64,000 nt of DNA. It comes from Candidatus Portnoybacteria bacterium (lineage in GTDB: Bacteria > Patescibacteriota > Minisyncoccia > Portnoybacterales > GWB1-42-6). Shown piece after piece: positions 1 through 64,000 of this stretch. Position 1 is the stretch's first letter. Every line of letters starts with the position of its first letter. The translations under genes were made by a program, and so were the position numbers. The notes below the pieces were generated by a model. The model worked only from the letters and a program-made list of their open reading frames with translations. It made no database searches and was not told where the DNA came from. The stretch is from contig JACQXN010000006.1 in assembly GCA_016208745.1 (NCBI GenBank), positions 67 through 64,066 on the forward strand. Direction: 5' to 3'.

Positions 1-22
1 GTTGAAAATGACAAATTTTAAA

Positions 23-49
23 GCCCGACTTTCAAAGCCGGGCTTTTTT
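23..49 (+). terminator. GC hairpin (gcccg..cgggc) followed by a T6 run; candidate intrinsic terminator, hairpin also usable on the minus strand
   Basis: Stem gcccg/cgggc with an 11-nt loop, then tttttt, read directly from the sequence. Confidence 0.35.
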
Positions 50-62
50 AATTTCAAAATAA

Positions 63-398
63 CTAAAATTTAATAACGCCCTTTCTCTTTTTGGTATCGT
101 AAGTGGCTTCATAATAAATAGAAGCATCAAATGGAATAAAATCACCGCGATCGGTAAGGTCTGGAAACTTTTCACAGATTTTTTCGCTAGCAATAAAAAA
201 ACCAGAAATTTTCCACTTTTCAATTTCCATCCTATCTACGCCTGAGACAATAGCTTCTATAAACAATTTTCTATTCGCTCCGGTAAAAACAATCGTCCGG
301 ACAACACCCTCGGGTATCGGATCAAAGAGACTCAGTATAAGATCCCACCTTGAAGGTCCATCTGCAATCGCAAAATTATTAGATAATTCAGGGGCCAT
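63..398 (-). CDS. hypothetical protein (111 aa from MAPELSNN)
   Basis: ORF in the track. AAGGAGG sits 5 nt upstream of the internal ATG at 398, so the longer track start at 431 is unlikely. Confidence 0.55.
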   Translation of the reverse strand: MAPELSNNFAIADGPSRWDLILSLFDPIPEGVVRTIVFTGANRKLFIEAIVSGVDRMEIEKWKISGFFIASEKICEKFPDLTDRGDFIPFDASIYYEATYDTKKRKGVIKF

Positions 399-457
399 AC
401 GCACCTCCTTAATATAATTTTCGCTCCGCATATACGTAACGGGCGCTCAATCTAAAA

Positions 458-1048
458 TCAAAATCTCACGCTCAACCCACTCACGACAACATCTCGCGAA
501 CAACCGAAAAAACATCGTATCCTTGATTGTTTGAATTCCTGATGATTCCAGAGCCGATAAGCAGTCCACAAAGAATGGGCTATTTTTATAGCCTCAACAT
601 AAACAATATCCAGCCCCTGCTCATTGCGTTCAATGAGCTCCAAATCACCATAACCATTGCCTATTTCGTGGCGAATGACATACCTAATAGGGTTTATAAT
701 ATTCCAAGCTAACCAACCGATAATGAAGCTATTATCTTTTGGCGCTTTTGTGCGCAATAGAATTTCGCTTGATAAAATTTCTGCCGCAGTCCCGCCAAGC
801 GCGATATTTCGCAAACGCGTTTTACTATCTGCCGAAATTTCCCAACGCAATTCAGTCCCATCAAATCCCCAATCTAATTTTTCACCATAGATTCCGGCCA
901 TAATTTGATGGCCTGCTTCGTGCGAAACAAAACCAACTCCCATGCCCGCAAAAAACAATCCCCATTCTTTTACCATACCCTCTGCTTGAGCAGTGAACGG
1001 CATTGCCAGTAAACATAGAAAAATCAAACCAATCTTCGCCTTTCTCAT
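458..1048 (-). CDS. secreted protein with N-terminal signal peptide and an HEAGH (HExxH) motif; possible zinc metallopeptidase
   Basis: Hydrophobic N-terminus ending AQA, an HEAGH motif, and an AAGGGGGAT ribosome-binding site upstream. Confidence 0.55.
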   Translation of the reverse strand: MRKAKIGLIFLCLLAMPFTAQAEGMVKEWGLFFAGMGVGFVSHEAGHQIMAGIYGEKLDWGFDGTELRWEISADSKTRLRNIALGGTAAEILSSEILLRTKAPKDNSFIIGWLAWNIINPIRYVIRHEIGNGYGDLELIERNEQGLDIVYVEAIKIAHSLWTAYRLWNHQEFKQSRIRCFFGCSRDVVVSGLSVRF

Positions 1049-1093
1049 CTAAATCCCCCTTTTTTTAAGTTTTTAAGTTGCTAATCTCTATTT

Positions 1094-1240
1094 TTGTCAT
1101 TCCGATCCGTCCGCTAAGGCGGACGAGAGGAATCTCCCACTCGCCTCGCTTAGCGAGAGCGAAGCGGGCGAATGTGGGCAATATTGTCCCGCATACGCGG
1201 GAGATTCTTCGGCTCGCTTCGCTCGCCTCAGAATGACAAA
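1094..1240. repeat. 147-bp GC-rich imperfect palindrome with nested stems (outer tttgtcattc/gaatgacaaa); related to the motifs at 5553-5690, 13350-13430 and 27195-27260
   Basis: Outer 10-bp inverted repeat and inner pairs ggaatctccc/gggagattc, gagcgaagcg/cgcttcgctc, gtccgc..gcggac and cccgc..gcggg. The track ORFs 1097..1297 and 1233..1607 lie inside it. Confidence 0.5.
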
Positions 1241-1348
1241 CTTGCTCAAAGAAATATTAAAATACCCTACCACATCCTCGCCCTTCGAGTCAATCAAAAA
1301 ACGCCCCGCATTTTTACAAGGCGTTTTTAAAATTTTGTCATACCGAAT

Positions 1349-1750
1349 TTATTTCGGCATCACTTGTCTTTTTGTTTCTTCCTTAATTTCTTTTATCCAT
1401 TGGGGCATTTTTCTTTTGACATACCCGATCGAACCTTCTTTTCCGAAGTCTAGCGAAACCGATCTACACGTACACGGCAGAAACCTTAAAAAGATTTTTA
1501 CAATGCTATCATTTTCTAAACCACAAAAGGCTTCAGGATTATCGATAATTGCATTGTCCGCTGCGGTTGCAAAACAATCCGCCAATTTAGCAAGTAAATC
1601 CGCATGACTGCTTATATGAAATGGCTCCAAGCGATCAATAGATTCTCTTGCCTGAATTCGTGCCCGCCTCACACTATTTAGAGTTTTTTCGTCTAAATTT
1701 AATTGTTCCAATCCATCAAAATCATGCTCTCCGTTTCCGACATGCGACAT
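1349..1750 (-). CDS. hypothetical protein (133 aa from MSHVGNGEHDF; contains RLEPFH, a possible Rx4H HEPN-like motif)
   Basis: AAGGAGGG sits 5 nt upstream of the ATG at 1750. The track ORF is longer and would overlap the upstream gene. Confidence 0.5.
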   Translation of the reverse strand: MSHVGNGEHDFDGLEQLNLDEKTLNSVRRARIQARESIDRLEPFHISSHADLLAKLADCFATAADNAIIDNPEAFCGLENDSIVKIFLRFLPCTCRSVSLDFGKEGSIGYVKRKMPQWIKEIKEETKRQVMPK

Positions 1751-1763
1751 GATACCCTCCTTC

Positions 1764-1991
1764 TTAATCTTTAAACCACGTTTTCCCGGGCAACGGATTC
1801 CCGCCCCATAATTTTTTTGAAGTGCGACGATATTCCTCGCCATCCTTAAAGATCTTTTTAAGGATGATTTCGACTTCTTCTATTCGCGCCGCCGTCTCCG
1901 GGTCAAAAGAACCTAGTTGTACAATAGTAACTTCTACGCCTTTTTTTCTTAATTCTTCTTGCAATTCCTGAAGTTTTTTATTTTCTGGCAT
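1764..1991 (-). CDS. small hypothetical protein (75 aa), probably co-transcribed with 1349..1750
   Basis: AAGGAGGA ribosome-binding site and a 14-nt gap to the downstream gene. Confidence 0.4.
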   Translation of the reverse strand: MPENKKLQELQEELRKKGVEVTIVQLGSFDPETAARIEEVEIILKKIFKDGEEYRRTSKKLWGGNPLPGKTWFKD

Positions 1992-2054
1992 GACAATCCT
2001 CCTTGTATTTATTTAATTTTTAAGTTACTTTAATAAAATTATTTTCTTTTTGCC

Positions 2055-3566
2055 TTATCTATAATTCGGTGGTTCTTTGGTAATAGTAATGTTATGAGGG
2101 TGAGATTCATCAAGGCCGCCGCCGGAAATTCGATAGAAATCAGCTTTATCCTGCAACTCTTTAATATTTGCTGCGCCAACATATCCCATGCCGCTACGCA
2201 ATCCGCCGAGAAGTTGATAAATTATTTCAGCAACTTCGCCTTTATAAGGCACAGCTCCCTCAACGCCCTCTGGAACAAGTTTATTTTTCGCTCCGTCTGG
2301 CTGCCTGTATCTTTCCCGCGCTGCCTTACTTTCCTGCATCGCACCCAAAGACCCCATGCCTCGGTAATTTTTATAAGGCACTCCCTGTATTATGACCATT
2401 TCGCCCGGTGCCTCTTTCGTGCCGGCAAGTAGATTGCCAAGCATAACCGAATCAGCGCCTGCGCCGATAGCAATGCTGATATCGCCTGAATATCTTATGC
2501 CTCCGTCTGCACAAACAGGAATACCGGAGCCTCGAACGGCTTTAGAACAATTATAAACTGCCGTCAGCTGTGGACACCCAATGCCGGCGACAATTCTAGT
2601 TGTACAAATAGAACCTGGGCCTTGCCCAACTTTTATTCCGTCCGCGCCGGCCAAAGCCAGCCGTTTAGCTGACTCCGGTTCTGAAATATTGCCAACAACA
2701 ATATCAAGAGCGGGGAATTGCTTCTTCGCCTGTTTTAAAATTTCCAAAGCCGGCTGAGAATCCCCGTGAGCGGTATCAACGACTATTACATCGACACCTC
2801 TGCCTGTCAACATCTCTATCCTTTCAAGCGCCTCGCTCCCAACGCCAACAGCCGCACCCACTCTTAGTTGTCCGTTTTTATCCAAATTATAATTAGAGGA
2901 GCCGCCACTCACTATGCGTTTGACGTCAGAAAAAACATACATACCGGCCAGTTTTTTCTGAGAGTCAACCAAAGGCAGAACTTTCTTTTTACTTTTTTGC
3001 ATTATCTGAAACGCTTCATTGATTGTTGTCCCCTTTTTTGCGATAACGAGCTCTTTTGACATTACCTTCTTGGCAAACGCGCTCTGGTCAATACAAAATT
3101 CAAAGTCATTATTTGTTAAAAGACCGACCAAAATTCCATTACCATTAACGACCGGGAAGCTATGGAAAGAATAACCCTTTTCTTCCTGTCGTCTTTTTAT
3201 ATTCTCCATTGTTTCATTCTCATTAACGCAGATTGGTTTTTCTATCAAGCCATTGAGATAAAATTTAACCCGCGCCACTTCATGCGCCTGCTGCGAAGGA
3301 GAAAATCCGCGATGAATAATGCCAATCCCTCCAAGTTTTGCGAGCTCAATAGCCATATGATGGGTCGTCACAGTATCCATAGGTGCACTCGCCAAGGGGC
3401 ATTTGAGCGTTATATTTCTAGAAAATTTAGTTGTTAAATCAACATCGGCTGGCGCGATTTTTGAATGACCGGTTCTTAAACGCACGTCATCATAAGACAG
3501 CGCCAGGCCCAACCCTTCCATTGCGCTAAAAAATGAATCCTTTTTTATAATTTTCCGCTTTTTCAT
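2055..3566 (-). CDS. guaB: inosine-5'-monophosphate dehydrogenase
   Basis: IMPDH catalytic loop GSICTTR, tandem CBS-domain insert, GGIRYSGDI and YRGMGS motifs. Confidence 0.95.
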
Positions 3567-3669
3567 ATAAAATATCGCAACGTACGCAAATTGGCTTTTG
3601 AAATGTAGCGTCCCATAATTAAAATATGAGACACAGATGCTTGATTAGGACGAATTTGATCAAATTCCC

Positions 3670-4698
3670 TTACTCTAATTCTTTCTCCTGTAACACAGCC
3701 GCTTCTTTTACTTTTTTAACAATCTCCGTTATTAATTTTGGATTCTCCTGCAAATATTTTTTGGCTGCTTCCATGCCTTGGCCCAGTTTTATATCTCCGT
3801 AATTTAACCAAGCGCCGCCTTTGGAAACAATTCCATATTTAACGGCCGCGCTTATTACGTCCCCCTCAAAAGATATGCCTTTGTTATACATAATATCAAA
3901 TTCCGCGATTCTAAAAGGCGCAGCAACTTTGTTTTTAACCACTTTGGCCTTAACGCGATTGCCAATAATCGCGTCGCCTTGTTTTATCTGCGCGGTGCGG
4001 CGAACATCAATGCGAACAGAAGAATAAAATTTTAATGCTTTGCCGCCCGGTGTTTCTTCTGGATTGCCAAAGACAATGCCAATTTTCATTCTGATCTGAT
4101 TGATAAAAACAACCGCTGTGCCTGATTTGGCAACAATCGCCGTTAATTTTCGCAAAGCTTGCGACATTAATCTGGCCTGAAGTCCCATATGCTGCTGCCC
4201 CATTTCACCTTCAATCTCTGCTTTGGGAGTCAAGGCCGCGACAGAGTCAATAACAATAATATCAACCGCTGCTGAACGCACTAAACTTTCAACAATATCT
4301 AATGCCTGCTCGCCTGTGTCTGGCTGGGATATCAGCAAATCATCAATTTTAACACCGATTCTTTTGGCGTATTCCGGGTCCAAAGCATGTTCGGCATCCA
4401 CAAAAGCCGCCAAACCTCCCCGCTTCTGGGCTTGGGCAACAGTATGAAGGGCTAAAGTGGTCTTGCCGCTTGATTCCGGGCCGTATACCTCTATTATCCT
4501 GCCCTTGGGCATACCCCCCACTCCTAGGGCCAAATCAAGCGAAATAGAGCCAGTTGGAATGGCATCTACATCAACTCTTCTAGCCTCGCCAAGCTTCATA
4601 ATTGACCCTTCCCCAAATTTATCTTTTATCTCCTCCACAGCTGTTTCCAGCGCCTTCATTTTTTCGTCTTTTTCCCCTCCCTCTTGTGTTTTAGGCAT
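3670..4698 (-). CDS. recA: recombinase RecA
   Basis: Walker [10 protein letters not shown] and RecA L1/L2 regions. The start is set at MPKTQ; an alternative ATG (MKALE) has GAGGGAGGGG 15 nt upstream. Confidence 0.93.
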
Positions 4699-4702
4699 AA
4701 TA

Positions 4703-4815
4703 ATTAATAGATGCAAATTTACGCAAAACAGAATCATAGAAGCCAATTTACGCCAAATTGGCGTTTTATTTGGCTTCTAAATTTTTATTGGCGTTTATCT
4801 CGCTTCTATAGTTTT
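4703..4815 (-). promoter_or_regulatory. recA upstream region carrying repeated AATTTACGC / GCGTAAAT motifs and a CGCCAA-A-TTGGCG palindrome; its distal ~50 bp are near-identical to 6428-6478
   Basis: Read directly from the sequence; see the finding on conserved upstream motifs. Confidence 0.45.
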
Positions 4816-5523
4816 TTATTCAATAAACTTAAAAGTGGAAAGAATTTGGTTTTCTGTCTGCTTATATTCAGAAATAATTTCTCTATTTTGTTGGCTAATT
4901 ACTTCTAGATTCTTAGTGCAATTCTGCGTCTCAGAGCTACAGCCCTCTATTACCCAATTAGTAAATTTCATTTTATATACATAGTCACCAGCACAAACTT
5001 CTATCGTATCAAAATAATATACTCCTAATCCCGCACGACGAGTCCCTTGAATGCCACTAATATTTATTTTTTCTAAATCTGCCGATCCGCAATAATTGTC
5101 CGTATCTTTTGACCAAACTGAAATTTCAAAATTATAGGTATTATTATTAAATAAATTGACTCTTTTCAATAGGCCGGCTACAATGTTCTTTGGCTCTTGC
5201 AACGAAAGCAGGCCCGGATATTTAAACTCAAATCCATACTCCTCATTCCGATAAGTCTCCCAATCGCTAATATCAATTTCGGGACATTCCCCTCCTTCGC
5301 ACAAAGCTTCGTAAGGACAAAGCGTGAATTCGCAATTAGGCCCGGTCCGGCCAACATATGATCCGTCAGGACAAAGCTTAGCTTCCATAGTACAAGTTTT
5401 TTGCCGCATTCCAAAAGTATCTAAAATCCAATTATTAATCTTGTTTTGCTGCCATAAATAAACCTCGCCTGCTATAAGCAGTAATACAATAATTATCAAC
5501 AAAATTATTTGTATTTTAGACAT
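4816..5523 (-). CDS. membrane-anchored or secreted cysteine-rich hypothetical protein
   Basis: N-terminal transmembrane helix, many Cys residues and N-x-T/S sites. Confidence 0.6.
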   Translation of the reverse strand: MSKIQIILLIIIVLLLIAGEVYLWQQNKINNWILDTFGMRQKTCTMEAKLCPDGSYVGRTGPNCEFTLCPYEALCEGGECPEIDISDWETYRNEEYGFEFKYPGLLSLQEPKNIVAGLLKRVNLFNNNTYNFEISVWSKDTDNYCGSADLEKINISGIQGTRRAGLGVYYFDTIEVCAGDYVYKMKFTNWVIEGCSSETQNCTKNLEVISQQNREIISEYKQTENQILSTFKFIE

Positions 5524-5699
5524 GTTTTTACCCTTGCATGGTGAAAGTTTTATTAGAAAATCGCGGCGAGTGAAGCGTTAAAAAATTGCCGAGCGAGCCA
5601 CCCCAATGTAATCATTGGGGCGAGTGCGAGTTTACGAGGCAATTTTAGCTTAAGTGAGCCCGATTTTCTTAAAACTTTCGCCCTGCAAGTAATCTTTTG

Positions 5700-5727
5700 G
5701 TTACTTTTCTGTTAGCAGAAAAGTAAC
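5700..5727 (-). terminator. 12-bp stem hairpin gttacttttctg/cagaaaagtaac immediately after the rodZ-like stop
   Basis: Perfect hairpin, but the trailing T-run is weak. Confidence 0.35.
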
Positions 5728-5736
5728 GTAAAAAGG

Positions 5737-6369
5737 TTATTTCACCATAATCTGCCTTAAAATTTCGCTCTTTTTCCCAAATCTATTCTCTGCTTCAAAT
5801 TTTAAAGTATTCATCCCGAGACTTAAATTAATTTCCTGTCTGAACTTTCCATCTTTATCAATATAAACTTGCTCGCCATTAACTGTCAATTTGGCCGAGG
5901 AGTCGGTTTGCCCGGAAATTTCTATTGACGAACGGCTGGTAGTTAAATCTTCGCTAGGATAATCCAGATTAATTTTTGGCGGCGCAACAATATAATCAAT
6001 CTGATAAACAAGGTATCCAATAATTAAAACAATTAAAATAGCGATTATCCCAAAACTAATTGTCCTAGGCGTAATAACAAGTTTCGGTGATTTTAAAATC
6101 GGCAATTCCTTTAATTTTCTTTGCCTTAGAATTTTATTCCCATTCAACTCCTCTTTATATTGAGCTAGTGTCTCTTCTGTTGGCAAGTTTAAAATCTTAA
6201 TATATTTTTTCAAAAAAGCCTGCATATAAACAGGTGCAGGCAATTTTTCATATTCGCTTTTTTCCAAGCGATCTAAATATTTAACCTGGATTTTGGAAAG
6301 TTCCGCTGCTTTTTCTAAACTCAAACCAGCCTCCTCTCTTGCTTTTTTAAGTCGTTCAGCTAAAGTCAT
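5737..6369 (-). CDS. RodZ-like cytoskeleton protein (N-terminal XRE-type HTH, one TM helix, C-terminal periplasmic domain)
   Basis: HTH resembling LSLEKAAELSKIQVKYLDRLE, a central hydrophobic helix, RodZ-type domain order. Confidence 0.6.
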   Translation of the reverse strand: MTLAERLKKAREEAGLSLEKAAELSKIQVKYLDRLEKSEYEKLPAPVYMQAFLKKYIKILNLPTEETLAQYKEELNGNKILRQRKLKELPILKSPKLVITPRTISFGIIAILIVLIIGYLVYQIDYIVAPPKINLDYPSEDLTTSRSSIEISGQTDSSAKLTVNGEQVYIDKDGKFRQEINLSLGMNTLKFEAENRFGKKSEILRQIMVK

Positions 6370-6470
6370 ATCCGTATAAGCCGATTTACGCTAACCAATT
6401 TAACGCTACTTCACGCCAAATCTTGCGTTTTATTTGGCTTCTAAATTTTTATTGGCGTTCATCTGGGCTT
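6370..6470 (-). promoter_or_regulatory. upstream region of the rodZ-like gene with AATTTACGC-type repeats; 6428-6478 is near-identical to 4767-4815
   Basis: Direct comparison of the two intergenic sequences. Confidence 0.45.
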
Positions 6471-8657
6471 CTATATTTCATCTGTATTCTCAAAATGATC
6501 CGCACCGGTTTCCCTGCTTAGATAAACATCTCTTGGTTTTGCGCCTTCGCCCGGCCCGATAATGCCTTTATCCTCCAGCATATCAAGCAATCGCGCGGCT
6601 CTGGCATAGCCAACTCGCAATCTCCTTTGTAAAAGCGAGGCTGAAGCCTTTCCCGCTTCAACCACTAATTTTTTTGCCTCTTCATATAAATTATCGTCTA
6701 TATCTGAGTCGCCTTCGCTGAAAAGGCCGGCTTGTCCCTGATGAGCTTGCGCAATATCATCGCTAAAATCCGCTTTGGCTTGTTTGGCTAAAAATTCAGA
6801 CACTTTTTTCACTTCCTTATCAGAAACAAACGTTGCCTGGATACGGCGCGGTTTTGAGGCGTCGCCGGAAAGGAATAACATATCGCCATTACCTAATAAT
6901 TTCTCCGCCCCTGCCGCGTCCAAAATAGTTCTTGAATCAATCTGCGAAGCAACTTGAAAAGCGATACGCGAAGTAATATTTGCCTTAATCAGACCGGTAA
7001 TAACTTCCACTGACGGCCGCTGAGTCGCTAAAACTAAATGGATGCCGACTGCTCTGGCCATCTGCGCCAATCTAACAACTGCCGCTTCAACATCCCGGCC
7101 ATGCGAAGCCATTAAATCAGCCAGCTCATCCACAATAATAACAATATAAGGCATTGGCTCGTCTAAGTCGCCATCAATAAATTTTTTATTATAAGTTATA
7201 ATATCGCGCGCTTGCACTCCTGATAAAACTTCGAATCTTCGTTCCATTTCCGAGACTGCCCAACGCAAAGCATTAACAGTCTTTTGTGGGTCAACAATAA
7301 CCGGCGTTAACAAATGCGGCAGACCATTATAAATGGGAAATTCCACGCGCTTAGGATCAATTAAGATAAGTTTCAAAAAATTAGGCGCGTGGCGATAAAG
7401 CAAGCTCAAGATTAAAGTATTTAAACAAATGGTTTTTCCAGTTCCGGTTGCGCCGGCAATTAAAAGATGGGGCATTTTTTCAAGACCACCAAAAACCGGC
7501 ACGCCAGCCACATCGCGGCCCAAAGCCAAAGTAAGCATTTTGTGATCTTGAGTAAATTCAAGCTGTTCAACCAGATTTCTTAATCTAACTTTCATCACTG
7601 CTTTATTAGGAAGCTCAAGACCCACAAGCGAGCGACCCGGAATTGGCGCTTCAATCCTTATTGGATGCGCGGCCAAAGCCAAAGATAAATCATTTTGCAA
7701 AGAAGTGATTTTGGAAAGCTTAACGCCCTGCGCCGGACGCAGAGTGTATTGCGTGACTGTCGGCCCGATATTAACTTCCGCCATTTCGACTTCTATGCCA
7801 AATTGCTGAAGCGTTCTTTTTATAATATTGGCATTGGCCTTGATATCGCCGCTGGTTGGTTCGCCGCTATCGCCTTCCAATAAATCAAGCGGCGGAAGCT
7901 GATAATTTTCTAGCGTCATTTTCTGGGTTAATAAAAATTCTATGCCCGGCTTGCTTTTATCCTCTCCTTTGCCCTTGGCCCTTTTCTTTGAGTCTTCTTC
8001 TTCGTCTTTATCCTCAATAGAATTCACCTTAAAGTTTGGAGAAGGAAAAACTTTATTCATAAAAGAACTGATGGTTGAGGGTTCGCCACCGGAAAGGCTA
8101 GCCTGACCTGTCGCCAATTCATCTTCTTTTTTACCAAAAAGCCGTTTGGTTATATTTTTCAGAGAAATGTTAAAAGTGACTAAAATAGAAATTAAAACCA
8201 ACGCAAAGAGGATTAAATATGCCGCGTAGACGCCAAAAAACTTTAGCATAGGCCAGACTGCAAAAAAACCGATATAGCCGCCGCCCTTGCCCGGCATTAA
8301 CTGATTTTTAGCAAAGATTAATTGGAAAATTCCCAAAAAACTGACCAAAAAGATTCCTGCGCCAATAAGCGATGTGCTTAAAATATCTTCGTGAAGGGAT
8401 TTTAAAATAGCAATGCCGCCAAGCGTCAGCGCCAACGGCAAAAGAAAATAGCCCCAACCAAAAATCATGGCGCCGATTTTATAAAAATAATTACCAAATG
8501 ACCCAGCCAAGCCAAAAAAGCTTAAAACAGAAATCAGCGCAAAAACAAAAACTAAAATAGCGATAATGCCTTTTTTGGTTTCATCGCCCAAACTGATTTT
8601 TGACTTTTTAAACGGCCTGTCCTTGTCTTTCTCTTTTGAGTTATTATTTTTGACCAT
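6471..8657 (-). CDS. ftsK: DNA translocase FtsK/SpoIIIE
   Basis: N-terminal TM segments, Walker A GATGTGKT, Walker B VDELADLM, and a C-terminal gamma winged-helix domain. Confidence 0.92.
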   Translation of the reverse strand: MVKNNNSKEKDKDRPFKKSKISLGDETKKGIIAILVFVFALISVLSFFGLAGSFGNYFYKIGAMIFGWGYFLLPLALTLGGIAILKSLHEDILSTSLIGAGIFLVSFLGIFQLIFAKNQLMPGKGGGYIGFFAVWPMLKFFGVYAAYLILFALVLISILVTFNISLKNITKRLFGKKEDELATGQASLSGGEPSTISSFMNKVFPSPNFKVNSIEDKDEEEDSKKRAKGKGEDKSKPGIEFLLTQKMTLENYQLPPLDLLEGDSGEPTSGDIKANANIIKRTLQQFGIEVEMAEVNIGPTVTQYTLRPAQGVKLSKITSLQNDLSLALAAHPIRIEAPIPGRSLVGLELPNKAVMKVRLRNLVEQLEFTQDHKMLTLALGRDVAGVPVFGGLEKMPHLLIAGATGTGKTICLNTLILSLLYRHAPNFLKLILIDPKRVEFPIYNGLPHLLTPVIVDPQKTVNALRWAVSEMERRFEVLSGVQARDIITYNKKFIDGDLDEPMPYIVIIVDELADLMASHGRDVEAAVVRLAQMARAVGIHLVLATQRPSVEVITGLIKANITSRIAFQVASQIDSRTILDAAGAEKLLGNGDMLFLSGDASKPRRIQATFVSDKEVKKVSEFLAKQAKADFSDDIAQAHQGQAGLFSEGDSDIDDNLYEEAKKLVVEAGKASASLLQRRLRVGYARAARLLDMLEDKGIIGPGEGAKPRDVYLSRETGADHFENTDEI

Positions 8658-8710
8658 AGAAGAGTTTCTTTAATTCTAGCCCTTTTACATAGCTAAGTCA
8701 AAACAAAAAA

Positions 8711-8743
8711 TCCACAGAAAAAGCGGCCAAGAATAATCGGCCG
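8711..8743 (-). terminator. intrinsic terminator downstream of 8779..9489 (hairpin gcggccaag..cttggccgc then a T-run on the minus strand)
   Basis: Hairpin followed by TTTTT on the minus strand. Confidence 0.55.
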
Positions 8744-8778
8744 CCTTATAATAATTTGAACACTACTTTAAGAGTAGG

Positions 8779-9489
8779 CTATTTTTTGACTACCCCTCCT
8801 TCATAATCATGGTAAAAAACTAATTCCGGCGAAGATATTCGGGTTATAATCTCTCTCCCCTTGAACGATTCAAACTCGCTTGTGCCCACCAAATTTCTGT
8901 AAATCAGATTACCCTCAACATACTTTATTTCCCCTCTGCCCCCAAGAAATAGTTTCTCCTTGTATGCTTTTAGTAGAGCTTTCTTAAGGAAAGCAGTGGT
9001 CTTTTGCTCGTCAACATATTTTTCTATACATTGGCCTCCATAACGCATCCACCAAACCAGTTCCTTATCAAAAGAGATAATAGTAAAACCAAAACTTCTT
9101 CCGTTTCCCACGCTAAAATAGGTGTCTCGGTATTCATATCTTTTTCCGTCGGCATAATCACACCAGAAATATCTTTCTGCGTTTGGAAGTTCCTCGAGGG
9201 CTTCCGGAGACGCACCAGAAGCATAGGTGCTTATACTGGCTTTAAAGAAAAAATCTTTGAGCTGCGAGCCGTCGATCTTTAGAGGAGCTGGTAGAACCGC
9301 TAGTCTCCAATCGCTGCCGAATGATTTTGTGTATACAGAGGAAATGTCTCTTTTATTCATGGTCAGCAAGCGACCTGGATTAATAATTATAACATCTGTA
9401 TCGACTCTCAGAAGTTTGCCAATTTTATAGGTTCCGTCAGCGCATATAACCTTTATCTGTTCTCTTATGCTTACCTCTAGTTCATCCAT
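8779..9489 (-). CDS. hypothetical protein (start moved to MDELEVS)
   Basis: ORF in the track; the upstream extension carries no recognisable signal. Confidence 0.5.
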   Translation of the reverse strand: MDELEVSIREQIKVICADGTYKIGKLLRVDTDVIIINPGRLLTMNKRDISSVYTKSFGSDWRLAVLPAPLKIDGSQLKDFFFKASISTYASGASPEALEELPNAERYFWCDYADGKRYEYRDTYFSVGNGRSFGFTIISFDKELVWWMRYGGQCIEKYVDEQKTTAFLKKALLKAYKEKLFLGGRGEIKYVEGNLIYRNLVGTSEFESFKGREIITRISSPELVFYHDYEGGVVKK

Positions 9490-9584
9490 AAAAACACCTC
9501 GTTTAAATTTTATTTTGTTAATTTGCTTTCCTCTTTGATAAAACAGGATAGCATATTTTAATTGTCGCGTAAATAGCAAAAACC

Positions 9585-9615
9585 GCCGATTAAGAAACCG
9601 ACGGTCTTTGTTTAT
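9585..9615 (-). terminator. intrinsic terminator after rpoC (hairpin accgtcgg..ccgacggt then a T-rich tract)
   Basis: Hairpin and T-run read on the minus strand. Confidence 0.5.
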
Positions 9616-9625
9616 AAATATTTAT

Positions 9626-12600
9626 CTATTTTTTCTCTTCCTGTTCCGCCTCTTCTCTCCTATAACCCGTTCCCGCTGGAATTAATTTCCCGATAATCAC
9701 GTTCTCTTTCAAGCCCCGCAAGCGGTCTTTTTTACCAGCAATTGCTGCGCCGATTAAAACGCGGGCTGTTTCTTGAAACGAAGCAGATGAAAGCCAACTT
9801 TCAGTGGTTAAGGAAACTTTACTAATTCCCATCAGTAATTGGTAAGCAGTAGCTGGCTTGCTTTTTTCAGCCTTTACTCTATCGTTTTCCAATAAAAACT
9901 CGCTTTTTTCAACAATATCGCCAGAGGAAAATTGCGTGTCGCCAACATCCTTAATTCTTAAACGGGAAAACATCTGCTTAATAATAATTTCCAGATGCTT
10001 ATCGTTAATTCCTTCGCCCTGCGAGGTATAAATATTTTGCACTTCTCTTAAAATATAACGATGAACCGCCTCCTTGCCAGCTAAACGATAAAGCTCCTTT
10101 AAATCAAGGTGGCCTTCGCATAATTGCTGGCCTTTAGTTACCAAATCACCCTGCTTAACCCAGAGCCCTTGATTAAGCGCCACCGTATAATTTTTTATCT
10201 CTTCTTTGGAGACTGGTTTCTTTTTTGAGCCAGACGCTTTTTCTTTAATTTGGCCGCTGATTTTAACTATGCGCTGATTTTCTTTGTCCTCGATCTCCAC
10301 TACTTGTCCGTCCAATTCAGAGACTAATCCTTTGCCTCTTGGCGGACGACATTCAAAAATTTCTTCAACGCGCGGCAAACCTTGAGTAATATCTCCGCCG
10401 CCAGCTACGCCGCCTGTATGAAAAGTTCTCATAGTTAACTGAGTGCCCGGCTCGCCGATTGCCTGCGCCGTAACAATTCCGACCGCTTCTCCCAGTTTTA
10501 CTAATTGATTATTACCCAAATCATAACCATAACACATCTGGCAAACGCCATGACGCGATTGACAGGTAATAACAGAGCGGACTTTTATTTTTTCTAACCC
10601 CGCCTCATCAATCTTTTTGGCCGTCTGTTTATCAATCAAAGCGCCTTTTTTGGCAATAATCTCATTTCTAACTTTAATATCTTCCAAATTTACCCGGCCA
10701 ATGACTCTTGAGGCTAAAGAATGACCCATGCCAATACCGTCTTCTTTATAAATATAAATTCCTTCTTTGCTATGGCAGTCTGCTTCCCTAATAACAATAT
10801 CCTGCGCCACATCAACCAAGCGCCTCGTTAAATAACCGGCCGAAGAGGTTCTCAAAGCTGTATCAGCTGTTCCTTTTCGGGCGCCGTGAGTGGCAATAAA
10901 GAATTCCAAAACATTAAATCCTTCTTTAAAAGAGCTCTTAATAGGTAGCTCAATAATATCGCCGGCTGGGTTAATCACCAATCCCTTCATACCTGTCATC
11001 TGCGATATCTGCCCCCAAGAACCGCGGGAACCAGAAGCCACCATAGCCATAACAGGACCATTTGGATCAAGGCATTTAACCACTAATTTTGAAATTTTAT
11101 CAATGACGCTAAACCAGGTTTCAATGATTCTAGCCCGTCTTTCTTCGCGGGTTAAAAGCCCTTCCAAATATTGATGGTGGATTGTTTCAACGTCTTTTTC
11201 TGCCTTTTCTATTATCTCTGCTTTTTCAGGCGGGACTATAAGATCATCCATTCCCCAAGAGATCCCTGAACGGGTGGCAAATTCAAACCCGATTTCTTTT
11301 ATTTTATCTAAAATAGCCGCGGCTTTTTTAATTCCGCATTTTTCAATGATTTCGCTGATTAAAGCCAGCAAGGTTTTTTTATCTAATTCCTTGTTGATAA
11401 AAGAAATTTCTTGTGGCAAATACTGATTAACAATTATTCTACCAACGCATGTTTCGGTTAACCCCTTTTTCTCTTCAACGTTTATACTGGAAGATAAGAT
11501 TTTAATTTTTGCCTGCAAATCTATATCATCAAATTCATAAGCCAAAATCGCCTCTTGGGGATTGGCAAAATTTTTATTTTCTCCTTTTTTGCCTTCTTTG
11601 ATTTTAGTCATCCAGAAGCAACCCAAAATCATATCCTGAGTCGGAATAGCAATTGGATCGCCAGTAGCCGGCTTTAATAAATTATTGGCCGAAAGCATAA
11701 TTTTGCCCGCTTCGTTTTGCGCTTCCTGAGTTAAAGGCAAATGAACAGCCATTTGATCGCCATCAAAATCCGCGTTAAAAGCGCGGCAGACAACCGGATG
11801 AATTTGAATAGCGCTACCTTCAATCAAAATCGGTTTGAAAGCCTGGATGCCCAAACGATGAAGGGTCGGAGCGCGATTGAGCAAGACATATCTATCCTGA
11901 ATTACTTCTTCCAAAATTGCCCAAGCCTCATCGGTTTCCTGTTCAATTAAACGGCCGGCGCCTCTGATATTGTGAGCCAATTCTCTTTCCACTAATTTCT
12001 GAATAACAAATGGTTTGAATAATTCCAAAGCCATATGTTTTGGCAAGCCGCATTGATAAAGTTTAAGCTCCGGGCCGACCACAATAACCGAACGGCCTGA
12101 ATAATCAACTCTTTTGCCCAAAAGATTCTGTCTGAATCTTCCTTGTTTGCCTTTTAACATGTCGGCCAGAGATTTAAGCTGGCGCTTCTGGCCCGTGGCC
12201 GCCATAACCGGGCCTTGCCCGCGCCGAGCAGAATTATCAATCAAAGCGTCAACTGCCTCCTGCAACATTCTTTTTTCATTACGGCAAATAACTTCTGGCG
12301 CATTTAATTCTATTAATCTTTTCAAACGATTGTTTCTATTAATAACACGGCGATATAAATCATTTAAATCAGACGTGGCGTAACGGCCGCCGTCTAGCGC
12401 CACCATTGGCCGCAAATCAGGCGGCAAAACCGGCAAAATAGTCACAATCATCCATTCGGGCCTCAGCTTTTCTTTTATCATTCCTTCTATCAAGCTTAAT
12501 CTTTTCATTGCCCGGCGCTTGGCCACATCAGATAATTTATCAATCTGATTTTTAATTTCTTCTTTCAAAACGCCTAAATCAATTTCTGTAAGGATTTTTC

Positions 12601-13279
12601 TCACCGCTTCAGCGCCAATGCCAACCTCAAAAACCTGAGCATATTTCATACTCAATTCAAAATAGTCGTTTTCTGAAAGAATCTGCAATTTATGCAAACC
12701 CCTTAAGTCAGCCACGCCTTTATCCCGCGATTCCTTAATTTTTTGCTTTTCTCCCGGGGTTTGAGCGGTTTTTGTTTTCTGCTTATATTCTTGGTCTATT
12801 TCTTTCAATGTTCTTTCTCTGGAAGCTTCATCAACTTTTGTCACAATGTAGCTCGCAAAATAAATGACTTTTTCCAAATCTTGAACAGACAAATCTAAAA
12901 CTAGTCCTATTCTTGAAGGAACGCCGCGTAGAAACCAAATATGAGAAACCGGGGTAGCTAAACCAATATGCCCCATTCGCTCGCGCCTGACAATTGAACG
13001 AGTTACTTCCACGCCGCATTTATCACAAATGATTCCTTTATATCTTATTCTTTTATATTTTCCGCAATAACATTCCCAGTCTTTTTCCGGACCAAAAATC
13101 CGTTCGCAAAACAGGCCGTCTTTTTCCGGTTTTTGTGTTCTGTAATTTATAGTCTCTGGTTTTAAAACTTCGCCATGCGACCATCTCAAAATCTCTTCGG
13201 GCGAAGCCAAAAACAGCTTTATTGCCTGAAAGTCAGAAACCTTTACGCTCATAAAATTTGGATTGGTCTTGTTGTCCAT
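9626..13279 (-). CDS. rpoC: DNA-directed RNA polymerase subunit beta'
   Basis: NADFDGDQM catalytic motif, zinc-binding Cys clusters, 1217 aa. Confidence 0.97.
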   Translation of the reverse strand: MDNKTNPNFMSVKVSDFQAIKLFLASPEEILRWSHGEVLKPETINYRTQKPEKDGLFCERIFGPEKDWECYCGKYKRIRYKGIICDKCGVEVTRSIVRRERMGHIGLATPVSHIWFLRGVPSRIGLVLDLSVQDLEKVIYFASYIVTKVDEASRERTLKEIDQEYKQKTKTAQTPGEKQKIKESRDKGVADLRGLHKLQILSENDYFELSMKYAQVFEVGIGAEAVRKILTEIDLGVLKEEIKNQIDKLSDVAKRRAMKRLSLIEGMIKEKLRPEWMIVTILPVLPPDLRPMVALDGGRYATSDLNDLYRRVINRNNRLKRLIELNAPEVICRNEKRMLQEAVDALIDNSARRGQGPVMAATGQKRQLKSLADMLKGKQGRFRQNLLGKRVDYSGRSVIVVGPELKLYQCGLPKHMALELFKPFVIQKLVERELAHNIRGAGRLIEQETDEAWAILEEVIQDRYVLLNRAPTLHRLGIQAFKPILIEGSAIQIHPVVCRAFNADFDGDQMAVHLPLTQEAQNEAGKIMLSANNLLKPATGDPIAIPTQDMILGCFWMTKIKEGKKGENKNFANPQEAILAYEFDDIDLQAKIKILSSSINVEEKKGLTETCVGRIIVNQYLPQEISFINKELDKKTLLALISEIIEKCGIKKAAAILDKIKEIGFEFATRSGISWGMDDLIVPPEKAEIIEKAEKDVETIHHQYLEGLLTREERRARIIETWFSVIDKISKLVVKCLDPNGPVMAMVASGSRGSWGQISQMTGMKGLVINPAGDIIELPIKSSFKEGFNVLEFFIATHGARKGTADTALRTSSAGYLTRRLVDVAQDIVIREADCHSKEGIYIYKEDGIGMGHSLASRVIGRVNLEDIKVRNEIIAKKGALIDKQTAKKIDEAGLEKIKVRSVITCQSRHGVCQMCYGYDLGNNQLVKLGEAVGIVTAQAIGEPGTQLTMRTFHTGGVAGGGDITQGLPRVEEIFECRPPRGKGLVSELDGQVVEIEDKENQRIVKISGQIKEKASGSKKKPVSKEEIKNYTVALNQGLWVKQGDLVTKGQQLCEGHLDLKELYRLAGKEAVHRYILREVQNIYTSQGEGINDKHLEIIIKQMFSRLRIKDVGDTQFSSGDIVEKSEFLLENDRVKAEKSKPATAYQLLMGISKVSLTTESWLSSASFQETARVLIGAAIAGKKDRLRGLKENVIIGKLIPAGTGYRREEAEQEEKK

Positions 13280-13482
13280 AACTAATTAAAATAGAGTCAA
13301 TTTAAATTTCTTTATCTTGCATCGAAAAATTTTGTAAGAAAATTGATATGAGCGAGGCGTAAAAAATTGGCGACGGAGGAGTGAAGCGACGAGTTTAGGA
13401 GCTAATTTTTAGATGAGCGAATCCCTGCCTGGCGGCAGACAGGCAATTTTCTCAAAATTTTATACCTGGAAGCAGTTCTTTC

Positions 13483-13512
13483 TGCCACTTTCTTGCTACC
13501 AAGAAAGTGGCA
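13483..13512 (-). promoter_or_regulatory. 13-bp perfect stem hairpin (tgccactttcttg/caagaaagtggca) just after the true rpoB stop, inside an unusually long (~250 bp) rpoB-rpoC spacer
   Basis: Perfect inverted repeat with no T-run; possibly an attenuator or RNase III processing site. Confidence 0.4.
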
Positions 13513-13530
13513 ATAAAATTATATATCTTT

Positions 13531-16500
13531 TTATCCTTTCTCCCCGCCATATCCCTCATTATCTTCTTCTCTTTCTCTTTTGGCGCCGATTAAATCAACG
13601 CCCAAACCAAGAGCTTTTAATTCTGCCACTAAAACATTAAAAGAAGCGGGGATATTTGGCGCTTTAATTGTCTGGCCGCGAATAATCGCGTCAAAAGCCC
13701 GCCAAACTGGGCTTTGCCGCCCAATGGCTGTTGAGTAATTAAAGAATATGGCCCGATAGAACGCATATGGATTTTGTCTTCAACTAGATGATGAAGCTTC
13801 ATCATATAAATATATCCAACCGTCACTTTCTGCTTGAATGGTTCGCCTGTCTGGCTATCAAAAATTGTTACTTTCCCGTCTTCAGGCAAGCCAGCTTTTA
13901 TTAATTGCTCCTTAATTTCTGTTTCTGTCGCGCCATCAAGCGCCGGAGTTATCGCTCTAAATCCTAATTTATGCCCAGCCCAGCCAAGATGTGTTTCAAG
14001 AATCTGCCCAATATTCATACGGGAGGCCACGCCTAAAGGATTTAAAATAATATCAACTGGAGTGCCGTCTTCCAGATAAGGCATTTCTTCAACCGGCAAA
14101 ACCTTAGAAACAACGCCTTTATTGCCGTGACGGCCGGCGAATTTATCGCCGACCATAACTTTTCTTAATTGAGCAACTTCCACCTGAATGGTTTTTATAA
14201 CACCCGCTTTCAATTTGTCTCCTTTTTCTCTTGAAAAAATCTTAATGCCGACAATCCGGCCGCGCTTTCCATGAGGCAGACGCAATGAAGTATCTTTAAC
14301 ATCTCGCGCTTTTTCGCCAAAAATCGCCCTTAATAATCTTTCTTCAGCTGTTAAATCAGCCTCTCCTTTAGGAGAAATTTTGCCAACCAAAATATCGTTG
14401 GGGCCGACTTCAGCGCCGATTCTAACAATCCCTTCTTCGTCTAAATCCTTTAATCGCTCTTCGCCGACATTAGGAATATCGGGCGTCGTGATTTCCGGCC
14501 CAAGCTTAGTTTCTCTAACATCGCAATAAAAATCTTCAATGTGAATTGAGGTAAAACGGTCGTCTCTAACGACTTTTTCAGAAATTACAATTGCGTCTTC
14601 AAAGTTGCTGCCTCGCCAAGGAATAAAAGCCACCAAGAGATTTTGGCCCAAAGCCATATAGCCATTATCCGTGGCTGCGCCGTCGGCAATCGCCTCACCC
14701 TTTTTAATAATTTGGCCCAGCCCAACTAAAGGGTGCTGGTTAATGCAAGAGAATTGGTTAGTCCGCATAAAATTGCGTAGATTATAGCGGACGATTTTCC
14801 GTTTTCCAGTTTTTGAATCCTTGTTATCAGTTTCAATTTCAATGTGGCTAGCATCAACGCCGATAACTTTACCATTTTCCTGAGAAACTAAAATCTGGCC
14901 GGAATCAAGGGCGGCTTTTTTCTCTGTGCCCGTGGCCACCAATGGAGCTTGCGGCACAACACAAGAAACAGCTTGGCGTTGCATGTTTGAGCCCATCAAA
15001 GCACGATTAGCATCGTCGTTTTCCAAAAATGGGATTAAAGAAGTAGCTATAGAAATACATTGTTGAGGAGAAACATCCATAAAATCAATCTTTTCCCGCT
15101 TGGTAATTGAGGCCTGCCCCTTAACCCTGGCTTCAACTCTTGGCTCAGTCAATCGTCCGTCTTTGTCCACCGGCACGCCAGCGTGAGCAATATCGTGTTT
15201 CTGTTCCTGAAAAGCATCTATAAAAACAATCTCATTTGTTACTTTGCCATCTTTGACTCTACGATAGGGAGTTTCTAAAAATCCAAATTCGTTTAATCTG
15301 GCGTATGTTGTCAAATTGCCCACCAGACCAATATTTGGACCTTCAGGAGTTTGAATCGGACAGATTCTGCCATAATAAGTTGAGTGAACATCACGTACTT
15401 CAAAGCCAGCTCTTTCTCTGGTTAAGCCGCCCGGACCCATTGTGGAGAGCCTTCGTTTATGCTCAAGCTCTGCCAATGGATTTATCTGGTCCATAAACTG
15501 CGAAAGCTGGGAAGTGGTAAAAAATTCTTTGACTGCCGCCATAAAGGGGCGGGCATTGATCAATTGAGCAGGCGTTAAAGTAGTGATATCTAAAGTAGTC
15601 ATACGATCCCTGATAATTCTCTCCATTCTATCTAGACCAACCCTCAACTTATTCTGCAAAAGTTCTCCGATATTTCTTAAACGGCGGTTAGCTAAATGAT
15701 CAATATCATCAGGTTGGGCGTCAGAATCATTATTCAATTTGATAATTTCTTTAATTACCGCGACTAGATCCTCTATCCTTAAAATTCTAAGCTCTCTTGT
15801 CGTAGGCGTCTCCAAGCCAAGCCTTTGGTTGAATTTCCAACGGCCGACTTTTGCTAAATCATAGCGTTCAAAGTTAAAAAACATCGCCTCAATCATTTGC
15901 TGGGCATTATCAACGGTTGCCAAATCACCCGGCCTCAATCGTTTATAAACTTCAATAAATCCTTCGCCCTTGTTTTTGGCTTGGTCTTTTTTAATTGTCG
16001 CTTCAATATATTTATTGTCAGGATCTTTATCAACATCCTTGAAAGTTTTCAATAACTCCTCGTCTGTTTCTATGCCAAAAGCCCGAAGCAAAGATGTAAC
16101 GGGCACCTTTCTTTTGCGGTCAATTTTAACGCCAATAGAATTATCTAGATCGGTTTCAAATTCCAGCCACGCTCCGCGATTGGGAATAATTTTTGCTCCA
16201 AAAAGCCTGCGGCCGCGATGCTCCTGCATAGTAAAAAATACCCCAGAAGACCTTATCAACTGGGAAATAATAACCCGCTCGACACCATTAACAATAAACG
16301 TACCGCGGGCTGTCATCAAAGGAAACTCACCAAGATAGATCTCTTGTTCCTTGACCTCGCCGCTATTTTTATTGACCAGACGTACCTTTCCTCTAAGGGG
16401 CGCTTCAAAAGAAGCGTTTTGAGCTTTAGCTGCTACCTCGTCGTACTTTGGCTCATCTAAATAATAATCAACAAAATAAAGTTCAAGCTCTTTGCCAGAC

Positions 16501-16640
16501 CAGTCTCTGACTGGAGAAAATTCTTCAAATAATTCCTTTAAGCCCCGAGACATAAACCAATTATAAGAGTTGAGCTGAAGCTCAATTAAATTTGGCAAAG
16601 GAATGGCTGATGGATGTTTACCGAAAAATTTTTCCTGCAT
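13531..16640 (-). CDS. rpoB: DNA-directed RNA polymerase subunit beta. The reading frame is disrupted near 13698 and the ORF as read stops at 13629. The conserved C-terminus (RAFDAIIRGQTIKAPNIPASFNVL...) continues in another frame to the stop at 13531.
   Basis: N-terminus and core motifs up to GGKAQFGG are intact. About 33 universally conserved residues (QRFGEMEVWALEAYGAA...KSDD) are missing and the frame is shifted. Confidence 0.9.
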
Positions 16641-17051
16641 AAAATGTGGCCTTATAAAATTACGAAAGAGATACGAAAATACAAAAATTTAACTTATCTG
16701 CCCCGCTCTAAAATAAGAAAAGGGGTTTTTGTGCTTTCGTAAAAATTTCGTAATTTCTTAAGGATAAAGGACAAACAAAAATACAACCAAAAGCACCCTT
16801 TTAGGGCTTGGTCTTTTAAAGGGTGAAAATAGAGTTAGCTTTTCAAAATAATAAGAAAAGGCTTAAAAATATGTAATTCCGCTTTTTTGCAAAAGCGGGC
16901 AAAATTCATTAAAAACTATATTATTTCTAGTTTATTACTATATCAAAAATTTGTCAAGTCTTTTGTGTGTCTGACATGATCATGTCAGGAAGTGTTAAGT
17001 CGTGCCAATGGCGTGCGATCGCAACAAGTTGGCACATTTCACACAACAATC

Positions 17052-18140
17052 CTATCTCCTCAACATCAAGCTCTGCACAATCCCCAAAGCAGTAAAATTT
17101 ATTAAAAGTCCGCTGCCGCCGTATGAGACGAAAGGCAAAGAAAGGCCGGTGATTGGCAAAAGGCCCAACGTTACTCCAATATTAATAAACATCTGGGCAA
17201 AAAGCATTAGGCAAACGCCAGCGGAAAAAATTCGAGAAAAATTGTTTTCGCTTTGCAAAGAAATTCTTATCAGCCTGTAAAAAACAATGCCAAACATAGA
17301 AAACAAAAACAGCACACCGACAAATCCCCATTCTTCAGCATAGGCGGCAAAAATAAAATCAGCGTGTTTTTCCGGTAAAAAATCCAAGCGGCCCTGGCTC
17401 CCCTGTCCCAGCCCCCGGCCGAAAAGGCCGCCCGAACCAATAGCAATCTTGGATTGAATTAAATTATAACTTGCGCCGAAAGGATCTCTTTGGGGATTAA
17501 CAAATGTTAAGAATCTTTCTTTTTGATATGGCTTAAAAACACCAAGCCAGGCAACGCTGAATATTATACAGGCGCCGATTAGAACCAGAATCAAATGCCG
17601 TAACTTAATGCCGGCTAAAATTATAAGGCCTACCCAGATAGCAGCCAAAATTAGAACTGAACCAAGATCAGGCTGCAGAAGAATAAGGCCGGCGGGCAAA
17701 AAAACATAAAAGCCGGAAATAATAATATGCCGCATCCGATACATTTCAATGTGCCGCATTGAAAAATATTTCGCCAAAATCAAAATAATAGTCAGCTTTA
17801 TCAGCTCCACCGGCTGAAATCCTAAAATACCGATTCTTATCCAGCTTTGAGTACCTCTGATTGATTTTCCAAATATCAAAAGCCCAAGAAGCAATGCCAA
17901 CCCAGTCAAATATAAAACAATGAGCAAGATGGGGTAATTTTTGAAAATCCTAAAATCAAAAAATGTAAGCGCGATTAATAGCACCAGGCCGGCAGCAACA
18001 AAAATTGCCTGTTTTTCAAAAAAAATAAAACTGGATTTTCCAAAATTGACGCTGTAAAGAGTTATCAAACCCAGAATACACAGAATTATTACCGCGCCAA
18101 TTAAAATCCAGTCAAGTTTTTTTATATGAAGCCAGAAATT
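17052..18140 (-). CDS. rodA: SEDS-family cell-wall polymerase (RodA/FtsW). The N-terminal boundary is uncertain: the track ORF runs to a GTG at 18230 inside a MITE-like repeat.
   Basis: Ten predicted TM helices and a GSGGLFGRGLGQGSQ motif. The 30-aa N-terminal extension is translated from repeat DNA. Confidence 0.8.
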   Translation of the reverse strand, partial: NFWLHIKKLDWILIGAVIILCILGLITLYSVNFGKSSFIFFEKQAIFVAAGLVLLIALTFFDFRIFKNYPILLIVLYLTGLALLLGLLIFGKSIRGTQSWIRIGILGFQPVELIKLTIILILAKYFSMRHIEMYRMRHIIISGFYVFLPAGLILLQPDLGSVLILAAIWVGLIILAGIKLRHLILVLIGACIIFSVAWLGVFKPYQKERFLTFVNPQRDPFGASYNLIQSKIAIGSGGLFGRGLGQGSQGRLDFLPEKHADFIFAAYAEEWGFVGVLFLFSMFGIVFYRLIRISLQSENNFSRIFSAGVCLMLFAQMFINIGVTLGLLPITGLSLPFVSYGGSGLLINFTALGIVQSLMLRR

Positions 18141-18150
18141 CAATTTGTTG

Positions 18151-18245
18151 CTACAGAATACAGATGGCTTACAGATATACAGATAAACTTTCTTTTCACA
18201 GATTAAGCTTCTAAATCTGTATATCTGCACTTATCTGTATTCTGG
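18151..18245. mobile_element. MITE-like element, about 95 bp, with terminal inverted repeats CTACAGAATACAGAT / ATCTGTATTCTG
   Basis: Terminal inverted repeats are shared with the 201-bp copy at 62762-62962. Confidence 0.55.
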
Positions 18246-18256
18246 TAGCTCGAATA

Positions 18257-19081
18257 TTAGAGCCCTCGCTCATCCGGGTTTCCGTGTTTACGCATATAAT
18301 TATCGTCTAAAAACAAATTGGTCTCAACCTGCATATCAAGGGATGGTTTTATATTTTCTAAAAACTGATAAAACCATTTTGCGGAAAAATGACGATTTTC
18401 GCCAGCTGTTAAGGTTCTTATTTCTGTATTTGAAACAGCAATCGCTTTCCCTGCCTGATTAAAAATGACAATATCTACGTAGACTTTATCTAGGTCAAAG
18501 GATGTCCTATTTTCAACCACCCCTGTTGCTTCAGCCAAAAAAGCAGACGCATTATCAATCCTTAAATTTTTATCATTTATATAAAGATCGGGCGACTGAT
18601 AATCCCTTAATTGCTGCCAGGAATTTTTATCAATTTTTTCAATTTCAAGTTTTGCTGAAGCGACTTCTTCGCTGCTGACAATATTATTTTCAATTATATA
18701 TCTGGAGCTATTTGGCAGGATAAAAGATGCGCCTTCTTTACTGATAACTATCTGCCCGTTTTTATCTTTTAAATCAAAGCGGTATTTGAAATAGGGAACA
18801 CCAAAATTTGGATTTGGATTTTTGACTTTTGCCACCAAGTCATAGACTCCCTCTCTTGATTTAATTGCCTGCGTCAAATCTATCTGGATATCCTTTAATG
18901 TTAAAACCTCGCAAGAAATGCATGGCCCGCCGCAATCAATCTCCTGCTCGCCTTGATTCCTTATGCCGTCAAAGCAATTTGGCTGGGGCCTACTAGAAAA
19001 ATAAAAAATCACGCCAACAATAATTAAGCACAAGATGACTATTGAAACGATTGCGATTTGCTTTCGAGAACGATAAAACAT
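18257..19081 (-). CDS. membrane-anchored hypothetical protein
   Basis: N-terminal TM helix followed by a Cys-containing extracytoplasmic region. Confidence 0.55.
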   Translation of the reverse strand: MFYRSRKQIAIVSIVILCLIIVGVIFYFSSRPQPNCFDGIRNQGEQEIDCGGPCISCEVLTLKDIQIDLTQAIKSREGVYDLVAKVKNPNPNFGVPYFKYRFDLKDKNGQIVISKEGASFILPNSSRYIIENNIVSSEEVASAKLEIEKIDKNSWQQLRDYQSPDLYINDKNLRIDNASAFLAEATGVVENRTSFDLDKVYVDIVIFNQAGKAIAVSNTEIRTLTAGENRHFSAKWFYQFLENIKPSLDMQVETNLFLDDNYMRKHGNPDERGL

Positions 19082-19297
19082 TTTTTCTCGCCATTGCTCG
19101 TCATATTATTTATTAATGAATTAATGAATCTTCAATCCGTTAATGAACAATAAATAATACGAGCGTAGGTAAAAAATAAAACGAAAGAAAGCTTAAATTA
19201 ATGAATAATTTATTAGTATTTCAGCTTTTATGTATTATAAACCCGTAAAACAAAAAAGGGAAGCAAGCGTTTCTCGTCAAAACAAAAAACACCTTCA

Positions 19298-19420
19298 GCG
19301 CACTTACGGGGACTACCTACTTTCTCTGGAAAACCAGATATCATCGGCCTTGGCATATTTCACTTCTGTGTTCGGAATGGGAACAGGTGGGACAATGCCA
19401 GTATAATCCCCATAAGTACG
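19298..19420 (-). rRNA. rrf: 5S ribosomal RNA
   Basis: CCACCTGTTCCCATTCCGAACACAGAAGTGAAA core; the 5' and 3' ends pair with each other. Confidence 0.88.
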
Positions 19421-19468
19421 TTTAAGGTGTTTTAAAAAATTAGAGAATTAAAAATAGTTAATGGTTAG

Positions 19469-19560
19469 GGACCCTACTAAATTACTAATCATTACCAATT
19501 TTACGAATATTAAATTTTTATTAGTAATATTAGTAAAAATTAGTAATTTAGTAGGGTCCT
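19469..19560. repeat. 22-bp-arm inverted repeat in the 23S-5S spacer (gggaccctactaaattactaat ... attagtaatttagtagggtccc); probable processing stem
   Basis: Perfect inverted repeat. Confidence 0.5.
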
Positions 19561-20520
19561 GGCAAAAATTTAGACAGATGGATGATTTATTAGTACTCCT
19601 TGGCTTAACGCATTACTGCGCTTACACCTAGAGCCTATCAACCTTGTAATCTTCAAGGAATCTACGATACCTAATCTTGGGGTCTGCTTCGCGCTTATAT
19701 GCTTTCAGCGCTTATCAGATCCATACATAGCTACTCAGCAGTGCACCGGGCGGTGCAGCTGATACACCAGAGGTATGTTCTTCTCGGTCCTCTCGTACTA
19801 GAGAAGACTCCCCTCAAGTATCCACGCCTGCAGCAGATAGAGACCAACCTGTCTCACGACGGTTTGAACCCAGCTCACGTACCTCTTTAATTGGCGAACA
19901 GCCAAACCCTTGGGGCCTTCTTCAGTCCCAGGATGAGATGAGCCGACATCGAGGTGCCGAACAGTATCGTCGATATGGACTCTTGGATACTACCAGCCTG
20001 TTATCCCCGGAGTAGCTTTTAGCCGATGATCTTCCACCTTCCTATGAAGTATGGTCGGTTCACTAAGTTCCGCTTTCGCGACTGCGCGACATGTCCGTCT
20101 TGCAGTAAAGCCAGCTTATGCCTTTACGCGTCAGGGCCGATTTCCATCCGGCCCAAGCTGACCTTGATAAACGCCTCCGTTACTCTTTTGGAGGCTAGCG
20201 CCCCACTAAAACTGCCCACCAGGCACTGTTCCCGTCCCGTTTTGCGAGACAGGTTAGAACAAAGTTTTTTAAAGATGGGTGTTTCATTGGCGGATCCATG
20301 CAGGCCGAAACCTACACTTCAAATCCTACCCACTACGCTACGCATTAAAAAACAAGGCTCAATACCAAGCTGCAGTAAAGCTTCCGGGGTCTTTTCGTCT
20401 AGCTGCAGGTACCCGGCATCTTTACCGGAATTGCATTTTCACCGAGCTCCTCGTTGAGACAGTCCCCAAGTCGTTACGCTTTTCATGCGCGTCAGAACTT
20501 ACCTGACAAGGAATTTCGCT

Positions 20521-21373
20521 CAAATGTGTTATTCTGCCCTCGACTTTAGTCAGGGCAACTCTATATATCGCTATATAGTTCGGACTATATCTTCTCCGTG
20601 ATTTGCGGAGTTTGGCGTATAGTCTCTGGGGATTCTAAAAACTTGGATGGTTTGCACCGGTTAATTTTTTCCATTAAACCGGCGATCTTTTTCATTCCTC
20701 TGTACTTAAAATGTCTTTGAGAAATCATCATTTTGACGATCTTCGCGAACACTTTAAAATCTTTTTCTTTGGCGGTTTTGAGATTATTCTTTTCAAAAAA
20801 TGGAATAATCTTTGCATTCAAATCCGAAATGGATCTAACGCAATAACGAAAAAGGGGTTCTTTATGGTTGTCGTGGCGGCGGTTGATAAATATTTTTCCG
20901 CACTCAAAGAAATTTTGAATCATTTTTAATGAATTCAAACTTTTTTCTCCTTGAGTAACTACAAACTCCGGAAAAACTTGCCAACCAAATTTTGTTCTCG
21001 CGTTACGAATCATCGTAACGGAAAAACATCCTTCACCGTCAACATAACCAACTATCCATCCGATTGTTTTTAGCCTTTCCTGCGGATTGTCTGGCGCCTC
21101 TTCCTTAAAGGGCACACTGGTAGATTTTTTACTTGGCATAATGTTTCATTTGTTATGGTAACATTATACCATAGTATCTCCAGATACTCCAGATTTTCCC
21201 GTCCCGCAAGCCTTCCCTTATTGTGAAATTGTCACAATAACGTGACTTACGGATTCCCGAAATTGCATTTTTCCTTCGCAACCATACGGCTGCGGGATTG
21301 CGATTTGTTTCCAATCGCTTCGATCTTGGACAAATCGGGAACATATAGCCAAATTTTACTAAAGCAGTTTCCT
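20521..21373 (-). mobile_element. group I intron in the 23S gene at the position equivalent to E. coli U1931 (5' exon ends ..AAAGT, the intron ends in G, the 3' exon begins AGCGAAATTCC)
   Basis: Exon junction deduced by comparison with the conserved helix 69-71 sequence; the intron carries a homing-endonuclease ORF. Confidence 0.75.
20585..21139 (-). CDS. LAGLIDADG homing endonuclease (single-motif type) encoded in the intron
   Basis: GWIVGYVDGEGCF motif in a 184-aa ORF that lies within the 23S gene. Confidence 0.85.
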   Translation of the reverse strand: MPSKKSTSVPFKEEAPDNPQERLKTIGWIVGYVDGEGCFSVTMIRNARTKFGWQVFPEFVVTQGEKSLNSLKMIQNFFECGKIFINRRHDNHKEPLFRYCVRSISDLNAKIIPFFEKNNLKTAKEKDFKVFAKIVKMMISQRHFKYRGMKKIAGLMEKINRCKPSKFLESPETIRQTPQITEKI

Positions 21374-23583
21374 ACTTTAACACGATTATAGTTATCGCGG
21401 ACGTTCACTGGCGCTTAGCACAGTGAGCCTAGACGCACATCACCACATTCAGGCTAAACTTATAGTTTTACTCTTTATTGATTGGCGAAATTGCCGTCAT
21501 ATTAAAGAGCTTGCTTAATCTTTGAAGATTAAAAAGAAAAACTACAAATCTGCACTGAACGCAGTAAAGTGCGCCCAGACCCCCATGTTTAACGTTCCAG
21601 CACTGGTCAAGCGTCAGCCCCTATACTTCCTCTTGCGAGTTTGCAGGGACCTGTGTTTTTGGTAAACAGTCGCTTGGGGTCTTTAGCTGCGGCCCAATCG
21701 CATCGCGCTATGCACGACGCATAAATTTAAAATGTAAAAATCGAAAGTCAAAATTTAAGTGTCGCTTTGTGACAAATTATAATAAATTCGCCGCAGGCGA
21801 ATACCAAAATTTTACATTTTGCCCGCCCCGCTTCGCTTGGCGAGGCCGGGGATATTTTAATTTTGCATTTAGCGTCACACGCAGTGTGATGCGATCAGGC
21901 AGGTCATATTGCGAACTTACGACACGTTGTTTTGCCGAGTTCCTTAACGAGGACTCACTCGTTCGCCTGAGGCTACTCGCCTCGCCCACCTGTGTCGGTT
22001 TTCAGTACGGTTCCCTTATTTTTGACTCTAGAAGTTTTTCTTGGCAGCTCCTTCGTCCGAATTACCCCGCCTTCTAAGCCCGTCACCAAGATCTATAGAA
22101 CAAACTATTTTTTACCTCAAAAAAATAATGTCCTATAATCTGGTCATGAGCATAGAGGGCGGGGCTTTTCTCAATTTCGGAAATTATTCTGCCGGATTTG
22201 CCTGACAGACATTCCAAAACCAAGAATGATAATCCAATAAATCACTCAGACTTTTAAACTGCGTCACTCCGTTGAAAAAATAAGGAAGTGCAGGAATATT
22301 AACCTGCTGTCCATTATCCGAGCATCTCTGCTCTAGACTTAGGACCGACTAACCCTTGGATGATAATCATTGCCAAGGAAACCTTAGGCTTGCGGCGGTC
22401 CGGTCTTTCACCGGACTTGTGGTTACTTATTCCAACATTCTCTCTTCCTAACGCTCCAGCGAACCTCACGATTCGCCTTCACAGCAGTTAGAAATGCTCC
22501 CCTACCGCCTCGCGCTCCGCACGAAGAAATCCTAAATTAAAAATTCTAAATCCGAAACAAATTCCAAATTAAAATTTCCAAATCATAAAACGAAAATTTA
22601 ATTTAATTCTTGAATTTTGATCATTTGAATTTGTTTAGAGTTTGGGATTTAGTGCTAGAATTTCCTTGTGCGAAGCACAAGACCCATATCTTCGGTACTA
22701 AGCTTAGCCCCGATAAATCTTCGGTGCAAAATCTCTAGATTAGTGAGCTGTTACGCACTCTTTAAAGGATGGCTGCCTCTAAGCCAACCTCCTAACTGTT
22801 AGAGAAACTTCACCGCCTTGTTGACACTTAGCTTAGTTTAGGGACCTTAGATGATGATCTGGGCTGTTTCCCTTTTGACTATGGAGCTTCGCCCCCACAG
22901 TCTGACTCTGATGATAAAAATCTCGGCATTCGGAGTTTGATTAGGTCCGGTAGGAAAAATCCATCCAAACCCATTCAGTGCTCTACCTCCAAGACACAAA
23001 CATCAGGCTAGCCCAAAAGCTATTTCGGGGAGAACCAGCTATTACCAAGCTCGATTAGCTTTTCACTTCTTACCACAGCTCATCCCCCAGTGTTGCACGG
23101 CTGGTGGGTTCGGGCCTCCCCCTGATTTTACTCAGGGTTCACCCTGGCCATGGCAAGCTCGCCTTGGCTTCGGGTCTTAAATGTGCTGCATATTCACAGA
23201 TCGCAAATAGCTCGTCAGGCGCAGCCCGATAAGCGATTCGCAATAAGTGAAAGTCGCGCTATTAACACTTGGTTTCCCTATATCTCCGTCCCGAAGGACT
23301 TAGAAAAAGCAACACATATAAACTCGTTGGATCGTTCTGCAAAAAGCACACGGTCACCCACACGCATCTCGCTACTCGAGATGCTAAATTAAAAGTTTAA
23401 AGTTAAAATTTAAAAGTTATTGAGTGAAAAATTTTGAGACAAAATTTTTCACGAATTCCTAAATTTTTAACTTTTCATTTTTCATTTTTAACTTAGCGCA
23501 TCTTGCCCAGCAAGATGCGCGCAGGCTCCCATTCATTGTAAGTATATGGTTTCAGGGACTATTTCATCGCCCTCATCGGGCTG

Positions 23584-23622
<39 letters not shown>

Positions 23623-23918
23623 GATATTGAGTATTTAGCCTTGGCACAATAGTCGTGCCGGATTCCGACAAGGTAGTCTTGGCCTCGCCGTACTTAAGAA
23701 CAATAACTAGGAGCATAAAACCGTTTTCGCTTACGGGGCTATTACCCTCTTTGGCACCGGTTTTCCATCCGGTTTCTGCTAACGAAGCCTTATAATTTGA
23801 TCTCCCTCTGGAACCTAATCAACAAGTCCAAGAAGTTTACCCTGAGCTTGTCGAAGGGCTCCAGAACGTTATTACCTTACAACACCCATACACCGCACAT
23901 CGCTGAGCTCTGTGCGTG

Positions 23919-24056
23919 AAATGTCTAATTTCTAATTATTCTAATTTCTAAGCAAATCCCAAATTTTTAAATATCCAATAATAAAAAGTAGTATTTTGTC
24001 ATTGGAAATTGGAAATTCATTAGATTAATTAGACTAATTAGGTCAATTAGAAATTT
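23919..24056. repeat. 138-bp AT-rich palindromic element (arms AATTTCTAATT...ACCTAATT / AATTAGGT..AATTAGAAATT) inserted at a 23S domain I helix tip
   Basis: Same family as 24154-24247, 50463-50597 and 51001-51138; complementary flanking rRNA sequences close the helix. Confidence 0.6.
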
Positions 24057-24153
24057 CGCACGAAACGCAGTGAAGTGCGGTAGATGGGTTTAGGCTCTTC
24101 CCTTTTCGCTCGCCGCTACTGGGGGAATGAGCGGTCTCGCAATCGCTCGCCGC

Positions 24154-24247
24154 AATGTCTAATTTCTAATCCCTAATTTATCTAATCCAGTCCCGCAGGG
24201 CGGGACATTTTTAGAATAATTAGGTTAATTACGAATAATTAGAAATT
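24154..24247. repeat. 94-bp AT-rich palindromic element of the same family inside 23S, with a central gtcccgc/gcgggac hairpin
   Basis: Arm sequences shared with the other family members. The flanking rRNA motif GCGGCGAGCGA is duplicated across the element, consistent with a closing helix. Confidence 0.6.
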
Positions 24248-24327
24248 GCGCGTATCGAACGATAGTGAGATCGCCTTATTTTCTTTTCCTCCGCTTACTA
24301 GAATGTTTTACTTCAGCGGGTTAACTC

Positions 24328-24618
24328 CTGCTCAGATTTTTGGAGGGGATCATATTTATAGACGATCCCCCTAATAAATTAACATGCCCTAAGGCCTGTA
24401 TCATTGTATGTGACCAGGGCCACAAATGTCTCGCCAACGATAGCCAATGCGGTCGAAAGAACTTCGGGTTGTTCTTTTTTTTCCCATTGATTAATCTCTT
24501 CTCTTAATCGTACCATTGCACCCAAAGCATTCTCTGGCGGAACTCTTTCCACAACAAATTCCATTACCATACTATGTCCTCCTTTTTCAGAATTATTTAC
24601 TCCAAAAATCTGAGCAGG
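24328..24618 (-). other. intervening sequence of about 290 nt near the 23S 5' end, closed by a 19-bp inverted repeat (CCTGCTCAGATTTTTGGAG / CTCCAAAAATCTGAGCAGG) and containing a protein-coding ORF
   Basis: The insertion lies between conserved 23S segments (..GGGGAAACCC.. and ..GAAGTAAAACAT..), and the stem is a perfect 19 bp. Confidence 0.65.
24379..24570 (-). CDS. 63-aa hypothetical protein encoded inside the 23S intervening sequence (MVMEFVVERVPPENALGAMVRLREEINQWEKKEQPEVLSTALAIVGETFVALVTYNDTGLRAC)
   Basis: AAAGGAGG lies 7 nt upstream of the ATG. The longer track ORF 24379..24669 would read through conserved rRNA. Confidence 0.5.
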   Translation of the reverse strand: MVMEFVVERVPPENALGAMVRLREEINQWEKKEQPEVLSTALAIVGETFVALVTYNDTGLRAC

Positions 24619-24948
24619 TATACCGATTTTATCGGTATGGGTTTCCCCATTCGGATATCCCCGGATCAAAGCTTGCTAGACAGCTCCCCGAGGCTTAACG
24701 CAGTCACGCCACGTCCTTCATCGCCTCAATATCCCTAGGCATCCACCATACACCCTTAGCCATCTGTCTAAATTTTTGCCCCCAAGCCAAAGCTTGGGAT
24801 TGCCACGCTAAGCGCGGCCTAGATGACTAATAATTAAGTAACCATTAACGTTATCTGATTCTCTAATTTCACCCCGTCCCACAATACATTTGTGGCGGGG
24901 TTCTTTTATACCTGCTATATTCAATTTTCAAGTTGCTATCATTTTTCA

Positions 24949-24988
24949 TCAGCGGAAAAATGATAAATTTTTATCATTTTTCCGCTGA
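24949..24988. repeat. 40-bp perfect palindrome (tcagcggaaaaatgataa-attt-ttatcatttttccgctga) in the rRNA operon leader or upstream region
   Basis: 18-bp arms. Confidence 0.5.
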
Positions 24989-25179
24989 CACCCATAAGCC
25001 TTATGAGTCCTATCGGTCCTATTTTGAAATAAAAATCCGCTTCTTCTGGAAGCGGCCCGCTAAAACCAAAACGCAAACAAGACGTCTTTTATCCGCTTCC
25101 TTTATTTAATCTGGTGATATTTAACTTCATATTTTGGTTTAACATTCTTCTATCACGCCTAGCGTGATCTTCGTCCCTC

Positions 25180-25207
25180 ATTTTATCAAATTGACAGAGC
25201 CTGTCAA
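25180..25207 (-). promoter_or_regulatory. candidate sigma70-type promoter for the 23S-5S operon (TTGACA-N16-TAAAAT on the minus strand) within a TTGACAG/CTGTCAA palindrome
   Basis: -35 at 25202-25207 and -10 at 25180-25185, both on the minus strand. Confidence 0.5.
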
Positions 25208-25236
25208 TAGTCAAGGTGCACGAAATATTCACGCCT

Positions 25237-25266
25237 TGACTTTAACGGCGTTAATATATTAAAATA
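25237..25266 (+). promoter_or_regulatory. candidate promoter TTGACT-N18-TAAAAT for 25301..25630
   Basis: -35 and -10 hexamers located 35-65 nt upstream of the AAAGGAGG ribosome-binding site and ATG. Confidence 0.45.
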
Positions 25267-25300
25267 TTGAATTAAATAAAGTTCTTTAAAGGAGGTAAAA

Positions 25301-25630
25301 ATGCCGGTATTTATATACGAACCAGACGCATTTAAAAAAATCTGCCTGGTTGAAGGACCGGATTATGCCGAAAACCAAAAAGATTTCGGAATCTGCGGCT
25401 TCGATGCTTTTAAGAAACGGTGGGAAGAAGCAATAAAACAAAATCCGGCCTTAAAAGAAACCGAGGGTTGCTACGCCATATCCGTTGACTCCAACAGCGC
25501 AATTTATGGCTGGGGAGGATACAACCGCTACATTGTTTTCTATTCCGGCGAGATCCTTTTTTCAAGTAATCACGCGATAAACGAAGCCGCCCTGAAACTA
25601 GCGAAAGAAGTCGGCTTTCGCACCATATAA
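25301..25630 (+). CDS. hypothetical protein (109 aa)
   Basis: Strong ribosome-binding site AAAGGAGG 8 nt before the ATG. Confidence 0.6.
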   Translation: MPVFIYEPDAFKKICLVEGPDYAENQKDFGICGFDAFKKRWEEAIKQNPALKETEGCYAISVDSNSAIYGWGGYNRYIVFYSGEILFSSNHAINEAALKLAKEVGFRTI

Positions 25631-25693
25631 ATGCTCGCAAAAAACTCCTTAGAATTAATTAGGGAGTTTTTTTAATCCAATCAGTCAAGATTT

Positions 25694-26362
25694 TTAACTG
25701 TGGTTGCCATTACTTTTATCATTATTAACAAACAACATAATCTTTTTCTCAAAAAGATTCTCGGCGATTTTACTTAAGATTGCAAAAACGACCACAATGA
25801 GCGCTAGTCCTATAGTTAAAAGCTTAACATCATGCTTTATCTTTTCCAGATTATGGGCGAAAAAATATCCCAAAGACATAAATAAGGTGGTCCAAACGAT
25901 GGAAGCAATAAGTTGGTATTTTATAAATTGCCTGAAATTGAATTTGATTGCGCCGGCCGCGATTAAACTAATCCGATTCAAACCATACATAAACTTAGAT
26001 ATAAAAATGAAAAGTCCGCCATTTTTTTGCATCATCTGCTCAATTCTTTTAAATCTGACCGATGTCATAAAAAACCAACGACCATATTTGGAAATAAATT
26101 TATCCCCGTATTTTATGCCAACCAAAAACCAAAGATAGTCGCCAGCCAAAACTCCTAAAAATGAGATGAAAAATGAATCCCAGAAATCAAGATAATCCAG
26201 CCGAACCAACGCTCCGATTATTAATAGAGTCTCCTCGCCCAAAAAAATCAATAACAGAAAAATTAATCCGTAAATCAGGAAATGTGGGTAAGCTAAAAAA
26301 TTATATAGTAGCCTCGAGAGCATAAAAAGAAACCTCGAAACGAATACACCCGAATGACTCAA
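25694..26362 (-). CDS. DedA/VTT-domain family membrane protein (start may be the internal Met MLSRLLY)
   Basis: Multi-TM with DedA-like conserved segments GDYLWFLVG and GRWFF..RF. Confidence 0.6.
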   Translation of the reverse strand: MSHSGVFVSRFLFMLSRLLYNFLAYPHFLIYGLIFLLLIFLGEETLLIIGALVRLDYLDFWDSFFISFLGVLAGDYLWFLVGIKYGDKFISKYGRWFFMTSVRFKRIEQMMQKNGGLFIFISKFMYGLNRISLIAAGAIKFNFRQFIKYQLIASIVWTTLFMSLGYFFAHNLEKIKHDVKLLTIGLALIVVVFAILSKIAENLFEKKIMLFVNNDKSNGNHS

Positions 26363-26413
26363 ATATGATTCGAGTAATTCGGGTGTAATTCAATCCTGAT
26401 TCAAAATCTTAAA

Positions 26414-26575
26414 TTAGTCCTTTTTCTTGCCCATTATTCTAAACATCTTTGTGCCGCATTCTGGGCAGATTCCGGTCATTGCCCGACGTTCAACTCCGCC
26501 TTTGCCTTTCATGGCAACTTCTTTGGCGTCCTTCATTTCTCTTTTGGCTTTACATTTAACGCAATATGCTTCCAT
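26414..26575 (-). CDS. 53-aa zinc-ribbon protein (MEAYCVKCKAKREMKDAKEVAMKGKGGVERRAMTGICPECGTKMFRIMGKKKD), absent from the ORF track
   Basis: CxxC..CPEC motifs on the minus strand; the track's plus-strand ORF 26427..26612 is antisense to it. Confidence 0.5.
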   Translation of the reverse strand: MEAYCVKCKAKREMKDAKEVAMKGKGGVERRAMTGICPECGTKMFRIMGKKKD

Positions 26576-26729
26576 AAATTTTTGTTTTATTATAAAAAAT
26601 TATTCCTCCTGATCCTCTTCTGATACAAGAGGATAAAATCGACCTTAGAGATTTCCTTATATTAAATTTTGCCTAACTCTTATATTATACAGCTAAACTG
26701 GTTAATATGCAACTTATTTCTCCACATAT

Positions 26730-27113
26730 TCAGATTCTACCCATTTTTCGGCGTTTTTCCGCTTCCCTTATTTCTCTTTCCGAAGAACCGAAATGATGAG
26801 CAATTTCATGCCAAACCGTATTTTTTACAACCTCTTTAATGCTTTCGGGAGAATCAGTATAGGCTTCTATTGGTTTTCTAAAAATCGTGATTTTGTCCGG
26901 TAGGGCTGAATAAAAGGTTCCTCGCTTTATCTGCGGCACTCCCTCATAAAGCCCGAATAAAAAATCATCTTTCCTTAATTGAAGCTTCTTTTTCTGCTCT
27001 GGCGTTGGCTCATCATCAATAACAATCGCCACATTTTTCAATTTTGCCAAAAACTCTTTTGGAATCTGGGCAATTCCTTCTTCAACTAGTTTTTCAAATT
27101 CATTCATTTCCAT
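26730..27113 (-). CDS. zincin-like metallopeptidase (DUF1025-type, HExxH)
   Basis: WHEIAHHFG motif in a ~127-aa protein. Confidence 0.65.
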   Translation of the reverse strand: MEMNEFEKLVEEGIAQIPKEFLAKLKNVAIVIDDEPTPEQKKKLQLRKDDFLFGLYEGVPQIKRGTFYSALPDKITIFRKPIEAYTDSPESIKEVVKNTVWHEIAHHFGSSEREIREAEKRRKMGRI

Positions 27114-27194
27114 AGATTACGAATAACACAACCTATGTATAAAATCAATGCTTTATCATATTGAACTTGTTTCGGCATCTGATGGGACAAGAAG

Positions 27195-27260
27195 CATCTA
27201 GATTCCGGCTCCCTTCCGCCTTTGGCGGACGGACAAGCAAGGCCGGAATGACAAAATAAA
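27195..27260. repeat. GC-rich hairpin element attccggc..ccgcctttggcgg..gccggaat followed by gacaaaa; related to 1094-1240
   Basis: Shares the ..cgcctt.ggcggacgga.. and ggaatgacaaa segments with the reverse complement of 1094-1130. Confidence 0.4.
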
Positions 27261-27270
27261 ACTTTATTAA

Positions 27271-27633
27271 TCAGACAAGATTCTTCCTTCTGGCTAGAAC
27301 CTCCCAAACTTCTTCGGGAATTGGCGGCGGCTCATGAATAGGGCTTATACCCGGATACCGCCACGTACTGATAATCGTAATTTTCTTTAAACTTTTAACC
27401 TTAGACTTTAAACTTTTAACTTCTTGAAACATTGCCCAGATTTCATACGGATGCTTCTTTGAGCCGGTTTTTTGCATAACCGCTGTGGTGTTAGGCGCGA
27501 CGCCAACCTCTTTTCGGTCGGGGAAACGCAAAACACGCTTTATCCGGCTTTCGGATAAATTATATTGACGGAGCTTATGCCGGCTATGCTGAGTCCAGTA
27601 TAAATCATCTGACTTTGGTAAAGGATTCATCAT
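27271..27633 (-). CDS. hypothetical protein (120 aa)
   Basis: ORF with ATGA start/stop overlap to the upstream gene. Confidence 0.5.
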   Translation of the reverse strand: MMNPLPKSDDLYWTQHSRHKLRQYNLSESRIKRVLRFPDRKEVGVAPNTTAVMQKTGSKKHPYEIWAMFQEVKSLKSKVKSLKKITIISTWRYPGISPIHEPPPIPEEVWEVLARRKNLV

Positions 27634-28058
27634 TAAGCATTCTTATTCTTTGACTCTTTTTTTATAACTATCCAGTGATAAAGATATAAAGGCAGACCAA
27701 CCAAAATCATCGCTAAATTAAACGAAGCATCTCTTTGCCTTCTGGAGGTTACTGGATCAACATTGCTTCTTTGCTCTTTCCATTGATTATATGAAACCAG
27801 CCATTGTTGGATGTTAGCTTTTTCTGATTCACTTAAAGTGGTTTGCGCGCCAGTGCTTAAGTCTTGAAGTTTCTCAACCGCAATAGGCGCCGAAAACGGC
27901 TCTTTATACATAACTCTTTCTTCGTCTTCTGCTTTGGTAAAAACAAAAGCTTTAAGTCCCATATCAATAAACCTGATGCCACCGATTGTCAAAAGCACCA
28001 AGCCCAAAAGGGCGAAAGTATAAAGATAAAATGTTCTGATTAATGAATGTTTGTCCAT
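27633..28058 (-). CDS. hypothetical membrane protein (two TM helices)
   Basis: ORF with hydrophobic N- and C-terminal helices. Confidence 0.55.
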   Translation of the reverse strand: MDKHSLIRTFYLYTFALLGLVLLTIGGIRFIDMGLKAFVFTKAEDEERVMYKEPFSAPIAVEKLQDLSTGAQTTLSESEKANIQQWLVSYNQWKEQRSNVDPVTSRRQRDASFNLAMILVGLPLYLYHWIVIKKESKNKNA

Positions 28059-28065
28059 GATATTT

Positions 28066-28170
28066 AACTTCTTAGTTATTCCCTCCTCCCCTCAAATGAG
28101 GGGAGGATTAAGGTGGGGTGATAAAATTGATTTTCAACACCTCCTCTTTAATTCTCCTCCTCAACTGAGG
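28066..28170 (-). promoter_or_regulatory. two similar stem-loops whose stems are CCUCC / GGAGG (CCTCCCCTC-aaat-GAGGGGAGG and CTCCTCCTC-aact-GAGGAGGAG) in the leader of 27633..28058
   Basis: GC-rich hairpins in an AT-rich genome; the stems consist of Shine-Dalgarno and anti-Shine-Dalgarno-like sequence. Confidence 0.4.
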
Positions 28171-28226
28171 AGGAGAGGATAAATAAAAAAAATTTATTAA
28201 CTCGAAACAATTAATAGAGTAGTAAT

Positions 28227-28445
28227 TTATTTAATCTCCACTATCTTATTCCTACTAGATGCCCCTGAAGTAATTCTTATCCTTGAGCGCGCGACAGAAA
28301 AATATTGCGCCAATGCTTTAATTATTGCTTCATTGGCTCGACCTTTTTCTGGCGGCTCGCAAACTGCCACCACAAAATGAGTTTCCGATATTTTCTCAAT
28401 AAATTCCTTTCTAGCCCGGGGTTTTGCCTGAACAAATATTTTCAT
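28227..28445 (-). CDS. DUF167/YggU-family protein
   Basis: A 72-aa protein with the pattern ..PEKGRANEAIIKALAQYF.V..S.I.I.SG.SSR.K. Confidence 0.6.
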   Translation of the reverse strand: MKIFVQAKPRARKEFIEKISETHFVVAVCEPPEKGRANEAIIKALAQYFSVARSRIRITSGASSRNKIVEIK

Positions 28446-28539
28446 CTTATTATGGAGCGCCTTCCTTAATTTTATATTAATTCTACCCCTTCCTATATTC
28501 TGGCGTCAAACAAAAAAATAATAGTAAATTAACATTTGT

Positions 28540-28583
28540 AAATTTGCCAGTTAGTATGCTATAGCATACTAACTGGCAAATTT
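28540..28583. promoter_or_regulatory. 44-bp perfect palindrome with core AGTATGCTATAGCATACT, downstream of 28614..29225
   Basis: Perfect 22-bp arms; the core is shared with 29194-29226. Confidence 0.5.
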
Positions 28584-28613
28584 TTCTTTCTAGTCTTTCG
28601 TTCTAAGTAAAGC

Positions 28614-29225
28614 CTATAAATCAAAAATGTTTTTTAAATACAAATCATTATCTATCTTCTCTATTACGCCATAAAGTATATGGGGTTTTATTTGATAAAA
28701 TTCCGCGATAAAGTTAATTTCGTCTTCGCATTCAAACGGATGCACAAAGACACTTTTCTGTAATTCGTGGAATCCTATCTTTTTTAATCTGAACCTGAAA
28801 GCATCCCGCGCCATTTTTTGTTCCTCCGGAATGTCAAAAATTACAATCCTCCATTTTCTATCCCAAGCCTGCTTCTTAATTCTCATATCTTCTAATTGGT
28901 ATTTTAACGCCTTTGTTTTTCCATTGTCAGCCAAAACCATTGAAATAACGCCATCTCTATCCGTTTTTATATTAACTAACTTTGACCGATATAGTTCTCT
29001 TATATCTTGTTTTATTCTATCTTCTTTTATTTGTTTCCACCCTTTTCCAATTGCTTTTACTATATGAAATTGCCGTTCCGGGGAACGGTTAAGACAAAGA
29101 GCAGCGCCGCCCATCAATATAAGTAAAATTTTCTTTTTGTTGGTATTTAAATCACTCACTTTATTTATTTTTATTATACGCCATATCAATTTTGGAGTAA
29201 ATATGCTATAGCATAGTAACTCCAA
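28614..29225 (-). CDS. protein with a C-terminal Cas2/VapD-like domain (IVIFDIPEEQKMARDAFRFRLKKIGFHELQKSVFV) and an N-terminal possible winged-helix domain; PaaX-like architecture; flanked by related palindromes
   Basis: The C-terminal pattern resembles the Cas2/VapD fold signature (hh.YDh...RR.kh.k.L..yG.R.Q.SVF). Palindromes sit at the start and 30 nt after the stop. Confidence 0.4.
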   Translation of the reverse strand: MELLCYSIFTPKLIWRIIKINKVSDLNTNKKKILLILMGGAALCLNRSPERQFHIVKAIGKGWKQIKEDRIKQDIRELYRSKLVNIKTDRDGVISMVLADNGKTKALKYQLEDMRIKKQAWDRKWRIVIFDIPEEQKMARDAFRFRLKKIGFHELQKSVFVHPFECEDEINFIAEFYQIKPHILYGVIEKIDNDLYLKNIFDL

Positions 29226-29226
29226 A
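29194..29226. promoter_or_regulatory. palindrome ttggagtaaATATGCTATAGCATAgtaactccaa overlapping the start of 28614..29225; candidate operator
   Basis: Core TATGCTATAGCATA is shared with 28540-28583. Confidence 0.45.
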
Positions 29227-29290
29227 AAACACAGAAGAGACTCTCATTGTATGTTATATTTGATCTAATCATGGGTAATATTGTAAATAC

Positions 29291-29319
29291 TTGACACGTG
29301 GTTTAGTTTTTTATATCAT
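29291..29319 (+). promoter_or_regulatory. candidate promoter TTGACA-N17-TATCAT for the GNAT gene
   Basis: Canonical hexamers about 50 nt upstream of AAGGAGGG and the ATG at 29369. Confidence 0.5.
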
Positions 29320-29368
29320 AATTCATCGCACAAATCTGTCATTTAATAATCAAATAAGGAGGGATATT

Positions 29369-29920
29369 ATGCTGGTAGGAAAAAGCGTTACTTTGAGACC
29401 GTTGGGAATAGAAGATATCGACTTTTTTCTTAAATGGTTCAACAATCCAGAAATAACAAAGTTTCTACTTATGTATCTGCCGATGACGAAGCTATCCGAA
29501 GAAAAATGGCTGCGGGAAGTGGCAAAAAAGCAAGAACCAGTTTTCACAATACTTGTAAATACTCCGAGCGAAAGACCCCCAATCGGCGCTTGTGGACTCC
29601 ACAAGATTGATCAAAAAGACAGAAGGGCTGAATTCGGAATCGTACTCGGAGAAAAGAATGCATGGGGCTGTGGTTTCGCCCGAGAGGCAGGCGAGCTTTT
29701 GATAAGCTATGGTTTCAATTCGCTTAATCTTCATAAGATAGAATCAGCTTACATAGCAACAAACATTAGAAGCATGAGACTTCATAACAAATTAGGGTTT
29801 TTGGAGGAAGGAAGGAAAAGGAACCACACATTTAAAGAGGGCCAATATCGCGATATGATTATTTTCGGCCTTCTTCGGGAAGAGTGGGAACAAGCGAAAG
29901 AAAGAAAAAAGAAAGAATAA
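29369..29920 (+). CDS. GNAT-family N-acetyltransferase (RimJ/RimL-like)
   Basis: Acetyl-CoA binding region ..GLHKIDQKDRRAEFGIVLGEKNAWGCGFAREA..; ribosome-binding site AAGGAGGG. The track start at 29291 has no ribosome-binding site. Confidence 0.8.
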   Translation: MLVGKSVTLRPLGIEDIDFFLKWFNNPEITKFLLMYLPMTKLSEEKWLREVAKKQEPVFTILVNTPSERPPIGACGLHKIDQKDRRAEFGIVLGEKNAWGCGFAREAGELLISYGFNSLNLHKIESAYIATNIRSMRLHNKLGFLEEGRKRNHTFKEGQYRDMIIFGLLREEWEQAKERKKKE

Positions 29921-30010
29921 ACAGACAGACCAGCGCTACAATGTGTCGGTTTTTTAAACCAAAAGAGACGTCTACGCGTCTCTTTTAAAATTGCATTTGA
30001 AACTCTTGCC

Positions 30011-31069
30011 TTACAGCGCCACAATCTCTTCCCAAGGCAACCCCTCTTTGCCAAAATGTCCATAAGCAGCGGTTTGGCGGTAAATCGGCCGGCGGAGATT
30101 CAATCGTTCAATAATCGCCTGCGGCCGGAAATCAAAATTCTTATTCACTATTTCATCAATGCTCTCCCCTTTTTCATTAATCGCCTCAACCATTAAAGGT
30201 TCAACGCGGCCGATGGCATAAGCCACTGAAACTAAACATTTTTTAGCTAGGCCATTAGCCACAATATTTTTGGCGGCAAAACGAGCCATATAAGCGGCTG
30301 ATCGATCAACTTTTGTCGGATCTTTCCCAGAAAAAGCGCCGCCGCCATGCGGAATTAAACCGCCATAAGTATCAACCATAATCTTTCTGCCGGTTAAGCC
30401 GGTGTCAGCCTCAAACCCGCCCTGCACGAATTTGCCGGTTGGATTAACTAATATTTCGGCGCCATTGTAATCTTCTTCGTCAAAAGCCGATTTAATTACT
30501 TTTTCAATAATTTCTCTTTTTATATCATCTTGCGAAACCGAATCGCTATGCTGACAGCTAACTAGAATTTTTTCTGTGCCGTGGCTGTTAATAGTTACCT
30601 GCGATTTACCATCTGGAAAAAGCCAGGTGGCTTGGCCACTTCTCCTTAATTTTTCTAAACCTTGCGCCAGTTTATGCGCCATAACAACTCCTTTGGGCAA
30701 AAATTGAGAAGTTTCATCTGTCGCATAACCATACATAATGCCTTGATCTCCGGCGCCACCCGTATCAACTCCCTGCGCAATGTCGGGCGATTGCTGGACA
30801 ACATTAGTAATAACTTTTAACTCGTTCTGATGGCCGATATCGCGATAAACCTGTCGGCCAAGATTGGCAAAATCAACTTGCGCGTTAGTTGTCAGCTCGC
30901 CGCAAATAACTAATATCCCGTGTCCGCCAAAACTTTCAATGGCAACTCTGCTTTTTGGGTCTTGCCTTAAACATTCGTCTAAAACAGCATCCGAAATCTG
31001 ATCGCAGATTTTATCCGGATGCCCCGAGGTAACGCTTTCAACTGTATACATCTTTGTGCTGTATGTCAT
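30011..31069 (-). CDS. metK: S-adenosylmethionine synthetase
   Basis: GHPDKICDQISDA, GAGDQGIMYGYA and GGGAFSGKDPTKVDRS motifs; the true start may be the internal MYTVESV. Confidence 0.95.
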   Translation of the reverse strand: MTYSTKMYTVESVTSGHPDKICDQISDAVLDECLRQDPKSRVAIESFGGHGILVICGELTTNAQVDFANLGRQVYRDIGHQNELKVITNVVQQSPDIAQGVDTGGAGDQGIMYGYATDETSQFLPKGVVMAHKLAQGLEKLRRSGQATWLFPDGKSQVTINSHGTEKILVSCQHSDSVSQDDIKREIIEKVIKSAFDEEDYNGAEILVNPTGKFVQGGFEADTGLTGRKIMVDTYGGLIPHGGGAFSGKDPTKVDRSAAYMARFAAKNIVANGLAKKCLVSVAYAIGRVEPLMVEAINEKGESIDEIVNKNFDFRPQAIIERLNLRRPIYRQTAAYGHFGKEGLPWEEIVAL

Positions 31070-31154
31070 ACTGGGTAGTAGAAATTTGACTATGATTTAA
31101 ATTCGGAACGCCGAATTTAAATCATAAGGTCTTTTTAGTTTTCTACAATTTAAA

Positions 31155-31292
31155 AAATCTTTCCACGCGGAAAGATTTCTCTAAAATTATCTTTCCCCCG
31201 TGGGGCTAGAGTTGGCACCTCTCCTTCAATTATTTGAAGAAGGTTGTCGGCAGGTCATAGGGCTAGTTCCCTCGCTACACTCTGTAATAATT
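31155..31292 (-). promoter_or_regulatory. SAM-I (S-box) riboswitch with an intrinsic terminator, in the metK leader
   Basis: Minus-strand sequence ..TTATTACAGAG..GCGAGGGAACTAGCCCTATGACCTGCCGACAACC..GGTGCCAACTCTAGCC..AGATAA matches the S-box consensus. It is followed by the hairpin aaatctttcc-gcgt-ggaaagattt and a T-run. Confidence 0.7.
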
Positions 31293-31299
31293 ATTTTAT

Positions 31300-31346
31300 C
31301 CCCACACCAGAACGCTACAACCATGGGCACAAACCCATGGTGTGGG
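31300..31346. repeat. hairpin repeat family member R1 (CCCCACACCAGAACGCTAC..inner hairpin..CCATGGTGTGGG) in the metK leader
   Basis: Related copies lie at 35196-35250 and 41636-41756, with compensatory stem changes. Confidence 0.55.
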
Positions 31347-31363
31347 AATTTATTTTTCTAAAA

Positions 31364-31392
31364 TATTGTTTTAAGTTTATAGAAAAAAATTT
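31364..31392 (-). promoter_or_regulatory. candidate metK promoter TTGACA-N17-TAAACT (minus strand)
   Basis: Hexamers read on the minus strand, upstream of R1 and the riboswitch. Confidence 0.4.
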
Positions 31393-31513
31393 ATTGTGTC
31401 AAAAAAATTTATCCACAATATTAATTATTTTTCTTTTCTACTATTGAAAACTTGACAAAATAGATGCGCCTGCCATAGACTAATAATCAATACTATGGTT
31501 CTTTTTTTCTTGT

Positions 31514-31661
31514 GACCGCGTAGGCTTAAATGGTAAAGCGCCCGATCGTAATCGGCCTCGTGCTGGAGGGCATTTTAGAGAAGTTCAGTTAGCGTTGACG
31601 CGTAAACTGCTAACGAAGAATCCAAAAATGCGAGATGTCGGTTCGAATCCGACCGCGGCCA
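31514..31661 (+). ncRNA. tRNA-like structured RNA gene: canonical T-arm GTCGG-TTCGAAT-CCGAC plus acceptor 3' strand and a 5' acceptor/D-arm-like start, but about 148 nt long with extra internal hairpins. It could be a tRNA with an insertion or intron, or another tRNA-like RNA.
   Basis: Candidate promoter TTGACA..TAGACT at 31452-31481. Internal hairpins include CCGAT-cgta-ATCGG, CCTC-gtgctg-GAGG and GCATTTT..AAAATGC. Two terminator hairpins follow at 31730-31757 and 31762-31783. Confidence 0.45.
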
Positions 31662-31729
31662 CACCCCCACTTTTCTAAGTGCGGGACGAAAGTTTTTCTG
31701 GTAGGCACCTGTCCGGTGCCTTTCGCAGG

Positions 31730-31783
31730 GGTCGTCTATATGACGACCTTATTATTTTAATAGGCGCCATCAGCGCCTATTTT
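31730..31783 (+). terminator. two consecutive intrinsic terminators (ggtcgtc-tatat-gacgacc + T-run; aggcgcc-atca-gcgcct + T-run)
   Basis: Hairpins followed by T-runs on the plus strand. Confidence 0.55.
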
Positions 31784-31793
31784 CAAACAAGAA

Positions 31794-32120
31794 CTATAAT
31801 TCCGTCTTAATCAGAAACAATCTCTTTTTAAATCCGCCTCGTTTTTTATTTTTTAGCTTTTGCCTATCTTCAATCCCTTTCTTCGTCAAACCGATCTCCA
31901 ATATTAGAACATCTAATAATTCCTGAATATCAACAACTTCGTTAATAATTTAATCTTTACTTTTAGCGGCGATCAGCTCTTTTGCTTCCTCAAGCACTTT
32001 TTTCTTTATTTCTCTCAAATATTCTTTCTTGCTTAAAGTCCGCCAATATGGCTTTTCTCCCGCCGCTTCAATAATTTCTAGAATTCTATCTCTGATTAAT
32101 TTATTGTATTTTTTTATCAT
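31794..32120 (-). pseudogene. MazG-like nucleotide pyrophosphohydrolase (KLIRDRILEII.. type) interrupted by an in-frame TAA at 31950-31952; the C-terminal half continues in the same frame (..EVVDIQELLDVLILEIGLTKKGIEDRQKLKNKKRGGF..)
   Basis: Manual minus-strand translation. The 56-aa N-terminal part and the 52-aa C-terminal part are separated only by the stop codon. Confidence 0.5.
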
Positions 32121-32367
32121 CCTCTTCCTCCTTTTTACCTAAAAATTTTGCTATATAAATTGAGGCCAAAACGACAAAAAAAGTTATCGCTAAAGCATAA
32201 ATAAATTTAGCTAAAAGCGTATTTTGTTTTAGCGGAAAAAGGAAATCTATAAAAGCCTTGATCGCTTCATTCCAGGCCAAGCCAGCGACCAAACCAAGGG
32301 CGGTCATTACATAGCCGGCTGTGCTTTTGCGAATTTCCTCTTTTATTTTTTTCTTTTGTTCGTCCAT
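32101..32367 (-). CDS. small membrane protein (88 aa)
   Basis: ORF with two hydrophobic helices; overlaps the MazG-like start by 20 nt. Confidence 0.45.
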   Translation of the reverse strand: MDEQKKKIKEEIRKSTAGYVMTALGLVAGLAWNEAIKAFIDFLFPLKQNTLLAKFIYALAITFFVVLASIYIAKFLGKKEEEDDKKIQ

Positions 32368-32583
32368 TTTTTTGAGTTTTAATAATTAGACTATTTCGCC
32401 TGCTATTTATTATAACATTCTCTATTAATTATTAAAATCAGGAGAGGCCAGATCAAGAAAGGCTAACTATTGCTTTTTTTGACAAATGCTGTATAATATG
32501 GGAAATTATTCCTGTTCTTTACACATCCTGCCCTAACGGCTTAGCCGTGGGCTAAAATTATATAAAATCATAAGGAGGAGAAA

Positions 32584-33069
32584 ATGAACCCCGAAACAGC
32601 CCTATTTAATAAAGAGTCTCGATTTGGTGCAATCTACGCAGAACCAACAGCATGGGATGCAGCAGCCGAAAGACTTATGCTTTCTGCGCCCCCGACAATC
32701 AAAAATATTTTCTTTGATAGAGGGGATATAAAAAAGTTAAGAAAAAAAGTCGCAGAGGAAAAACCAAATCTACCAGACTGGGCAATATCAATGTTCTCAG
32801 ATGCATTGTATGACATTCTTGCGGACGAGAGAAGACCGATTGAAGAAGAATTTACAAACAGCATTGAGTCGCTTATGACAAAAGAGGCTGTTCTACCAAC
32901 CGATGATCCGCTACAATTCAGATTGAGGCTTAGCGACACGTTTGCCAGAACCCTCCAGGGATTTATGGGGGACATCGTCCCCGCAGAAAAGATTTTTTTT
33001 AAAAACTTCATTGAAGAAAACAATCGACCCGACGGCTTATTATCGCTTAGAGTCGTAATCCGAAAATAA
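32584..33069 (+). CDS. hypothetical protein (161 aa)
   Basis: Ribosome-binding site AAGGAGGAG, and a terminator follows. Confidence 0.6.
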   Translation: MNPETALFNKESRFGAIYAEPTAWDAAAERLMLSAPPTIKNIFFDRGDIKKLRKKVAEEKPNLPDWAISMFSDALYDILADERRPIEEEFTNSIESLMTKEAVLPTDDPLQFRLRLSDTFARTLQGFMGDIVPAEKIFFKNFIEENNRPDGLLSLRVVIRK

Positions 33070-33078
33070 CCCTCCTAT

Positions 33079-33104
33079 GGACAGCTTAACCGCTGTCCTT
33101 TTTT
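33079..33104 (+). terminator. intrinsic terminator ggacagc-ttaacc-gctgtcc + TTTTTT
   Basis: Canonical hairpin followed by a T-run. Confidence 0.7.
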
Positions 33105-33158
33105 AGTACGCAAATAGCGCAAAATTCTATGCAAATTGCGCTCATGCTAATAGCCCCC

Positions 33159-34451
33159 TTATGGCCGCTTCTTTTTAAAGCTAATCTTCATTGTAAAAAT
33201 CTTGTCTGAAGCAAAAATTTTGGCGGCGATAAAAACAAAAACAACAAAAAAGAAAGCTAAATATAAAATACCGTACCAGACGCTGGAAGTCTGGCCCAAT
33301 AGTAAATTTGGCGCGGCCATAAATGGGTGCGAGAATGGAATCAGCCAAATTAAAATTTTCATGCCAGAGGAGAAAGAAGAAACATCAAGAAACATAGTCA
33401 GGATATAGGGGATTAAAACTAAAACCATAAGCGGCGCGACAACTCCTTGCGCCGCTTTTGAATCTTCCGCAAAAGAGCCTAAAATTATCGCAATAGCCAA
33501 AGCCGCCAAAATTCCCAAAAAGAGAGAAAGACCAAGCATTAGATAATCGGGCGTGCTTAAAGTCAGTCCAAGCTGGGCAATCGCCGCTTTGGAAGCTTCG
33601 TCAGTCGCAGCCGCGCCGCCAATCGCACCGCCGGTTATTCCAGACATATAATAACGCATACCAAAAAGATAAACGCCGGCTGTGAGCAAAGCAACAAGAC
33701 CAGCTGCCATTAATTTCGAAGCCACAACCGCTTTTCTTGAAATAGGGCTTGAAAGCAAAGTTTCAAGGGTTTTATTTTCTTTTTCCGTGGCAATAGAGGT
33801 GGCGATAAGCTGAGAAGCTAAAACAATAACTAAAAATAAAATTATCGGAATAAAAGTGGTTTGCGAAGTGATGAATCCAGAAACCAAAGTCGGGCTGATA
33901 TTGGCCTGTTTTTCGCCGATAACAACAAAATCATCTGCCAAGACCGGTTGTTTAATTGCTATTGGATCTATCTTGGGATTAGAATTTGCCAATAGCTGAT
34001 TGCTCAACCCATCGTTTATGGCGCCGAGCGCGGCTTTTAGAATCTGGCTATTAACAGAGGCCATCACCGAAAAATTTTTCATTATAGTATAGACCTCCAT
34101 TTTTTGCGGTTGAAAATTCTTAATTCCAGCCTCAAAACCGCTTGGAATAATTAAGGCTACTTTTGCGTTTTTCTCTTTTGCTTTAGCGATAACTTCTTCT
34201 GCGCCGCCGCTATGGGAAACATTGGGCAGAAAATTAGTTTTTTCGATAATGCTTATTACTTGCTGAGAAGTCGCTGATTTATCTAAATCCAATATCTCTA
34301 TGGCCTGCGGCGCTTTGGCTTTTGATGTTTCTTTGCCGATTATTTTTCCGACAAAAACAAACACGACAACAATAACCAAAAGCGGCACCAGCATCTGCGG
34401 GGTCAAAAGCTCCTGGATTTCTTTTTTTAATAAAGTGAGAAATTTTTTCAT
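33159..34451 (-). CDS. ABC-2 type transporter permease
   Basis: N-terminal TM helix, large extracytoplasmic loop, C-terminal TM bundle; start/stop overlap with the ATPase gene. Confidence 0.75.
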   Translation of the reverse strand: MKKFLTLLKKEIQELLTPQMLVPLLVIVVVFVFVGKIIGKETSKAKAPQAIEILDLDKSATSQQVISIIEKTNFLPNVSHSGGAEEVIAKAKEKNAKVALIIPSGFEAGIKNFQPQKMEVYTIMKNFSVMASVNSQILKAALGAINDGLSNQLLANSNPKIDPIAIKQPVLADDFVVIGEKQANISPTLVSGFITSQTTFIPIILFLVIVLASQLIATSIATEKENKTLETLLSSPISRKAVVASKLMAAGLVALLTAGVYLFGMRYYMSGITGGAIGGAAATDEASKAAIAQLGLTLSTPDYLMLGLSLFLGILAALAIAIILGSFAEDSKAAQGVVAPLMVLVLIPYILTMFLDVSSFSSGMKILIWLIPFSHPFMAAPNLLLGQTSSVWYGILYLAFFFVVFVFIAAKIFASDKIFTMKISFKKKRP

Positions 34452-35179
34452 TATTTATTGATTGTCAATTTCATAAATACTTCTTCTAAATTACTAGCGC
34501 TATATTCTTCTTTTAATTGCCCGGCTGTGCCGATGTCATGAATTTTTCCTTTATCAATAATAGCGAGCCGGTGCGATAAAAATTCTATTTCCAGCATATT
34601 ATGCGATGAGAGCAGAACTGCCATTCCCTGCAAGGATAAATCGCGAACTATTTTTCTAATTTCCAAAGCGTTAATAACGTCTAGGCCGCTTGTCGGCTCA
34701 TCTAGTATCGCCAGCCTTGGTCGCGTCATCACGGTTCTGGCCAACAAAAGCTTTCGCGTCATACCTTTTGAATAGGTTTTGACCTTGTCTTTCAGGCGAT
34801 TTCCGAGCCCGCAGATTAAAACCGCCATATCAATATATTCTTTTTGCTTATTTTTTTCGTCACTAAAAAGAGCGGCCATAAATCTTAAATAACTTATGCC
34901 GCTCAAGTTTTTATAAGCGCCTGCCTCTTCAGGCAGATAGCTGATTATTTGACGCACTTTATCAGCCTGCTTGCGCACGTCCAAACCATAGATAGAGGCG
35001 CCACCATCACTTAAAGTCAGAACCGTCGCTAAAATTCTCAAAGTCGTTGATTTTCCCGCGCCATTTGGTCCAATTAGCGCAAAAATCTCGTTTTCTGCCA
35101 CATCAAAACTAATATCATCAACTGCCTTAATATTTCCGTAAGCTTTGCTTAAATTTTTAACCTCAACCGCGTTTGGCAT
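34451..35179 (-). CDS. ABC transporter ATP-binding protein
   Basis: Walker A GPNGAGKST, signature LSGISYLR-like, Walker B ILDEPTSGLD. Confidence 0.9.
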   Translation of the reverse strand: MPNAVEVKNLSKAYGNIKAVDDISFDVAENEIFALIGPNGAGKSTTLRILATVLTLSDGGASIYGLDVRKQADKVRQIISYLPEEAGAYKNLSGISYLRFMAALFSDEKNKQKEYIDMAVLICGLGNRLKDKVKTYSKGMTRKLLLARTVMTRPRLAILDEPTSGLDVINALEIRKIVRDLSLQGMAVLLSSHNMLEIEFLSHRLAIIDKGKIHDIGTAGQLKEEYSASNLEEVFMKLTINK

Positions 35180-35195
35180 ATTATTTATCTATTTA

Positions 35196-35250
35196 CCCCG
35201 TTACCAGAACGCCACGGGCGTAAGCCCGTGGTAACGGGGTTTACCCATTC
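35196..35250. repeat. hairpin repeat family member R2 (CCCCGTTACCAGAACGCCAC GGGC-gtaa-GCCCGTGGTAACGGGG)
   Basis: The shared frame CCAGAAyGCyAC is kept while stem positions are co-varied relative to R1 and R3. Confidence 0.55.
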
Positions 35251-35326
35251 GTACGAATAAGACAATGAAGGTTCAATAAGTTTTTTAATAGTGTTAATTA
35301 ATAAAAACTGGGTTTTATTTAATAAT

Positions 35327-36166
35327 TTATTTCAATAACTTGTTTGCATAATCCAAAGATGAATCGCCCGAAATCACAACGTCAAAACTATTTTTAAACT
35401 GCTCTAGATCCCGCTCTATGTCTTCGTTAAGAAACCCTATCTTTATTATATTCTTACAATCAAAACCTTTTATCATTTCAATATCAGCCGGCCGGTCGCC
35501 AAGCAATAAAACATTTTTCCTGTTTTCTATTATATCAAAAACAGGAAAATCCTGAATAGCGGTATCATCTTTATTCATATTATGAATAATTGGCTGTTTA
35601 ATCCTGATTGCTCTCCCGTTCTCGTCCCATTCAAACGCGTTTGAAATTATATGGATATTTTCATACAATCTATTTTCTTTTTCAAAATACATTGATATAC
35701 AATCGCCGCCCAAACCGCTTGAAGACATTATAACCAAGGGAATTTTATGCGCCCACAAAAAATCAACAAATTCGCCAAATCCTTCCCTTGTCTTAATTTT
35801 CCCAGACTCAACCACCGATTCTAGATCCTTTTTAGTTAAGCCGGATTTAATTAATAAATCAAAATGCGTCATCCACCATTCTTCCATTGCTTTTTTCTTT
35901 TCTTCAATTGGGATGCTTGGATTAATATCAATTGGATTATATTTTTCATAAAGCGCTTGGGCTTTTTGGGCGTAATCAGAAGTTAAATAATTCCCGTCGC
36001 GTAAAACTGAAATTAAAGAAGGTGTGCTTTTTCCATCAACAAAAGCTTTTGTTAAGGTTCTATCAAAATCGCTCAAAACATGCAAGTTATCCACTCCGTC
36101 CTCTAGAATTTTCTTTTTCAACCCTTCTAATCTTTCCTGATTTGGAATAATAACGTCTTGAGACAT
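35327..36166 (-). CDS. HAD-superfamily hydrolase, 5'-nucleotidase (UMPH-1)-like
   Basis: LSDFDRTLT (DxDxT) motif and a C-terminal GDRPADIEM-like motif. Confidence 0.65.
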   Translation of the reverse strand: MSQDVIIPNQERLEGLKKKILEDGVDNLHVLSDFDRTLTKAFVDGKSTPSLISVLRDGNYLTSDYAQKAQALYEKYNPIDINPSIPIEEKKKAMEEWWMTHFDLLIKSGLTKKDLESVVESGKIKTREGFGEFVDFLWAHKIPLVIMSSSGLGGDCISMYFEKENRLYENIHIISNAFEWDENGRAIRIKQPIIHNMNKDDTAIQDFPVFDIIENRKNVLLLGDRPADIEMIKGFDCKNIIKIGFLNEDIERDLEQFKNSFDVVISGDSSLDYANKLLK

Positions 36167-36199
36167 AATAATCTTCCCTCCTTTTTGATTACTATTTAA

Positions 36200-36228
36200 A
36201 TTTTAAACCCCTTATTAAAATAAGGCAA
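36200..36228 (-). promoter_or_regulatory. candidate promoter TTGCCT-N17-TAAAAT (minus strand) for the HAD gene; part of a 38-nt motif repeated at 37375-37418
   Basis: Hexamers plus AAAGGAGGG ribosome-binding site downstream. Confidence 0.5.
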
Positions 36229-36240
36229 CAATTTAAAAAA

Positions 36241-37350
36241 CTAATAAATAATTTGTTTTAATTCCGGCGCCGCAGAAACTTGTACAATTTTAAATGGCAG
36301 GCGCCCTAACACTTGCCCCTTGCTATTAACGATATCCACTCGCCATTTGCCCGGCGCAAGCCCTAGTCTATTATATGAGTAGCCGCGATAGCCGCCATCT
36401 CGGCCGCCAATAATTTCGTAATTAACTTTGCTTTTTTGGACCCACTCCTCCAAATTCGGATCATAGAAAAACCAAACATGATAAATTTCAGTTTTGATTT
36501 TAGTCGGCGCAAAAACAGCGGCATAAGTATAGACGCGTTGGCCGGGCTGCCAATGGACAACCGGGTTATAATCACGGAAAAAGACATACCATGGTTTTGG
36601 CTCAACCAGAATTTCCCAGCCATTAGAAGTTCTGGCAACTGAATGCGCAATAGCACCCTCTTTTAATGACAAAGGAATCGGCGGAATAATATTAGTAAAA
36701 TATAAGATATTTAAAATAAAGTATATTGCCGCTATCCCGCCAATTAACCATTTTTTGCTATGCTCTACTGGCTCGCGCACAAAAAAGCGAAGAATAAATA
36801 AAAACAAGGCAATAAATGCAAGGCTCGCCGCGCCGCTTAATAAAAATATGCTGTTGCCTATGCGGTCTAACGCAATTGGCATAGCAAAAACCAGATATAA
36901 AAAAATTACCGCAAAGAAAGAATATATTTGAATAATTAAATGCCGATAACGGCTGCGGAAAAATTCATTGCCAACCAGCAATAAAACCAACGCCGCCAAA
37001 AATGGCCAGCTAACAGCGATACTGCTGCTTTCTCCGTAAAAAATTAAAAAAGAGCTAAAAAGGCCGCCGATTGAAAATTGAAGAAAAAACGGAACGCCAA
37101 TTGAAATAAGTTCAAAAAAACGAATTTTTAAATGATGCCCCTGAGCGTAACGTAGGCGGATCTGATAAATATTAAGATAAATTATCGCCAGACCCGTCAG
37201 AATTAAATAAAAAATCATCAGTAAATTATCGTAAAGCAAATCAATCCGCCTCAAATATAAAATATGCCAGACAAATCCGATGATAAACCCAGCCGGAGAA
37301 ACGATGTGTTCAATTTTCTCATAACGCTTTATAAGGTCTTCTACTTTCAT
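36241..37350 (-). CDS. polytopic membrane protein with a C-terminal soluble domain (function unknown)
   Basis: About 8 TM helices. Confidence 0.6.
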   Translation of the reverse strand: MKVEDLIKRYEKIEHIVSPAGFIIGFVWHILYLRRIDLLYDNLLMIFYLILTGLAIIYLNIYQIRLRYAQGHHLKIRFFELISIGVPFFLQFSIGGLFSSFLIFYGESSSIAVSWPFLAALVLLLVGNEFFRSRYRHLIIQIYSFFAVIFLYLVFAMPIALDRIGNSIFLLSGAASLAFIALFLFILRFFVREPVEHSKKWLIGGIAAIYFILNILYFTNIIPPIPLSLKEGAIAHSVARTSNGWEILVEPKPWYVFFRDYNPVVHWQPGQRVYTYAAVFAPTKIKTEIYHVWFFYDPNLEEWVQKSKVNYEIIGGRDGGYRGYSYNRLGLAPGKWRVDIVNSKGQVLGRLPFKIVQVSAAPELKQIIY

Positions 37351-37374
37351 TGATTTTTTAGTTAGTATAAAAAT

Positions 37375-37403
37375 ATTTTAATCCCCTTCTTTAAATAAAG
37401 CAA
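37375..37403 (-). promoter_or_regulatory. candidate promoter TTGCTT-N17-TAAAAT (minus strand) for 36241..37350
   Basis: Same motif family as 36200-36228. Confidence 0.5.
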
Positions 37404-37418
37404 CAATTTAAAAAGCGG

Positions 37419-37440
37419 GATAAGAATTTATCCCGCTAAT
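37419..37440 (-). terminator. intrinsic terminator gcgggataa..ttatcccgc + T-run after 37451..38329
   Basis: Hairpin followed by TTTTT on the minus strand. Confidence 0.6.
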
Positions 37441-37450
37441 ACTCTCCTGC

Positions 37451-38329
37451 TTAAACTTTCATTTCCTTCCGCGCTTTATCGTGCAAAGCGGCTAGGCCAG
37501 CAAGCAATGTTAATTGTTGCGCCGGATTATCAACGTTGTGACAGCTAAACCTATAACCGAACCCTCTTTTCATATCAGATTCTGCGCCATAGACAGGGTT
37601 AAGGCCGCAAGCGTTTCCGGGGCAGCTCACATTCAACCGACCTTTTGTATCAGCAACATAAGCCTCAATATCGCGCCTGTCAAAGTCGCTCGCGCCTATC
37701 ATATAATCGTAGGCAATTTTCATTGCCTGAACCATTTCTTGAATTTGAGTACGCGGCTCTAAAGTTCTAAGCCATCTGACTAAATCAGGGCTATATTCTC
37801 CTCCAAGCGGCGCGCCCCTATCTAAAGTGACGTATGCCTCAACTATCAAAAGCTGGGGGAGACTGGAAGAAATTTCTCTTTCAAGCCCCGCGAAGCTGAA
37901 GAAAACGCCACAGCTGGCTGAAACTTTATTTGCTAAAGCCCAATCATATTTGTGTTCTCGGCCGGATCCAAAGCAGCGGAAACATTCTGCGCCAATAACT
38001 TTGTCTTTTCCTATACCCTTGCATCTTGGACACTTTTCCCCTGTTTCTTTTTTAACCTTTGGCAGGGGGACGCTGAATTTGATAAAACCATTTTCTTCGC
38101 CGATTCTGACAAAAGCATTATCAGAACCAAAATCTTTATCGAAGCTGGATTCAAAATTTGCGAAACCAAATTCTTTTTTGTAATCGGCAACTACGGGGGC
38201 GGCAGACAAAATATGGGCATCCGCCCCTACAAATTCCCTGCGAATACTTAAAATAATGGCTGGATTATTTCCGCCAGACCAGCCTAGCTCATACCAGCAA
38301 GGCGACCCGTCATGAGTGAATATCTTCAT
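37451..38329 (-). CDS. hypothetical protein with a CPRCKG..CFRCFGSG zinc-finger-like segment
   Basis: ORF only. Confidence 0.55.
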   Translation of the reverse strand: MKIFTHDGSPCWYELGWSGGNNPAIILSIRREFVGADAHILSAAPVVADYKKEFGFANFESSFDKDFGSDNAFVRIGEENGFIKFSVPLPKVKKETGEKCPRCKGIGKDKVIGAECFRCFGSGREHKYDWALANKVSASCGVFFSFAGLEREISSSLPQLLIVEAYVTLDRGAPLGGEYSPDLVRWLRTLEPRTQIQEMVQAMKIAYDYMIGASDFDRRDIEAYVADTKGRLNVSCPGNACGLNPVYGAESDMKRGFGYRFSCHNVDNPAQQLTLLAGLAALHDKARKEMKV

Positions 38330-38423
38330 TTGAAACCTCCTTTTATTTATGATTTTAAGAACAATTTTACCCTCATATTATTAAAATAGTCTATAACACA
38401 ATCCGGATCTTATCAAGATTTTC

Positions 38424-39653
38424 TTGCTTTATTTAATTTTTATATGCCATAATAAAATTATGAGGATATTATCAAATGATTTTTTTTCAAACGCCTTCCC
38501 TGCAAAACAAGTATCATCCGGCGGACCAGCGAGATTTGCGAAAAGCCTTTCCCAGGCAGCTATAAATGAAGGTGGCTCCTGGATTGGCATTATTATAAGA
38601 AACGAGAAAGAATCTCAGATTAAAATTGAAAATCTAAAAAAAGAAGGCCGCGCTTCCTATTGGAAACTTACGCTTCCTACTAAACTCTATAAAAAAATTA
38701 CGCTTGGCAAAAAAAATAATTCTCCTGAAATAATTTTAAAGCCTGTTATTGACAAGCTTAAATTATTTATTGAGAAAAGCCGACCGGATGTTATTTTTTT
38801 AAATGGCTTCTCTATATATGCATGGATAGTTTTGAAAGCGGCTTTTGAAACAAAAACTCCCCTGGTCATCAAACACGCTGGAATCCTCAAAAAAGAAATT
38901 GACATATATCATGATTTTTTCAGCAAGGCTGGGGCAAAAATCCTTTATGAGACTGAACGAGAAATTTCTGATATAGCAAGGTATGAGATATTTTTAAATA
39001 AATGGAGCTGGAATGTTTATAATAAAGAGGTTCGCAAAGTAAGTAAAAAACAAGGGGTAATCATACCGCTTCCTCTGCCAAACGGTTATATTTTAAAACG
39101 GCACAAACCAAAACGCGTTGAAAAAATAATTCATATTGGAATGGTGGCGCGCTGGGATAGAATAAAAAATCATCCGGCTGCCCTGGCTTTAGCCAAAAGG
39201 ATAAACGAACTCAAGCTTCCCTGGAAAATACATTCAATAACTTTAATCCCCGAAACAAAGCACAATCCGCAATTAAAAGAAGAGTATAAAAAATATATAT
39301 CTGTTGAAAAGCAAAGAAGCGCTGAAGCTTTAAAAAAATTCTACAGAAAAATGGACTTAATTATAATTCCTTCTCATTTTGATGTTTCCCCGGGTATTGT
39401 GCTGGAAGCTGTTTCAGAAGGAGTCGGCGTTTTAATTTCGCCCAACGTAGGCTGGGTTAGTGAATTTAAAAGAGCAGGCGCTGGCGAATGGATAATTGAT
39501 TTTTCAAACCCAGATAAAGTTGTAAGAAGAATTAAAAAACTAATCGGCAAAGAAATCCCCTATTCCTTGCTCAAATCAATAGAGGAAAATCATAATTCAA
39601 AAAGAGTTTTTGGAAAATATTTAGAAATTTTTAAAAAAGCAACAAAAATATGA
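38424..39653 (+). CDS. glycosyltransferase, GT1/GT4-like (start possibly the internal MRILSNDFF)
   Basis: C-terminal GT-B Rossmann region with a ..IIPSHFDVSPGIVLEA.. (E..E-type) motif. Confidence 0.65.
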   Translation: MLYLIFICHNKIMRILSNDFFSNAFPAKQVSSGGPARFAKSLSQAAINEGGSWIGIIIRNEKESQIKIENLKKEGRASYWKLTLPTKLYKKITLGKKNNSPEIILKPVIDKLKLFIEKSRPDVIFLNGFSIYAWIVLKAAFETKTPLVIKHAGILKKEIDIYHDFFSKAGAKILYETEREISDIARYEIFLNKWSWNVYNKEVRKVSKKQGVIIPLPLPNGYILKRHKPKRVEKIIHIGMVARWDRIKNHPAALALAKRINELKLPWKIHSITLIPETKHNPQLKEEYKKYISVEKQRSAEALKKFYRKMDLIIIPSHFDVSPGIVLEAVSEGVGVLISPNVGWVSEFKRAGAGEWIIDFSNPDKVVRRIKKLIGKEIPYSLLKSIEENHNSKRVFGKYLEIFKKATKI

Positions 39654-40711
39654 AAATAGCTCAACTTGTTTCAAATTTACATTCAGCTTCGCCTTTGGCA
39701 AATTACGCTATATATTCACATGTTGCCTGGCTAACCAACGGGCTGGTTGAGCTAGGACATAGTGTTGATTTATTCGCGGCCGGCGACTCCCAAACTAAAG
39801 GCGAACTTTCTTCTGTCACGCCCGAATCAACATATACAATACCAGATATGACAGAAGACATAAAAAAACATTATGTCCATCTTTTAATATCTAAATGCTA
39901 TAACCGCGCCAAAGAAGTTGATATTATTCATTCTCATTTTAATTTATTAAGCTCTTTTTATTCGAATATTGTCTGCACGCCAACCGTTCAGTCTATTCAT
40001 AGTCCGGTAAATGAAAATGTGCGCCCTTTATTATCGCAATTTAAAAATAACCGCTACATTTCTTTCTCTTTAGCACAACGAAAAGCTTTGCCTGAATTAA
40101 ACTGGATTGCCAATATATATCATGGCGTTGATACCGATTTATTTTCTTATAATCCAGACCCTCTGGATTATTTTTTATTTTTAGGCAGAGTTACAGAAGA
40201 CAAAGGCGTACATCTGGCTATTGAGGCTGCTAAAGCCGCAAATGTCCCTTTGATAATCGCCGGCAAGAGCTACCCAACAGAGGGTTATTGGCATGGAAAA
40301 ATTGAAGAGCATATTGATGGTAAAATGATTAGGTACGTCGGCGAGGCGGATTTTGAAAAGAAAATTGAATGGTTAAAAAAAGCTAAATGCTTGCTTATGC
40401 CAGTGCAATGGGAGGAGCCGTTCGGCATGGTAATGATTGAGGCTATGGCCTGCGGCACGCCAGTGGTTGGATTCAAGCGGGGCTCTATTCCTGAAGTTGT
40501 CGCTGATCGCAAAACAGGCTATGTTGTTGAAAATGTTTCTGAAATGGTTGAGGCGATAAAAAACATTGATAAAATCAGCCGTCAAGAGACGCGTAAACGG
40601 GCCGAAATTTATTTTAGCGTGGAAAAAATGGTTTCTGGCTACGCGAAAGTTTATCAACGCGTCATTGAAGAACATAAATTCCGCGAAGACAAGAAAAATA
40701 ACAAAAGCTAG
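39650..40711 (+). CDS. glycosyltransferase family 4
   Basis: FLGRVTEDKG.. and EPFGMVMIEAMACGTPVV motifs; 4-nt overlap with the upstream glycosyltransferase. Confidence 0.85.
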   Translation: MKIAQLVSNLHSASPLANYAIYSHVAWLTNGLVELGHSVDLFAAGDSQTKGELSSVTPESTYTIPDMTEDIKKHYVHLLISKCYNRAKEVDIIHSHFNLLSSFYSNIVCTPTVQSIHSPVNENVRPLLSQFKNNRYISFSLAQRKALPELNWIANIYHGVDTDLFSYNPDPLDYFLFLGRVTEDKGVHLAIEAAKAANVPLIIAGKSYPTEGYWHGKIEEHIDGKMIRYVGEADFEKKIEWLKKAKCLLMPVQWEEPFGMVMIEAMACGTPVVGFKRGSIPEVVADRKTGYVVENVSEMVEAIKNIDKISRQETRKRAEIYFSVEKMVSGYAKVYQRVIEEHKFREDKKNNKS

Positions 40712-40734
40712 TTTTTCTAACAAATAAAAATAAC

Positions 40735-40775
40735 GCGCTCCGTGAAAAAAGTTTAAAACGGAGCGCGTTATGAAT
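40735..40775 (-). terminator. 11-bp stem hairpin aacgcgctccg..cggagcgcgtt with a T-rich tail on the minus strand
   Basis: Hairpin and T-run on the minus strand. Confidence 0.5.
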
Positions 40776-40815
40776 ATCTGCTTCCAAAATATAACCTATT
40801 TTCTGCCGAAATTTT

Positions 40816-41283
40816 TTACATAGACAAGCAACCAAAACCGCCAAACCCCTTGCCGTGCTTTCCCATCATCTTTGTCATTTGCCCCATATGCTCTTCCATA
40901 AACTGCATACGCTGGTCAGCCTGAGCCTGAGTGATTACCCCCTGATCAACTAAGGTCTTTAAATAATCGGTCATCTGCTGTTTTCTTTGATCAGTCATTT
41001 TCTGTTTTAGCTGTTCGGTGGTAATGTTGTGCTCTTTGGCCAATTCTTCCAGGGTCTTGCCTTGAGCCCAAGCATTTTTTACATCATCAATGCCAACGCC
41101 CAATAAGTCAGCTTCTTTCTGAAACATTGTTTGCTGTTGTTGTGCCATCTGTTCGGGAGTGGCATTGTTGGCTGTACCCATTCCAAACATCCCGAAATGA
41201 AACCAGCCTTGAGCAGAGGCAACGCCTGCTATCGCAAGCCCCATGACAGGCAGAATCAAATAAAGAAGGTATCTTTTTTTCAT
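40816..41283 (-). CDS. secreted Gln/Met-rich hypothetical protein with signal peptide
   Basis: Signal peptide ending ASAQG. Confidence 0.55.
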   Translation of the reverse strand: MKKRYLLYLILPVMGLAIAGVASAQGWFHFGMFGMGTANNATPEQMAQQQQTMFQKEADLLGVGIDDVKNAWAQGKTLEELAKEHNITTEQLKQKMTDQRKQQMTDYLKTLVDQGVITQAQADQRMQFMEEHMGQMTKMMGKHGKGFGGFGCLSM

Positions 41284-41594
41284 AAACTTTAAAGTTAATA
41301 ATTATTTCTCTATTTTAATTTTAGATTAATAATTTTACTCTCCGTCCCGCTGAATTATACTCAGCAAATATTTTTACTGAGAGTTCGCAGGATTTCGACC
41401 TTTTCCAGCACAACGACGAGAGACAAGCCGTTCTGGATTATTATATAATACGACGCCTCTTATTTATTTATTTCGCTTATACGGTCTTCATTTAAGAAGG
41501 AAAGCAGGATGAACAATTCGCCTCTCATAGAAAGATAACCTTCATCCGGCTTTCATTAATTATTACAAATAAGGCACGGGATATATTACAAAAT

Positions 41595-41623
41595 TAAAAC
41601 GGGGATTTTGTCCCCGTTTTTTT
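41595..41623 (-). terminator. intrinsic terminator aacggggattttgtccccgtt flanked by T/A runs, downstream of the P-type ATPase
   Basis: Hairpin with U-runs on both strands. Confidence 0.6.
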
Positions 41624-41635
41624 ATACCCATAAAC

Positions 41636-41756
41636 AAACTTTGCCCCCACACCAGAATGCCCCACGCGTGAGCGCGGAGATAAATGGTGAAATGACCCCG
41701 CAGAGTATAGTCCCAATCCATGAGCGCAAACCCATGGTGTGGGGGTTTGCTAATCT
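41636..41756. repeat. hairpin repeat family member R3 (CCCCCACACCAGAATGCCCCAC ... CCATGGTGTGGGGG) carrying a ~70-nt internal insertion
   Basis: Terminal arms nearly identical to R1. Confidence 0.5.
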
Positions 41757-43797
41757 AGTACTTTTTAACTTTTAGCATTTTGGCATTTATCGCCACAACC
41801 ACAGTGCTTAATGACATAAAGATGGCTCCCAAAGCCGGCGAGAGCAAAATTCCAGAACCTGCCAAAACCCCTGCCGCCAATGGAATCGCCACTACATTAT
41901 AACCAGTCGCCCAAGCTAAATTTTGCACCATTTTTTTGTAAGTCGCCTTGCCAAAAAGAACGAGCGAGGCAATATCTATAGGATTGCTGTTGACTAAAAT
42001 TATATCTGCGGTTTCCGCAGCAATATCAGTCCCGCTGCCAATGGCAATTCCCACATCCGCCTGAGCCAATGCTGGGGCATCGTTTATTCCGTCTCCAACC
42101 ATCGCCACGTATTCTCCTTTAGATTGAAGCTCTTTAACTTTCTCTTGTTTTTGATGTGGCAAAACGCCAGCAAAATATCCATCCAGCTTCAACTCATTGG
42201 ATACATTTTTGGCAGAACTTTCATTATCCCCAGTCAGCATCCACATCTTGATTTTTTCTTTTCTTAATAACTTTATGGCATCATACGATTCATCTCGGAT
42301 TGTGTCGGAAAGATTTAAGGCACCGACTAAAGTCAGTCCATTATTTTCAACCGCCACAAATATCAGCGTGCCCTCCATTTGATTTAATGAATCTGGAGCG
42401 GTTAATCCCAGATCTTTCAAATATCCGGGGCTGGAAATTATTGTTTTTTTGTTATCAACGATTGCTTCTATGCCCCTGCCTTTTATTGCTTTAAAACTAG
42501 CTACTTCTAGTTTCCCAATTTTTTTGTTTTCCGCTTCAGCAATTATCGCTCTAGCAATAGGATGTTCGGAATTTTGTTCCAAAGCTGTAGCGATTTTTAA
42601 AATTTTGTCTTCGCTATAATTATTGTCCAAAGCATAAATTTTTTTTACACTGAATGTTCCCTTGGTTAATGTCCCAGTCTTGTCAAAAATAATTGTTGTT
42701 ATTTTTCTTGCGTTTTCAAAAGCCGTCCGATTTCTAATTAAAAGTCCGTTTTGGGCCGATATGGTCGTGGAAATCGCCACAACCAAGGGCACTGCCAATC
42801 CAAGAGCGTGAGGACAAGCAATAATAAGGACTGTGGCTGTCCGTTCTATTGCAAAGGCGATATCCTTGCCCAAAACAAGCCAAGTTACAAAAGTTATCGT
42901 TCCAATTGTGAGAGCGATGAGTGTCAGCCAAAATGCCGCTCTATCGGCCAAAAGCTGGGTTTTTGATTTTGAACTTTGGGCATTTTTCACCAGTTTTATC
43001 ACTTTAGAAAGATATGTCTCCTCGCCCACGCCCTCCACTCGTATTTCCAACGAACCCTCCTCCGTAATAGAGCCGCCAATGATTTTAGAATTTATTTCTT
43101 TTGAAACTGGTTTAGCTTCGCCAGTAAGCATTGACTCATTCACAAAACTTTCTCCTTTTGCTACAATCCCGTCAGTTGGAATTTTCTCGCCTGGTTTTAC
43201 TAAAATTATGTCTCCCCTTTTAAGCTCGCCAACATCCACATCAATCATTTCATTGCCTTTTTTAAGATGGGCTTTGTCGGGAATAAGTTGAGACAATTTC
43301 TCCAGGGCTCTTGACGCCCCCATTGCTGATTTCATCTCCAGCCAATGTCCCAAAAGCATAATATCAATCAAGGTGGCTAGTTCCCAAAAAAATACTTCGC
43401 CCCCAAGTCCAAAAGTTACCGCCAAACTATAAAAATATGCCACAGAGATAGCCAAAGAGATAAGCGTCATCATTCCTAACGCTTTATGCTTGATTTCTCC
43501 CACCGCGCCGACAAGAAATGGACTGCCACCAAAGAAAAAAACAAACGATGAGATTAATAATAAAATTATTTGGTCGTTTGGGAATCTGAAAGAAATATTC
43601 AGCAAATCTTGAATGAACGGAGAAAGAAACAAAATTGGCAAAGTCAAAGCCAAGGAAACATAGAATTTTCTTTTGAAATTTTCAATGGAATGGCCGGCGT
43701 GTTTATTATACCCTTCTTCCTGATCGTGATTATGTTTCATTTCTGCCATAGGCGAAGAATGGTTCATTTTCTCATGGTTATGATGATTGTGTTCCAT
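41755..43797 (-). CDS. P1B-type heavy-metal ATPase, CopB-like (His-rich N-terminus, CPH motif)
   Basis: DKTGTLT, CPH, MLTGDN and GDGINDAPAL motifs; N-terminal MEHNHHNH.. Confidence 0.9.
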   Translation of the reverse strand: MEHNHHNHEKMNHSSPMAEMKHNHDQEEGYNKHAGHSIENFKRKFYVSLALTLPILFLSPFIQDLLNISFRFPNDQIILLLISSFVFFFGGSPFLVGAVGEIKHKALGMMTLISLAISVAYFYSLAVTFGLGGEVFFWELATLIDIMLLGHWLEMKSAMGASRALEKLSQLIPDKAHLKKGNEMIDVDVGELKRGDIILVKPGEKIPTDGIVAKGESFVNESMLTGEAKPVSKEINSKIIGGSITEEGSLEIRVEGVGEETYLSKVIKLVKNAQSSKSKTQLLADRAAFWLTLIALTIGTITFVTWLVLGKDIAFAIERTATVLIIACPHALGLAVPLVVAISTTISAQNGLLIRNRTAFENARKITTIIFDKTGTLTKGTFSVKKIYALDNNYSEDKILKIATALEQNSEHPIARAIIAEAENKKIGKLEVASFKAIKGRGIEAIVDNKKTIISSPGYLKDLGLTAPDSLNQMEGTLIFVAVENNGLTLVGALNLSDTIRDESYDAIKLLRKEKIKMWMLTGDNESSAKNVSNELKLDGYFAGVLPHQKQEKVKELQSKGEYVAMVGDGINDAPALAQADVGIAIGSGTDIAAETADIILVNSNPIDIASLVLFGKATYKKMVQNLAWATGYNVVAIPLAAGVLAGSGILLSPALGAIFMSLSTVVVAINAKMLKVKKY

Positions 43798-43802
43798 AAT
43801 TT

Positions 43803-44219
43803 TTATTTAGCAGCTCTACTATAGAATATATAACATAGCGACGGGACAAGCATCATTTGAAGTATTGGGGTTAATCCCACGTTAAGCAAAGGGGCAATCG
43901 GCATCATGGAATTATATCCCCACCTGCCAGTCGTAAGAGAATATTTTTCAACAAGAACCGCTATAATAAGACCCGTAATAATTAATGATACAAGCCTTTT
44001 TGTATTATATCTATCATTAAAAAATTTATTTCCAAAGATAAGGCGGTTTATCATAAAGATAATAGCAATTATTACTATATCTCCCAAGCTAGCCATAAGA
44101 TGTACTTTTATTAACCCGCTTGTTCCGGAATAATGTGGTGTATACAAAAAGGCTTGAGAAATTTCCCAGACAAAATTTAAAATAAAAGTTATTATTAAAA
44201 AGATTGCTATTCTTTTCAT
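43803..44219 (-). CDS. hypothetical membrane protein (138 aa)
   Basis: Four predicted TM helices. Confidence 0.5.
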   Translation of the reverse strand: MKRIAIFLIITFILNFVWEISQAFLYTPHYSGTSGLIKVHLMASLGDIVIIAIIFMINRLIFGNKFFNDRYNTKRLVSLIITGLIIAVLVEKYSLTTGRWGYNSMMPIAPLLNVGLTPILQMMLVPSLCYIFYSRAAK

Positions 44220-44426
44220 ATTTATATCATACTAAAAAATCCCAACCCTTACGAGGGGAAAAAAATCAAGCCTTTATGGCTTGAAAAATTAAGGCTCCGA
44301 ATGTGAGCAATGTTAGGAACATTTTCGAGAGACAAAATAAGTACATTCTTATATACCTGATTCGAGAAGTTTCGCTAACTCATAAACTTACCCCGCATCG
44401 CTACTCACTATTGTTGCAGCAGTTTA

Positions 44427-44672
44427 TTAAAAGTCATCTACTCCTGCCTTATAGAGGACAAGCCATAATATCAACGCGACAAACATGATAACCAAGTGAG
44501 CAAAAGCAATCCCGTAAAAAACCCGTCGCCTCTTAAAAAAAGAGTAGGCCATGACCGGTATTGATATATAAAATACGGTCTTATTATAAGGAAGGAAGAT
44601 TACCATGGCTAAGAAGGTAATAAAAAAACTAAGTAAAAATTCTTTTTTTGCTGAGTTGTGCTGTAAAGTCAT
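44427..44672 (-). CDS. small membrane protein (81 aa)
   Basis: ORF with two TM helices; a terminator hairpin lies at 44262-44280. Confidence 0.35.
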   Translation of the reverse strand: MTLQHNSAKKEFLLSFFITFLAMVIFLPYNKTVFYISIPVMAYSFFKRRRVFYGIAFAHLVIMFVALILWLVLYKAGVDDF

Positions 44673-44718
44673 CTAGTTGTAGAGGGTATTAAATATTTTA
44701 TAATATGCTAAGCGATAT

Positions 44719-45165
44719 TTATTTGCATGCCCCAAGCTCATTGCCTTGACCATCTATCCAATATTGTCCCCTAGCTTCACATTGTTGTTTTAATTCTTGT
44801 CTTATCTGTTCTGGGCTTTTAGAGAAGTTATAACCCCTTAATGGTTTATCAATTATGAAAAAAGTTATTAGCAAAAATATAATGGCGATCACTTTTCCTG
44901 TTTTTGAATAAAAAAATATGATTGCAATTAGGTAAAAAAATAGTAAATCAGGTATTATAAAGTGGTATTTCAAAAATCCAGAGGCTAAAAAAGGCAAGCT
45001 GAGAGCGAAAAACTTAAAAGGGAAACCGACCCCCTCTCTTATTCCAAGCTTAAAATCTACTACTTGAAAAAGAATAAAAAAAGAGAAGCACAAAATAATT
45101 TTACCTAAGGTTGGCCTTAATAGTTTTTTTAGTTCCATATATAAGCGTAAGAAAGGATGCCTCAA
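44719..45165 (-). CDS. hypothetical membrane protein (148 aa)
   Basis: ORF with hydrophobic helices. Confidence 0.4.
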   Translation of the reverse strand: MRHPFLRLYMELKKLLRPTLGKIILCFSFFILFQVVDFKLGIREGVGFPFKFFALSLPFLASGFLKYHFIIPDLLFFYLIAIIFFYSKTGKVIAIIFLLITFFIIDKPLRGYNFSKSPEQIRQELKQQCEARGQYWIDGQGNELGACK

Positions 45166-45176
45166 AAAAGACTTCT

Positions 45177-45250
45177 TGGCTGCGGGGGAAGGAATCGGAC
45201 CTTCATACCGGCTTCCAAAGAGCCGTGTCCTACCATTAGACGACCCCGCA
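45177..45250 (-). tRNA. tRNA-Gln (UUG) with a U1:A72 pair and encoded CCA
   Basis: Manual cloverleaf: acceptor TGCGGGG/CCCCGCA, D-stem GTCT/GGAC, anticodon stem CGGCT/AGCCG with loop CTTTGGA, and a T-arm with a non-canonical TCCGATT loop. Confidence 0.75.
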
Positions 45251-45976
45251 ATTTTTATAAATACCTTCTATCCATCCTGCTATTTTTCTGTTTAGGTTTG
45301 TACTTTTAGCAATAGTAATTCTTAATAATCCGCAGTAATTTTCACCAACATTTTTTCTTTTTGTATTTATTTTATTTTTCTTCCAGACAATTTGCTTAAA
45401 TCGAGATATCGGAAAATCTGTTATTTTTGACCAATACTTCTGGATTTCTCGTTCTCTTTTAACAGCAGTCTCGTGCAAATAAATTGAGAAAGTGATATCG
45501 CTAGGCAAAACCTGACAACATTTCTGGAGCCATCCTAAAAATATTTTTATCATCCGCGGGTCTGAATTGCCAAATTGAACTCTTGTCCCTCTTTGATGCT
45601 CTTTGGATCCCTCGGCCCAATAAAGAGCTACTCCGATAAGCCAAAGATCTCTTTTGCTTATTGCCCTTATTTCTCTTTTCGCCGCGGCTTTTATCTCTTC
45701 CGTGATTTTAATACGTTTTTCCCTACACGTCTGTTGCGCCTTAAATTGTGCTTGTCTCCGTTTTTCGGTTAGACGCTGTTTTTGTTTTTTAGCCAGACTA
45801 ACGTCTTTTAGCCACACCGACAATGTTGATTTCGCAACTGGCAACAATTTCAAAATCTCACTATATGATAAACCTCGTTTTCTATATCTGATAGCTAAAT
45901 TTTTTCTTGTTCCTTTTTTATCATAAACCACAGTTATTATCTTCTTTATTATATAACTGTGGTTCGGATACATCAA
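45236..45976 (-). CDS. HTH-containing hypothetical protein; its 3' end overlaps the tRNA-Gln 5' end
   Basis: HTH-like RGLSYSEILKLLPVAKSTLSVWLKDV; possible LAGLIDADG-like segment LIGVALYWAEGSK; 4-nt overlap with dnaX. Confidence 0.4.
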   Translation of the reverse strand: MMYPNHSYIIKKIITVVYDKKGTRKNLAIRYRKRGLSYSEILKLLPVAKSTLSVWLKDVSLAKKQKQRLTEKRRQAQFKAQQTCREKRIKITEEIKAAAKREIRAISKRDLWLIGVALYWAEGSKEHQRGTRVQFGNSDPRMIKIFLGWLQKCCQVLPSDITFSIYLHETAVKREREIQKYWSKITDFPISRFKQIVWKKNKINTKRKNVGENYCGLLRITIAKSTNLNRKIAGWIEGIYKNCGVV

Positions 45977-47112
45977 GTCCGTTTGTTCTCTAGTATCTCC
46001 ACAATCACCAATTCTAGCGGCAGTTGCGGAAATACGGCAGATTTGATCTGGTTCTCGGCGTCAATAAATAATCTAACTAGCTTAATTAAATCCGTAGCGG
46101 AAAATTTTTGCCCCTGCTCTAAAATATTTTTTAGTTGCTCTTGCGTAAATTCTGGCGCCACGAGATTTTTAAATTCGTTTATCTGTGATTCAGCAGCGGT
46201 TTTTAAAATCATCATTTTCCGGAAATAATTTATCAAAGATTTGGCAAATTGCGATAAATCATATCCTTCTTCGGCGATTTTATTAATAAAGACAATTGCT
46301 CCGGCCGCGTCTTTTTTGACAATAAAATCAACCATTGAGACTACTGCCGAAATATCAACTGTTCCCAAAATCGTTTGCACTTCTTCTAACGTTATTTCTT
46401 TATCCTCCATCGCCATCACTTGCCCTAAAAGTGATTCGGCATCTCTAACTCCGCCATCAGCGTTTAAAGCAATCAACTCCAGCGCCGCCTGGTCAATTTT
46501 TATTTTCTCTTCTTTGGCAATAAATTTTAAACGTTCAACTAAATCCGGCAAAATCAATTTATGAAAATCAAATCTTTGGCAGCGCGAAATAATGGTTTGC
46601 GGCATTTTATGGATCTCGGTTGTGGCTAAAATAAATATGGCATGCTTTGGCGGCTCTTCCAAGGTTTTTAATAACGCATTAAAAGCCTCGCGCGTTAACA
46701 TATGCACTTCGTCAATAATGAAAACTTTGTATTTTAACCGCGTTGGGCTAAATTTTATTCCTTCGCGCAATTCCCTTATTTCATCTATGCCGCGATTGGA
46801 GGCGGCATCAATTTCTATTAAATCAAGGCTTCTGCCCGCGTTTATTTCTTCACAATTGTCGCATTTATTACAGGGCTCATAGCTATGTCCAGAGCTTGTC
46901 GAAGGACAATTAACTGCCTTCGCTAAAATTCTGGCCACAGTTGTTTTGCCGGTTCCTCGCGGGCCGGTGAAAAGATAAGCGTGCGCGGTTTTGCCCAAAA
47001 CAATCGCATTAGTTAAGGTTTTAATAATGTGCGACTGATTAACAACCTCCCCAAAGCTTCTGGGGCGATATTTGCGATATAAAACGAGATTTTCCATAGG
47101 GAGTAATCGCAA
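45973..47112 (-). CDS. dnaX: DNA polymerase III subunit gamma/tau (short form)
   Basis: Walker A GPRGTGKTT, Zn module CNKCDNC, SRC-like box and Walker B IIDEVHML. Confidence 0.92.
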   Translation of the reverse strand: MRLLPMENLVLYRKYRPRSFGEVVNQSHIIKTLTNAIVLGKTAHAYLFTGPRGTGKTTVARILAKAVNCPSTSSGHSYEPCNKCDNCEEINAGRSLDLIEIDAASNRGIDEIRELREGIKFSPTRLKYKVFIIDEVHMLTREAFNALLKTLEEPPKHAIFILATTEIHKMPQTIISRCQRFDFHKLILPDLVERLKFIAKEEKIKIDQAALELIALNADGGVRDAESLLGQVMAMEDKEITLEEVQTILGTVDISAVVSMVDFIVKKDAAGAIVFINKIAEEGYDLSQFAKSLINYFRKMMILKTAAESQINEFKNLVAPEFTQEQLKNILEQGQKFSATDLIKLVRLFIDAENQIKSAVFPQLPLELVIVEILENKRT

Positions 47113-47205
47113 ATATACGAATCTGGAATAATATACCGATATACGAATTCGTATAGATCTGTATATTCGTATATTTGGGATAATTCGTATATTCGTGATT
47201 ACTCC
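47101..47205. promoter_or_regulatory. iteron-like array of TATACGAAT / ATTCGTATA repeats (at least four, including the palindrome TATACGAATTCGTATA) overlapping the dnaX start
   Basis: Repeats read directly from the sequence; the outer arms gagtaatcg..cgtgattactc are inverted. Confidence 0.45.
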
Positions 47206-47269
47206 AATATTAACTTAAAACCAAAAAAGGCGCAATTTATATCGCGCCTCTTATCATCCCACAAAATAG

Positions 47270-47968
47270 CTAAACAATCTTTCTCTGTTCCGGCTCAGAC
47301 GGCGCGATGATAGACGGTTCGGGCTTAGCGGCGTCTTTTTGGTCAAAAACAATAAATTTATAACCAATAAAGTTCCAAAGAAGCGATAGGGCAGTCGCGG
47401 CTGCTTTAGCAAGATTTGCCCAAATAGCGGGGCTTAAGTCGAAAAACGGATTGATATAAGTTGTAATTAGATAAACCAGCCCGCTGTTTACGCCAAGCCC
47501 GATAAGGCTCACGATCATAAATTGCGTAAATTCCTTACCCACGCTCTCTTTCTGAGCTTGAGATTCGCGAGCCTCTTTAAATGTCCAGAAACGATTCCAA
47601 GTATAGGAATTGGTAATAGCGATCACAAAAGAAATAGCGTTAAATAAAATTATATATTCCCCCTTATAAATGCCGGACTGCCACATCAGAATATTAAGTA
47701 TCTCAAAATCAATGAGAGTATTGAGGCCGCCTACCAAAACATATTTGACGAACTGATAAACAATTTTTATTTTTTTACCAATCAAAAATGCGACATAAAG
47801 CCCGAAAGAACACAAAATCGGCAAAATTATTATTAAAGCCCACAGATAAGGAATCTGCTTTTCTATAAAACCGATTTTAAGCGCAATAATAACCAAAAGG
47901 GCAACTACCAGCCCGATAATTAAACTTGATATAAAATCTCTTTTTTTGAAAGTAATTTCTTGATTCAT
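47270..47968 (-). CDS. GtrA-family membrane protein
   Basis: VGGLNTLIDF..N..SF.....N..WTF repeated motif and four TM helices. Confidence 0.7.
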   Translation of the reverse strand: MNQEITFKKRDFISSLIIGLVVALLVIIALKIGFIEKQIPYLWALIIILPILCSFGLYVAFLIGKKIKIVYQFVKYVLVGGLNTLIDFEILNILMWQSGIYKGEYIILFNAISFVIAITNSYTWNRFWTFKEARESQAQKESVGKEFTQFMIVSLIGLGVNSGLVYLITTYINPFFDLSPAIWANLAKAAATALSLLWNFIGYKFIVFDQKDAAKPEPSIIAPSEPEQRKIV

Positions 47969-47990
47969 AATTGCGTCTTTTTAAAAATTA

Positions 47991-50456
47991 TTAAAGTTTT
48001 TGCGCTATTGTATTAGTATTTGTGACAGCTGACTTGCCACGATTTATTATCTCTTCTTCTACTAAATTTTTATCACGCCCGTATTTTAGACGGGATAATT
48101 GTTTAACGGCCTGAGTTTTTGTCAAGTCGCCCTTTTGAGGCGGATAAATTTGGATATTAAACGGCAGAGAAGTTGCGCCATTAATTAATAGTTTAACATA
48201 CGCGTTATAATTATCAATGTTTATTAAATCATTCTGATTAAAAACCGGCTCAAATTGTTTAACCAAAAATTCGGCATCAGTCGCGCCGACCCGAAAAGAA
48301 ATCATCGAGCCGACATTGCCAAAAACAGAAGACTTTATTTTATCGGCTAGCTGACCGATAAACTGATGCGCAATAATTAAATTTAAGCGATATTTTCTGG
48401 CTTCAGATAAAATAGTGGCAATGCTCTCTGTGGCAAAATTTTGAAATTCATCAATATAAAGATAGAAGTCCCGCCGCTCTTCTTCGGCAATATCAATCCG
48501 CGAAAAAGCGGCCATTAAAAGCTTGCCAACATTTATCAATCCCAAAAGACTACTATTTATATCGCCTAGCCTCCCTTTTGACAAATTAACTAAAAGTATT
48601 TTTTTGTTATCAATAATCTCACGATAATTAATGCTGCTTTTTGCCTGACCGATAATTGGCCGCATATAATCGTTGGCGATAAAAACATTGAATTTGGAAG
48701 TAATATAAGGAACCATATTTTGCAGGGAAGCTTCCCCGCCTGCTTTTTCTGCTTCTTTTTCCCAAAAATCTTTGACTACCGGATTTTTACATTTAACCAA
48801 TAGCCTTAAACGAAATTCCTTGTCCGCTAAAACTTTTGGCACCTCCATTAATGTTACCTGCTCTTGCGGATCATCCATCAAAAGCAAAAGGGCATTTCGG
48901 GTATATTGCTCAAACATCGGGCCGCCGGTTGTCCGCAAATCATAAAGTTTGTCAAAAATATTTATTAATTCATTGACAATAAAAGTTTTTTGCTCGGGGA
49001 ATCGGCCGTCATATTCAAGCATATTTAAACCAACCGGCCGTTCTAAATCCGCCGGGTCAATCAAAATTATATCTTCCGCTCTATTATCTGGCGTTAAGCT
49101 TAAAATCTTTTCCACTAAATCGCCGTGCGGGTCAATTATACCAACGCCTTTGCCGACCAAAATATCCTGCATTGCTAAATTACAAATTAAATTGCTTTTG
49201 CCAGTTCCTGTTTGACCAATTAAATAAAGATGGCGCCGCCTGTCATCTTCCGCTAATTTGACTTCTAGCTCAGCCCCCCTGAAAATATTTTTCCCTAGAA
49301 TCAATCCTTCTTTTGATAAATTGGTTGGTGCAGCTGCTTGTTTGGCTTTTAGAAATTTAACCTGCGGCGCGGAAAGGTTGGTCTGCGGCAGATGAAAAAG
49401 ACTGGTTAGCTCTTCGGTGTTTAAAAGCATTCTTTGGCGCTGGCTAAAAAACCGAAAAGAAAAATTATAAATAAGTTTTTTTAAAGCGCGGCCGGATAAT
49501 CTTTTAGCTTTGATGCTATTAAAATTCGGATGGTTAAACTGGGAAAATGCGCCTTCAAGATGCGACAAAATCTCGTCAGCCTCAATCTTCGTTGGGGCAG
49601 AAGCCAATAATCTAACATTGACATCGAAACCAATTTTGCCGGCCTTTTCTTCAAGCGCTTTTATCTGTTCCTGCTGCATTGGGGTTAAAGTCGGGAGCGG
49701 CGGAGTTGGTTGCTGAGGTTTTTTAGAGGTTAGTTCTAACCCTTTTGACGCCGCCTTTACTAATGTTGTTGCTTTTTTAGCCTGCTCAAAAGTTCTATTT
49801 TTTTGCATTTCTCTGGCAATTTTTAAAGAGCGCTTTCGCCAATTAGAAGAAGTGGATTTAAAAACAATCTGAATCGCAGCGCCTTCTCCTATCTCATCTA
49901 ATTTACTGAAAGAATTAACAATTTCTGATAACGGATCGCTTTCCAACGATTTGTATGTTTTAAAAGGGAGATAATAATTTTTCGTTAAAGAAAGGAAGGA
50001 ACCAGAAGAGGCGCCTTGTGGATTAAAAATATTGTAGTCGCGGATACGATCAATTTGAGCTTCCGGGAAAAAACCATGAATTTGTTTTTCAAGCATATTT
50101 TGCAATCTTTTTGGCGCGGCCAAATAAAAAGAAATTTCCTGGCCAAAATGCGGCACCGCCATTTCAAAAACAACAGTCAAGGGCCCATAGACAAAAGCGT
50201 CTTTGGCTGATTGTTTAAATCCGGTTAAGGCCGAGTAAAGCTGCTCCATCACAGCGATCACTTCTTTTTCGCTTTTTTGGGGCGATCCTTCCTGTTTTTG
50301 GGCGCGAGGCAATGAAATCAAAAACAAGCCCATATTTAGGGCTCTAAAAACGCTTCCCTTGCTTCTTGCCGCTTCATAAACAAGCCATAGACCAAGCAAA
50401 GCCGCGCAAAAAGCTAAACCAATCGTTATAGGGACTAGAATTAGATTGAAATCCAT
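47991..50456 (-). CDS. VirB4/TraC-like (type IV secretion/conjugation family) P-loop ATPase with an N-terminal TM helix
   Basis: Walker A LIGQTGTGKS at mid-protein, GIIDPHGDL, Walker B YLYIDEFQNF, C-terminal AHQ..QL motif; 821 aa. Confidence 0.5.
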   Translation of the reverse strand: MDFNLILVPITIGLAFCAALLGLWLVYEAARSKGSVFRALNMGLFLISLPRAQKQEGSPQKSEKEVIAVMEQLYSALTGFKQSAKDAFVYGPLTVVFEMAVPHFGQEISFYLAAPKRLQNMLEKQIHGFFPEAQIDRIRDYNIFNPQGASSGSFLSLTKNYYLPFKTYKSLESDPLSEIVNSFSKLDEIGEGAAIQIVFKSTSSNWRKRSLKIAREMQKNRTFEQAKKATTLVKAASKGLELTSKKPQQPTPPLPTLTPMQQEQIKALEEKAGKIGFDVNVRLLASAPTKIEADEILSHLEGAFSQFNHPNFNSIKAKRLSGRALKKLIYNFSFRFFSQRQRMLLNTEELTSLFHLPQTNLSAPQVKFLKAKQAAAPTNLSKEGLILGKNIFRGAELEVKLAEDDRRRHLYLIGQTGTGKSNLICNLAMQDILVGKGVGIIDPHGDLVEKILSLTPDNRAEDIILIDPADLERPVGLNMLEYDGRFPEQKTFIVNELINIFDKLYDLRTTGGPMFEQYTRNALLLLMDDPQEQVTLMEVPKVLADKEFRLRLLVKCKNPVVKDFWEKEAEKAGGEASLQNMVPYITSKFNVFIANDYMRPIIGQAKSSINYREIIDNKKILLVNLSKGRLGDINSSLLGLINVGKLLMAAFSRIDIAEEERRDFYLYIDEFQNFATESIATILSEARKYRLNLIIAHQFIGQLADKIKSSVFGNVGSMISFRVGATDAEFLVKQFEPVFNQNDLINIDNYNAYVKLLINGATSLPFNIQIYPPQKGDLTKTQAVKQLSRLKYGRDKNLVEEEIINRGKSAVTNTNTIAQKL

Positions 50457-50462
50457 CTGAAA

Positions 50463-50597
50463 AATTTCTAATTGACCTAATTTCTAATTGATTTAATCAA
50501 ATCCCAATGATTCAATAATTAATGCTAAATTAATTCCGGGATTTGGGTATTGGGAATTTTTTAAAATAATTAGGTTAATTAGAATAATTAGAAATTT
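50463..50597. repeat. 135-bp AT-rich palindromic element (AATTTCTAATTGACCTAAT.. / ..ATTAGGTTAATTAGAATAATTAGAAATT), same family as the 23S insertions
   Basis: Terminal inverted repeats and internal ATCCCAA..TTGGGTATTGGGAATT segments are shared with 23919-24056 and 51001-51138. Confidence 0.6.
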
Positions 50598-50598
50598 C

Positions 50599-51009
50599 CT
50601 AGCTCTCTTTCAGTTTTCCTTTTTCAACCAGCTTCTGATAAAGCTCATCTATTAAGGTGTCGTGGAATTTATCAATAAGATACGGGTCTTCCGAAGCTTT
50701 GGCCGCTTGAACTGCTTTATCTATGCCCTGCTCAAAAGCCATATCAACTAGAATTTTTAACTGCCGGTCTTTGCTTGCATCGCTTAAATCGTCGCTAGCC
50801 GCAGCTTGCGGCGACGGTCCGGGAACAGGCAACACAGAAGGCTCGATTTTTTGCTGAGCTGGAGCTTCTTCTGTTTTTTCTTTTTCTACTTCTGGAACCA
50901 AAAGGGTCTCTGGCAAAACAGACCTTTCAATTTTTGGCTCTGCGCCCTTTACATTTTCAGTTGGTTCGCGATAAGGATCAGGCATTCTTTGAAAATATCT
51001 AATTTCCAA
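50599..51009 (-). CDS. acidic hypothetical protein (136 aa), exactly bounded by two palindromic elements
   Basis: ORF only. Confidence 0.4.
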   Translation of the reverse strand: MEIRYFQRMPDPYREPTENVKGAEPKIERSVLPETLLVPEVEKEKTEEAPAQQKIEPSVLPVPGPSPQAAASDDLSDASKDRQLKILVDMAFEQGIDKAVQAAKASEDPYLIDKFHDTLIDELYQKLVEKGKLKES

Positions 51010-51138
51010 TTTCTAATTTCTGATAAAGATCCCAATGACTAATGTCAAAAAATTCAGGCATTTAAAAATTAGATATTTATTGGATATTGGATATTGGAAA
51101 TTATTTAGGTCAATTAGAAATTAGGTTAATTAGAAATT
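51001..51138. repeat. 138-bp AT-rich palindromic element of the same family
   Basis: Arms aatttccaatttctaatttc.. / ..ggtcaattagaaattaggttaattagaaatt. Confidence 0.6.
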
Positions 51139-51444
51139 CAGCTTCTTCACGTGTTCTATCACTTCTTCCTTGAATCTAATTACTTCCTCATCAGTTATCT
51201 CATCAATATTTGGGACTTTGGAAATTAAAAAACGATAGATTTCCTGTTCGTTTTCCTGGCCTAAAAGTTTATCAAATTGTTCTTTGTCATCCAACGAAAG
51301 ACTCTTTATCACGCGCAAAAGAACCCTTTTTTGAATTAAGTCGCTCATTTTGCCAAGAAGTTCCAGCTTCCGCTCTTCGGGCAAATTATCTAAGCCCAGC
51401 TCGGTTATTATATTTTTTTTCAAAACTTCAGCGTTTTGAGTCAT
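51130..51444 (-). CDS. acidic hypothetical protein (104 aa)
   Basis: ORF only. Confidence 0.45.
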   Translation of the reverse strand: MTQNAEVLKKNIITELGLDNLPEERKLELLGKMSDLIQKRVLLRVIKSLSLDDKEQFDKLLGQENEQEIYRFLISKVPNIDEITDEEVIRFKEEVIEHVKKLNF

Positions 51445-51520
51445 AAATTTAAAACTAGCGAGTAGCGAATATAAAATTAGTTAAACTTTGGTTAAAAGTC
51501 TAACTTTGAGTATTTAAATA

Positions 51521-51790
51521 TTATTGCGCGTTTTGCATTTCAAAAAAATCAGCCACGCGCCACTGTTCATATTCATCGCCTAGCAAAGCGCGTAATTCAT
51601 CCTCTACCTCTTCTGACTTTTCATGTAAAAAAGGCTCTATCATTTTTTCAATCTGACCCTCTTTGTTTATCTCTAATGTTTCTCTTTCAAACATAGGCAT
51701 TTCCTTTCTTTGTTTAAAAATTATTTTATCTGCTTTAATTATCGCAGAAATAAATAGAATTAACAATCGCCTTAAATTAAAGTTATCCAC
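51521..51790 (-). CDS. small acidic hypothetical protein (probable start at the internal MPMFERE, 51700)
   Basis: ORF only. Confidence 0.4.
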   Translation of the reverse strand: MDNFNLRRLLILFISAIIKADKIIFKQRKEMPMFERETLEINKEGQIEKMIEPFLHEKSEEVEDELRALLGDEYEQWRVADFFEMQNAQ

Positions 51791-51853
51791 AAAGATACTT
51801 TATTTTCATAGTATAATTAATGTAACTAAGCATTAACTCTTTATAACAAAAAA

Positions 51854-53785
51854 ATGTCTAACTTAACCTCAAAGCTTCTTGCCGGTTTATTGCTCCTTTT
51901 TATGTTTGGCGTGGCATATTTTTCCATGCTTGACGATTCAGCCATTATGGACGAGGTGGCTCATTTGCCAGCTGGCTATTCTTACATTGCCAAGCAGGAC
52001 ATGCGTATAAATCCCGAGCATCCGCCTTTGATAAAAGATTTGGCGGGGTTATCGGTTTTTGCCTGGTCAAAAATTTCGGGCGCAAAAATTAACTTTCCTT
52101 CAGAAATCAAAGCCTGGACGCAAGAAACTAATAGCCAATGGGACTTTGGATTTGATTTTTTATATAAAGAAGGCAATCCGACTGAATCAATGATATTTTT
52201 TGGCCGCCTGCCAATGCTTTTTATTTTATTAATTCTTGGCATTTATATTTTTATCTGGACCAAACAGCTTTGGGGAAAAAAAGCCGCGCTCTTGGCCTTA
52301 TTCCTTTTTAGCTTTTCGCCAACCTTCATCGCTCATGGCCGCTTTGTAACAACAGACGTTGCCGCTGCTGCCGCATTCTTTATAGGAATATATCATTTTA
52401 TCGCCTGGCTAAAAAAACCGACAGCTTTGAATTTAATTACTGCCGGCGTTGTTTTTGGGTTAGCCCAACTGGCTAAATTTTCCTTATTTTTACTTGTGCC
52501 GCTTTTTGTGGTTTTGATTGTCGCCTGGATAATTATAAAAATTGCCCGCGCGCAAGAAACATCTCCTAACATAAAAGATCTTTTTGACGCCACACCAAAG
52601 CAAATTATTAAAGATTCTTGGCTAAAAATCAGCTGGCGCTATATTGGATGTTTTATTTTGATTTTAATAATCGGCTACGGACTCGTTGTCACGCCAGTCT
52701 ATTATTTCCATATTAAAAATTATCCGATTGAGAAGCAGACCCAAGACATAAAACATATTTTGTTAGCTGACGGAGAGTTTTTAACAAATGAGGCGCTTGG
52801 CAATTGCAAAGATCCGGCTCTAATCAAAAGATGTCCTTCGGAAATTGCTTTATGGATGGCTGATGAGAATCCTGCGTTGCGTGCCGTCTCTCAATATATG
52901 CTTGGTTTAATTATGGTTTTTCAGAGGGCCAGCGGCGGCAATACCACTTATTTTATGGGCGAGGTTTCAAATTTGGGCTGGCCATCTTATTTCCCGACGG
53001 TCTATCTTTTAAAAGAGCCCCTCGTTCTCCATATTCTGACAGCTCTGGCACTGATTATCTTTGCCGCAAAACTATTAAAAAGAAAAAAGGATGTTGCGCT
53101 AAAAGAAAGATCATTGTTAAAAAGATTTTTATCTTGGGTTAGCCTGAATTTTGAAAGCATTGCGATGATTTTATTTGTCGCTTTTTACTGGACTACCAGC
53201 ATAACTTCGCCATTAAATATCGGTGTTCGGCATGTATTGCCGACATTTCCCTTCATTTATGCTTTGGTTTCCGCGCAAGTTATATCTTGGGTCAGAAAGA
53301 AAAAAGACGAGCATAAATTTTATACCGTCTTTAAGCTCGCGCTACTTTTTGTTTTAATCGCTCAAATGGCTATTTCAGTTATTGCTGTTTATCCATCTTT
53401 CCTGGCATATTTTAATGAAGTAGTTGGCGGGCCAAAAAATGGTTACAAATACGCGGCTGATTCTAATTTAGATTGGGGACAAGATTTGAAAAGATTAAAA
53501 AACTGGACTGATGAAAACGGCATTAATAAAATCTATGTCAACTATTTTGGCGGCTCAATGCCAGAATATTATTTGGGAAACAAATTCCAGCCATGGTGGG
53601 GAGAAAGGAATCCGTCGGACTTAAAGCCGGGCGACTATTTAGCAGTTTCTGCTACATTCCTGCAAGGCGGCCGAGGCAAAGCTGTGCCGGGATTCAACCA
53701 GCCAACGGAGTTTTATAAATGGCTTGATAAATACGAACCAGCAAAGATAATTGGGCATTCGATATTTGTTTATAGAATGCCTTAA
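51854..53785 (+). CDS. polytopic membrane glycosyltransferase, ArnT/PMT (GT39/GT83)-like
   Basis: About 12 TM helices, a DE-containing first periplasmic loop (MDEVAH) and a C-terminal periplasmic domain. TATAAT at 51808 and a DnaA-box-like TTATCCACA at 51781 lie upstream. Confidence 0.6.
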   Translation: MSNLTSKLLAGLLLLFMFGVAYFSMLDDSAIMDEVAHLPAGYSYIAKQDMRINPEHPPLIKDLAGLSVFAWSKISGAKINFPSEIKAWTQETNSQWDFGFDFLYKEGNPTESMIFFGRLPMLFILLILGIYIFIWTKQLWGKKAALLALFLFSFSPTFIAHGRFVTTDVAAAAAFFIGIYHFIAWLKKPTALNLITAGVVFGLAQLAKFSLFLLVPLFVVLIVAWIIIKIARAQETSPNIKDLFDATPKQIIKDSWLKISWRYIGCFILILIIGYGLVVTPVYYFHIKNYPIEKQTQDIKHILLADGEFLTNEALGNCKDPALIKRCPSEIALWMADENPALRAVSQYMLGLIMVFQRASGGNTTYFMGEVSNLGWPSYFPTVYLLKEPLVLHILTALALIIFAAKLLKRKKDVALKERSLLKRFLSWVSLNFESIAMILFVAFYWTTSITSPLNIGVRHVLPTFPFIYALVSAQVISWVRKKKDEHKFYTVFKLALLFVLIAQMAISVIAVYPSFLAYFNEVVGGPKNGYKYAADSNLDWGQDLKRLKNWTDENGINKIYVNYFGGSMPEYYLGNKFQPWWGERNPSDLKPGDYLAVSATFLQGGRGKAVPGFNQPTEFYKWLDKYEPAKIIGHSIFVYRMP

Positions 53786-53818
53786 ATCAATAATTAGACA
53801 TAAATTAAAAAATCCATT

Positions 53819-54739
53819 CTAGGGATTTTTTAATTTATAATAAGCCCGATTCTCCACTCTTAAATCTATATAATCAAGCAAAGGTCTTTTTTCTTTTATT
53901 TCGTCATTTAAAACGCGCTTCAGAGCGTTAATCTGAGAAGAAACAGAATTATCAATATTAAGAAAAATTCGCCAGCCATCTGGCGCTAGAATTTCCAAAT
54001 CGCCAATAGATTTTGATTGAACTACAAAATCCGTCAAATTTAAATTAGCTACGGCTAATTCTTTTTTCGCGTTTAAAATAAAGCTTAATATTTTTGAATC
54101 CGCTGCTATATCTTTAATGGAAATAACGGATTCTGTCTGTGAATAAACAGTCGGCACTTCCCCACCGCTTAAAATCGGAGCTTGCGCAAAAGCAAAACCT
54201 GTCTCGTCTATAAAAAGACAATTTTCTATTCTGGCATCGGCTAAAGAAAAAATTGGCTCTGAACTTGTCGCATTTGATTCCCCTTCCGCAACCAAAACAG
54301 GCTCCGGTATTAAAACGCGGCACCAAATAGCCGCTGGCTTTCTTTGTTCTGCTTTAATGCTTATTGAATGGCCTCTTAAGTCTTTTACAAAAGACAATTT
54401 TTTTATTTCGGGAAAATTATCCAAAAGCGAGTTTCTTATTTCCGGTTCGGGCAATAAAACAAAATTGTCTTTAGGAATTTTATTAAAAAATTTCTTTTGC
54501 AAAATTTGGTTGCCTATTTCTTGTGCCTCTTTCGCTTTGGCTTCGCTAAAACCATCCAGATTAATTTTTTTGACCTTCAGGATTGGTGAAAAAATTGCTA
54601 AATAAGCTGTTCCGCCAGCCAGAAAAAAAATAATAACCACCCAAAAAATCAAAACCCGCCAATGGCGGTTTTTTGGTTTCTTGGATTTCCCAATATAATC
54701 AGGTTGGGAATAATATTTTTTGGTCTTAAATCCGGCCAT
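53819..54739 (-). CDS. ftsQ: FtsQ/DivIB-like cell division protein (TM helix + POTRA)
   Basis: Single TM helix followed by a POTRA-like segment (ILKVKKINLDGF..). Start set at MAGFK to avoid overlap with serS. Confidence 0.55.
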   Translation of the reverse strand: MAGFKTKKYYSQPDYIGKSKKPKNRHWRVLIFWVVIIFFLAGGTAYLAIFSPILKVKKINLDGFSEAKAKEAQEIGNQILQKKFFNKIPKDNFVLLPEPEIRNSLLDNFPEIKKLSFVKDLRGHSISIKAEQRKPAAIWCRVLIPEPVLVAEGESNATSSEPIFSLADARIENCLFIDETGFAFAQAPILSGGEVPTVYSQTESVISIKDIAADSKILSFILNAKKELAVANLNLTDFVVQSKSIGDLEILAPDGWRIFLNIDNSVSSQINALKRVLNDEIKEKRPLLDYIDLRVENRAYYKLKNP

Positions 54740-54749
54740 TGGGAGTTTG

Positions 54750-56024
54750 TTATTTTTTACCGATCTTCTCAAATCCTGTATATTTAACCAGTGCTTCCGG
54801 AACAACAACGCTGCCATCTTCTTGCTGGTAGTTTTCCAGAATTGCAATCATTATCCGGCCAGCAGCAAAAGCAGTGCCGTTTAATGTATGGACAAATTCC
54901 GATTTTTTGCTAACAGAGTTTTTATATTTAATATTTAAGCGCCGCGCTTGAAAATCTGTACAATTGGAAGTAGAATGAGTCTCGCGGAATTTATTTTCTG
55001 AAGGAATCCAAGTTTCTATATCAAAGGTGGCCGAAGATGGCCGGGCAAAATCAACTGAACATAATTGCGTAACTCGATAAGGCAATTTTAAAACTTGCAT
55101 TAATTTTTCTTCCATTGAAAGCAAAAGTTGGTGTTCTTTGACTGAATCCTCGGGTCGACAAAAAGAAAACATTTCTATTTTATCAAACTGGTGCACCCTT
55201 AAAATGCCTTTTGTGTCTTTACCGTAAGAGCCGGCTTCGCGCCGGAAACAAGTTGAAAATCCCGCATAGCGAATCGGCAAATCATTTTCTTCCAAGATTT
55301 CATTCATATGCATTGGCCCGATTGATTGCTCGGACGTGCCGACTAGATACAGGCTGTCTTCTTCAAAAAAATACCTTTCTTTTTGGTCTGCCTCGCTATC
55401 AATATATCCCATCGCTTTCATTGCTTCGGTTTTTATCATCACCGGCGGAATGATGGGTTTAAAATTCTCCTTTATTAAAGTTTCCATTGCTAATTGCACC
55501 AGCGCAAATTCAAGCATTGCGGCCTCATTTTTTAGATAGCCAAACCGACTGCCAGAAACCTTAGCCGCTCGCTCGGTGTCGATCAAATCAAACTCCGCGG
55601 CAATTTCCATGTAATCCTTTGGCTCAAAATCAAAATCCGGCTTTTCTCCAACCTCTCTTAAAACAACGTTATCATTTTCATCTTTGCCAAGGGGCACATC
55701 CGGCTGCATCATATTTGGCACAGCCAGCATAATGCTATTAAATTTTTCTTCTACCTCTTTCAGCTCGGACTCCAATTCCGCCATTTCCTCTTTTACCTTT
55801 TTCATCTCGCTTATTTTTTCGTTTCTTGTTTTCTCGTCTTTTTCTTTAGCGATTTCTTCACTAACCTTATTTTGCTCTGCGCGCAAACTCTCAACTTTCT
55901 GAATTAACTCCCGCCTTTTTTCATCCAATTCCAAAAGCGCGTCAATATCAATATCTACGCCGCGCGCTTGCGCATTCTTTTTAACCTTCTCCTTGTTTTC
56001 TCTGATAAACTTGATGTCTAGCAT
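54750..56024 (-). CDS. serS: seryl-tRNA synthetase
   Basis: N-terminal coiled-coil and class II motifs (..FRREAGS.., GLNGTAFAAGRIMIAILE). Confidence 0.95.
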   Translation of the reverse strand: MLDIKFIRENKEKVKKNAQARGVDIDIDALLELDEKRRELIQKVESLRAEQNKVSEEIAKEKDEKTRNEKISEMKKVKEEMAELESELKEVEEKFNSIMLAVPNMMQPDVPLGKDENDNVVLREVGEKPDFDFEPKDYMEIAAEFDLIDTERAAKVSGSRFGYLKNEAAMLEFALVQLAMETLIKENFKPIIPPVMIKTEAMKAMGYIDSEADQKERYFFEEDSLYLVGTSEQSIGPMHMNEILEENDLPIRYAGFSTCFRREAGSYGKDTKGILRVHQFDKIEMFSFCRPEDSVKEHQLLLSMEEKLMQVLKLPYRVTQLCSVDFARPSSATFDIETWIPSENKFRETHSTSNCTDFQARRLNIKYKNSVSKKSEFVHTLNGTAFAAGRIMIAILENYQQEDGSVVVPEALVKYTGFEKIGKK

Positions 56025-56126
56025 ATTAGTTTAATATTACAAAAGAACCTAAAATAGGTCAAATGAATAAAAAAATAAGGGAGCCTTAATGCTTCCCTTA
56101 TTTAGAAAAGTTATTTCATTTTATAT

Positions 56127-56561
56127 TCAGCAGAACCTTAAGGAACAGCGACCGCCGCTAATGCGTTCTTCTTCTCTCTCAAGAAAAAATCTTATAGCTT
56201 CGATCATCCGAACCCAAGATCCACAGCAATTCCATCTACGAATAATTACAGAGGAAGACGAACAAAGGTGGCGGACAAAAGAAAATTCTACAACTCCGTC
56301 CGCCTCCAGAAAAGATAAAAGCTTTTCATAATCTTTTTCGGGTATTTCTGTTGATTCTTTGCGATAATCTTTCTTTATTATTTCTTTTACTTCTGGTTTA
56401 ACGCCTAGCTGTTCAGCCGCATAAAGAATTTGATCCTTCTCCATCAAGTCGAAACGCTCCGAAAACGTGTGCGGCTTTGTGTGTGCAAAGGGAATAATAT
56501 AATCATTAAAATCCAACACTCTATTAGTTTTATCGCTTATTACGCTATGTATAACTGTCAT
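56127..56561 (-). CDS. hypothetical protein; the C-terminal ~45 aa look like read-through and the true stop may be earlier
   Basis: ORF only; Cys-rich low-complexity tail. Confidence 0.3.
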   Translation of the reverse strand: MTVIHSVISDKTNRVLDFNDYIIPFAHTKPHTFSERFDLMEKDQILYAAEQLGVKPEVKEIIKKDYRKESTEIPEKDYEKLLSFLEADGVVEFSFVRHLCSSSSVIIRRWNCCGSWVRMIEAIRFFLEREEERISGGRCSLRFC

Positions 56562-56594
56562 AAAACCCCCTTTTTGTTATGAAAATTGTTTACT

Positions 56595-57002
56595 TCAAAT
56601 AATCCAGTAATTTATTAACAACCATAAAACAAGCAGGTGGAATGAGCTGTCCACGACCGCATAAACCAAACTGGTAAAACTTATATCAAATTCCCGCAAT
56701 ACATCTCTGGAATTAAAGGCAGACTCGAATGTCCGGCCCCTTATAAGCTTCAACCATAAACTTGCCAGCAATACTCTGTCTATTATCCAATGCGAATGTA
56801 AGACTACTAGAAAAATAAAAAGGTCGCAAACCGCCCACAAAGAAAAATAAACCGCGACTGCATAAATAGTAGAATGCAGATAACAAATTCCAATCCCTCT
56901 CCATCCCGGCTCCATCTTGTTCAAAGCCATCTTTTTGGTCTGGAACCAATAATCTCCGGCAAAATGACCAAACAACGCCCAGATAAATAGCTCAGCGGCC
57001 AT
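56595..57002 (-). CDS. DUF3307-like membrane protein
   Basis: HFAGDYWFQT motif and four TM helices. Confidence 0.55.
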   Translation of the reverse strand: MAAELFIWALFGHFAGDYWFQTKKMALNKMEPGWRGIGICYLHSTIYAVAVYFSLWAVCDLFIFLVVLHSHWIIDRVLLASLWLKLIRGRTFESAFNSRDVLREFDISFTSLVYAVVDSSFHLLVLWLLINYWII

Positions 57003-57107
57003 ATTAACCTCCTCTCTGAATTATTATAGAACTAAAAACAGGTTAGCTTAATTGGATTATCCTTGTCAATAGAATCGCGAAAATAAGTATCGATAATCCT
57101 CGCTGCC

Positions 57108-57147
57108 AATTGTGCCAATACGTAGCGATCACTACGTATTGGCACAA
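57108..57147. promoter_or_regulatory. 40-bp palindrome attgtgccaatacgtag-cgatcac-tacgtattggcacaat upstream of 56595..57002
   Basis: 17-bp arms. Confidence 0.4.
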
Positions 57148-57191
57148 TGTATCATTGCTACCACGATCGAACAAAAATGATACAAATATAA

Positions 57192-57221
57192 AACCACCTC
57201 CGCGATATCGCCTTGGTGGTT
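57192..57221 (-). terminator. hairpin aaccacc..ggtggtt with a T-rich tail on the minus strand
   Basis: Hairpin and T-run read on the minus strand. Confidence 0.45.
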
Positions 57222-57464
57222 AAATTGATAATTCTTTGATTCTTTGATTTTTTATCCTTTTTACCTTTAAAAATTCTGTTTGCGCCACTACTTCTTCAAA
57301 AACTTTTTCCATGTCTCCCACGACAAAAAATATCAGTTTAGCTCCTCGAGGTTTTGGCAGCCTTGCCTGTCTTATCAAAGGAAAAACTCCCCATCTATCA
57401 CAGAATATCCCGCCGCGCCATTTTTCTTTCAAAAAAATCACCTCCTTTTTAAAGAACTGGTAAT

Positions 57465-58910
57465 TTATTGGCTTTCTTTACTCCGCATTGTTGGAAATAA
57501 GATCACTTCCCTTATATTAGAGTTATTTGTTAAAAGCTGAATTAATCTATCAATACCCATTCCCCAACCAGCAGCTGGCGGCATACCATATTCCAAAGCA
57601 TCAATAAAATCCTGGTCAAAACGCTGGATTTCTTCATCTCGCCCCATCTCTTGTTCTCTCATTCTTTTTTCCTGTTCTCGCGGATCATTTAATTCTGAAT
57701 ATGCATTAACTATTTCCATTCCGCCAATAATCAGTTGGAATCTAGCAACTTCTTTAGGATTTTCTGGCAGGCTTTTTGCCAATGGCGACATTTCCAAGGG
57801 ATGATTAATAACAAAAGTTGGTTGGATAATTTTTAGCTTAATGGTTTTGAAAAGCTCATCAATCATTTTATGACGCGGAGTATTTTTTTCTATTTTTTCT
57901 CCTGCCTTTTCCAGAGCGTTCACTAGCTCTTTCTCGTCTGCTTCTCCAATATTAATTTTATAATGCTCTGAAATTAAATCGCGCATTGAAATTCGTTTAA
58001 ACGGCGTGGCAAAATTAATTTTATTCTCCTGAAATTCTATCTCCAGCTCAGGCACTAAAAGATTGAACATTTTTTCGGTAAACTCCATTAATTGTTCGTA
58101 ATCAGCGTAGGCCCAATAAAATTCAAGCATTGTAAAATCGGGGTTATGAGATTTATCCATTCCCTCATTTCTAAAACAGCGGCCAATTTCGTAAACTTTC
58201 TCAAAACCGCCAACCAGCAATCTCTTTAAATAAAGCTCCGGCGCCACCCTTAAATACAAATCCATATCAAGCGCGTTAAGATGCGTTTTAAATGGCTTAG
58301 CTAGCGCTCCGCCAGGCAAAGGTTGCAAAATAGGCGTTTCTACTTCCATAAAACCTTCTGAATCAAGAAATTCACGCAGGCTTTTAATAATTTTACTGCG
58401 CATTAAAAAACACTCCTTAACTTCCTTATTCATCAATAAATCAAGATAACGCCTCCGGAATCTTTCTTCAACATCAGTTAAGCCATGCCATTTTTCCGGC
58501 AGCTGATTTAAAGATTTAGCCAGAATATTATATTTTTTTACTAACAAAGTCCGTTCGCCTTTTTGTGTTTTAAAAAGCGAGCCCTGCGCTTCAATAAAAT
58601 CTCCGACATCAAAATTATCAATAAAAAATTGGTAATCTTTATCGCCTATTTCGTCTTTTTTAAAATAAATCTGGATTTGAGCTGAAGCGTCTTCTAAATT
58701 AGCGAAAGTTGAGCCGCCATGCTCTCTAATAGAACGCAAACGACCAATTAAAATTATTTCTTTTCCTTCTTTTTCCAAATTATCAAAGCATTCTAAAACA
58801 TAATCTATAGATTTGCGCAAACCAGCCTTTATGGGAAAAGGGTTAATTCCAGCTGCTTTAATATTTTCTAACTTCTTTTGTCGGTCAGATTTTATTTTTT
58901 CCAACGACAT
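57465..58910 (-). CDS. lysS: lysyl-tRNA synthetase (class II)
   Basis: Anticodon-binding OB fold and class II motifs (..FRNEG.., GGMGIDRL). Confidence 0.95.
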   Translation of the reverse strand: MSLEKIKSDRQKKLENIKAAGINPFPIKAGLRKSIDYVLECFDNLEKEGKEIILIGRLRSIREHGGSTFANLEDASAQIQIYFKKDEIGDKDYQFFIDNFDVGDFIEAQGSLFKTQKGERTLLVKKYNILAKSLNQLPEKWHGLTDVEERFRRRYLDLLMNKEVKECFLMRSKIIKSLREFLDSEGFMEVETPILQPLPGGALAKPFKTHLNALDMDLYLRVAPELYLKRLLVGGFEKVYEIGRCFRNEGMDKSHNPDFTMLEFYWAYADYEQLMEFTEKMFNLLVPELEIEFQENKINFATPFKRISMRDLISEHYKINIGEADEKELVNALEKAGEKIEKNTPRHKMIDELFKTIKLKIIQPTFVINHPLEMSPLAKSLPENPKEVARFQLIIGGMEIVNAYSELNDPREQEKRMREQEMGRDEEIQRFDQDFIDALEYGMPPAAGWGMGIDRLIQLLTNNSNIREVILFPTMRSKESQ

Positions 58911-58913
58911 AAT

Positions 58914-59363
58914 TTATTTTATAGCTAGAATCTTATAGTTTATTTTTCCCTTAGGCGTCTCGACTTGAACCGTCTCCCCAACTTTATGACCTAAAAACGC
59001 CTTCCCTAAAGGCGACTCATTGGAAATTTTCCCTTCCGCAGGATTTGATTCTTCTGAACCAACGATGGTAAAGGTCTGTTTTCCCGCCTGAGAACTAACT
59101 TCAACTGTGCCGCCAATTTGAACAACAGAAGAACCCCCGTTTTTATTTATGACCATCGCATTTTTTAATACATCTTCCAACTCTAAAATTCTTCCTTCAT
59201 TAAATGCCTGGGCTTCTTTGGCTTGGAGGTATTCGGCATTTTCCGAAAGATCGCCAAGCGCTTTTGCCTCTTCCAGCCTTTTAGCAATTTCTTGCCTTTT
59301 TAATTTTAATTCTTCAACTTCCTTTTTTACTTGCTCTAATCCTTCTTTGGAAAGATACTTCAT
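58914..59363 (-). CDS. greA: transcription elongation factor GreA (start set at MKYLSKEG)
   Basis: Coiled-coil N-domain and C-terminal FKBP-like domain; the track start lies upstream inside the conserved promoter motif. Confidence 0.9.
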   Translation of the reverse strand: MKYLSKEGLEQVKKEVEELKLKRQEIAKRLEEAKALGDLSENAEYLQAKEAQAFNEGRILELEDVLKNAMVINKNGGSSVVQIGGTVEVSSQAGKQTFTIVGSEESNPAEGKISNESPLGKAFLGHKVGETVQVETPKGKINYKILAIK

Positions 59364-59465
59364 AAAATATAGAGGCGAATTTACGCTAAATAAATCCACG
59401 CAAATTTACGCCAAATTTTTTGCGTTATTCTGGCGTGTATTTCCTTGGCGTTATTTTGCTTCTAT
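59364..59465 (-). promoter_or_regulatory. greA upstream region with two AATTTACGC / GCGTAAAT repeats 25 nt apart plus a TTGGCGTT repeat
   Basis: Same motif family as the recA and rodZ-like upstream regions. Confidence 0.45.
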
Positions 59466-61385
59466 TTATTTAAAATACCAATTAAAAATTTCTTTAGCTA
59501 TTGGGACAGCAACAGATGAACCTTCGCCGGCGTCTTCCAACATAATAGCTAAAACAATCTTCGGATTATCGTAGGGCGCGAAGCCGACAAACCATGCATT
59601 TTCTCTTTCCTGCCCCGCAACCTGAGCAGTGCCTGTTTTGCCAGCGACCTTTACGGATAAATCGTCCAGAAATCTTGCCGAACCAGAAGTAACCGCCTCT
59701 CTCATTCCTTTTCTAATAACTGCTAGATTTTGAACACTAATAAAATTTTCCTTTAAAATCTGCGGCTCAAACACTTTGATATTATTTTTATCTGAATCCA
59801 CAATTTTGTCAACTAGCCTGGGCACAAAAAGTTTTCCACCATTGGCAATTGAAGCGATCGCGTTTGCCATTTGCAAAGGCGTCACCAACAAATCTCCTTG
59901 CCCAATTGAAACATGATATGTATCCCCGATAAACCACGCCTCGTTCTTTGTTTTTTCTTTCCATTCGGGATCCGGAATCAATCCGGCTTCTTCGGAAATA
60001 AAATCAATCCCGCTTTTTACGCCCAAACCAAAAAGTTCTAAATATTTCTTTATTCTTTCAACTCCCAGACCCTCAATCCCGCCATAACCCCCGCCTATTG
60101 TATAGAAGTAGACATTACAGGACTGGGCAATCGCTGAGTAAATATTAACTACCCCGTGAGCTTTCCAGTCAGGAAAATTATAAATAACATTAGGGTTGTA
60201 TTGATTAATAATTGAGATATTCCCCGAATCAAAAATAGTAGTGGAGGGCGTTACAATTTTTTCCTCAAGAGCAGCCGCGCCCAATAGCGGCTTAATAGTT
60301 GAACCAGAAGGATATTGACCAGAAACTACTCTATTGAACAAGGGCTTATCAGAATCTTTTAAAATCTTATCTAATTCTTCGGGCAAGGTATTCTGCTCAA
60401 AAACATTGCTGTCAAAGCTAGGAAAACTCGTCATTGCTAAAATATGCCCGTTATTTGGATCTAAAGCCACTGCTGCCGCTTTTGTTAAGTGTAGATCTTT
60501 GAGCTTTTGTGATATTGCCTGAAAAATTTTTTCCTGCAAATCCGAATCAATTGTCGTAACAATATTCTGGCCAGCTAGTTCCTCTTTTATTCCAAGCTCT
60601 TTGATTCGCTCGCCCAAAGAATCAACTTCTACTTGTTTTTCTCCAGCTTGCCCTCTTAATATTTCCTCATAAGAGGCTTCTAGCCCATTTTTGCCTATAC
60701 GTTCTATTAGAAAATAATCCGGAAACAGCTCAACTTCTTTCTGGGTAAGCCTGCCGGTATAACCTAAAATGTGGCTGGCCGCTTCGCTGAGCGGATATTG
60801 ACGAATAATGCTTTTTTCAATAGTTAGATAAGGAAAGTTGTCTTTCCTGGATTCCAATTCCAGAATTTTCTCTGGCGCCAGAGATGAGGCTAATAAAATG
60901 CGTTGGTTTTTTTCAAAATCGAAATTAATCAGTTCTTCATTAACTTTTTTTAGTTCCAAATCCAAAAGAAAACAGATTTGCTCAATCGCGTTATCCCTTT
61001 CTATTTTATTCTTTGGTAAATCTTGAGGCGTCAGCAAAACATCAAAACTCGGGAGATTATTAACCAGAGGTTTGAGATTTTTATCATAAATTAAACCGCG
61101 CGGTGCCAAAACTGGATAAATGCGCAGACTATTCCTTTTTGCTAAAACTAAGTAATTTTCGTTTTTAGTAATCTGAAAATAACCAGTTTGAAAAATTAAA
61201 ATTATAATAGTTATTAAAATAGCACCAAAAAAAGAGAGGAAAACTCTTTTCTTAATCGGGATTTCAAATCTTTGGTCTAAAAGATCAACTGATTTTTGGG
61301 CATCAAGCAAAACCTCTTCAGGTTCAATGCTTTCTTTAAAAGACCGCTGGACTTTATAATTTTTAAAACCGGGCCAAAAATCCAT
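59466..61385 (-). CDS. mrdA: penicillin-binding protein 2 (elongasome transpeptidase)
   Basis: SGSTIKP, SIN-like and KTGTAQ motifs; N-terminal TM helix. Confidence 0.9.
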   Translation of the reverse strand: MDFWPGFKNYKVQRSFKESIEPEEVLLDAQKSVDLLDQRFEIPIKKRVFLSFFGAILITIIILIFQTGYFQITKNENYLVLAKRNSLRIYPVLAPRGLIYDKNLKPLVNNLPSFDVLLTPQDLPKNKIERDNAIEQICFLLDLELKKVNEELINFDFEKNQRILLASSLAPEKILELESRKDNFPYLTIEKSIIRQYPLSEAASHILGYTGRLTQKEVELFPDYFLIERIGKNGLEASYEEILRGQAGEKQVEVDSLGERIKELGIKEELAGQNIVTTIDSDLQEKIFQAISQKLKDLHLTKAAAVALDPNNGHILAMTSFPSFDSNVFEQNTLPEELDKILKDSDKPLFNRVVSGQYPSGSTIKPLLGAAALEEKIVTPSTTIFDSGNISIINQYNPNVIYNFPDWKAHGVVNIYSAIAQSCNVYFYTIGGGYGGIEGLGVERIKKYLELFGLGVKSGIDFISEEAGLIPDPEWKEKTKNEAWFIGDTYHVSIGQGDLLVTPLQMANAIASIANGGKLFVPRLVDKIVDSDKNNIKVFEPQILKENFISVQNLAVIRKGMREAVTSGSARFLDDLSVKVAGKTGTAQVAGQERENAWFVGFAPYDNPKIVLAIMLEDAGEGSSVAVPIAKEIFNWYFK

Positions 61386-61869
61386 AAGTTTTCTTAGCGA
61401 TGATTAAAATGATTATGGCTAGTAAGGAATTTAGAATAAGTTCCGCAAGCCCAATTCTAAGTAAATTAAGCCAAGAGGGGATTTCTAATCCCAATCCAAA
61501 TAAATGAAAAACCTCCAATAAAATTATGTTTAATGCGCTGTATAGAAAACAAGCAAAAATGATAAGCGAAGCCTGACCGAATAAATCTGTGGTTTTGAAG
61601 ATATTTCGACCGATAAATTTAGCTGCCCAAAGGGTAAAAACAAAATTTAAAGCGTTAATCCCAAATGGCAGGCCCGAAAGAAAATCCATTAAAAGCCCGG
61701 CAACAAAAGCAAAAAATATAATAGATTTATCTTCTTTAATAATGGAGATAGATAAGATTGACGCCAGCAAGATGTTGGGGAAAACATTAAAAATAGATAA
61801 ACGGGGCACAATGCTTATCTGTAAAACCGCAAGAATAAACAAGAATAAAAAAATAGTTATTTTTCGCAT
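61363..61869 (-). CDS. mreD: rod shape-determining protein MreD
   Basis: 168-aa polytopic membrane protein between mreC and mrdA. Confidence 0.7.
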   Translation of the reverse strand: MRKITIFLFLFILAVLQISIVPRLSIFNVFPNILLASILSISIIKEDKSIIFFAFVAGLLMDFLSGLPFGINALNFVFTLWAAKFIGRNIFKTTDLFGQASLIIFACFLYSALNIILLEVFHLFGLGLEIPSWLNLLRIGLAELILNSLLAIIILIIAKKTYGFLARF

Positions 61870-61880
61870 TCTTTAAAAAA

Positions 61881-62690
61881 TCATTCGTTGCCCAAAATAA
61901 CAAAAACAGTTTCTATGTCTTTATAATTCACGGCTGGCTCAATCTTAAATCTTTGAAAAGCCTCGCTAGGCAAAGAAATTTTTGCTTCCGCCTTGCCAAT
62001 AATAAGGCCTCTGGGCAGATGTCCGTCAAGGCCAGAACTAATAATAATTTCTCCGGAGCTAATCTCTCTATCTGGCGGCACCATTTCCATAATCATGCCA
62101 ACGCCATGATCGCCCTTAGCTACACCGCCAGCTCTGCCCTCCTGCGTCAACGCGGACACCAGGGAGTTAGAATCTGTTAATGATAAAACTTCACTAAAAT
62201 TATCTTCTGTTTTCATCACTTTGCCGACTAAAAATCCTTCTCCAAAAATTACAGCCTGATTAATTTCCACCCCATCTTTGGCGCCTTTGTTTATTAAAAA
62301 ATATTGGCCTAAATTTCCTGGGTCAAAACCAATAATATCAGCCATCGCAATTTTTGATTTTAGAGGTGGCTTAATCTCCAGTTGCTGACGCAAAAGACTA
62401 TTTTCGTTTTCTAATTCGTAGACTTTCGCGGTCTTTAAGATAAGCTCCTGATTCTCTTTGGTTAATAACGTATTTTCTTTCGCCAAATCTTTTAAATTAA
62501 TGATAATTTTTAATCCGCCGGAAGTTTTCTGGCCCAAAAAAATAAACGGCTTTGATATTAAAGACGCGGACTTAAAAATAATCGTTTTCGGCAAAGCTAG
62601 CCAGCCAAAAGAATTAAAAAAAATCAGCAAAATAATTATTGCTGTAAAGCTAATTAGGAGATAAATTTTAGAAAAGTTTTTTTTAGGCAT
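61881..62690 (-). CDS. mreC: rod shape-determining protein MreC
   Basis: N-terminal TM helix, coiled-coil, beta-rich C-terminal domain; gene order mreB-mreC-mreD-mrdA. Confidence 0.85.
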   Translation of the reverse strand: MPKKNFSKIYLLISFTAIIILLIFFNSFGWLALPKTIIFKSASLISKPFIFLGQKTSGGLKIIINLKDLAKENTLLTKENQELILKTAKVYELENENSLLRQQLEIKPPLKSKIAMADIIGFDPGNLGQYFLINKGAKDGVEINQAVIFGEGFLVGKVMKTEDNFSEVLSLTDSNSLVSALTQEGRAGGVAKGDHGVGMIMEMVPPDREISSGEIIISSGLDGHLPRGLIIGKAEAKISLPSEAFQRFKIEPAVNYKDIETVFVILGNE

Positions 62691-62761
62691 CTAGGATGAT
62701 TATTGAATAAGAAGGTCTTAAAACTCTTAATTAATTTCGGCTAACCATAGATTACAGCCGG

Positions 62762-62962
62762 TTACAGAATACAGATAAGTATAGGTATATAGACACTTGG
62801 TCATTCGTTTAACGTTCATCGGTTGCGAAACTTGTATCGTTTAGCGTCAGGCGTTATTCGTCAAAAAGACGTAAAACCTAACCGCTTGGCGAAACGAGCC
62901 TCGTAACCTTAACCGCAAGACGGCATTTATCCGTATATCTGTATAAAATCTGTATTCTGTAG
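62762..62962. mobile_element. MITE-like element, about 201 bp, with terminal inverted repeats (TTACAGAATACAGAT.. / ..ATCTGTATTCTGTAG) inserted between mreB and mreC, abutting the mreB stop codon
   Basis: The terminal inverted repeats match the 95-bp copy at 18151-18245; the internal sequence differs. Confidence 0.55.
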
Positions 62963-64000
62963 CTATCTTGGCGGTTCCTGATATTGTGTTGAAACTAAAA
63001 CATTTTTCAGCGCGTCTACATCTTCCAAAACAATTCCGCAACCGCGAACAACAGCAGTTAAAGGGTCTTCTGTAATCTTGACAGGCATCTGCGTCTCTTG
63101 GGCGACCAACCTATCTAACCCCCTCAATAGACTTCCGCCGCCAGCCAAGATAATCCCACGTCCCATAATATCAGCTACTAATTCCGGCGGCGCCTCTTCA
63201 ATGGTTGAGCGCACAGCATTAACCAAGGTTTTAACCGAACGCTTCATCGCTTCCCTTATATGGTCAGAATTTACTATTACTTCTTTTGGCAAACCGGTGA
63301 TTAAATCCCGCCCGCGCATTGAGGTTTCTACTTTATCCTCAAGCGCAAAGGCTGAACCAATAGCAATTTTTATGTCTTCGGCTGTTTTTTCACCAAGCAA
63401 CAATTTAAATTCATCGCGGGCATATAAAATTATGTCCTCGTTTAGTTTGTCACCCGCAATTCGCAGGCTTCTGCAAACCACAACGCCCCCCAAAGAAATA
63501 ATAGCCACCTCTGTTGTGCCGCCGCCGATATCAACTACCATATTGCCGGCCGCCTCTTGAATAGGCAGGCGAGAACCAATTGCCGCAGCCATTGGCTCTT
63601 CAATCAAATAGACGTCTTTGGCGCCCGCGCTTCTCGTTGCGTCCTCGACTGCCCGCTTCTCAACCTCGGTAACACCCGACGGGACGCCAATCACCACCCT
63701 TGGACGGGATAGAAACTTTAAACTCTGCTTGCGAACTTGATTAATAAAATAGCGAAGCATCTGCTCGGCCACCTCAAAATCAGAGATTACTCCCTCAACT
63801 AAAGGGCGGCTCGCGACAATATGTGCAGGCGTTCGGCCAACCATTTTTTTGGCTTCATCGCCAACAGCTAAAATCTGACCGGTCTTCTGATTAACTGCCA
63901 CGACAGAAGGTTCGTTAATCACAATGCCGCGACCCTTAACATAGACCAATGTATTAGCGGTCCCAAGATCAATTCCTATGTCTCTTGAAAGTGAAGAAAA
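62963..64000 (-). CDS. mreB: rod shape-determining protein MreB (5' end runs off the window)
   Basis: Actin-fold motifs DLGTANTLVYVKGRGIV and DIGGGTTE; translation continues upstream to the window edge. Confidence 0.95.
   Translation of the reverse strand, partial: FSSLSRDIGIDLGTANTLVYVKGRGIVINEPSVVAVNQKTGQILAVGDEAKKMVGRTPAHIVASRPLVEGVISDFEVAEQMLRYFINQVRKQSLKFLSRPRVVIGVPSGVTEVEKRAVEDATRSAGAKDVYLIEEPMAAAIGSRLPIQEAAGNMVVDIGGGTTEVAIISLGGVVVCRSLRIAGDKLNEDIILYARDEFKLLLGEKTAEDIKIAIGSAFALEDKVETSMRGRDLITGLPKEVIVNSDHIREAMKRSVKTLVNAVRSTIEEAPPELVADIMGRGIILAGGGSLLRGLDRLVAQETQMPVKITEDPLTAVVRGCGIVLEDVDALKNVLVSTQYQEPPR

Follow-up and report, generated by a model that had tools for sequence, protein, structure and literature searches.

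A short minus-strand gene in a window of 64,000 nucleotides from Candidatus Portnoybacteria is bracketed by two palindromes, and its product combines a Cas2-like domain with a preceding region that could be a winged helix. The question raised by this locus is whether the palindromes are binding sites of the protein encoded between them, and whether this protein regulates its own gene, processes DNA, or belongs to a CRISPR system. The evidence from the window and from homologous loci points to a minimal PaaX-type dimeric autorepressor with one operator in its promoter and a second operator after the gene; we consider this reading probable, though well short of certain. The features of the locus are as follows.

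28540-28583: downstream operator-like site, a perfect 44-bp palindrome with arms AAATTTGCCAGTTAGTATGCTA and TAGCATACTAACTGGCAAATTT and centre GCTATAGC, 30 nt past the stop codon
28614-29159, minus strand: mini-PaaX coding sequence of 181 aa, GTG start at 29159, TAG stop at 28614-28616, assigned from homologue lengths and N-termini
28671-28871, minus strand: Cas2-like (PaaX_M) domain, residues ~97-163, assigned from Pfam PF20803, Cas2 HMMs, AlphaFold and Foldseek
28875-29159, minus strand: N-terminal winged-helix domain, residues ~1-95, assigned from AlphaFold secondary structure and weak profile matches
29160-29225, minus strand: spurious 22-codon 5' extension of the open reading frame from a TTG codon, non-coding promoter/operator DNA
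29173-29178, minus strand: predicted -10 box TATAAT, from a consensus scan, 13 nt upstream of the GTG
29190-29227: upstream operator-like site, an imperfect 38-bp palindrome with arms TTTTGGAGTAAATATGCTA and TAGCATAGTAACTCCAAAA and centre GCTATAGC, over the -35 box
29196-29201, minus strand: predicted -35 box TTTACT, within that arm of the upstream palindrome which is nearer to the gene

Architecture of the encoded protein

The C-terminal part of the protein, which had been read from the sequence as a Cas2/VapD-like segment, was recovered as such by several approaches: (i) the Pfam family PaaX_M (PF20803, "PaaX protein central Cas2-like domain") matches with E=2.3e-21 and 76 bits against a cut-off of 24, (ii) the Cas2 profile TIGR01573 scores 26.6 bits, above its cut-off of 24.5, (iii) 13 PADLOC Cas2 HMMs match residues 103-150, and (iv) Foldseek matches include Cas2 structures (8ia4, 6jhz, 3exc, and 5zyf), which rank best, as well as VapD, E. 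coli PaaX (8a39), and Rv0674. The AlphaFold model of the protein (pLDDT 89.7) has N-terminal helices and a beta wing, followed at residues 103-166 by a beta-alpha-beta-beta-alpha-beta arrangement, i.e. a ferredoxin-like fold. The helical N-terminal domain with its wing agrees with the earlier suggestion of a winged helix; in the model, the predicted recognition helix occupies residues ~44-58 and the wing residues ~61-88. Profile matches of this domain are weak and concern the HxlR-type winged-helix proteins YodB and QsrR (E ~0.5), and the Pfam N-terminal PaaX model gave no match at E<=1. Judged by the model, the protein is a winged helix joined to a Cas2-like domain.

The PaaX-like architecture proposed in the original prediction stands only in part. 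As in PaaX (E. coli; 8a39; TIGR02277), a winged helix, here a predicted one, is followed by PaaX_M with a WDxKW motif, and hhalign aligned the WDRKW of the window protein with the WDGKW of E. coli PaaX. However, PaaX_C had no Pfam match; the chain ends ~15 residues after the last Cas2-like strand and has 181 aa, compared with 316 aa in PaaX. Since the PaaX_C effector domain is missing, we describe the protein as a truncated "mini-PaaX" rather than as a full PaaX; no recognizable effector domain was found in it. Its score against the PaaX equivalog model TIGR02277, 31.4 bits over profile positions 51-144 of 279, is far below the cut-off of 264.55, and no paa genes were found among the neighbours scanned.

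The Cas2-like domain bears the WDxKW motif, Asp109 in FDIPE, and a QKSVF motif. Positions invariant in 120 sequences are G80, W99, D100, W103, D109, P111, R118, Q134, S136, and C144. With the ferredoxin-like fold, the Asp that ends beta-1, and the "Q.SVF" motif, the domain resembles Cas2 and VapD, and it keeps the Cas2 signature of Asp and QxS that has been lost in E. coli PaaX.

These similarities could mean that the protein is a genuine CRISPR-associated Cas2 or a VapD-type toxin, and the NCBI pipeline indeed names a 99%-identical protein "CRISPR-associated endonuclease Cas2". The profile scores argue otherwise: PaaX_M reaches 76 bits compared with 23-28 bits for the Cas2 models, and Pfam Cas2 (PF09827), at 22.9, stays just under its gathering score of 23.8 and matches only the first half of the domain. 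Unlike Cas2 and VapD, the protein carries the PaaX hallmark WDxKW and a winged-helix domain of ~95 aa ahead of the Cas2-like domain, and its gene has private flanking palindromes. The reported absence of cas1 and of a CRISPR array nearby was confirmed, as neither cas1 nor any other cas gene was present among the ten neighbouring ORFs scanned, and no CRISPR-like array, searched for as direct repeats of 20 nt or more spaced by no more than 120 nt, was found in the whole 64 kb. It is a solitary gene, and nothing resembling an antitoxin partner is encoded beside it. We regard a true Cas2 or a VapD-type toxin as extremely improbable, and the database label "CRISPR Cas2" is wrong for the mini-PaaX protein.

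Palindromes and promoter in the window

The downstream palindrome, with arms of 22+22 nt that are 100% complementary without a spacer, is the longest in the 64-kb window; by our own arithmetic, the chance expectation for a perfect palindrome with 22-nt arms in 64 kb is ~4e-9. Its perfection over 44 bp and its position 30 nt past the stop codon had both been described correctly, but the description of the upstream palindrome needed revision. Reported as 33 bp long and lying over the start codon, it is in fact an imperfect palindrome of 38 bp (arms of 19+19 nt, with 17 of 19 positions paired) that lies 31-68 nt upstream of the GTG at 29159, on the predicted -35 box.

The revision of its position follows from the choice of the start codon. 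The 203-aa open reading frame (28614-29225) reported earlier does exist on the minus strand and contains WRIVIFDIPEEQKMARDAFRFRLKKIGFHELQKSVFV, but it is over-extended, the real protein having 181 aa. Because homologues are ~180 aa long and the database protein P0001, 99% identical to the window protein, has 181 aa, the true start is the GTG at 29159, and with this start the upstream palindrome covers the -35 box and not the start codon. The promoter, TTTACT-N17-TATAAT, agrees with the consensus at 10 of 12 positions in a consensus scan, and the distance of 13 nt between its -10 box and the GTG implies a very short leader.

Both palindromes contain TATGCTATAGCATA, at 28555-28568 and 29202-29215, in agreement with the common core noticed at the outset, and over 34 nt the sites share 82% identity. 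Allowing up to two mismatches, TATGCTATAGCATA has no further match in the 64 kb. A widespread generic repeat is not what these sites represent: the window holds just these two copies, and homologues have private pairs of their own. A search of the window for other targets returned nothing except an orphan palindrome of the family type, with different arms, at 57109-57148. There was no match to an RNA family of Rfam at the palindromes, and a scan with AGTNNNTATGCTATAGCATANNNACT for extra sites in a metagenome collection, in which the organism is absent, gave 0 matches.

Paired sites in homologous loci

Comparison of 80 homologous genome loci of Patescibacteria (individual tests have denominators of 77 or 74) revealed several common features: (i) in each site, locus-specific and usually palindromic arms surround a conserved centre, C(G/T)AT(C/A)G, (ii) when a site is required to have the centre motif and 9 or more of 12 pairs symmetric, 51/77 loci have one upstream of the gene, 47/77 have one downstream, and 38/74 have both, against a background of 0.004 per flank, and (iii) in 58 of 74 loci the upstream and downstream sites are more alike than 99% of cross-locus pairs. 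Bracketing of the gene by a pair of sites is conserved throughout the family. The same pattern was seen again in 21 metagenome loci; in a metagenome scan with the protein, no relative came closer than 53%. The symmetry of the sites stays at 0.88 or above between ±3 and ±16 and reaches the background level by about ±21, which sets the footprint at ~36-40 bp.

The upstream copies have a constant relation to the promoter. Hexamers resembling a -10 box cluster at +26 to +40 from the centre, in upstream copies only and in the direction of the gene only, and the 31 nt between the -10 box and the palindrome centre in the window fall within this family-wide peak. In homologues, TTGACx or TTTACT lies at +11 to +16 from the centre, as in the window, and the start codon follows 4-14 nt after the -10 hexamer in 12 of 25 loci. 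Together with the position of the window's upstream site on the predicted -35 box, the fixed spacing between centre and -10 box across the family strengthens the idea of autoregulation put forward in the original prediction. The downstream copies have their centre at a median of +48 from the stop codon, a position that the window's downstream site fits, and in neither direction do they have a -10 box at a constant spacing. That they are the more symmetric copies is a trend only (23 vs 11, p ~0.06). In two loci (L006 and L034), TTATCCACA directly follows the downstream site; a DnaA box was considered and set aside as not general.

One might instead take the palindromes for RNA or transcriptional structures unrelated to protein binding, i.e. 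intrinsic or bidirectional terminators or mRNA-stabilizing hairpins. Very stable hairpins are expected from both sites in the window, and on the plus strand the downstream palindrome does resemble a terminator, a 20-bp stem being followed by TTCTTTCT. The gene, however, is on the minus strand, where the stem has no T-tract, and across the family a T-run (5 or more T among the 8 nt after the site) follows only 6 of 46 downstream copies. Mismatches on the sense strand likewise lack a bias towards G-T wobble pairs (9 GT vs 6 AC downstream, 5 vs 5 upstream). The upstream copy could terminate transcription of the preceding gene, which is co-directional in 56/76 loci, but upstream copies are also present where the neighbour is divergent (11/20). 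In addition, the upstream copy, being on the -35 box, would precede the predicted transcription start and so would not be part of the transcript of the gene; the centre is both sequence-conserved and palindromic, which a loop does not need; and the copies on the two sides are alike in sequence, beyond what structure requires. Given the missing T-tracts and the missing wobble bias, a terminator or RNA hairpin was rejected, and we consider it very unlikely.

The downstream palindrome might also be an operator of the next gene, in which case the protein would act as a plain local regulator of adjacent genes. The gene that follows in the window, part of the DUF167 operon, is co-directional, and its predicted promoter, TTGACG-N18-TAGAAT at 28509-28480, lies 31 nt beyond the palindrome; the palindrome centre is ~52 nt upstream of the -35 box of this promoter, so the two do not overlap. 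Further sites away from the gene's own flanks, as the orphan palindrome in the window and a third copy at locus L058, located between divergent genes, would be, are what such a role leads one to expect. Across the family, however, downstream copies are equally frequent with convergent (14/22) and co-directional (31/52) neighbours, they have none of the promoter geometry of the upstream copies, and the neighbouring genes are unrelated from locus to locus. With neighbour orientation irrelevant and promoter geometry missing, this was rejected as a general role, and we hold it to be unlikely.

The arms differ between loci while each palindrome remains internally symmetric, with 42 mirrored differences between upstream and downstream copies. 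Paralogues within one genome are 45-75% identical and have different sites; even at 62-75% identity their arms are unrelated and the centre is the same. Differences between paralogues concentrate in the helix-turn-helix region, and the Cas2-like domain is conserved. In a mutual-information analysis, D47, Q51, and D52 of the predicted recognition helix ranked top for positions ±13, ±15, and ±16, a result confounded by phylogeny and multiple testing, to which we give no weight. In one orthologous group, the outer arms and the centre are conserved and the inner spacer is non-symmetric, yet common to both copies, which favours protein-DNA recognition over a hairpin function.

The same variation, and the bracketing of the gene by similar hairpin-capable palindromes whatever the orientation of the neighbours, would also be expected of a self-contained DNA-processing or selfish cassette, in which a Cas2-like nuclease or strand-transferase cuts or resolves the palindromes, perhaps folded into cruciforms or hairpins, at the conserved centre. 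As in Cas2, there is no variation at Asp109, Arg118, Gln134, or Ser136; E. coli PaaX has neither the Asp nor the Q-S motif. In Cas2 dimers, Asp residues are at the two-fold axis, and the conserved centre would fall on this axis of the dimer. Synteny also seems to fit, since the window's neighbours (genes for VTT/DedA, zincin-like, DUF5671, DUF167, GNAT, MetK, and ABC transporter proteins; housekeeping families or no match in a Pfam scan of ten neighbouring ORFs) are conserved in none of the 80 homologous loci.

Other observations on genomic context speak against mobility. Identical proteins are always found in one fixed chromosomal context, in at least 24 contigs from many samples; homologues lie, for instance, beside dnaG-rpoD or between a tRNA synthetase gene and recO; and a search of 2.9 million viral contigs found only 1 relative. 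An exact look-up of the DUF167 neighbour for strains that lack the gene returned only a 1.4-kb contig that starts about at the downstream palindrome. The context of mini-PaaX genes is chromosomal and non-mobile. Because the paralogues have diverged and have different sites, recent copying did not take place, and a mobile element was judged unlikely from the fixed contexts, the diverged paralogues, and the near-absence from viral contigs.

Known elements of comparable layout, IS200/IS605 TnpA and the REP-associated tyrosine transposases (RAYTs), combine a ferredoxin/RRM-like fold with flanking hairpins. Like these, the present locus has a gene of ~0.55 kb between two similar hairpin-forming palindromes. 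Unlike them, it has a stable context and no multi-copy identical elements, and the protein has no HUH or catalytic-Tyr motif, since no His or Tyr is invariant (Ser136 is). Moreover, the upstream palindrome belongs to the promoter, at a fixed distance, and the non-symmetric spacer of the one orthologous group would disrupt a hairpin. We consider a DNA-processing or selfish cassette to be quite improbable. Nevertheless, the protein may have a catalytic role because the Asp and QxS lost in E. coli PaaX are kept: a symmetric dimer could set these residues over the C(G/T)AT(C/A)G centre of each palindrome, and the protein might act on the palindromes beside its own gene by nicking, cutting, or resolving them, perhaps in cruciform state, so that gene and palindromes would form a self-recognizing DNA-processing cassette. 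This version, too, seems to us very doubtful; if it were true, the gene with its private palindromes would represent a present-day intermediate that connects the Cas2/VapD nucleases with the PaaX repressors.

Proposed autorepression and relation to known systems

For the autorepressor reading, which we prefer, the following mechanism is proposed. A symmetric dimer would bind the matching ~40-bp palindromes on either side of the gene, with the winged helices reading the locus-specific outer arms and the conserved core placed on the centre C(G/T)AT(C/A)G. Binding to the upstream candidate site, which covers the -35 box, would repress the gene, whose own promoter is predicted to drive a near-leaderless mRNA. 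The more perfect site, beyond the stop codon, would act as an auxiliary operator, the second of the pair. The two sites, ~650 bp apart, could be bridged so that the whole gene is looped out; alternatively, the bound protein may form a transcriptional roadblock that insulates the gene. The bracketing sites are 605-774 bp apart across the family, and no signal of helical phasing between them was found (Rayleigh test, periods of 10-11.3 bp). It is their co-location that suggests a link between the protein and the candidate sites. The analysis shows the fold and domain family, the site pairs with their statistics, the promoter geometry, and the non-mobile chromosomal context, and we infer the binding itself, the dimeric state, the assignment of domains to DNA, and the role of the downstream site.

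Several points weigh against this mechanism. About 20 bp per half-site is much for a dimer of a 181-aa protein, an operator beyond the stop codon is unusual, and a regulator with no targets but itself makes little sense. Furthermore, the near-perfect symmetry that the non-conserved spacer has in most loci exceeds that of ordinary operators, which hints at a cruciform or self-templating constraint.

E. coli PaaX blocks RNA polymerase at its own promoter and thereby represses it; the operator, TGATTC-N27-GAATCA, is a 39-bp element with two inverted half-sites (PMC9493321). The candidate sites described here resemble this operator in length (~36-44 bp) and in their predicted overlap with a promoter. 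They differ from it in being usually palindromic throughout, in having a conserved centre, and in the second copy after the stop codon.

A family profile matches 5,578 clusters at 50% identity. Correct annotation thus concerns thousands of Patescibacteria proteins, some of which are labelled "CRISPR-associated endonuclease Cas2" or "PaaX" and are neither. Such labels may lead to false inferences of CRISPR systems or phenylacetate metabolism in organisms that rarely have either. We found no published description of palindrome-bracketed mini-PaaX genes, no paper joining "PaaX" and "Cas2" in the literature collection searched, and nothing relevant there on palindrome-associated transcriptional regulators in CPR/Parcubacteria. 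The PaaX-specific WDxKW, occurring together with intact Cas2 motifs, bears on the evolution of a nuclease fold into the dimerization core of a repressor.

A parallel to the layout of the locus is provided by the CI gene of phage lambda, which is bracketed by two matching operator sets (OR and OL), with long-range looping that tunes autoregulation; LacI with O1/O2 and GalR with OE/OI are looping systems as well, and different phages have mutually exclusive "immunity" specificities. Like CI, the mini-PaaX gene lies between matching sites, and within one genome the sites of each paralogue differ from those of the others. In contrast to CI, the fold is unrelated, there is one site per side and not three, the genes are chromosomal rather than phage-borne, and looping is a proposal, with no phasing signal found. 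For a single-gene unit, a conserved candidate operator immediately after the stop codon is an unusual arrangement of autoregulation, and it may serve looping, roadblock, or insulation. For each gene the candidate operator can be read from its two flanks, so that the family offers many natural and mutually distinct candidate regulator-operator pairs from organisms that cannot be grown in pure culture. These pairs can be tested in E. coli or in vitro and may serve as orthogonal parts.

The mini-PaaX gene and its product

The original prediction described a 203-aa protein, the length given by the ORF lister from a TTG start at 29225. A search of 5.8 billion proteins retrieved 472 relatives, nearly all of 170-200 aa; one of them, 99% identical and from a Candidatus Portnoybacteria genome, is 181 aa long, and the homologue alignments start at VSDLNT.... 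Because of the relatives' lengths, this 181-aa protein and the alignments, we moved the start to GTG 29159. The gene and its surrounding elements are as follows:

28540-28583, downstream palindrome, perfect, 44 bp, with 22-nt arms and a spacer of 0
28614-29159, minus strand, mini-PaaX coding sequence, GTG start at 29159
29201-29173, promoter-like TTTACT-N17-TATAAT, inside the discarded ORF extension
29190-29227, upstream palindrome, 38 bp, 17 of 19 arm positions paired

In this promoter-like element the -35 box lies within the upstream palindrome, in the arm nearer the gene, and 13 nt separate the end of the -10 box from the GTG. Thus, the palindrome proposed to overlap the start of the gene overlaps the promoter-like element, and the start codon is free.

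The Cas2/VapD-like C-terminal segment is supported by a Pfam match to PaaX_M ('PaaX protein central Cas2-like domain', E=2.3e-21) and by Foldseek matches of the domain at residues 103-166 to Cas2, VapD, E. coli PaaX (8a39) and Rv0674. Residues 103-150 are matched by 13 PADLOC Cas2 models; the Pfam Cas2 model scored slightly below and the NCBIfam cas2 model slightly above threshold, and the full-length PaaX model of NCBIfam reached 31 bits against a cut-off of 264.55. In the AlphaFold model (input of 120 sequences, pLDDT 89.7), N-terminal helices and a beta wing are followed by the 103-166 domain, of beta-alpha-beta-beta-alpha-beta topology, after which the chain ends. Residues 11-94 gave weak profile matches to the HxlR-type winged-helix proteins YodB and QsrR. 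On the basis of the profile, AlphaFold and Foldseek results, we call the protein a mini-PaaX: the PaaX-like architecture suggested from the sequence holds for the Cas2-like core and probably for the predicted winged helix, whereas the PaaX_C effector domain is missing.

In the profile alignment, WDxKW is common to the window protein and E. coli K-12 PaaX; the FDI aspartate and the QKS motif, invariant in the mini-PaaX family and typical of Cas2, are absent from the latter. Judged by motifs, the window protein is nearer to Cas2 than PaaX itself is. As originally noted for cas1 and CRISPR arrays, no CRISPR-like repeat array was found in the window and no cas gene in a Pfam scan of the 10 ORFs around the mini-PaaX gene, which matched housekeeping families (VTT/DedA, zincin-like peptidase, DUF5671, DUF167, GNAT, MetK, ABC transporter) or nothing.

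Clustered at 50% identity, the family comprises 5,578 clusters (E<=0.001) or 3,029 (E<=1e-10), almost all of about 180-200 aa, under inconsistent database names ('Cas2', 'PaaX family', 'hypothetical'). A literature search with most subscription journals outside its coverage, and thus giving absence of evidence only, found no publication naming PaaX together with Cas2 and no relevant one combining CPR/Parcubacteria, palindrome and transcriptional regulator. Compared with known PaaX-type repressors, the putative repressor described here is truncated, carries Cas2-like motifs and has a conserved, gene-bracketing pair of private putative operators.

Paired palindromes in the window and in related loci

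Two palindromes with a common core flank the gene, as proposed: they bracket one minus-strand ORF, both contain TATGCTATAGCATA, and they are 82% identical across 34 nt. The downstream copy is the longest palindrome found by a scan of the 64-kb window. A search of the window for further copies of TATGCTATAGCATA, which had been recommended for the genome, matched the two study sites and no third, even with 2 mismatches allowed. An orphan palindrome of the family type, ATTGTGCCAATACGTAGCGATCACTACGTATTGGCACAAT (57109-57148; 19/20 pairs, centre GCGATCAC), has the outer GCCA of the study sites and different inner arms. Its neighbours are a gene resembling lysyl-tRNA synthetase on one side and a minus-strand membrane-protein ORF (56595-57002) on the other, with no adjoining mini-PaaX gene; a paralogue from another part of the genome may target it.

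We sought palindromes around the gene in 80 loci with relatives, all from Patescibacteria genomes, and found most of the genes bracketed as in the window. Under strict criteria (arms of 11 nt or longer with no more than 2 mismatches), 39/77 loci have a palindrome in the 220 nt before the gene and 46/77 have one in the 200 nt after it; from the palindrome density in the remainder of these loci, 0.014 per flank would be expected. The centres of these palindromes are conserved (ACGATCGT 27 times, GCGATCGC 17 times, GCTATCGC and GCTATAGC 8 times each), with the consensus C(G/T)AT(C/A)G, and the window centre, GCTATAGC, falls in this set. The centre-motif search, requiring the consensus hexamer and at least 9/12 symmetric neighbouring pairs, detected an upstream site in 51/77 loci, a downstream site in 47/77 and both in 38/74, at a background of 0.004 per flank. 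In 21 metagenome loci, too, the gene has centre-motif sites on each flank for which sequence is present, with weaker symmetry (6-12/12 pairs).

Symmetry extends from +-3 to about +-16 and fades to the background level by about +-21, so that a typical site comprises 36-40 bp. Around the conserved centre, positions +-5 to 7 are pyrimidine-rich and +-8 to 12 A/T-rich; the stretch from about -16 to -12 is semi-conserved as AGCA, GTCA or GCCA. The arms are wholly different from locus to locus, and the two copies within one locus match (mean identity 31/40 positions within a locus versus 16/40 between loci). By a test blind to palindromicity, the resemblance between the upstream and downstream sites of a locus exceeds that of 99% of cross-locus pairs in 58/74 loci, and that of 95% of such pairs in 65/74.

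Orphans and third copies are rare within the 356 kb flanking the 80 genes. At locus L058 (2650-2693) the private palindrome occurs three times, including twice within one divergent intergenic region of 600 nt. Locus L055 (2854-3536) contains two family genes ~1.5 kb apart: the first is flanked on either side by its own palindrome, and the second has a different palindrome, downstream only.

Readings of the palindromes

The locus-specific positions are near-perfectly symmetric, and the symmetry of non-conserved positions exceeds that of most operators; at 42 positions the upstream and downstream copies differ while each is internally symmetric, in sites preselected as palindromes. Taken alone, this symmetry would point to a cruciform or hairpin. 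That a symmetric protein recognises the sites as double-stranded DNA is favoured by three findings: (i) the symmetric span is constant, about 36-40 bp, (ii) members of the orthologous group L103-L119 retain the outer arms TGTTCTCCTTAA / TTAAGGAGAACA and the centre GCTATCGC around an asymmetric inner spacer that is conserved between upstream and downstream copies, and (iii) paralogues of one genome, 62-75% identical, have unrelated arms and the same centre. The span matches in size the 39-bp operator of E. coli PaaX, TGATTC-N27-GAATCA, at which PaaX, by blocking RNA polymerase, represses its own promoter (PMC9493321).

Differences between the paralogues are concentrated at residues about 31-60 (helix-turn-helix), and the Cas2-like domain is nearly unchanged. 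In the simplest model of protein recognition, the arms, which vary, would be read by the winged helices, and the conserved centre would lie beneath either the conserved core or the wing. In L113 of the orthologous group (about 2607-2647; alignment A3, row D113), the downstream site has its central segment, with flanking bases, in the opposite orientation, GCGATAGC for GCTATCGC, and the outer arms are the same as in relatives.

Three other readings were rejected. Intrinsic terminators are contradicted by T-runs after only 6/46 downstream copies and by a window T-run on the wrong strand. Against selection as sense-strand RNA hairpins, the mismatches lack a G-T bias and the palindromes match no Rfam family. 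The mobile-element reading, in which they would be the ends of an active element, does not fit the stable contexts, the diverged paralogues (45-75% identity within one genome), the absence of His and Tyr among the invariant residues of the family, and the near-absence from viral contigs (one relative in 2.9 million). Proteins identical to P0050 and P0007, two database relatives, have a constant context in every contig read (24 contigs each, many samples): dnaG-rpoD adjoins one of them, and the other is flanked by recO and a tRNA synthetase gene. A catalytic role, with a nuclease acting at the palindrome centre, is unlikely because the site is integrated in the promoter and the contexts are stable.

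Promoter geometry and the proposed mechanism

Hexamers resembling a -10 box cluster 26-40 nt from the centre, in upstream copies only and in the gene direction only: for the 26 upstream copies with a co-directional upstream neighbour, 27 fall in three 5-nt bins versus at most 3 per bin elsewhere. A -35-like TTGACx or TTTACT occurs at +11..+16 of the arm in many loci, and in one orthologous group an extended -10 (TGgTATAAT) replaces the gene-proximal arm, with ATG 7 nt later. In both arrangements, the upstream site and core promoter elements overlap, as is classical for a repressor. The first in-frame start codon follows the -10 by 4-14 nt in 12/25 loci; thus, many family mRNAs would be leaderless or nearly so.

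Downstream copies show no -10 geometry in either direction, and their centres lie 6-163 nt beyond the stop (median 48). They are equally common before convergent (14/22) and co-directional (31/52) next genes and, being independent of the neighbour's orientation, belong to the regulator gene rather than the next one. The downstream copy tends to be more perfect, as in the window, although the trend is marginal (23 versus 11, p about 0.06).

The most likely mechanism is autorepression with an auxiliary operator, with putative binding: dimeric mini-PaaX would bind the promoter-overlapping upstream site and repress its own gene, and the site just past the stop would act as the auxiliary operator. 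The distance between the site centres is 647 bp in the window and 605-774 bp across 26 loci. The auxiliary operator could serve protein-mediated looping of the whole gene, as with lambda CI, which loops between OR and OL, one on each side of cI. Alternatively, it could hold a bound roadblock insulating the single-gene unit from neighbouring transcription. No helical phasing could be detected between the two sites; at such a spacing, phasing should be of little importance.

A perfect DnaA box, TTATCCACA, directly follows the downstream palindrome in L006 (3581) and L034 (3602), and a one-mismatch box does so in a third locus, L029; in the P0007 locus (L092, 2443-2459 and 3079-3095), TTATCCACGCTATAGCG stands at the start of both sites. 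The DnaA-box feature is not general across the mini-PaaX family. The only other contig with the window's exact DUF167 protein, encoded next downstream, is L081 (Logan contig SRR12113398_7642), which begins about 123 nt upstream of the DUF167 gene; by distance, this start would map to the downstream palindrome and looks like an assembly break there. The 168-nt gap from the DUF167 gene to the next gene contains two similar 24-nt perfect hairpins built on GGAGG/CCTCC, TCCTCCCCTCAAATGAGGGGAGGA (28084-28107) and TCTCCTCCTCAACTGAGGAGGAGA (28153-28176).

RNA features elsewhere in the window include:

19304-19414, 5S rRNA
31184-31293, minus strand, SAM riboswitch upstream of metK (30011-31069)

Two hairpin-capable palindromes (31153-31180 and 31091-31126) lie between the riboswitch and the metK start codon. 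The 23S rRNA match (19570-24769) covers the full 2,925-position model across 5,200 nt, and thus the gene must contain about 2.3 kb of insertions.

Follow-up and report, generated by a model that had tools for sequence, protein, structure and literature searches.

Three copies of a hairpin-forming element, all on the forward strand, were found in a 64-kb stretch of DNA from a Candidatus Portnoybacteria MAG (hereafter the window), which contains no more of them. None lies in translated DNA, and all are antisense to the genes: copy 1 belongs to the metK leader, copy 2 to an operon spacer and copy 3 to a 3' UTR. Copy 1 (31300-31348, +) is a short element positioned 6 nt 5' of a SAM riboswitch (31184-31293, minus strand), with promoter-like hexamers located upstream of it at 31402-31374 (minus strand). 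The direct repeat TTTAT brackets it (31295-31299 and 31349-31353, +). It has kept CCCCACACCA as its left arm, a GAACGC box, one hairpin (CCATGGG-CACAAA-CCCATGG) and, as its right arm, TGGTGTGGG(AA), whose final two bases have decayed to AA. Copy 2 (35197-35239, +), also short, occupies the 147-nt spacer between a UMPH-1/HAD gene (35327-36166, minus) and an ABC_tran gene (34451-35179, minus), whose start codon is 16 nt away. It combines the variant arms CCCGTTACC/GGTAACGGG with an AGAACGC box and a CACGGGC-GTAA-GCCCGTG hairpin, between TTTAC repeats at 35192-35196 and 35240-35244 (+), the final C of the left repeat being equally assignable to the arm. Copy 3 (41645-41745, +), the full-length form of ~101 nt, is found between the stop codon of a P-type ATPase gene (41755-41757, minus) and a terminator-like hairpin (41596-41620). 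Its two flanks are both TTTGC (41640-41644 and 41746-41750, +), unlike the family consensus, and its arms CCCCCACACCA/TGGTGTGGGGG enclose a GAATGC box and three internal hairpins, namely P2 (~41661-41679), P3 (~41683-41710) and P4 (41718-41737), all on the forward strand.

An earlier note on this DNA, made from the sequence alone, had reported these three hairpin copies, and several controls confirmed that they are real. The 21-nt frame TTTRYCCCNNNACCAGAAYGC had three exact matches in the window and none in any of 100 dinucleotide-preserving shuffles. Twelve long copies, including copy 3 of the window, were used to build a covariance model, which, searched with filters off, found exactly three sites in the window, with E-values of 1e-26 for copy 3 (nhmmer E = 4e-25), 5e-12 for copy 1 and 2e-11 for copy 2. 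The remaining matches had E > 0.03, except for the reverse strands of the same sites (copy 1 reverse, E = 0.0016). All three copies folded more stably than their shuffles (z from -2.1 to -4.9), and their GC content was 58-67% as compared with 39% for the window. The ranges first given for copies 2 and 3 were slightly too wide and are narrowed here to those above, and the shared frame CCAGAAyGCyAC applies to copies 1 and 2, whereas copy 3 reads CCAGAATGCCCCAC.

The relationship among the copies had been missed in that description, together with the bracketing direct repeats. Copy 3 is full-length and copies 1 and 2 are internally deleted; in the covariance alignment, copy 1 lacks helices P2 and P3. 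Copies 1 and 3 have in common a genome-specific hairpin, CCATG(G/A)GC(A/G)CAAACCCATGG (repeat family D11).

The family extends well beyond the window. In public genomes and metagenomes, pattern scans turned up ~23 more non-redundant copies, almost all of them in MAGs of Patescibacteria, and nhmmer together with cmsearch recovered 23-24 non-redundant copies. The true copies from the pattern scans comprised five Patescibacteria loci (four MAGs) and one bin labeled 'Planctomycetales', and ~20 metagenome contigs carried the element. Multiple copies per contig were observed on L063, L073 and L058 (two each), as well as in the window. The element was absent from ~64 kb of contigs bearing the closest homologues of UMPH-1 (70% identical) and Wzy_C, and scans of viral contigs, plasmids and phages gave no match or only chance matches in coding sequence. 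No Rfam 15 family matched at gathering score over the whole window, and permissive Rfam searches with copies 2 and 3 returned sub-threshold noise only. This one element family is common to several CPR lineages.

The additional copies showed that the standard form is ~100 nt long and that its ends are 10-11-bp GC-rich terminal inverted repeats, 5'-CCCCCACACCA ... TGGTGTGGGGG-3', flanked by the direct repeat TTTA(C). Inside are the box AGAAYGC at the left end, a pair of similar hairpins with GTAA loops and a hairpin in the center. The arms are almost invariant across >20 copies, with 97.5% of terminal-helix cells paired. Sizes range from 43 to 140 nt, apart from one composite copy of ~205 nt (L075), and internal deletions are frequent (e.g., L030 and L066). 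There is no room for a transposase gene in the element, and its reading frames are read only within host ORFs.

Evidence for insertion was provided by a Wzy_C gene that carries exactly the element plus TTTAC (105 nt, 35 codons). The empty-site DNA (L091) reads CTG-TTTAC-TGTTTAC and the filled-site DNA (L054) reads CTG-TTTAC-[100 nt]-TTTAC-TGTTTAC. The L054 ORF is identical to protein P0121, which contains the peptide FTPTPE...VWGF, and its Wzy_C domain spans the insert. The corresponding 35-residue block, FTPTPEC...AVWG, is precisely missing from all seven of the closest homologues (52-58% identical). This is a comparison of genes with only 58% identity rather than of strains, which weighs against reading it as transposition. 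No orthologous empty sites were found for the three window copies, as the same strain is identical and the nearest relatives are non-syntenic, with 70% protein identity.

The flanking repeats provided a second line of evidence. Both flanks were identical in 14 of 26 copies, and these included five matching pairs that depart from the consensus (TTTGC, TTTAT, TTGAC, CTTAC and TGAAT), a count that was reached in none of 100,000 permutations. Against a mobile-element reading, the flanks of about half of the copies differ by one base, and L030 and L069 have TTTGC on the left and a different right flank. The length of the duplication is ambiguous (4 or 5 bp). In L060 and L004, mini-hairpins with the same arms are nested within other copies and have duplications of their own, and the same arms surround unrelated interiors in L073 (13142-13240) and L058 (69-125). 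Four observations indicate mobile DNA, namely the empty and the filled site, the variable but matched flanks, the nested copies and the unrelated interiors with the same arms.

Across all loci, most copies are intergenic, flanked by complete, unrelated housekeeping genes, and about 5 of 26 are located in ORFs. The in-frame hosts are an O-antigen ligase, a SAM methyltransferase, an Elp3-like radical-SAM ORF and a lipoprotein-like signal peptide, and every in-ORF copy is stop-free and keeps the downstream frame. The possibility of split genes was rejected, as the ORFs on either side of antisense copies are separate, complete genes. No conserved gene association of the element was seen across loci. 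A strand bias relative to flanking genes, which the earlier note had raised for checking, did not hold: an initial antisense count of 7/7 was lost once more loci were added, and of the ~22 non-redundant copies ~9 are sense and ~13 antisense. Where one contig carries several copies, these share an orientation (+++ in the window, -- on L063 and ++ on L075; chance ~0.06). Relative to the target, TTTRY stood on the CCAGAAYGC side in 10 of the 10 copies found without a flank constraint, and GTAAA never did; so strict an insertion orientation is unusual for cut-and-paste DDE MITEs.

In the window transcripts, the hairpins have energies of -25 to -46 kcal/mol and may, by analogy, incidentally affect mRNA stability or processing. 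They do not qualify as intrinsic terminators, since the gene-strand hairpins are followed by (G/A/C)UAAA without U-runs, and the single terminator-like call at the window copies was for copy 1 on the antisense strand.

The earlier note had also pointed to compensatory substitutions in the stem as a sign that structure, not sequence, is selected. The differences it described, CCCCACACC/GGTGTGGGG versus CCCGTTACC/GGTAACGGG with different inner hairpins, are present as noted, and in copy 2 three adjacent pairs are changed on both sides. The paired changes thus exist, but the inference drawn from them is weak, as double changes in the terminal stem are confined to copy 2 and the remaining copies share one arm sequence; no further arm variants resembling those of copy 2 were detected in 756 kb of fetched DNA. 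An invariant arm sequence is the expectation for inverted repeats recognized by a transposase, and matched changes in a palindrome can also come from template-switch ('quasipalindrome') correction. The ends are inverted repeats, and their pairing is therefore transposon architecture rather than a selected RNA function, so that the stem 'covariation' reflects matched inverted repeats and is no proof of a selected RNA. The internal helices gave a modest signal, with 11 double-change cells as compared with 5.2 in shuffles (3 of 500 shuffles reached the count) and a four-helix consensus with GNRA-type loops that was 85% paired versus 32-47% in slid controls. This interior is kept across lineages with some compensatory changes, which counts against a MITE and is not predicted by pure selfish decay. 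When G·U and A·C mismatches were compared as a test of strand, the reverse one appeared favored in 10 long copies and the additional copy L063b had U·G on the other strand; these mismatches are simply transitions.

Altogether, these observations suggest that the three hairpins are very probably copies of a non-autonomous MITE or palindromic element family circulating in Patescibacteria. The family is small and without a transposase ORF, it has terminal inverted repeats, a duplication with an empty site and multiple dispersed copies, and these are features by which MITEs are recognized. Selfish DNA of this sort is well known, and the family is a new addition to it, not a dedicated regulatory RNA. 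Insertion duplicates a 4-5-bp AT-rich target, TTTA(C), with a constant orientation relative to this asymmetric sequence, and an enzyme encoded elsewhere would recognize the two arms and move the element. The sequence relationships show that short copies 1 and 2 arose by internal deletion between similar hairpins and that copy 1 derives from a copy-3-like element in the same genome. Neither a transposase nor an autonomous partner with these arms was found among the window ORFs (Pfam) or the checked ORFs of fetched loci, and matches to the left end only (L055, L072, L075b and L080) had no adjoining transposase.

Bacterial MITEs, such as the Correia elements of Neisseria, ERIC, RUP and BOX, have been reviewed (PMC10969869). 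The element resembles them in its small size (43-140 nt) without an ORF of its own, its terminal inverted repeats and short target-site duplication, its several copies lying mostly in intergenic DNA near gene ends, and its nested insertions, deletion derivatives and transcript hairpins. It differs from them in that its inverted repeats, at 10-11 bp, are very short and stand out as GC-rich against an AT-rich genome, its insertion is strictly oriented relative to the asymmetric TTTA(C), its multi-hairpin interior is conserved between distant Patescibacteria lineages, and its copy number seems low (three in 64 kb and few public metagenome contigs). No description of MITEs in Patescibacteria (CPR) was found in the searchable literature. 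The Rickettsia palindromic elements (RPE) are inserted in-frame in unrelated protein genes, to which they add a peptide segment (PMC10969869). Like these, the element is palindromic, ~100-150 nt long and found in small-genome bacteria, both in-frame within unrelated genes and in intergenic DNA; unlike them, it has clear target-site duplications and terminal inverted repeats, belongs to a different host phylum and is mostly intergenic. It is functionally analogous to RPE, a likeness of behavior only, namely in-frame ORF insertion.

The REP-like character suggested by the earlier note was upheld in a broad sense, as the copies form a family of dispersed palindromic repeats. REPs are extragenic sequences of 20-40 nt with a 5' GTAG-type tetranucleotide, produce no target duplications and are accompanied by a RAYT gene. 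Like REP/BIME sequences, the element consists of imperfect GC-rich palindromes dispersed over untranslated regions, and its arms carry compensatory changes, but its standard form is ~100 nt, it has duplications and ORF insertions, and no RAYT gene (RAYT-type Y1 transposase) was seen in the window. Strict REP/RAYT membership was thus rejected. IS200/IS605 elements insert 3' of a fixed tetra- or pentanucleotide without producing a duplication, and their ends lack terminal inverted repeats. As in IS200/IS605 elements and PATEs, the element is hairpin-dependent and fixed in orientation next to an asymmetric TTAC-like motif, but its inverted repeats are terminal, its flank variants are duplicated on both sides, and no TnpA or TnpB gene was found, so that it was not assigned to IS200/IS605-derived miniatures.

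The orientation data nevertheless leave some room for a strand-specific, structure-guided element, in which folded single-strand DNA or RNA would be the substrate of an HUH-like or other enzyme. This is unlikely, although the fixed TTTAC orientation, the shared orientation on the same contig, the conserved four-helix interior and the complementarity between loop and target would fit it, and if it were true, the loops could act as insertion-site guides. A single-strand HUH or Y1-transposase element of the REP/RAYT or IS200/IS605 'PATE' type we consider decidedly unlikely. Here the hairpin folded on one DNA strand would be the substrate, and the element would insert 3' of TTTAC and bring its own terminal TTTAC, with no true duplication. 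The insertion orientation fixed in 10 of 10 copies, the co-orientation of copies on one contig and the conserved hairpin structure speak for it. The target of IS608 is TTAC, the arms carry transition (G·T-type) mismatches, and the GTAA loops are complementary to the flanking TTAC, just as the GCAAA loop of copy 3 is to its TTTGC flank. Across copies, however, this loop-flank association was not significant (hand count, Fisher p ~0.17), and the five matching non-consensus flank pairs, which include nested copies with targets not resembling TTTAC, are better explained by staggered-cut duplication. Additionally, the inverted repeats extend to the extreme ends, whereas IS200/IS605 elements have subterminal hairpins, wobble-type mismatches occur on both strands, and no Y1_Tnp or RAYT gene was present among the window ORFs or the fetched-locus ORFs tested.

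A functional cis-acting structured RNA selected for its fold, as the earlier note had proposed, is very improbable, whether as a terminator, as a site bound by a protein or, for example, as a signal for processing or stability. The stability of the fold relative to shuffles, the paired four-helix consensus with its double changes and the co-orientation of the three window copies in untranslated transcribed regions speak for it. It is contradicted by the occurrence of both orientations relative to genes, the in-frame read-through of in-ORF copies, the empty site in the closest homologues, the many copies with deleted or interrupted internal hairpins, the nesting, and the lack of an Rfam match or a conserved gene association; the GNRA loops, moreover, are on the strand antisense to the window genes. 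An intron-like intervening sequence, in which the terminal helix would join the two UUUAC repeats for RNA excision and ligation, would explain the tolerance of copies inside genes, and yet it is scarcely credible. Copies do interrupt a Wzy_C domain and separate the n-region of the lipoprotein-like signal peptide from its h-region, and in the latter case removal of the element and one flank repeat restores the sequence MLSKNKKF joined to TLTLCLILLTMLGFGC, and the core structure is conserved. But the in-ORF copies are stop-free and frame-keeping, which is required for a translated insertion and not for an excised intron. Furthermore, no ribozyme or intron family matched, most of the structure is missing from the short forms, the ends show no bulge-helix-bulge geometry when the sequence is read, and most copies are intergenic.

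In annotation, copies of the element may pass for regulatory RNAs, as beside the metK SAM riboswitch, and they add 16-35 spurious residues to predicted proteins. The presence or absence of a copy per site could mark strains, and the fixed orientation at an asymmetric target is of mechanistic interest. Patescibacteria (CPR) have tiny, streamlined genomes. Since the element sits in-frame in enzymes and membrane proteins, selfish DNA still shapes CPR genomes and proteins, as RPEs do in Rickettsia.

All three hairpin copies claimed in the earlier note were found on the plus strand of the window, at 31300-31348 (copy 1), 35197-35239 (copy 2) and 41645-41745 (copy 3). A repeat search of the window placed them in one family (D6), with copies 1 and 3 joined by a second common block (D11). 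The 21-nt frame TTTRYCCCNNNACCAGAAYGC had three matches in the window versus none in 100 shuffles, and each copy folded better than its own shuffles. A covariance model, which the earlier note proposed to build from the three copies, was built here from 12 long copies including that of the window; run without filters, it returned exactly these three sites in the window (E = 1e-26, 5e-12 and 2e-11), with which nhmmer was concordant.

Amongst the loci retrieved by pattern scans, the standard form of the element is the ~100-nt form of copy 3, with the layout TTTAC-CCCCCACACC-AGAAYGC-hairpin(GTAA)-GATGAATGG...GGGCATTG-hairpin(GTAA)-GGTGTGGGGG-TTTAC; its ends and flanks read TTTA(C)-CCCCCACACCA ... 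TGGTGTGGGGG-TTTA(C). The middle is absent from short forms, copies 1 and 2 among them, for which the covariance-model alignment shows 47 deleted positions, and two further loci (L030 and L066) hold intermediate deletion products. Copy 1 derives from a copy-3-like element of the same genome, because the genome-specific internal hairpin P4 of copy 3 is also found in it. Unrelated interiors are carried between the same arms at L073 (13142-13240) and L058 (69-125). Additionally, arm-only mini-hairpins are nested inside other copies and have duplications of their own, as in the GTAAG loop at L060 and the GATGAAT box at L004. A composite copy of ~205 nt (L075, 1866-2084) has enlarged hairpin loops, inverted rather than direct internal hairpin flanks (ATTCAT...ATGAAT) and ATTCATT in place of TTTAC as right flank, which suggests a fold-back or template-switch rearrangement.

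Evidence of insertion was provided by locus L054, where the element lies within an O-antigen-ligase gene and the Pfam Wzy_C match crosses the insert, covering 185 residues for 148 profile positions. Exactly the 35 residues of the insert are missing from all seven of the closest homologues (52-58% identical). The empty site in the nearest homologue DNA reads AAA CTG TTT ACT GTT TAC and the filled site AAG CTG TTTAC[100 nt]TTTAC T GTT TAC, so that the two sites differ by the element together with a second, duplicated TTTA(C). Left and right flanks were identical in 14 of 26 copies, and five of these pairs depart from the consensus (TTTGC at copy 3, TTTAT at copy 1, TTGAC, CTTAC and TGAAT), a count reached in 0 of 100,000 permutations; the 22 full elements alone contain two such pairs (p = 0.03).

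Copies inside ORFs are read in one common frame, F-TPTPE...VWG-F, in the Wzy_C protein, a SAM methyltransferase, an unannotated 451-residue ORF and a lipoprotein-like signal peptide, and an element with a variant interior lies in an Elp3-like radical-SAM ORF. Such in-frame entry is shared with the Rickettsia palindromic elements (PMC10969869). In the signal-peptide case, deleting the element and one flank repeat from the sequence restores the peptide. This copy (L067, 156-833, minus strand) parts the charged n-region from the hydrophobic h-region, the order being MLSKNKKF, 34 residues and then TLTLCLILLTMLGFGC, and its right arm holds a GTG that is a possible translation restart. Intergenic copies lie between complete, unrelated housekeeping genes, and for several of them the stop codon of a gene, TAA, is supplied by the GTAAA flank. 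The strand bias relative to flanking genes that the earlier note proposed to check was not uniform across loci, where orientation was mixed (~9 sense, ~13 antisense).

A four-helix structure fitted to the 12 long copies had 85% of cells paired, versus 32-47% with slid partners. Double-change cells numbered 11 as compared with 5.2 in shuffles, and the observed count was reached in 3 of 500 shuffles, a modest support for covariation. The co-varied stems reported from the sequence alone are present as three adjacent double-changed pairs in copy 2; the terminal helix is otherwise nearly invariant, with double changes in that copy only. No second arm variant like that of copy 2 was found in the scan loci and fetched DNA. 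The mismatches are transitions and occur on both strands, so that neither strand is singled out, and since the terminal helix hardly varies as well, the arms behave as sequence-specific inverted repeats. For the change on both sides of the stem in copy 2, the possible causes are an altered recognition sequence, selection that keeps the arms paired, and correction of the palindrome by template switching.

Beyond the window, a pattern scan that took structure into account, run on a single genome for each species, yielded 42 matches. Six of these were genuine: five came from loci in four Patescibacteria MAGs, including one of Doudnabacteria, and the sixth from a 'Planctomycetales' bin; the remainder were rejected as coding chance matches in GC-rich genomes. 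A left-end scan of metagenome contigs returned 28 loci, some 20 of which hold genuine copies. No copies were detected in the phage, plasmid and viral collections scanned, nor in ~64 kb from contigs with the closest UMPH-1 and Wzy_C homologues, and an Rfam search returned no family matching the element. The distribution is patchy. The copies at L018 (7055-7099) and L004 (4981-5109) both lie on contigs with a GC content of 59%, assigned to 'Planctomycetales' in one case and to Patescibacteria in the other. Either the element spread horizontally, or a contig was mis-binned, or some CPR lineages are GC-rich. A perfect palindrome in Hymenobacter metallilatus (L023, 4674-4731; CCCCTTTACCAGAACGCCCCGCA...TGCGGGGCGTTCTGGTAAAGGGG) resembles the arm and box of copy 2 and is probably unrelated, having matched only through the design of the pattern.

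The element inserts precisely at TTTA(C)-like sites, of which it duplicates 4-5 bp, carries terminal inverted repeats, has no coding capacity, and occurs as deletion derivatives and nested copies. In these respects it agrees with the definition of a MITE; no cognate IS was found in the window or among the ORFs tested from the fetched loci, and amongst the window ORFs no transposase, integrase or HUH protein was identified with Pfam. Movement would occur in trans through an enzyme encoded elsewhere, the simplest being a DDE transposase cutting with a stagger. The main rival, movement by a single-strand (HUH) system such as IS608, appears unlikely, although orientation to the asymmetric target was the same in 10 of 10 copies found without a flank constraint and copies on one contig are alike in orientation, both of which are more typical of such systems. 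The target of IS608 is TTAC, and the GTAA loop is complementary to the TTAC flank (GCAAA/TTTGC in copy 3), a match that was not significant across copies. Against this rival, the element departs from the IS200/IS605 definition in its duplication and end structure. The same two features separate it from REP/RAYT, so that the suggestion of a REP-like element holds for a dispersed repeat family and not for that class.

The window is core chromosome of a Candidatus Portnoybacteria MAG (rpoB, rpoC, recA, ftsK, mreBCD, tRNA synthetases and an rRNA operon), with almost all genes on the minus strand, and the neighbouring genes are antisense to all three copies. The strain is present in the read sets SRR12113398, SRR12113404, SRR12113405 and SRR12113406. 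Copy 1 is separated by 6 nt from the SAM riboswitch preceding metK, on its 5' side, with promoter-like hexamers upstream; copy 2 occupies the spacer from a UMPH-1/HAD 5'-nucleotidase gene to an ABC ATPase gene, with 16 nt between it and the start codon of the latter; and copy 3 has the stop codon of a P-type ATPase gene on one side and a terminator-like hairpin on the other.

Several other features were observed in the window. The 23S rRNA gene (19570-24769, minus strand) spans 5.2 kb and contains a number of large insertions (of 272, 148 and 192 nt, among others), one of which encodes a LAGLIDADG homing endonuclease (ORF 20585-21139, minus strand), as CPR rRNA introns typically do. AT-rich repeats of the AATTAGAAATTTC type (D1, D13), a second repeat family unrelated to the hairpin element, occur inside a 23S rRNA insertion (24002-24057, 24207-24247) and again in two intergenic regions ~26 kb away (50543-50607, 51069-51124). 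Boxes of the 'AAATTTACGC' type (D4/D7/D10; 4702-4800, 6375-6464, 59364-59429) include a 40-nt block in two 98% identical copies, one preceding recA and one an HTH_25 gene, with related boxes upstream of greA, and may represent a shared operator or promoter, perhaps of an SOS-like kind. A PaaX_M/Cas2-like regulator gene (28614-29225, minus strand), adjoined by a divergent GNAT acetyltransferase gene, is flanked by a perfect 22+22-nt palindrome (28540-28583) and a related copy (29188-29221), probably operators. A 55-nt direct repeat (D8, 80% identical) precedes both the UMPH-1 gene (36200-36254) and a DUF2914 gene (37375-37429).

Altogether, the hairpin feature is real and represents a new family of an already known kind of element; our literature search did not turn up such elements in Patescibacteria. 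The in-ORF copies, the empty site and the mixed orientation speak against the earlier proposal of a structured RNA, and the element is no regulatory RNA. Effects on host RNAs, such as hairpins in the metK leader, an operon spacer and a 3' UTR, are plausible from what Correia and ERIC elements do (PMC10969869).

Follow-up and report, generated by a model that had tools for sequence, protein, structure and literature searches.

A 148-nt tRNA-derived RNA gene with a structured variable-region insertion in a Candidatus Portnoybacteria genome

The RNA gene described here is 148 nt long and occupies positions 31514..31661 on the + strand of a 64-kb chromosomal window, the whole stretch of 64,000 nucleotides that we analysed, from a metagenome-assembled genome of Candidatus Portnoybacteria (CPR/Patescibacteria). 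The MetK protein of the window (30011-31069(-)) matches NCBI MBI4708767.1 at 100% identity, and its neighbours carry HY764_ locus tags. The flanking genes (metK, a GNAT acetyltransferase, a DUF5654 protein and an ABC transporter) are not functionally suggestive; no TROVE/Rsr or RtcB gene is present among the called neighbours, and no translated gene is called over the RNA region in the assemblies examined. The region around the RNA gene is identical in two independent Logan assemblies, which excludes an assembly artefact. Elsewhere in the window, Rfam at gathering thresholds detects a SAM riboswitch next door, 23S and 5S rRNA genes, and a tRNA-Gln whose CCA is encoded. Extension of the contig through its edge proteins, in search of other tRNAs of this genome, recovered short Logan contigs only. 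A 9-mer resembling a DnaA box (TTATCCACA, 31409-17), to which a preliminary description of the locus had drawn attention, is attributable to chance: matches with at most one mismatch number 20 against 14.4 expected, and they do not cluster. The window shows no GC-skew switch either, and a replication origin at this place was rejected.

The GenBank annotation itself hints at a gene here. From HY764_00995 (MBI4708763) to HY764_01025 (MBI4708768) there are six locus-tag steps but five protein-accession steps, and all five proteins are accounted for. Therefore, one non-protein gene should be annotated between 28058 and 31950. In that interval, the 148-nt RNA is the only place with room and the only RNA-like feature besides the riboswitch, and the NCBI pipeline gives no locus tags to riboswitches. 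By this locus-tag arithmetic we consider it quite probable that the tRNA finder of the pipeline has already called the gene.

By direct reading and RNAfold, the gene runs from an acceptor 5' strand to a discriminator A73 (RNA nt 1-148). The acceptor 5' strand GACCGCG (31514..31520) had been described as the complement of CGCGGCC (31654-31660); the two do pair, but at six of seven positions, with an A2.C71 mismatch. Pairs 3-7 have RNAfold probabilities of 0.94-0.99, and the stem could be extended outward by three further pairs, GUG/CAC. The linker of positions 8-10, UAG (31521-23), has three nucleotides where two are usual. It is followed at 31524..31539 by the D-arm already recognised in the preliminary description, GCUU-AAAUGGUA-AAGC in RNA letters and GCTT-AAATGGTA-AAGC as DNA, with A14, A15, G18G19 and A21. 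Its 4-bp stem (pair probability 0.92-0.97) and 8-nt loop are of the class I type; the next hairpin begins directly 3' of it, and nucleotide 26 is absent. At the other end of the gene, direct reading of 31637-31661 bears out the T-arm, acceptor strand and discriminator that had been reported: the T-arm GUCGG-UUCGAAU-CCGAC (31637..31653) is fully canonical, its loop motif GGTTCGAATCC occurs once in the 64 kb, and the acceptor 3' strand CGCGGCC with the discriminator A, at 31661, completes the gene (31654..31661). The next three nucleotides are CAC, so that in the absence of an encoded CCA the mature end would need post-transcriptional CCA addition. All nucleotides of the tertiary core are in place (U8, A14, A15:U48, G18G19, A21, G46, G53, T54, T55, C56, A58, C61). 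Thus the acceptor stem, the D-arm, the T-arm and the invariant and semi-invariant nucleotides, N73 included, are those of a tRNA; the deviations are A2.C71, the 3-nt linker and the missing nucleotide 26.

The middle of the gene is where it departs from a tRNA. The D-arm and the T-arm are ~97 nt apart, against the usual ~22, and the intervening sequence folds as three hairpins. H1 (31540..31556, RNA nt 27-43) is a 17-nt element at the position of the anticodon arm, as seen both in the ARAGORN drawing and by RNAfold. It is followed by a 75-nt insertion in the variable region (31557..31631), delimited by folding and by a deletion scan and made up of H2, CCUC-GUGCUG-GAGG (31556-69, RNA nt 43-56), and H3, an irregular hairpin of 62 nt and ~24 bp (31570-31631, RNA nt 57-118). 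In H3, a helix GCAUUUU/AAAAUGC encloses GUUAGC/GCUAAC, and the apical loop contains the palindrome ACGCGU. A residual variable loop, GAGAU (31632..31636), assigned as such by ARAGORN, keeps G46 and U48 in place; a Levitt pair between U48 and A15 is possible. All helices are found again by RNAfold, at pair probabilities of 0.8-0.99 for CCGAU/AUCGG in H1, CCUC/GAGG in H2 and the two nested helices of H3, which are the extra hairpins predicted in the preliminary description. The body, previously put at ~60 nt too long, in fact exceeds a class I tRNA by ~75 nt.

At 148 nt, the gene lies outside the tRNA range of ~70-95 nt, and the standard detectors pass over it. ARAGORN at its default threshold does not call it, with or without the intron option, and there is no RF00005 match at the gathering score. 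At E <= 10, the only relevant Rfam match is a partial tRNA covering the 3' half. It scores 17.7 bits where the gathering score is 29, and so falls short of the confident match to a known family that the preliminary description had named as a result that would overturn it. The same search of region 31380-31820 returned no tmRNA, YrlA, tRNA-Sec, ribozyme or intron family.

An in silico deletion scan locates the surplus RNA. Removal of nt 44-118 leaves a 73/74-nt "tRNA-Thr(cgt)" that ARAGORN calls at default settings, and removal of H3 alone leaves an 87-nt tRNA-Thr in which ARAGORN draws H2 as the variable arm. In the full scan at default settings, 376 of the 463 constructs called by ARAGORN were tRNA-Thr(cgt); all of these 376 deletions start at nt 37 or later (nearly all at nt 44 or later) and end no further than nt 125. 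Detection was restored only by deleting at least 53 nt within nt 44-123. This indicates that the surplus RNA sits in the variable region and that the native gene is missed only for its length. We therefore describe the 148-nt RNA firmly as a tRNA-derived gene with an intact acceptor, D-arm and T-arm frame and a structured insertion of 62-75 nt in its variable region. Among the candidates put forward earlier, a tRNA with an unusual insertion fits best, all of the extra RNA lying between nt 44 and 123; the insertion is not an intron of the group I or BHB type, as set out below.

The composition of the insertion points to added material. The GC content of the tRNA core (58.9%) is close to that of the tRNA-Gln of the window (59.5%), whereas H3 (40.3%) is close to the window as a whole (39.3%); H3 thus looks like genome-like sequence added to a tRNA-like core. 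Together, H2 and H3 fold with z = -2.7, and 7 of 200 shuffled sequences were equally stable. No second copy of the insertion was found in the 64-kb window, which speaks against a mobile or repeated origin, and an exact search of IMG/VR with a 27-mer from H3 gave 0 matches. A tandem duplication, suggested by 148 = 2 x 74 nt, was rejected, since comparison of the insertion with the tRNA halves and with a permuted tRNA gave nothing significant (p ~0.2-0.6). Two alternative parsings of the gene also fail. If H3 is read as the real anticodon arm and H1 plus H2 as a further insertion, ARAGORN rejects the construct or returns a 4-nt "anticodon"; a nested tRNA starting at 31554 with acceptor strand GGCCUCG appears as "tRNA-Pyl" only at -ps80 and was judged spurious.

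The tRNA-like acceptor and T-arm, and a length between those of tRNA and tmRNA, might be taken to mean that the RNA belongs to an established class: tmRNA, YrlA, tRNA-Sec or a tRNA interrupted by a group I or BHB intron. We regard this as highly improbable, since the ARAGORN, Rfam (E <= 10), BHB and tag-frame tests were all negative and the 75-nt insertion lies outside the anticodon loop. Both tmRNA and YrlA join an acceptor and T-arm mimic (in YrlA, a D-arm too) to a payload that is not tRNA. However, tmRNA measures 260-400 nt, carries a tRNA-Ala-like acceptor with G3.U70, a tag ORF and pseudoknots, and is without a genuine D-arm. Here, the ARAGORN tmRNA search was negative even at -ps80, Rfam gave no match, the third acceptor pair is C3-G70 and none of the six frames holds a plausible tag ORF, in agreement with the preliminary description. 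The 5' and 3' ends of YrlA lie at the anticodon-side stem and form the stem bound by Ro, whereas the present RNA ends at its acceptor stem; it has no YrlA match at E <= 10 and no rsr neighbourhood. Group I and BHB introns share with this gene the interruption of a tRNA by extra RNA. Group I introns of bacterial tRNAs are longer than 200 nt, sit in the anticodon loop and match RF00028, and none of this holds for an insertion of 75 nt located 3' of the anticodon arm and without an RF00028 match at E <= 10; elsewhere in the window, RF00028 does pick up an element, in the 23S gene. BHB introns, found in archaeal and eukaryotic tRNA genes, need a bulge-helix-bulge at the splice sites, with two 3-nt bulges on either side of a 4-bp helix. 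A brute-force search found eight BHB-like geometries, none of them flanking nt 43/44 and 118/119, and the splicing endonuclease that BHB introns require is not known in bacteria.

The closest parallel in architecture is the class II tRNAs (Leu, Ser, Tyr, Sec), in which an extra stem-loop likewise emerges from the variable region of an otherwise canonical cloverleaf with a canonical elbow. Known class II variable arms have ~10-25 nt and a single hairpin. Here the variable region measures 80 nt and forms two hairpins, the D-arm belongs to the class I type, the anticodon arm is non-canonical and its putative anticodon, CGU, belongs to Thr, which is never class II; we therefore rejected a class II assignment.

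The identity of the tRNA from which the gene descends depends on H1. In the register drawn by ARAGORN, H1 forms a canonical anticodon arm with pairs G27-C43, C28-G42 and C29-G41, a C30.C40 mismatch, G31.U39 and the loop AUCGUAA, which contains U33, the anticodon CGU and A37. A perfect tetraloop hairpin, CCGAU-CGUA-AUCGG, competes with it. According to RNAfold, the canonical register lies 7.8 kcal/mol above the minimum free energy structure and has a pair probability of ~0.015. When nt 27-43 were replaced by random 17-mers, ARAGORN still called a tRNA in 27-36% of cases. The call thus mostly reflects the scaffold, and the isotype is weak evidence for Thr(CGU). On the other hand, by our own estimate only ~1% of random 17-mers would combine at least 4/5 pairs with U33 and R37. 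Descent from a tRNA-Thr(CGU) is therefore plausible, though unproven, and the most likely ancestry; present-day decoding by the RNA is doubtful.

The RNA might nevertheless be a working tRNA-Thr(CGU), either because ThrRS, EF-Tu and the ribosome tolerate a giant variable arm, much as the long arms of class II tRNAs are tolerated, or because the insert is removed after transcription. Removal could proceed by an RNase III-type cut in H3, leaving a nicked two-piece tRNA held together by a stem stub and tertiary contacts, or by a cut-and-ligate route not yet known. In its favour, the tertiary core, the T-arm, the D-arm, U33, CGU, A37 and A73 are all intact, the insertion is on the solvent-exposed side of the variable loop, and the annotation pipeline apparently accepted a gene at this locus. 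ACG makes up 17% of the Thr codons in the window, so that a CGU isoacceptor would be useful. Against it, the anticodon stem, with its C30.C40 and G.U, is worse by those 7.8 kcal/mol than a tetraloop that buries U33 and A38, and the gene has the 3-nt 8-10 linker, no nucleotide 26, and neither a BHB motif nor a self-splicing intron signature. The A2.C71 mismatch falls on the 2:71 base pair, which in E. coli is a ThrRS identity element. No natural tRNA is known whose variable region comes anywhere close to 80 nt. On the favourable side again, H3, as an irregular helix of ~24 bp, is of the general kind that RNase III cuts in 23S intervening sequences (PMC11270868). Weighing these points, we hold a working tRNA to be a tentative and rather unlikely reading.

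The gene appears to have its own transcription signals. A sigma-70-like promoter is predicted at 31452..31481(+), with TTGACA at 31452-57 as the -35 element and TAGACT at 31476-81 as the -10 element, matching 10 of 12 consensus positions. The proposal of a dedicated promoter is thus plausible; the spacer, previously counted as 17 nt, is 18 nt. The promoter ends 32 nt upstream of G1, and the predicted start near 31488 would give a leader of ~25 nt. The divergent promoter of metK and its SAM riboswitch (31402->31374(-)) shares the TTGACA / TAnACT form. The window shows no enrichment of promoter-like sites (4, against 2.9 in shuffled sequences), so the argument for the promoter is one of position.

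Downstream of the gene, the preliminary description had recorded two terminators. There are in fact four hairpins, of which the last two carry U-tracts and are the predicted intrinsic terminators. The first two, CCCCCACUU-UUCU-AAGUGCGGG (31665-85) and GGCACC-UGUCC-GGUGCC (~31703-21), are on the + strand and have no proper U-tract. The first terminator, at 31728-60(+), consists of GGGGUCGUC-UAUAU-GACGACC followed by UUAUUAUUUU; the second, recognised from sequence and fold at 31762-85(+), consists of UAGGCGCC-AUCA-GCGCCUA followed by UUUU. Both have U-tracts on the + strand only. The trailer folds with z = -7.1 and the whole transcript with z = -5.8. A promoter combined with several terminators is a layout typical of stable-RNA genes, which again would suit a working tRNA-Thr(CGU).

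The same features may also be read as those of a tRNA-like non-coding RNA that has been exapted for another role. The acceptor, T- and D-arms would then serve as a handle for processing and stability, and H1-H3 would be the payload, a platform for protein binding or base pairing; alternatively, the 3' trailer would be released as a small RNA. Known precedents for tRNA-like modules in other RNAs are tmRNA, YrlA and the 3' external transcribed spacers that act as sponges. Several observations are consistent with such a role: a stable tetraloop hairpin takes the place of the anticodon arm, H2 and H3 fold better than shuffled sequences, the ACGCGU palindrome at the apex of H3 could mediate loop-loop pairing, and the trailer has two extra hairpins that are not terminators, in a transcript with the low z-scores given above. 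The RNA matches no Rfam family at E <= 10, however, none of its neighbours (metK, the GNAT acetyltransferase, DUF5654, the ABC transporter) suggests a function, and H3 has plain genomic base composition. Moreover, with no homologue found there is neither covariation nor a family to support the payload. We judge exaptation to be unlikely on this evidence.

Searches for relatives in syntenic CPR loci, GTDB representative genomes, JGI metagenomes and IMG/VR returned none. The nearest MetK homologues are 75-78% identical, and when the metK loci of these relatives were compared with a single-sequence covariance model, nothing matched besides the window RNA and an ordinary tRNA-Gln. No homologue of the DUF5654 neighbour exceeds 64% identity along most of the protein (70% in a partial alignment), and the protein collection has no close relative of the organism. 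Among GTDB representatives, the exact pattern GTAG-N4-AAATGGTA-N75-105-GGTTCGAATCC gave three chance matches, each an ordinary tRNA behind a random match; in JGI metagenomes, the exact pattern TGGTA-N10-TCGTAA-N70-100-GGTTCGAATCC gave 14 chance matches. These negatives are weak, because exact patterns built on the D-loop AAATGGTA or the loop TCGTAA together with the T-loop GGTTCGAATCC would miss diverged relatives. The lack of homologues fits a lineage-specific event, and as far as can be seen the insertion would be specific to this lineage.

The searches of IMG/VR viral contigs recovered a separate set of long genes. These resemble tRNA-Leu, measure 132-162 nt, have 7/7 acceptor pairing and contain 50-85 extra nt in mid-gene. 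Like the window RNA, they have the same D-loop and T-loop motifs, by design of the search, and are not called by default ARAGORN; unlike it, they have a class II D-arm, GGCGAAATGGTAGACGC, and their extra sequence shows no similarity to the insertion described here. By the deletion scan, the extra material begins at ~nt 30-40 in most. When inspected by eye, it is at or after the anticodon loop in at least some of them, which suggests ordinary 37/38 introns of giant-virus or jumbo-phage tRNAs.

A likeness closer to home is found in the rRNA genes. The 23S gene of this genome spans 5.2 kb against a model of 2.9 kb. It contains many insertions, several of them in domain I, and a group I element, scoring below threshold, that includes an ORF. 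According to a survey of CPR rRNA genes, short insertions that lack ORFs and intron features are numerous there and may be intervening sequences of the RNase III type (PMC11270868). The tRNA insertion is similar in being short, ORF-less and hairpin-forming, in its genome-like, AT-rich composition, in interrupting a structured RNA at a loop or junction, and in belonging to the same genome. It differs in that the rRNA insertions were described for 16S and 23S only, with 0 mentions of tRNA in the survey (PMC11270868), and it shares no sequence similarity with the 23S insertions of the window.

The reading we prefer, at roughly even probability in our assessment, is that the 148-nt RNA is a remodelled relic of a tRNA, still transcribed and processed but a poor decoder or none, a counterpart to the rRNA genes of this organism with their many insertions. 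The RNA would be transcribed from its own sigma-70-type promoter and stop at the tandem terminators. Its tRNA-like top half should guide RNase P to cut at G1 and allow 3' trimming behind A73 and addition of CCA, which would leave a stable RNA of ~151 nt with H2 and H3 projecting from the variable-loop side of the L-shape. The centre of the gene would have been remodelled by a lineage-specific insertion resembling the non-intron insertions of CPR rRNA. Given the preference of the anticodon arm for the closed tetraloop form and the A.C mismatch in the acceptor, the RNA probably does not decode efficiently, and ACG codons would be read by another tRNA-Thr.

Several observations fit poorly with such a relic. 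A decaying gene is not expected to keep the full tertiary core, a perfect T-arm, a strong promoter and a trailer of four hairpins, nor is its insertion expected to fold better than shuffled sequences (z = -2.7), and the streamlined CPR genomes have few pseudogenes. The intact core, the strong promoter and the elaborate terminators argue for continued selection and hence favour the functional alternatives. One of these is a functional tRNA-Thr(CGU) whose variable region has acquired an intervening sequence or expansion segment. Its mature form would have by far the longest arm of any known tRNA or, if an RNase III-type cut in H3 is left unligated, would be a nicked two-piece bacterial tRNA. We consider this version distinctly unlikely; if true, it would extend the phenomenon of insertions in CPR rRNA genes to a tRNA.

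The only known interruptions of bacterial tRNA genes are introns of group I, or rarely of group II, in the anticodon loop, and no variable arm longer than ~25 nt is known. A tRNA frame from a bacterium that accommodates a structured insert of ~75-80 nt in its variable region would be a new architecture, here in a lineage with rRNA genes already filled with insertions. It also exposes a blind spot of ARAGORN and Rfam, which miss the gene purely for its length. If the gene is expressed and its insert is removed or tolerated, it would provide a small and tractable substrate for the study of how CPR bacteria cope with insertions in their structural RNAs. Should the gene be a relic, it would offer a rare snapshot of the decay or exaptation of a tRNA gene in a streamlined genome.

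In the public annotation of the genome, the locus tags HY764_00995 to HY764_01025 (GenBank), covering positions 28058-31950, outnumber the protein accessions by one, and therefore one non-protein gene is annotated within this interval. The tRNA-like RNA is most likely this gene. The same interval encodes a protein with a PaaX_M domain (28614-29225, minus strand), which carries the GenBank name "CRISPR-associated endonuclease Cas2"; neither a CRISPR array nor other cas genes were seen near it.

Long tRNA-like genes were also found in IMG/VR viral contigs. The 16 viral genes (on contigs L014, L018 in two copies, L026, L030, L031, L034, L041, L042, L055, L056, L069, L079, L084, L104 and L121) are 132-162 nt long, with acceptor pairing of 7/7, a D-arm that is mostly tRNA-Leu-like (GGCGAAATGGTAGACGC) and a central part that is hypervariable. 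At its default settings, ARAGORN called none of the 16. These genes probably encode class II tRNAs with introns and belong to giant viruses or jumbo phages; their sequences are unrelated to that of the window RNA.

Two small features lie inside the window RNA itself: a 6-nt palindrome, ACGCGU, in the apical loop of H3, the 62-nt hairpin of its insertion (31597-31604, plus strand), and GGCCUCG at RNA nucleotides 41-47 (31554-31560, plus strand), which can take the place of GACCGCG opposite the acceptor 3' strand, with 6/7 pairs. Either feature may be due to chance.

Downstream, between the 3' end of the tRNA-like gene and its two real terminators, the trailer contains two stable hairpins without U-tracts (31665-31721, plus strand). 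The fold of the whole trailer is far more stable than those of shuffled sequences (z = -7.1), and the trailer could be a separate small RNA freed by 3' processing. On the upstream side, a SAM riboswitch forms the leader of metK (31293-31184, minus strand), and a TTGACA-17-TAAACT element (31402->31374, minus strand) is its likely promoter, placed back to back with that of the tRNA-like gene. A strong nested hairpin separates this putative promoter from the riboswitch (31300-31347); read on the plus strand, it is terminator-like.

The 23S rRNA gene (19570-24769, minus strand) extends over 5.2 kb, compared with 2.9 kb for the model, and its domain I carries several insertions (∼272, 148, 192 and 69 nt). 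The gene also gives a group I intron match below the threshold (20561-20732, 34.4 bits), and a 184-aa ORF (20585-21139, minus strand) overlaps this match. No 16S gene was found upstream of the 23S gene within the window. In the 23S-5S spacer (19466-19561, minus strand), the plant microRNA family MIR5070 of Rfam scores 38.7 bits, below its threshold of 100; this match is almost certainly spurious and due to a hairpin.

Across positions 1-64000, every 2-kb bin except one has a negative GC skew, and the skew shows no switch. The minus strand carries the rRNA genes, tRNA-Gln and most of the ORFs examined near the tRNA-like gene; the tRNA-like gene itself is on the plus strand. With the direction of replication that we infer, its transcription would run head-on to the replication fork.
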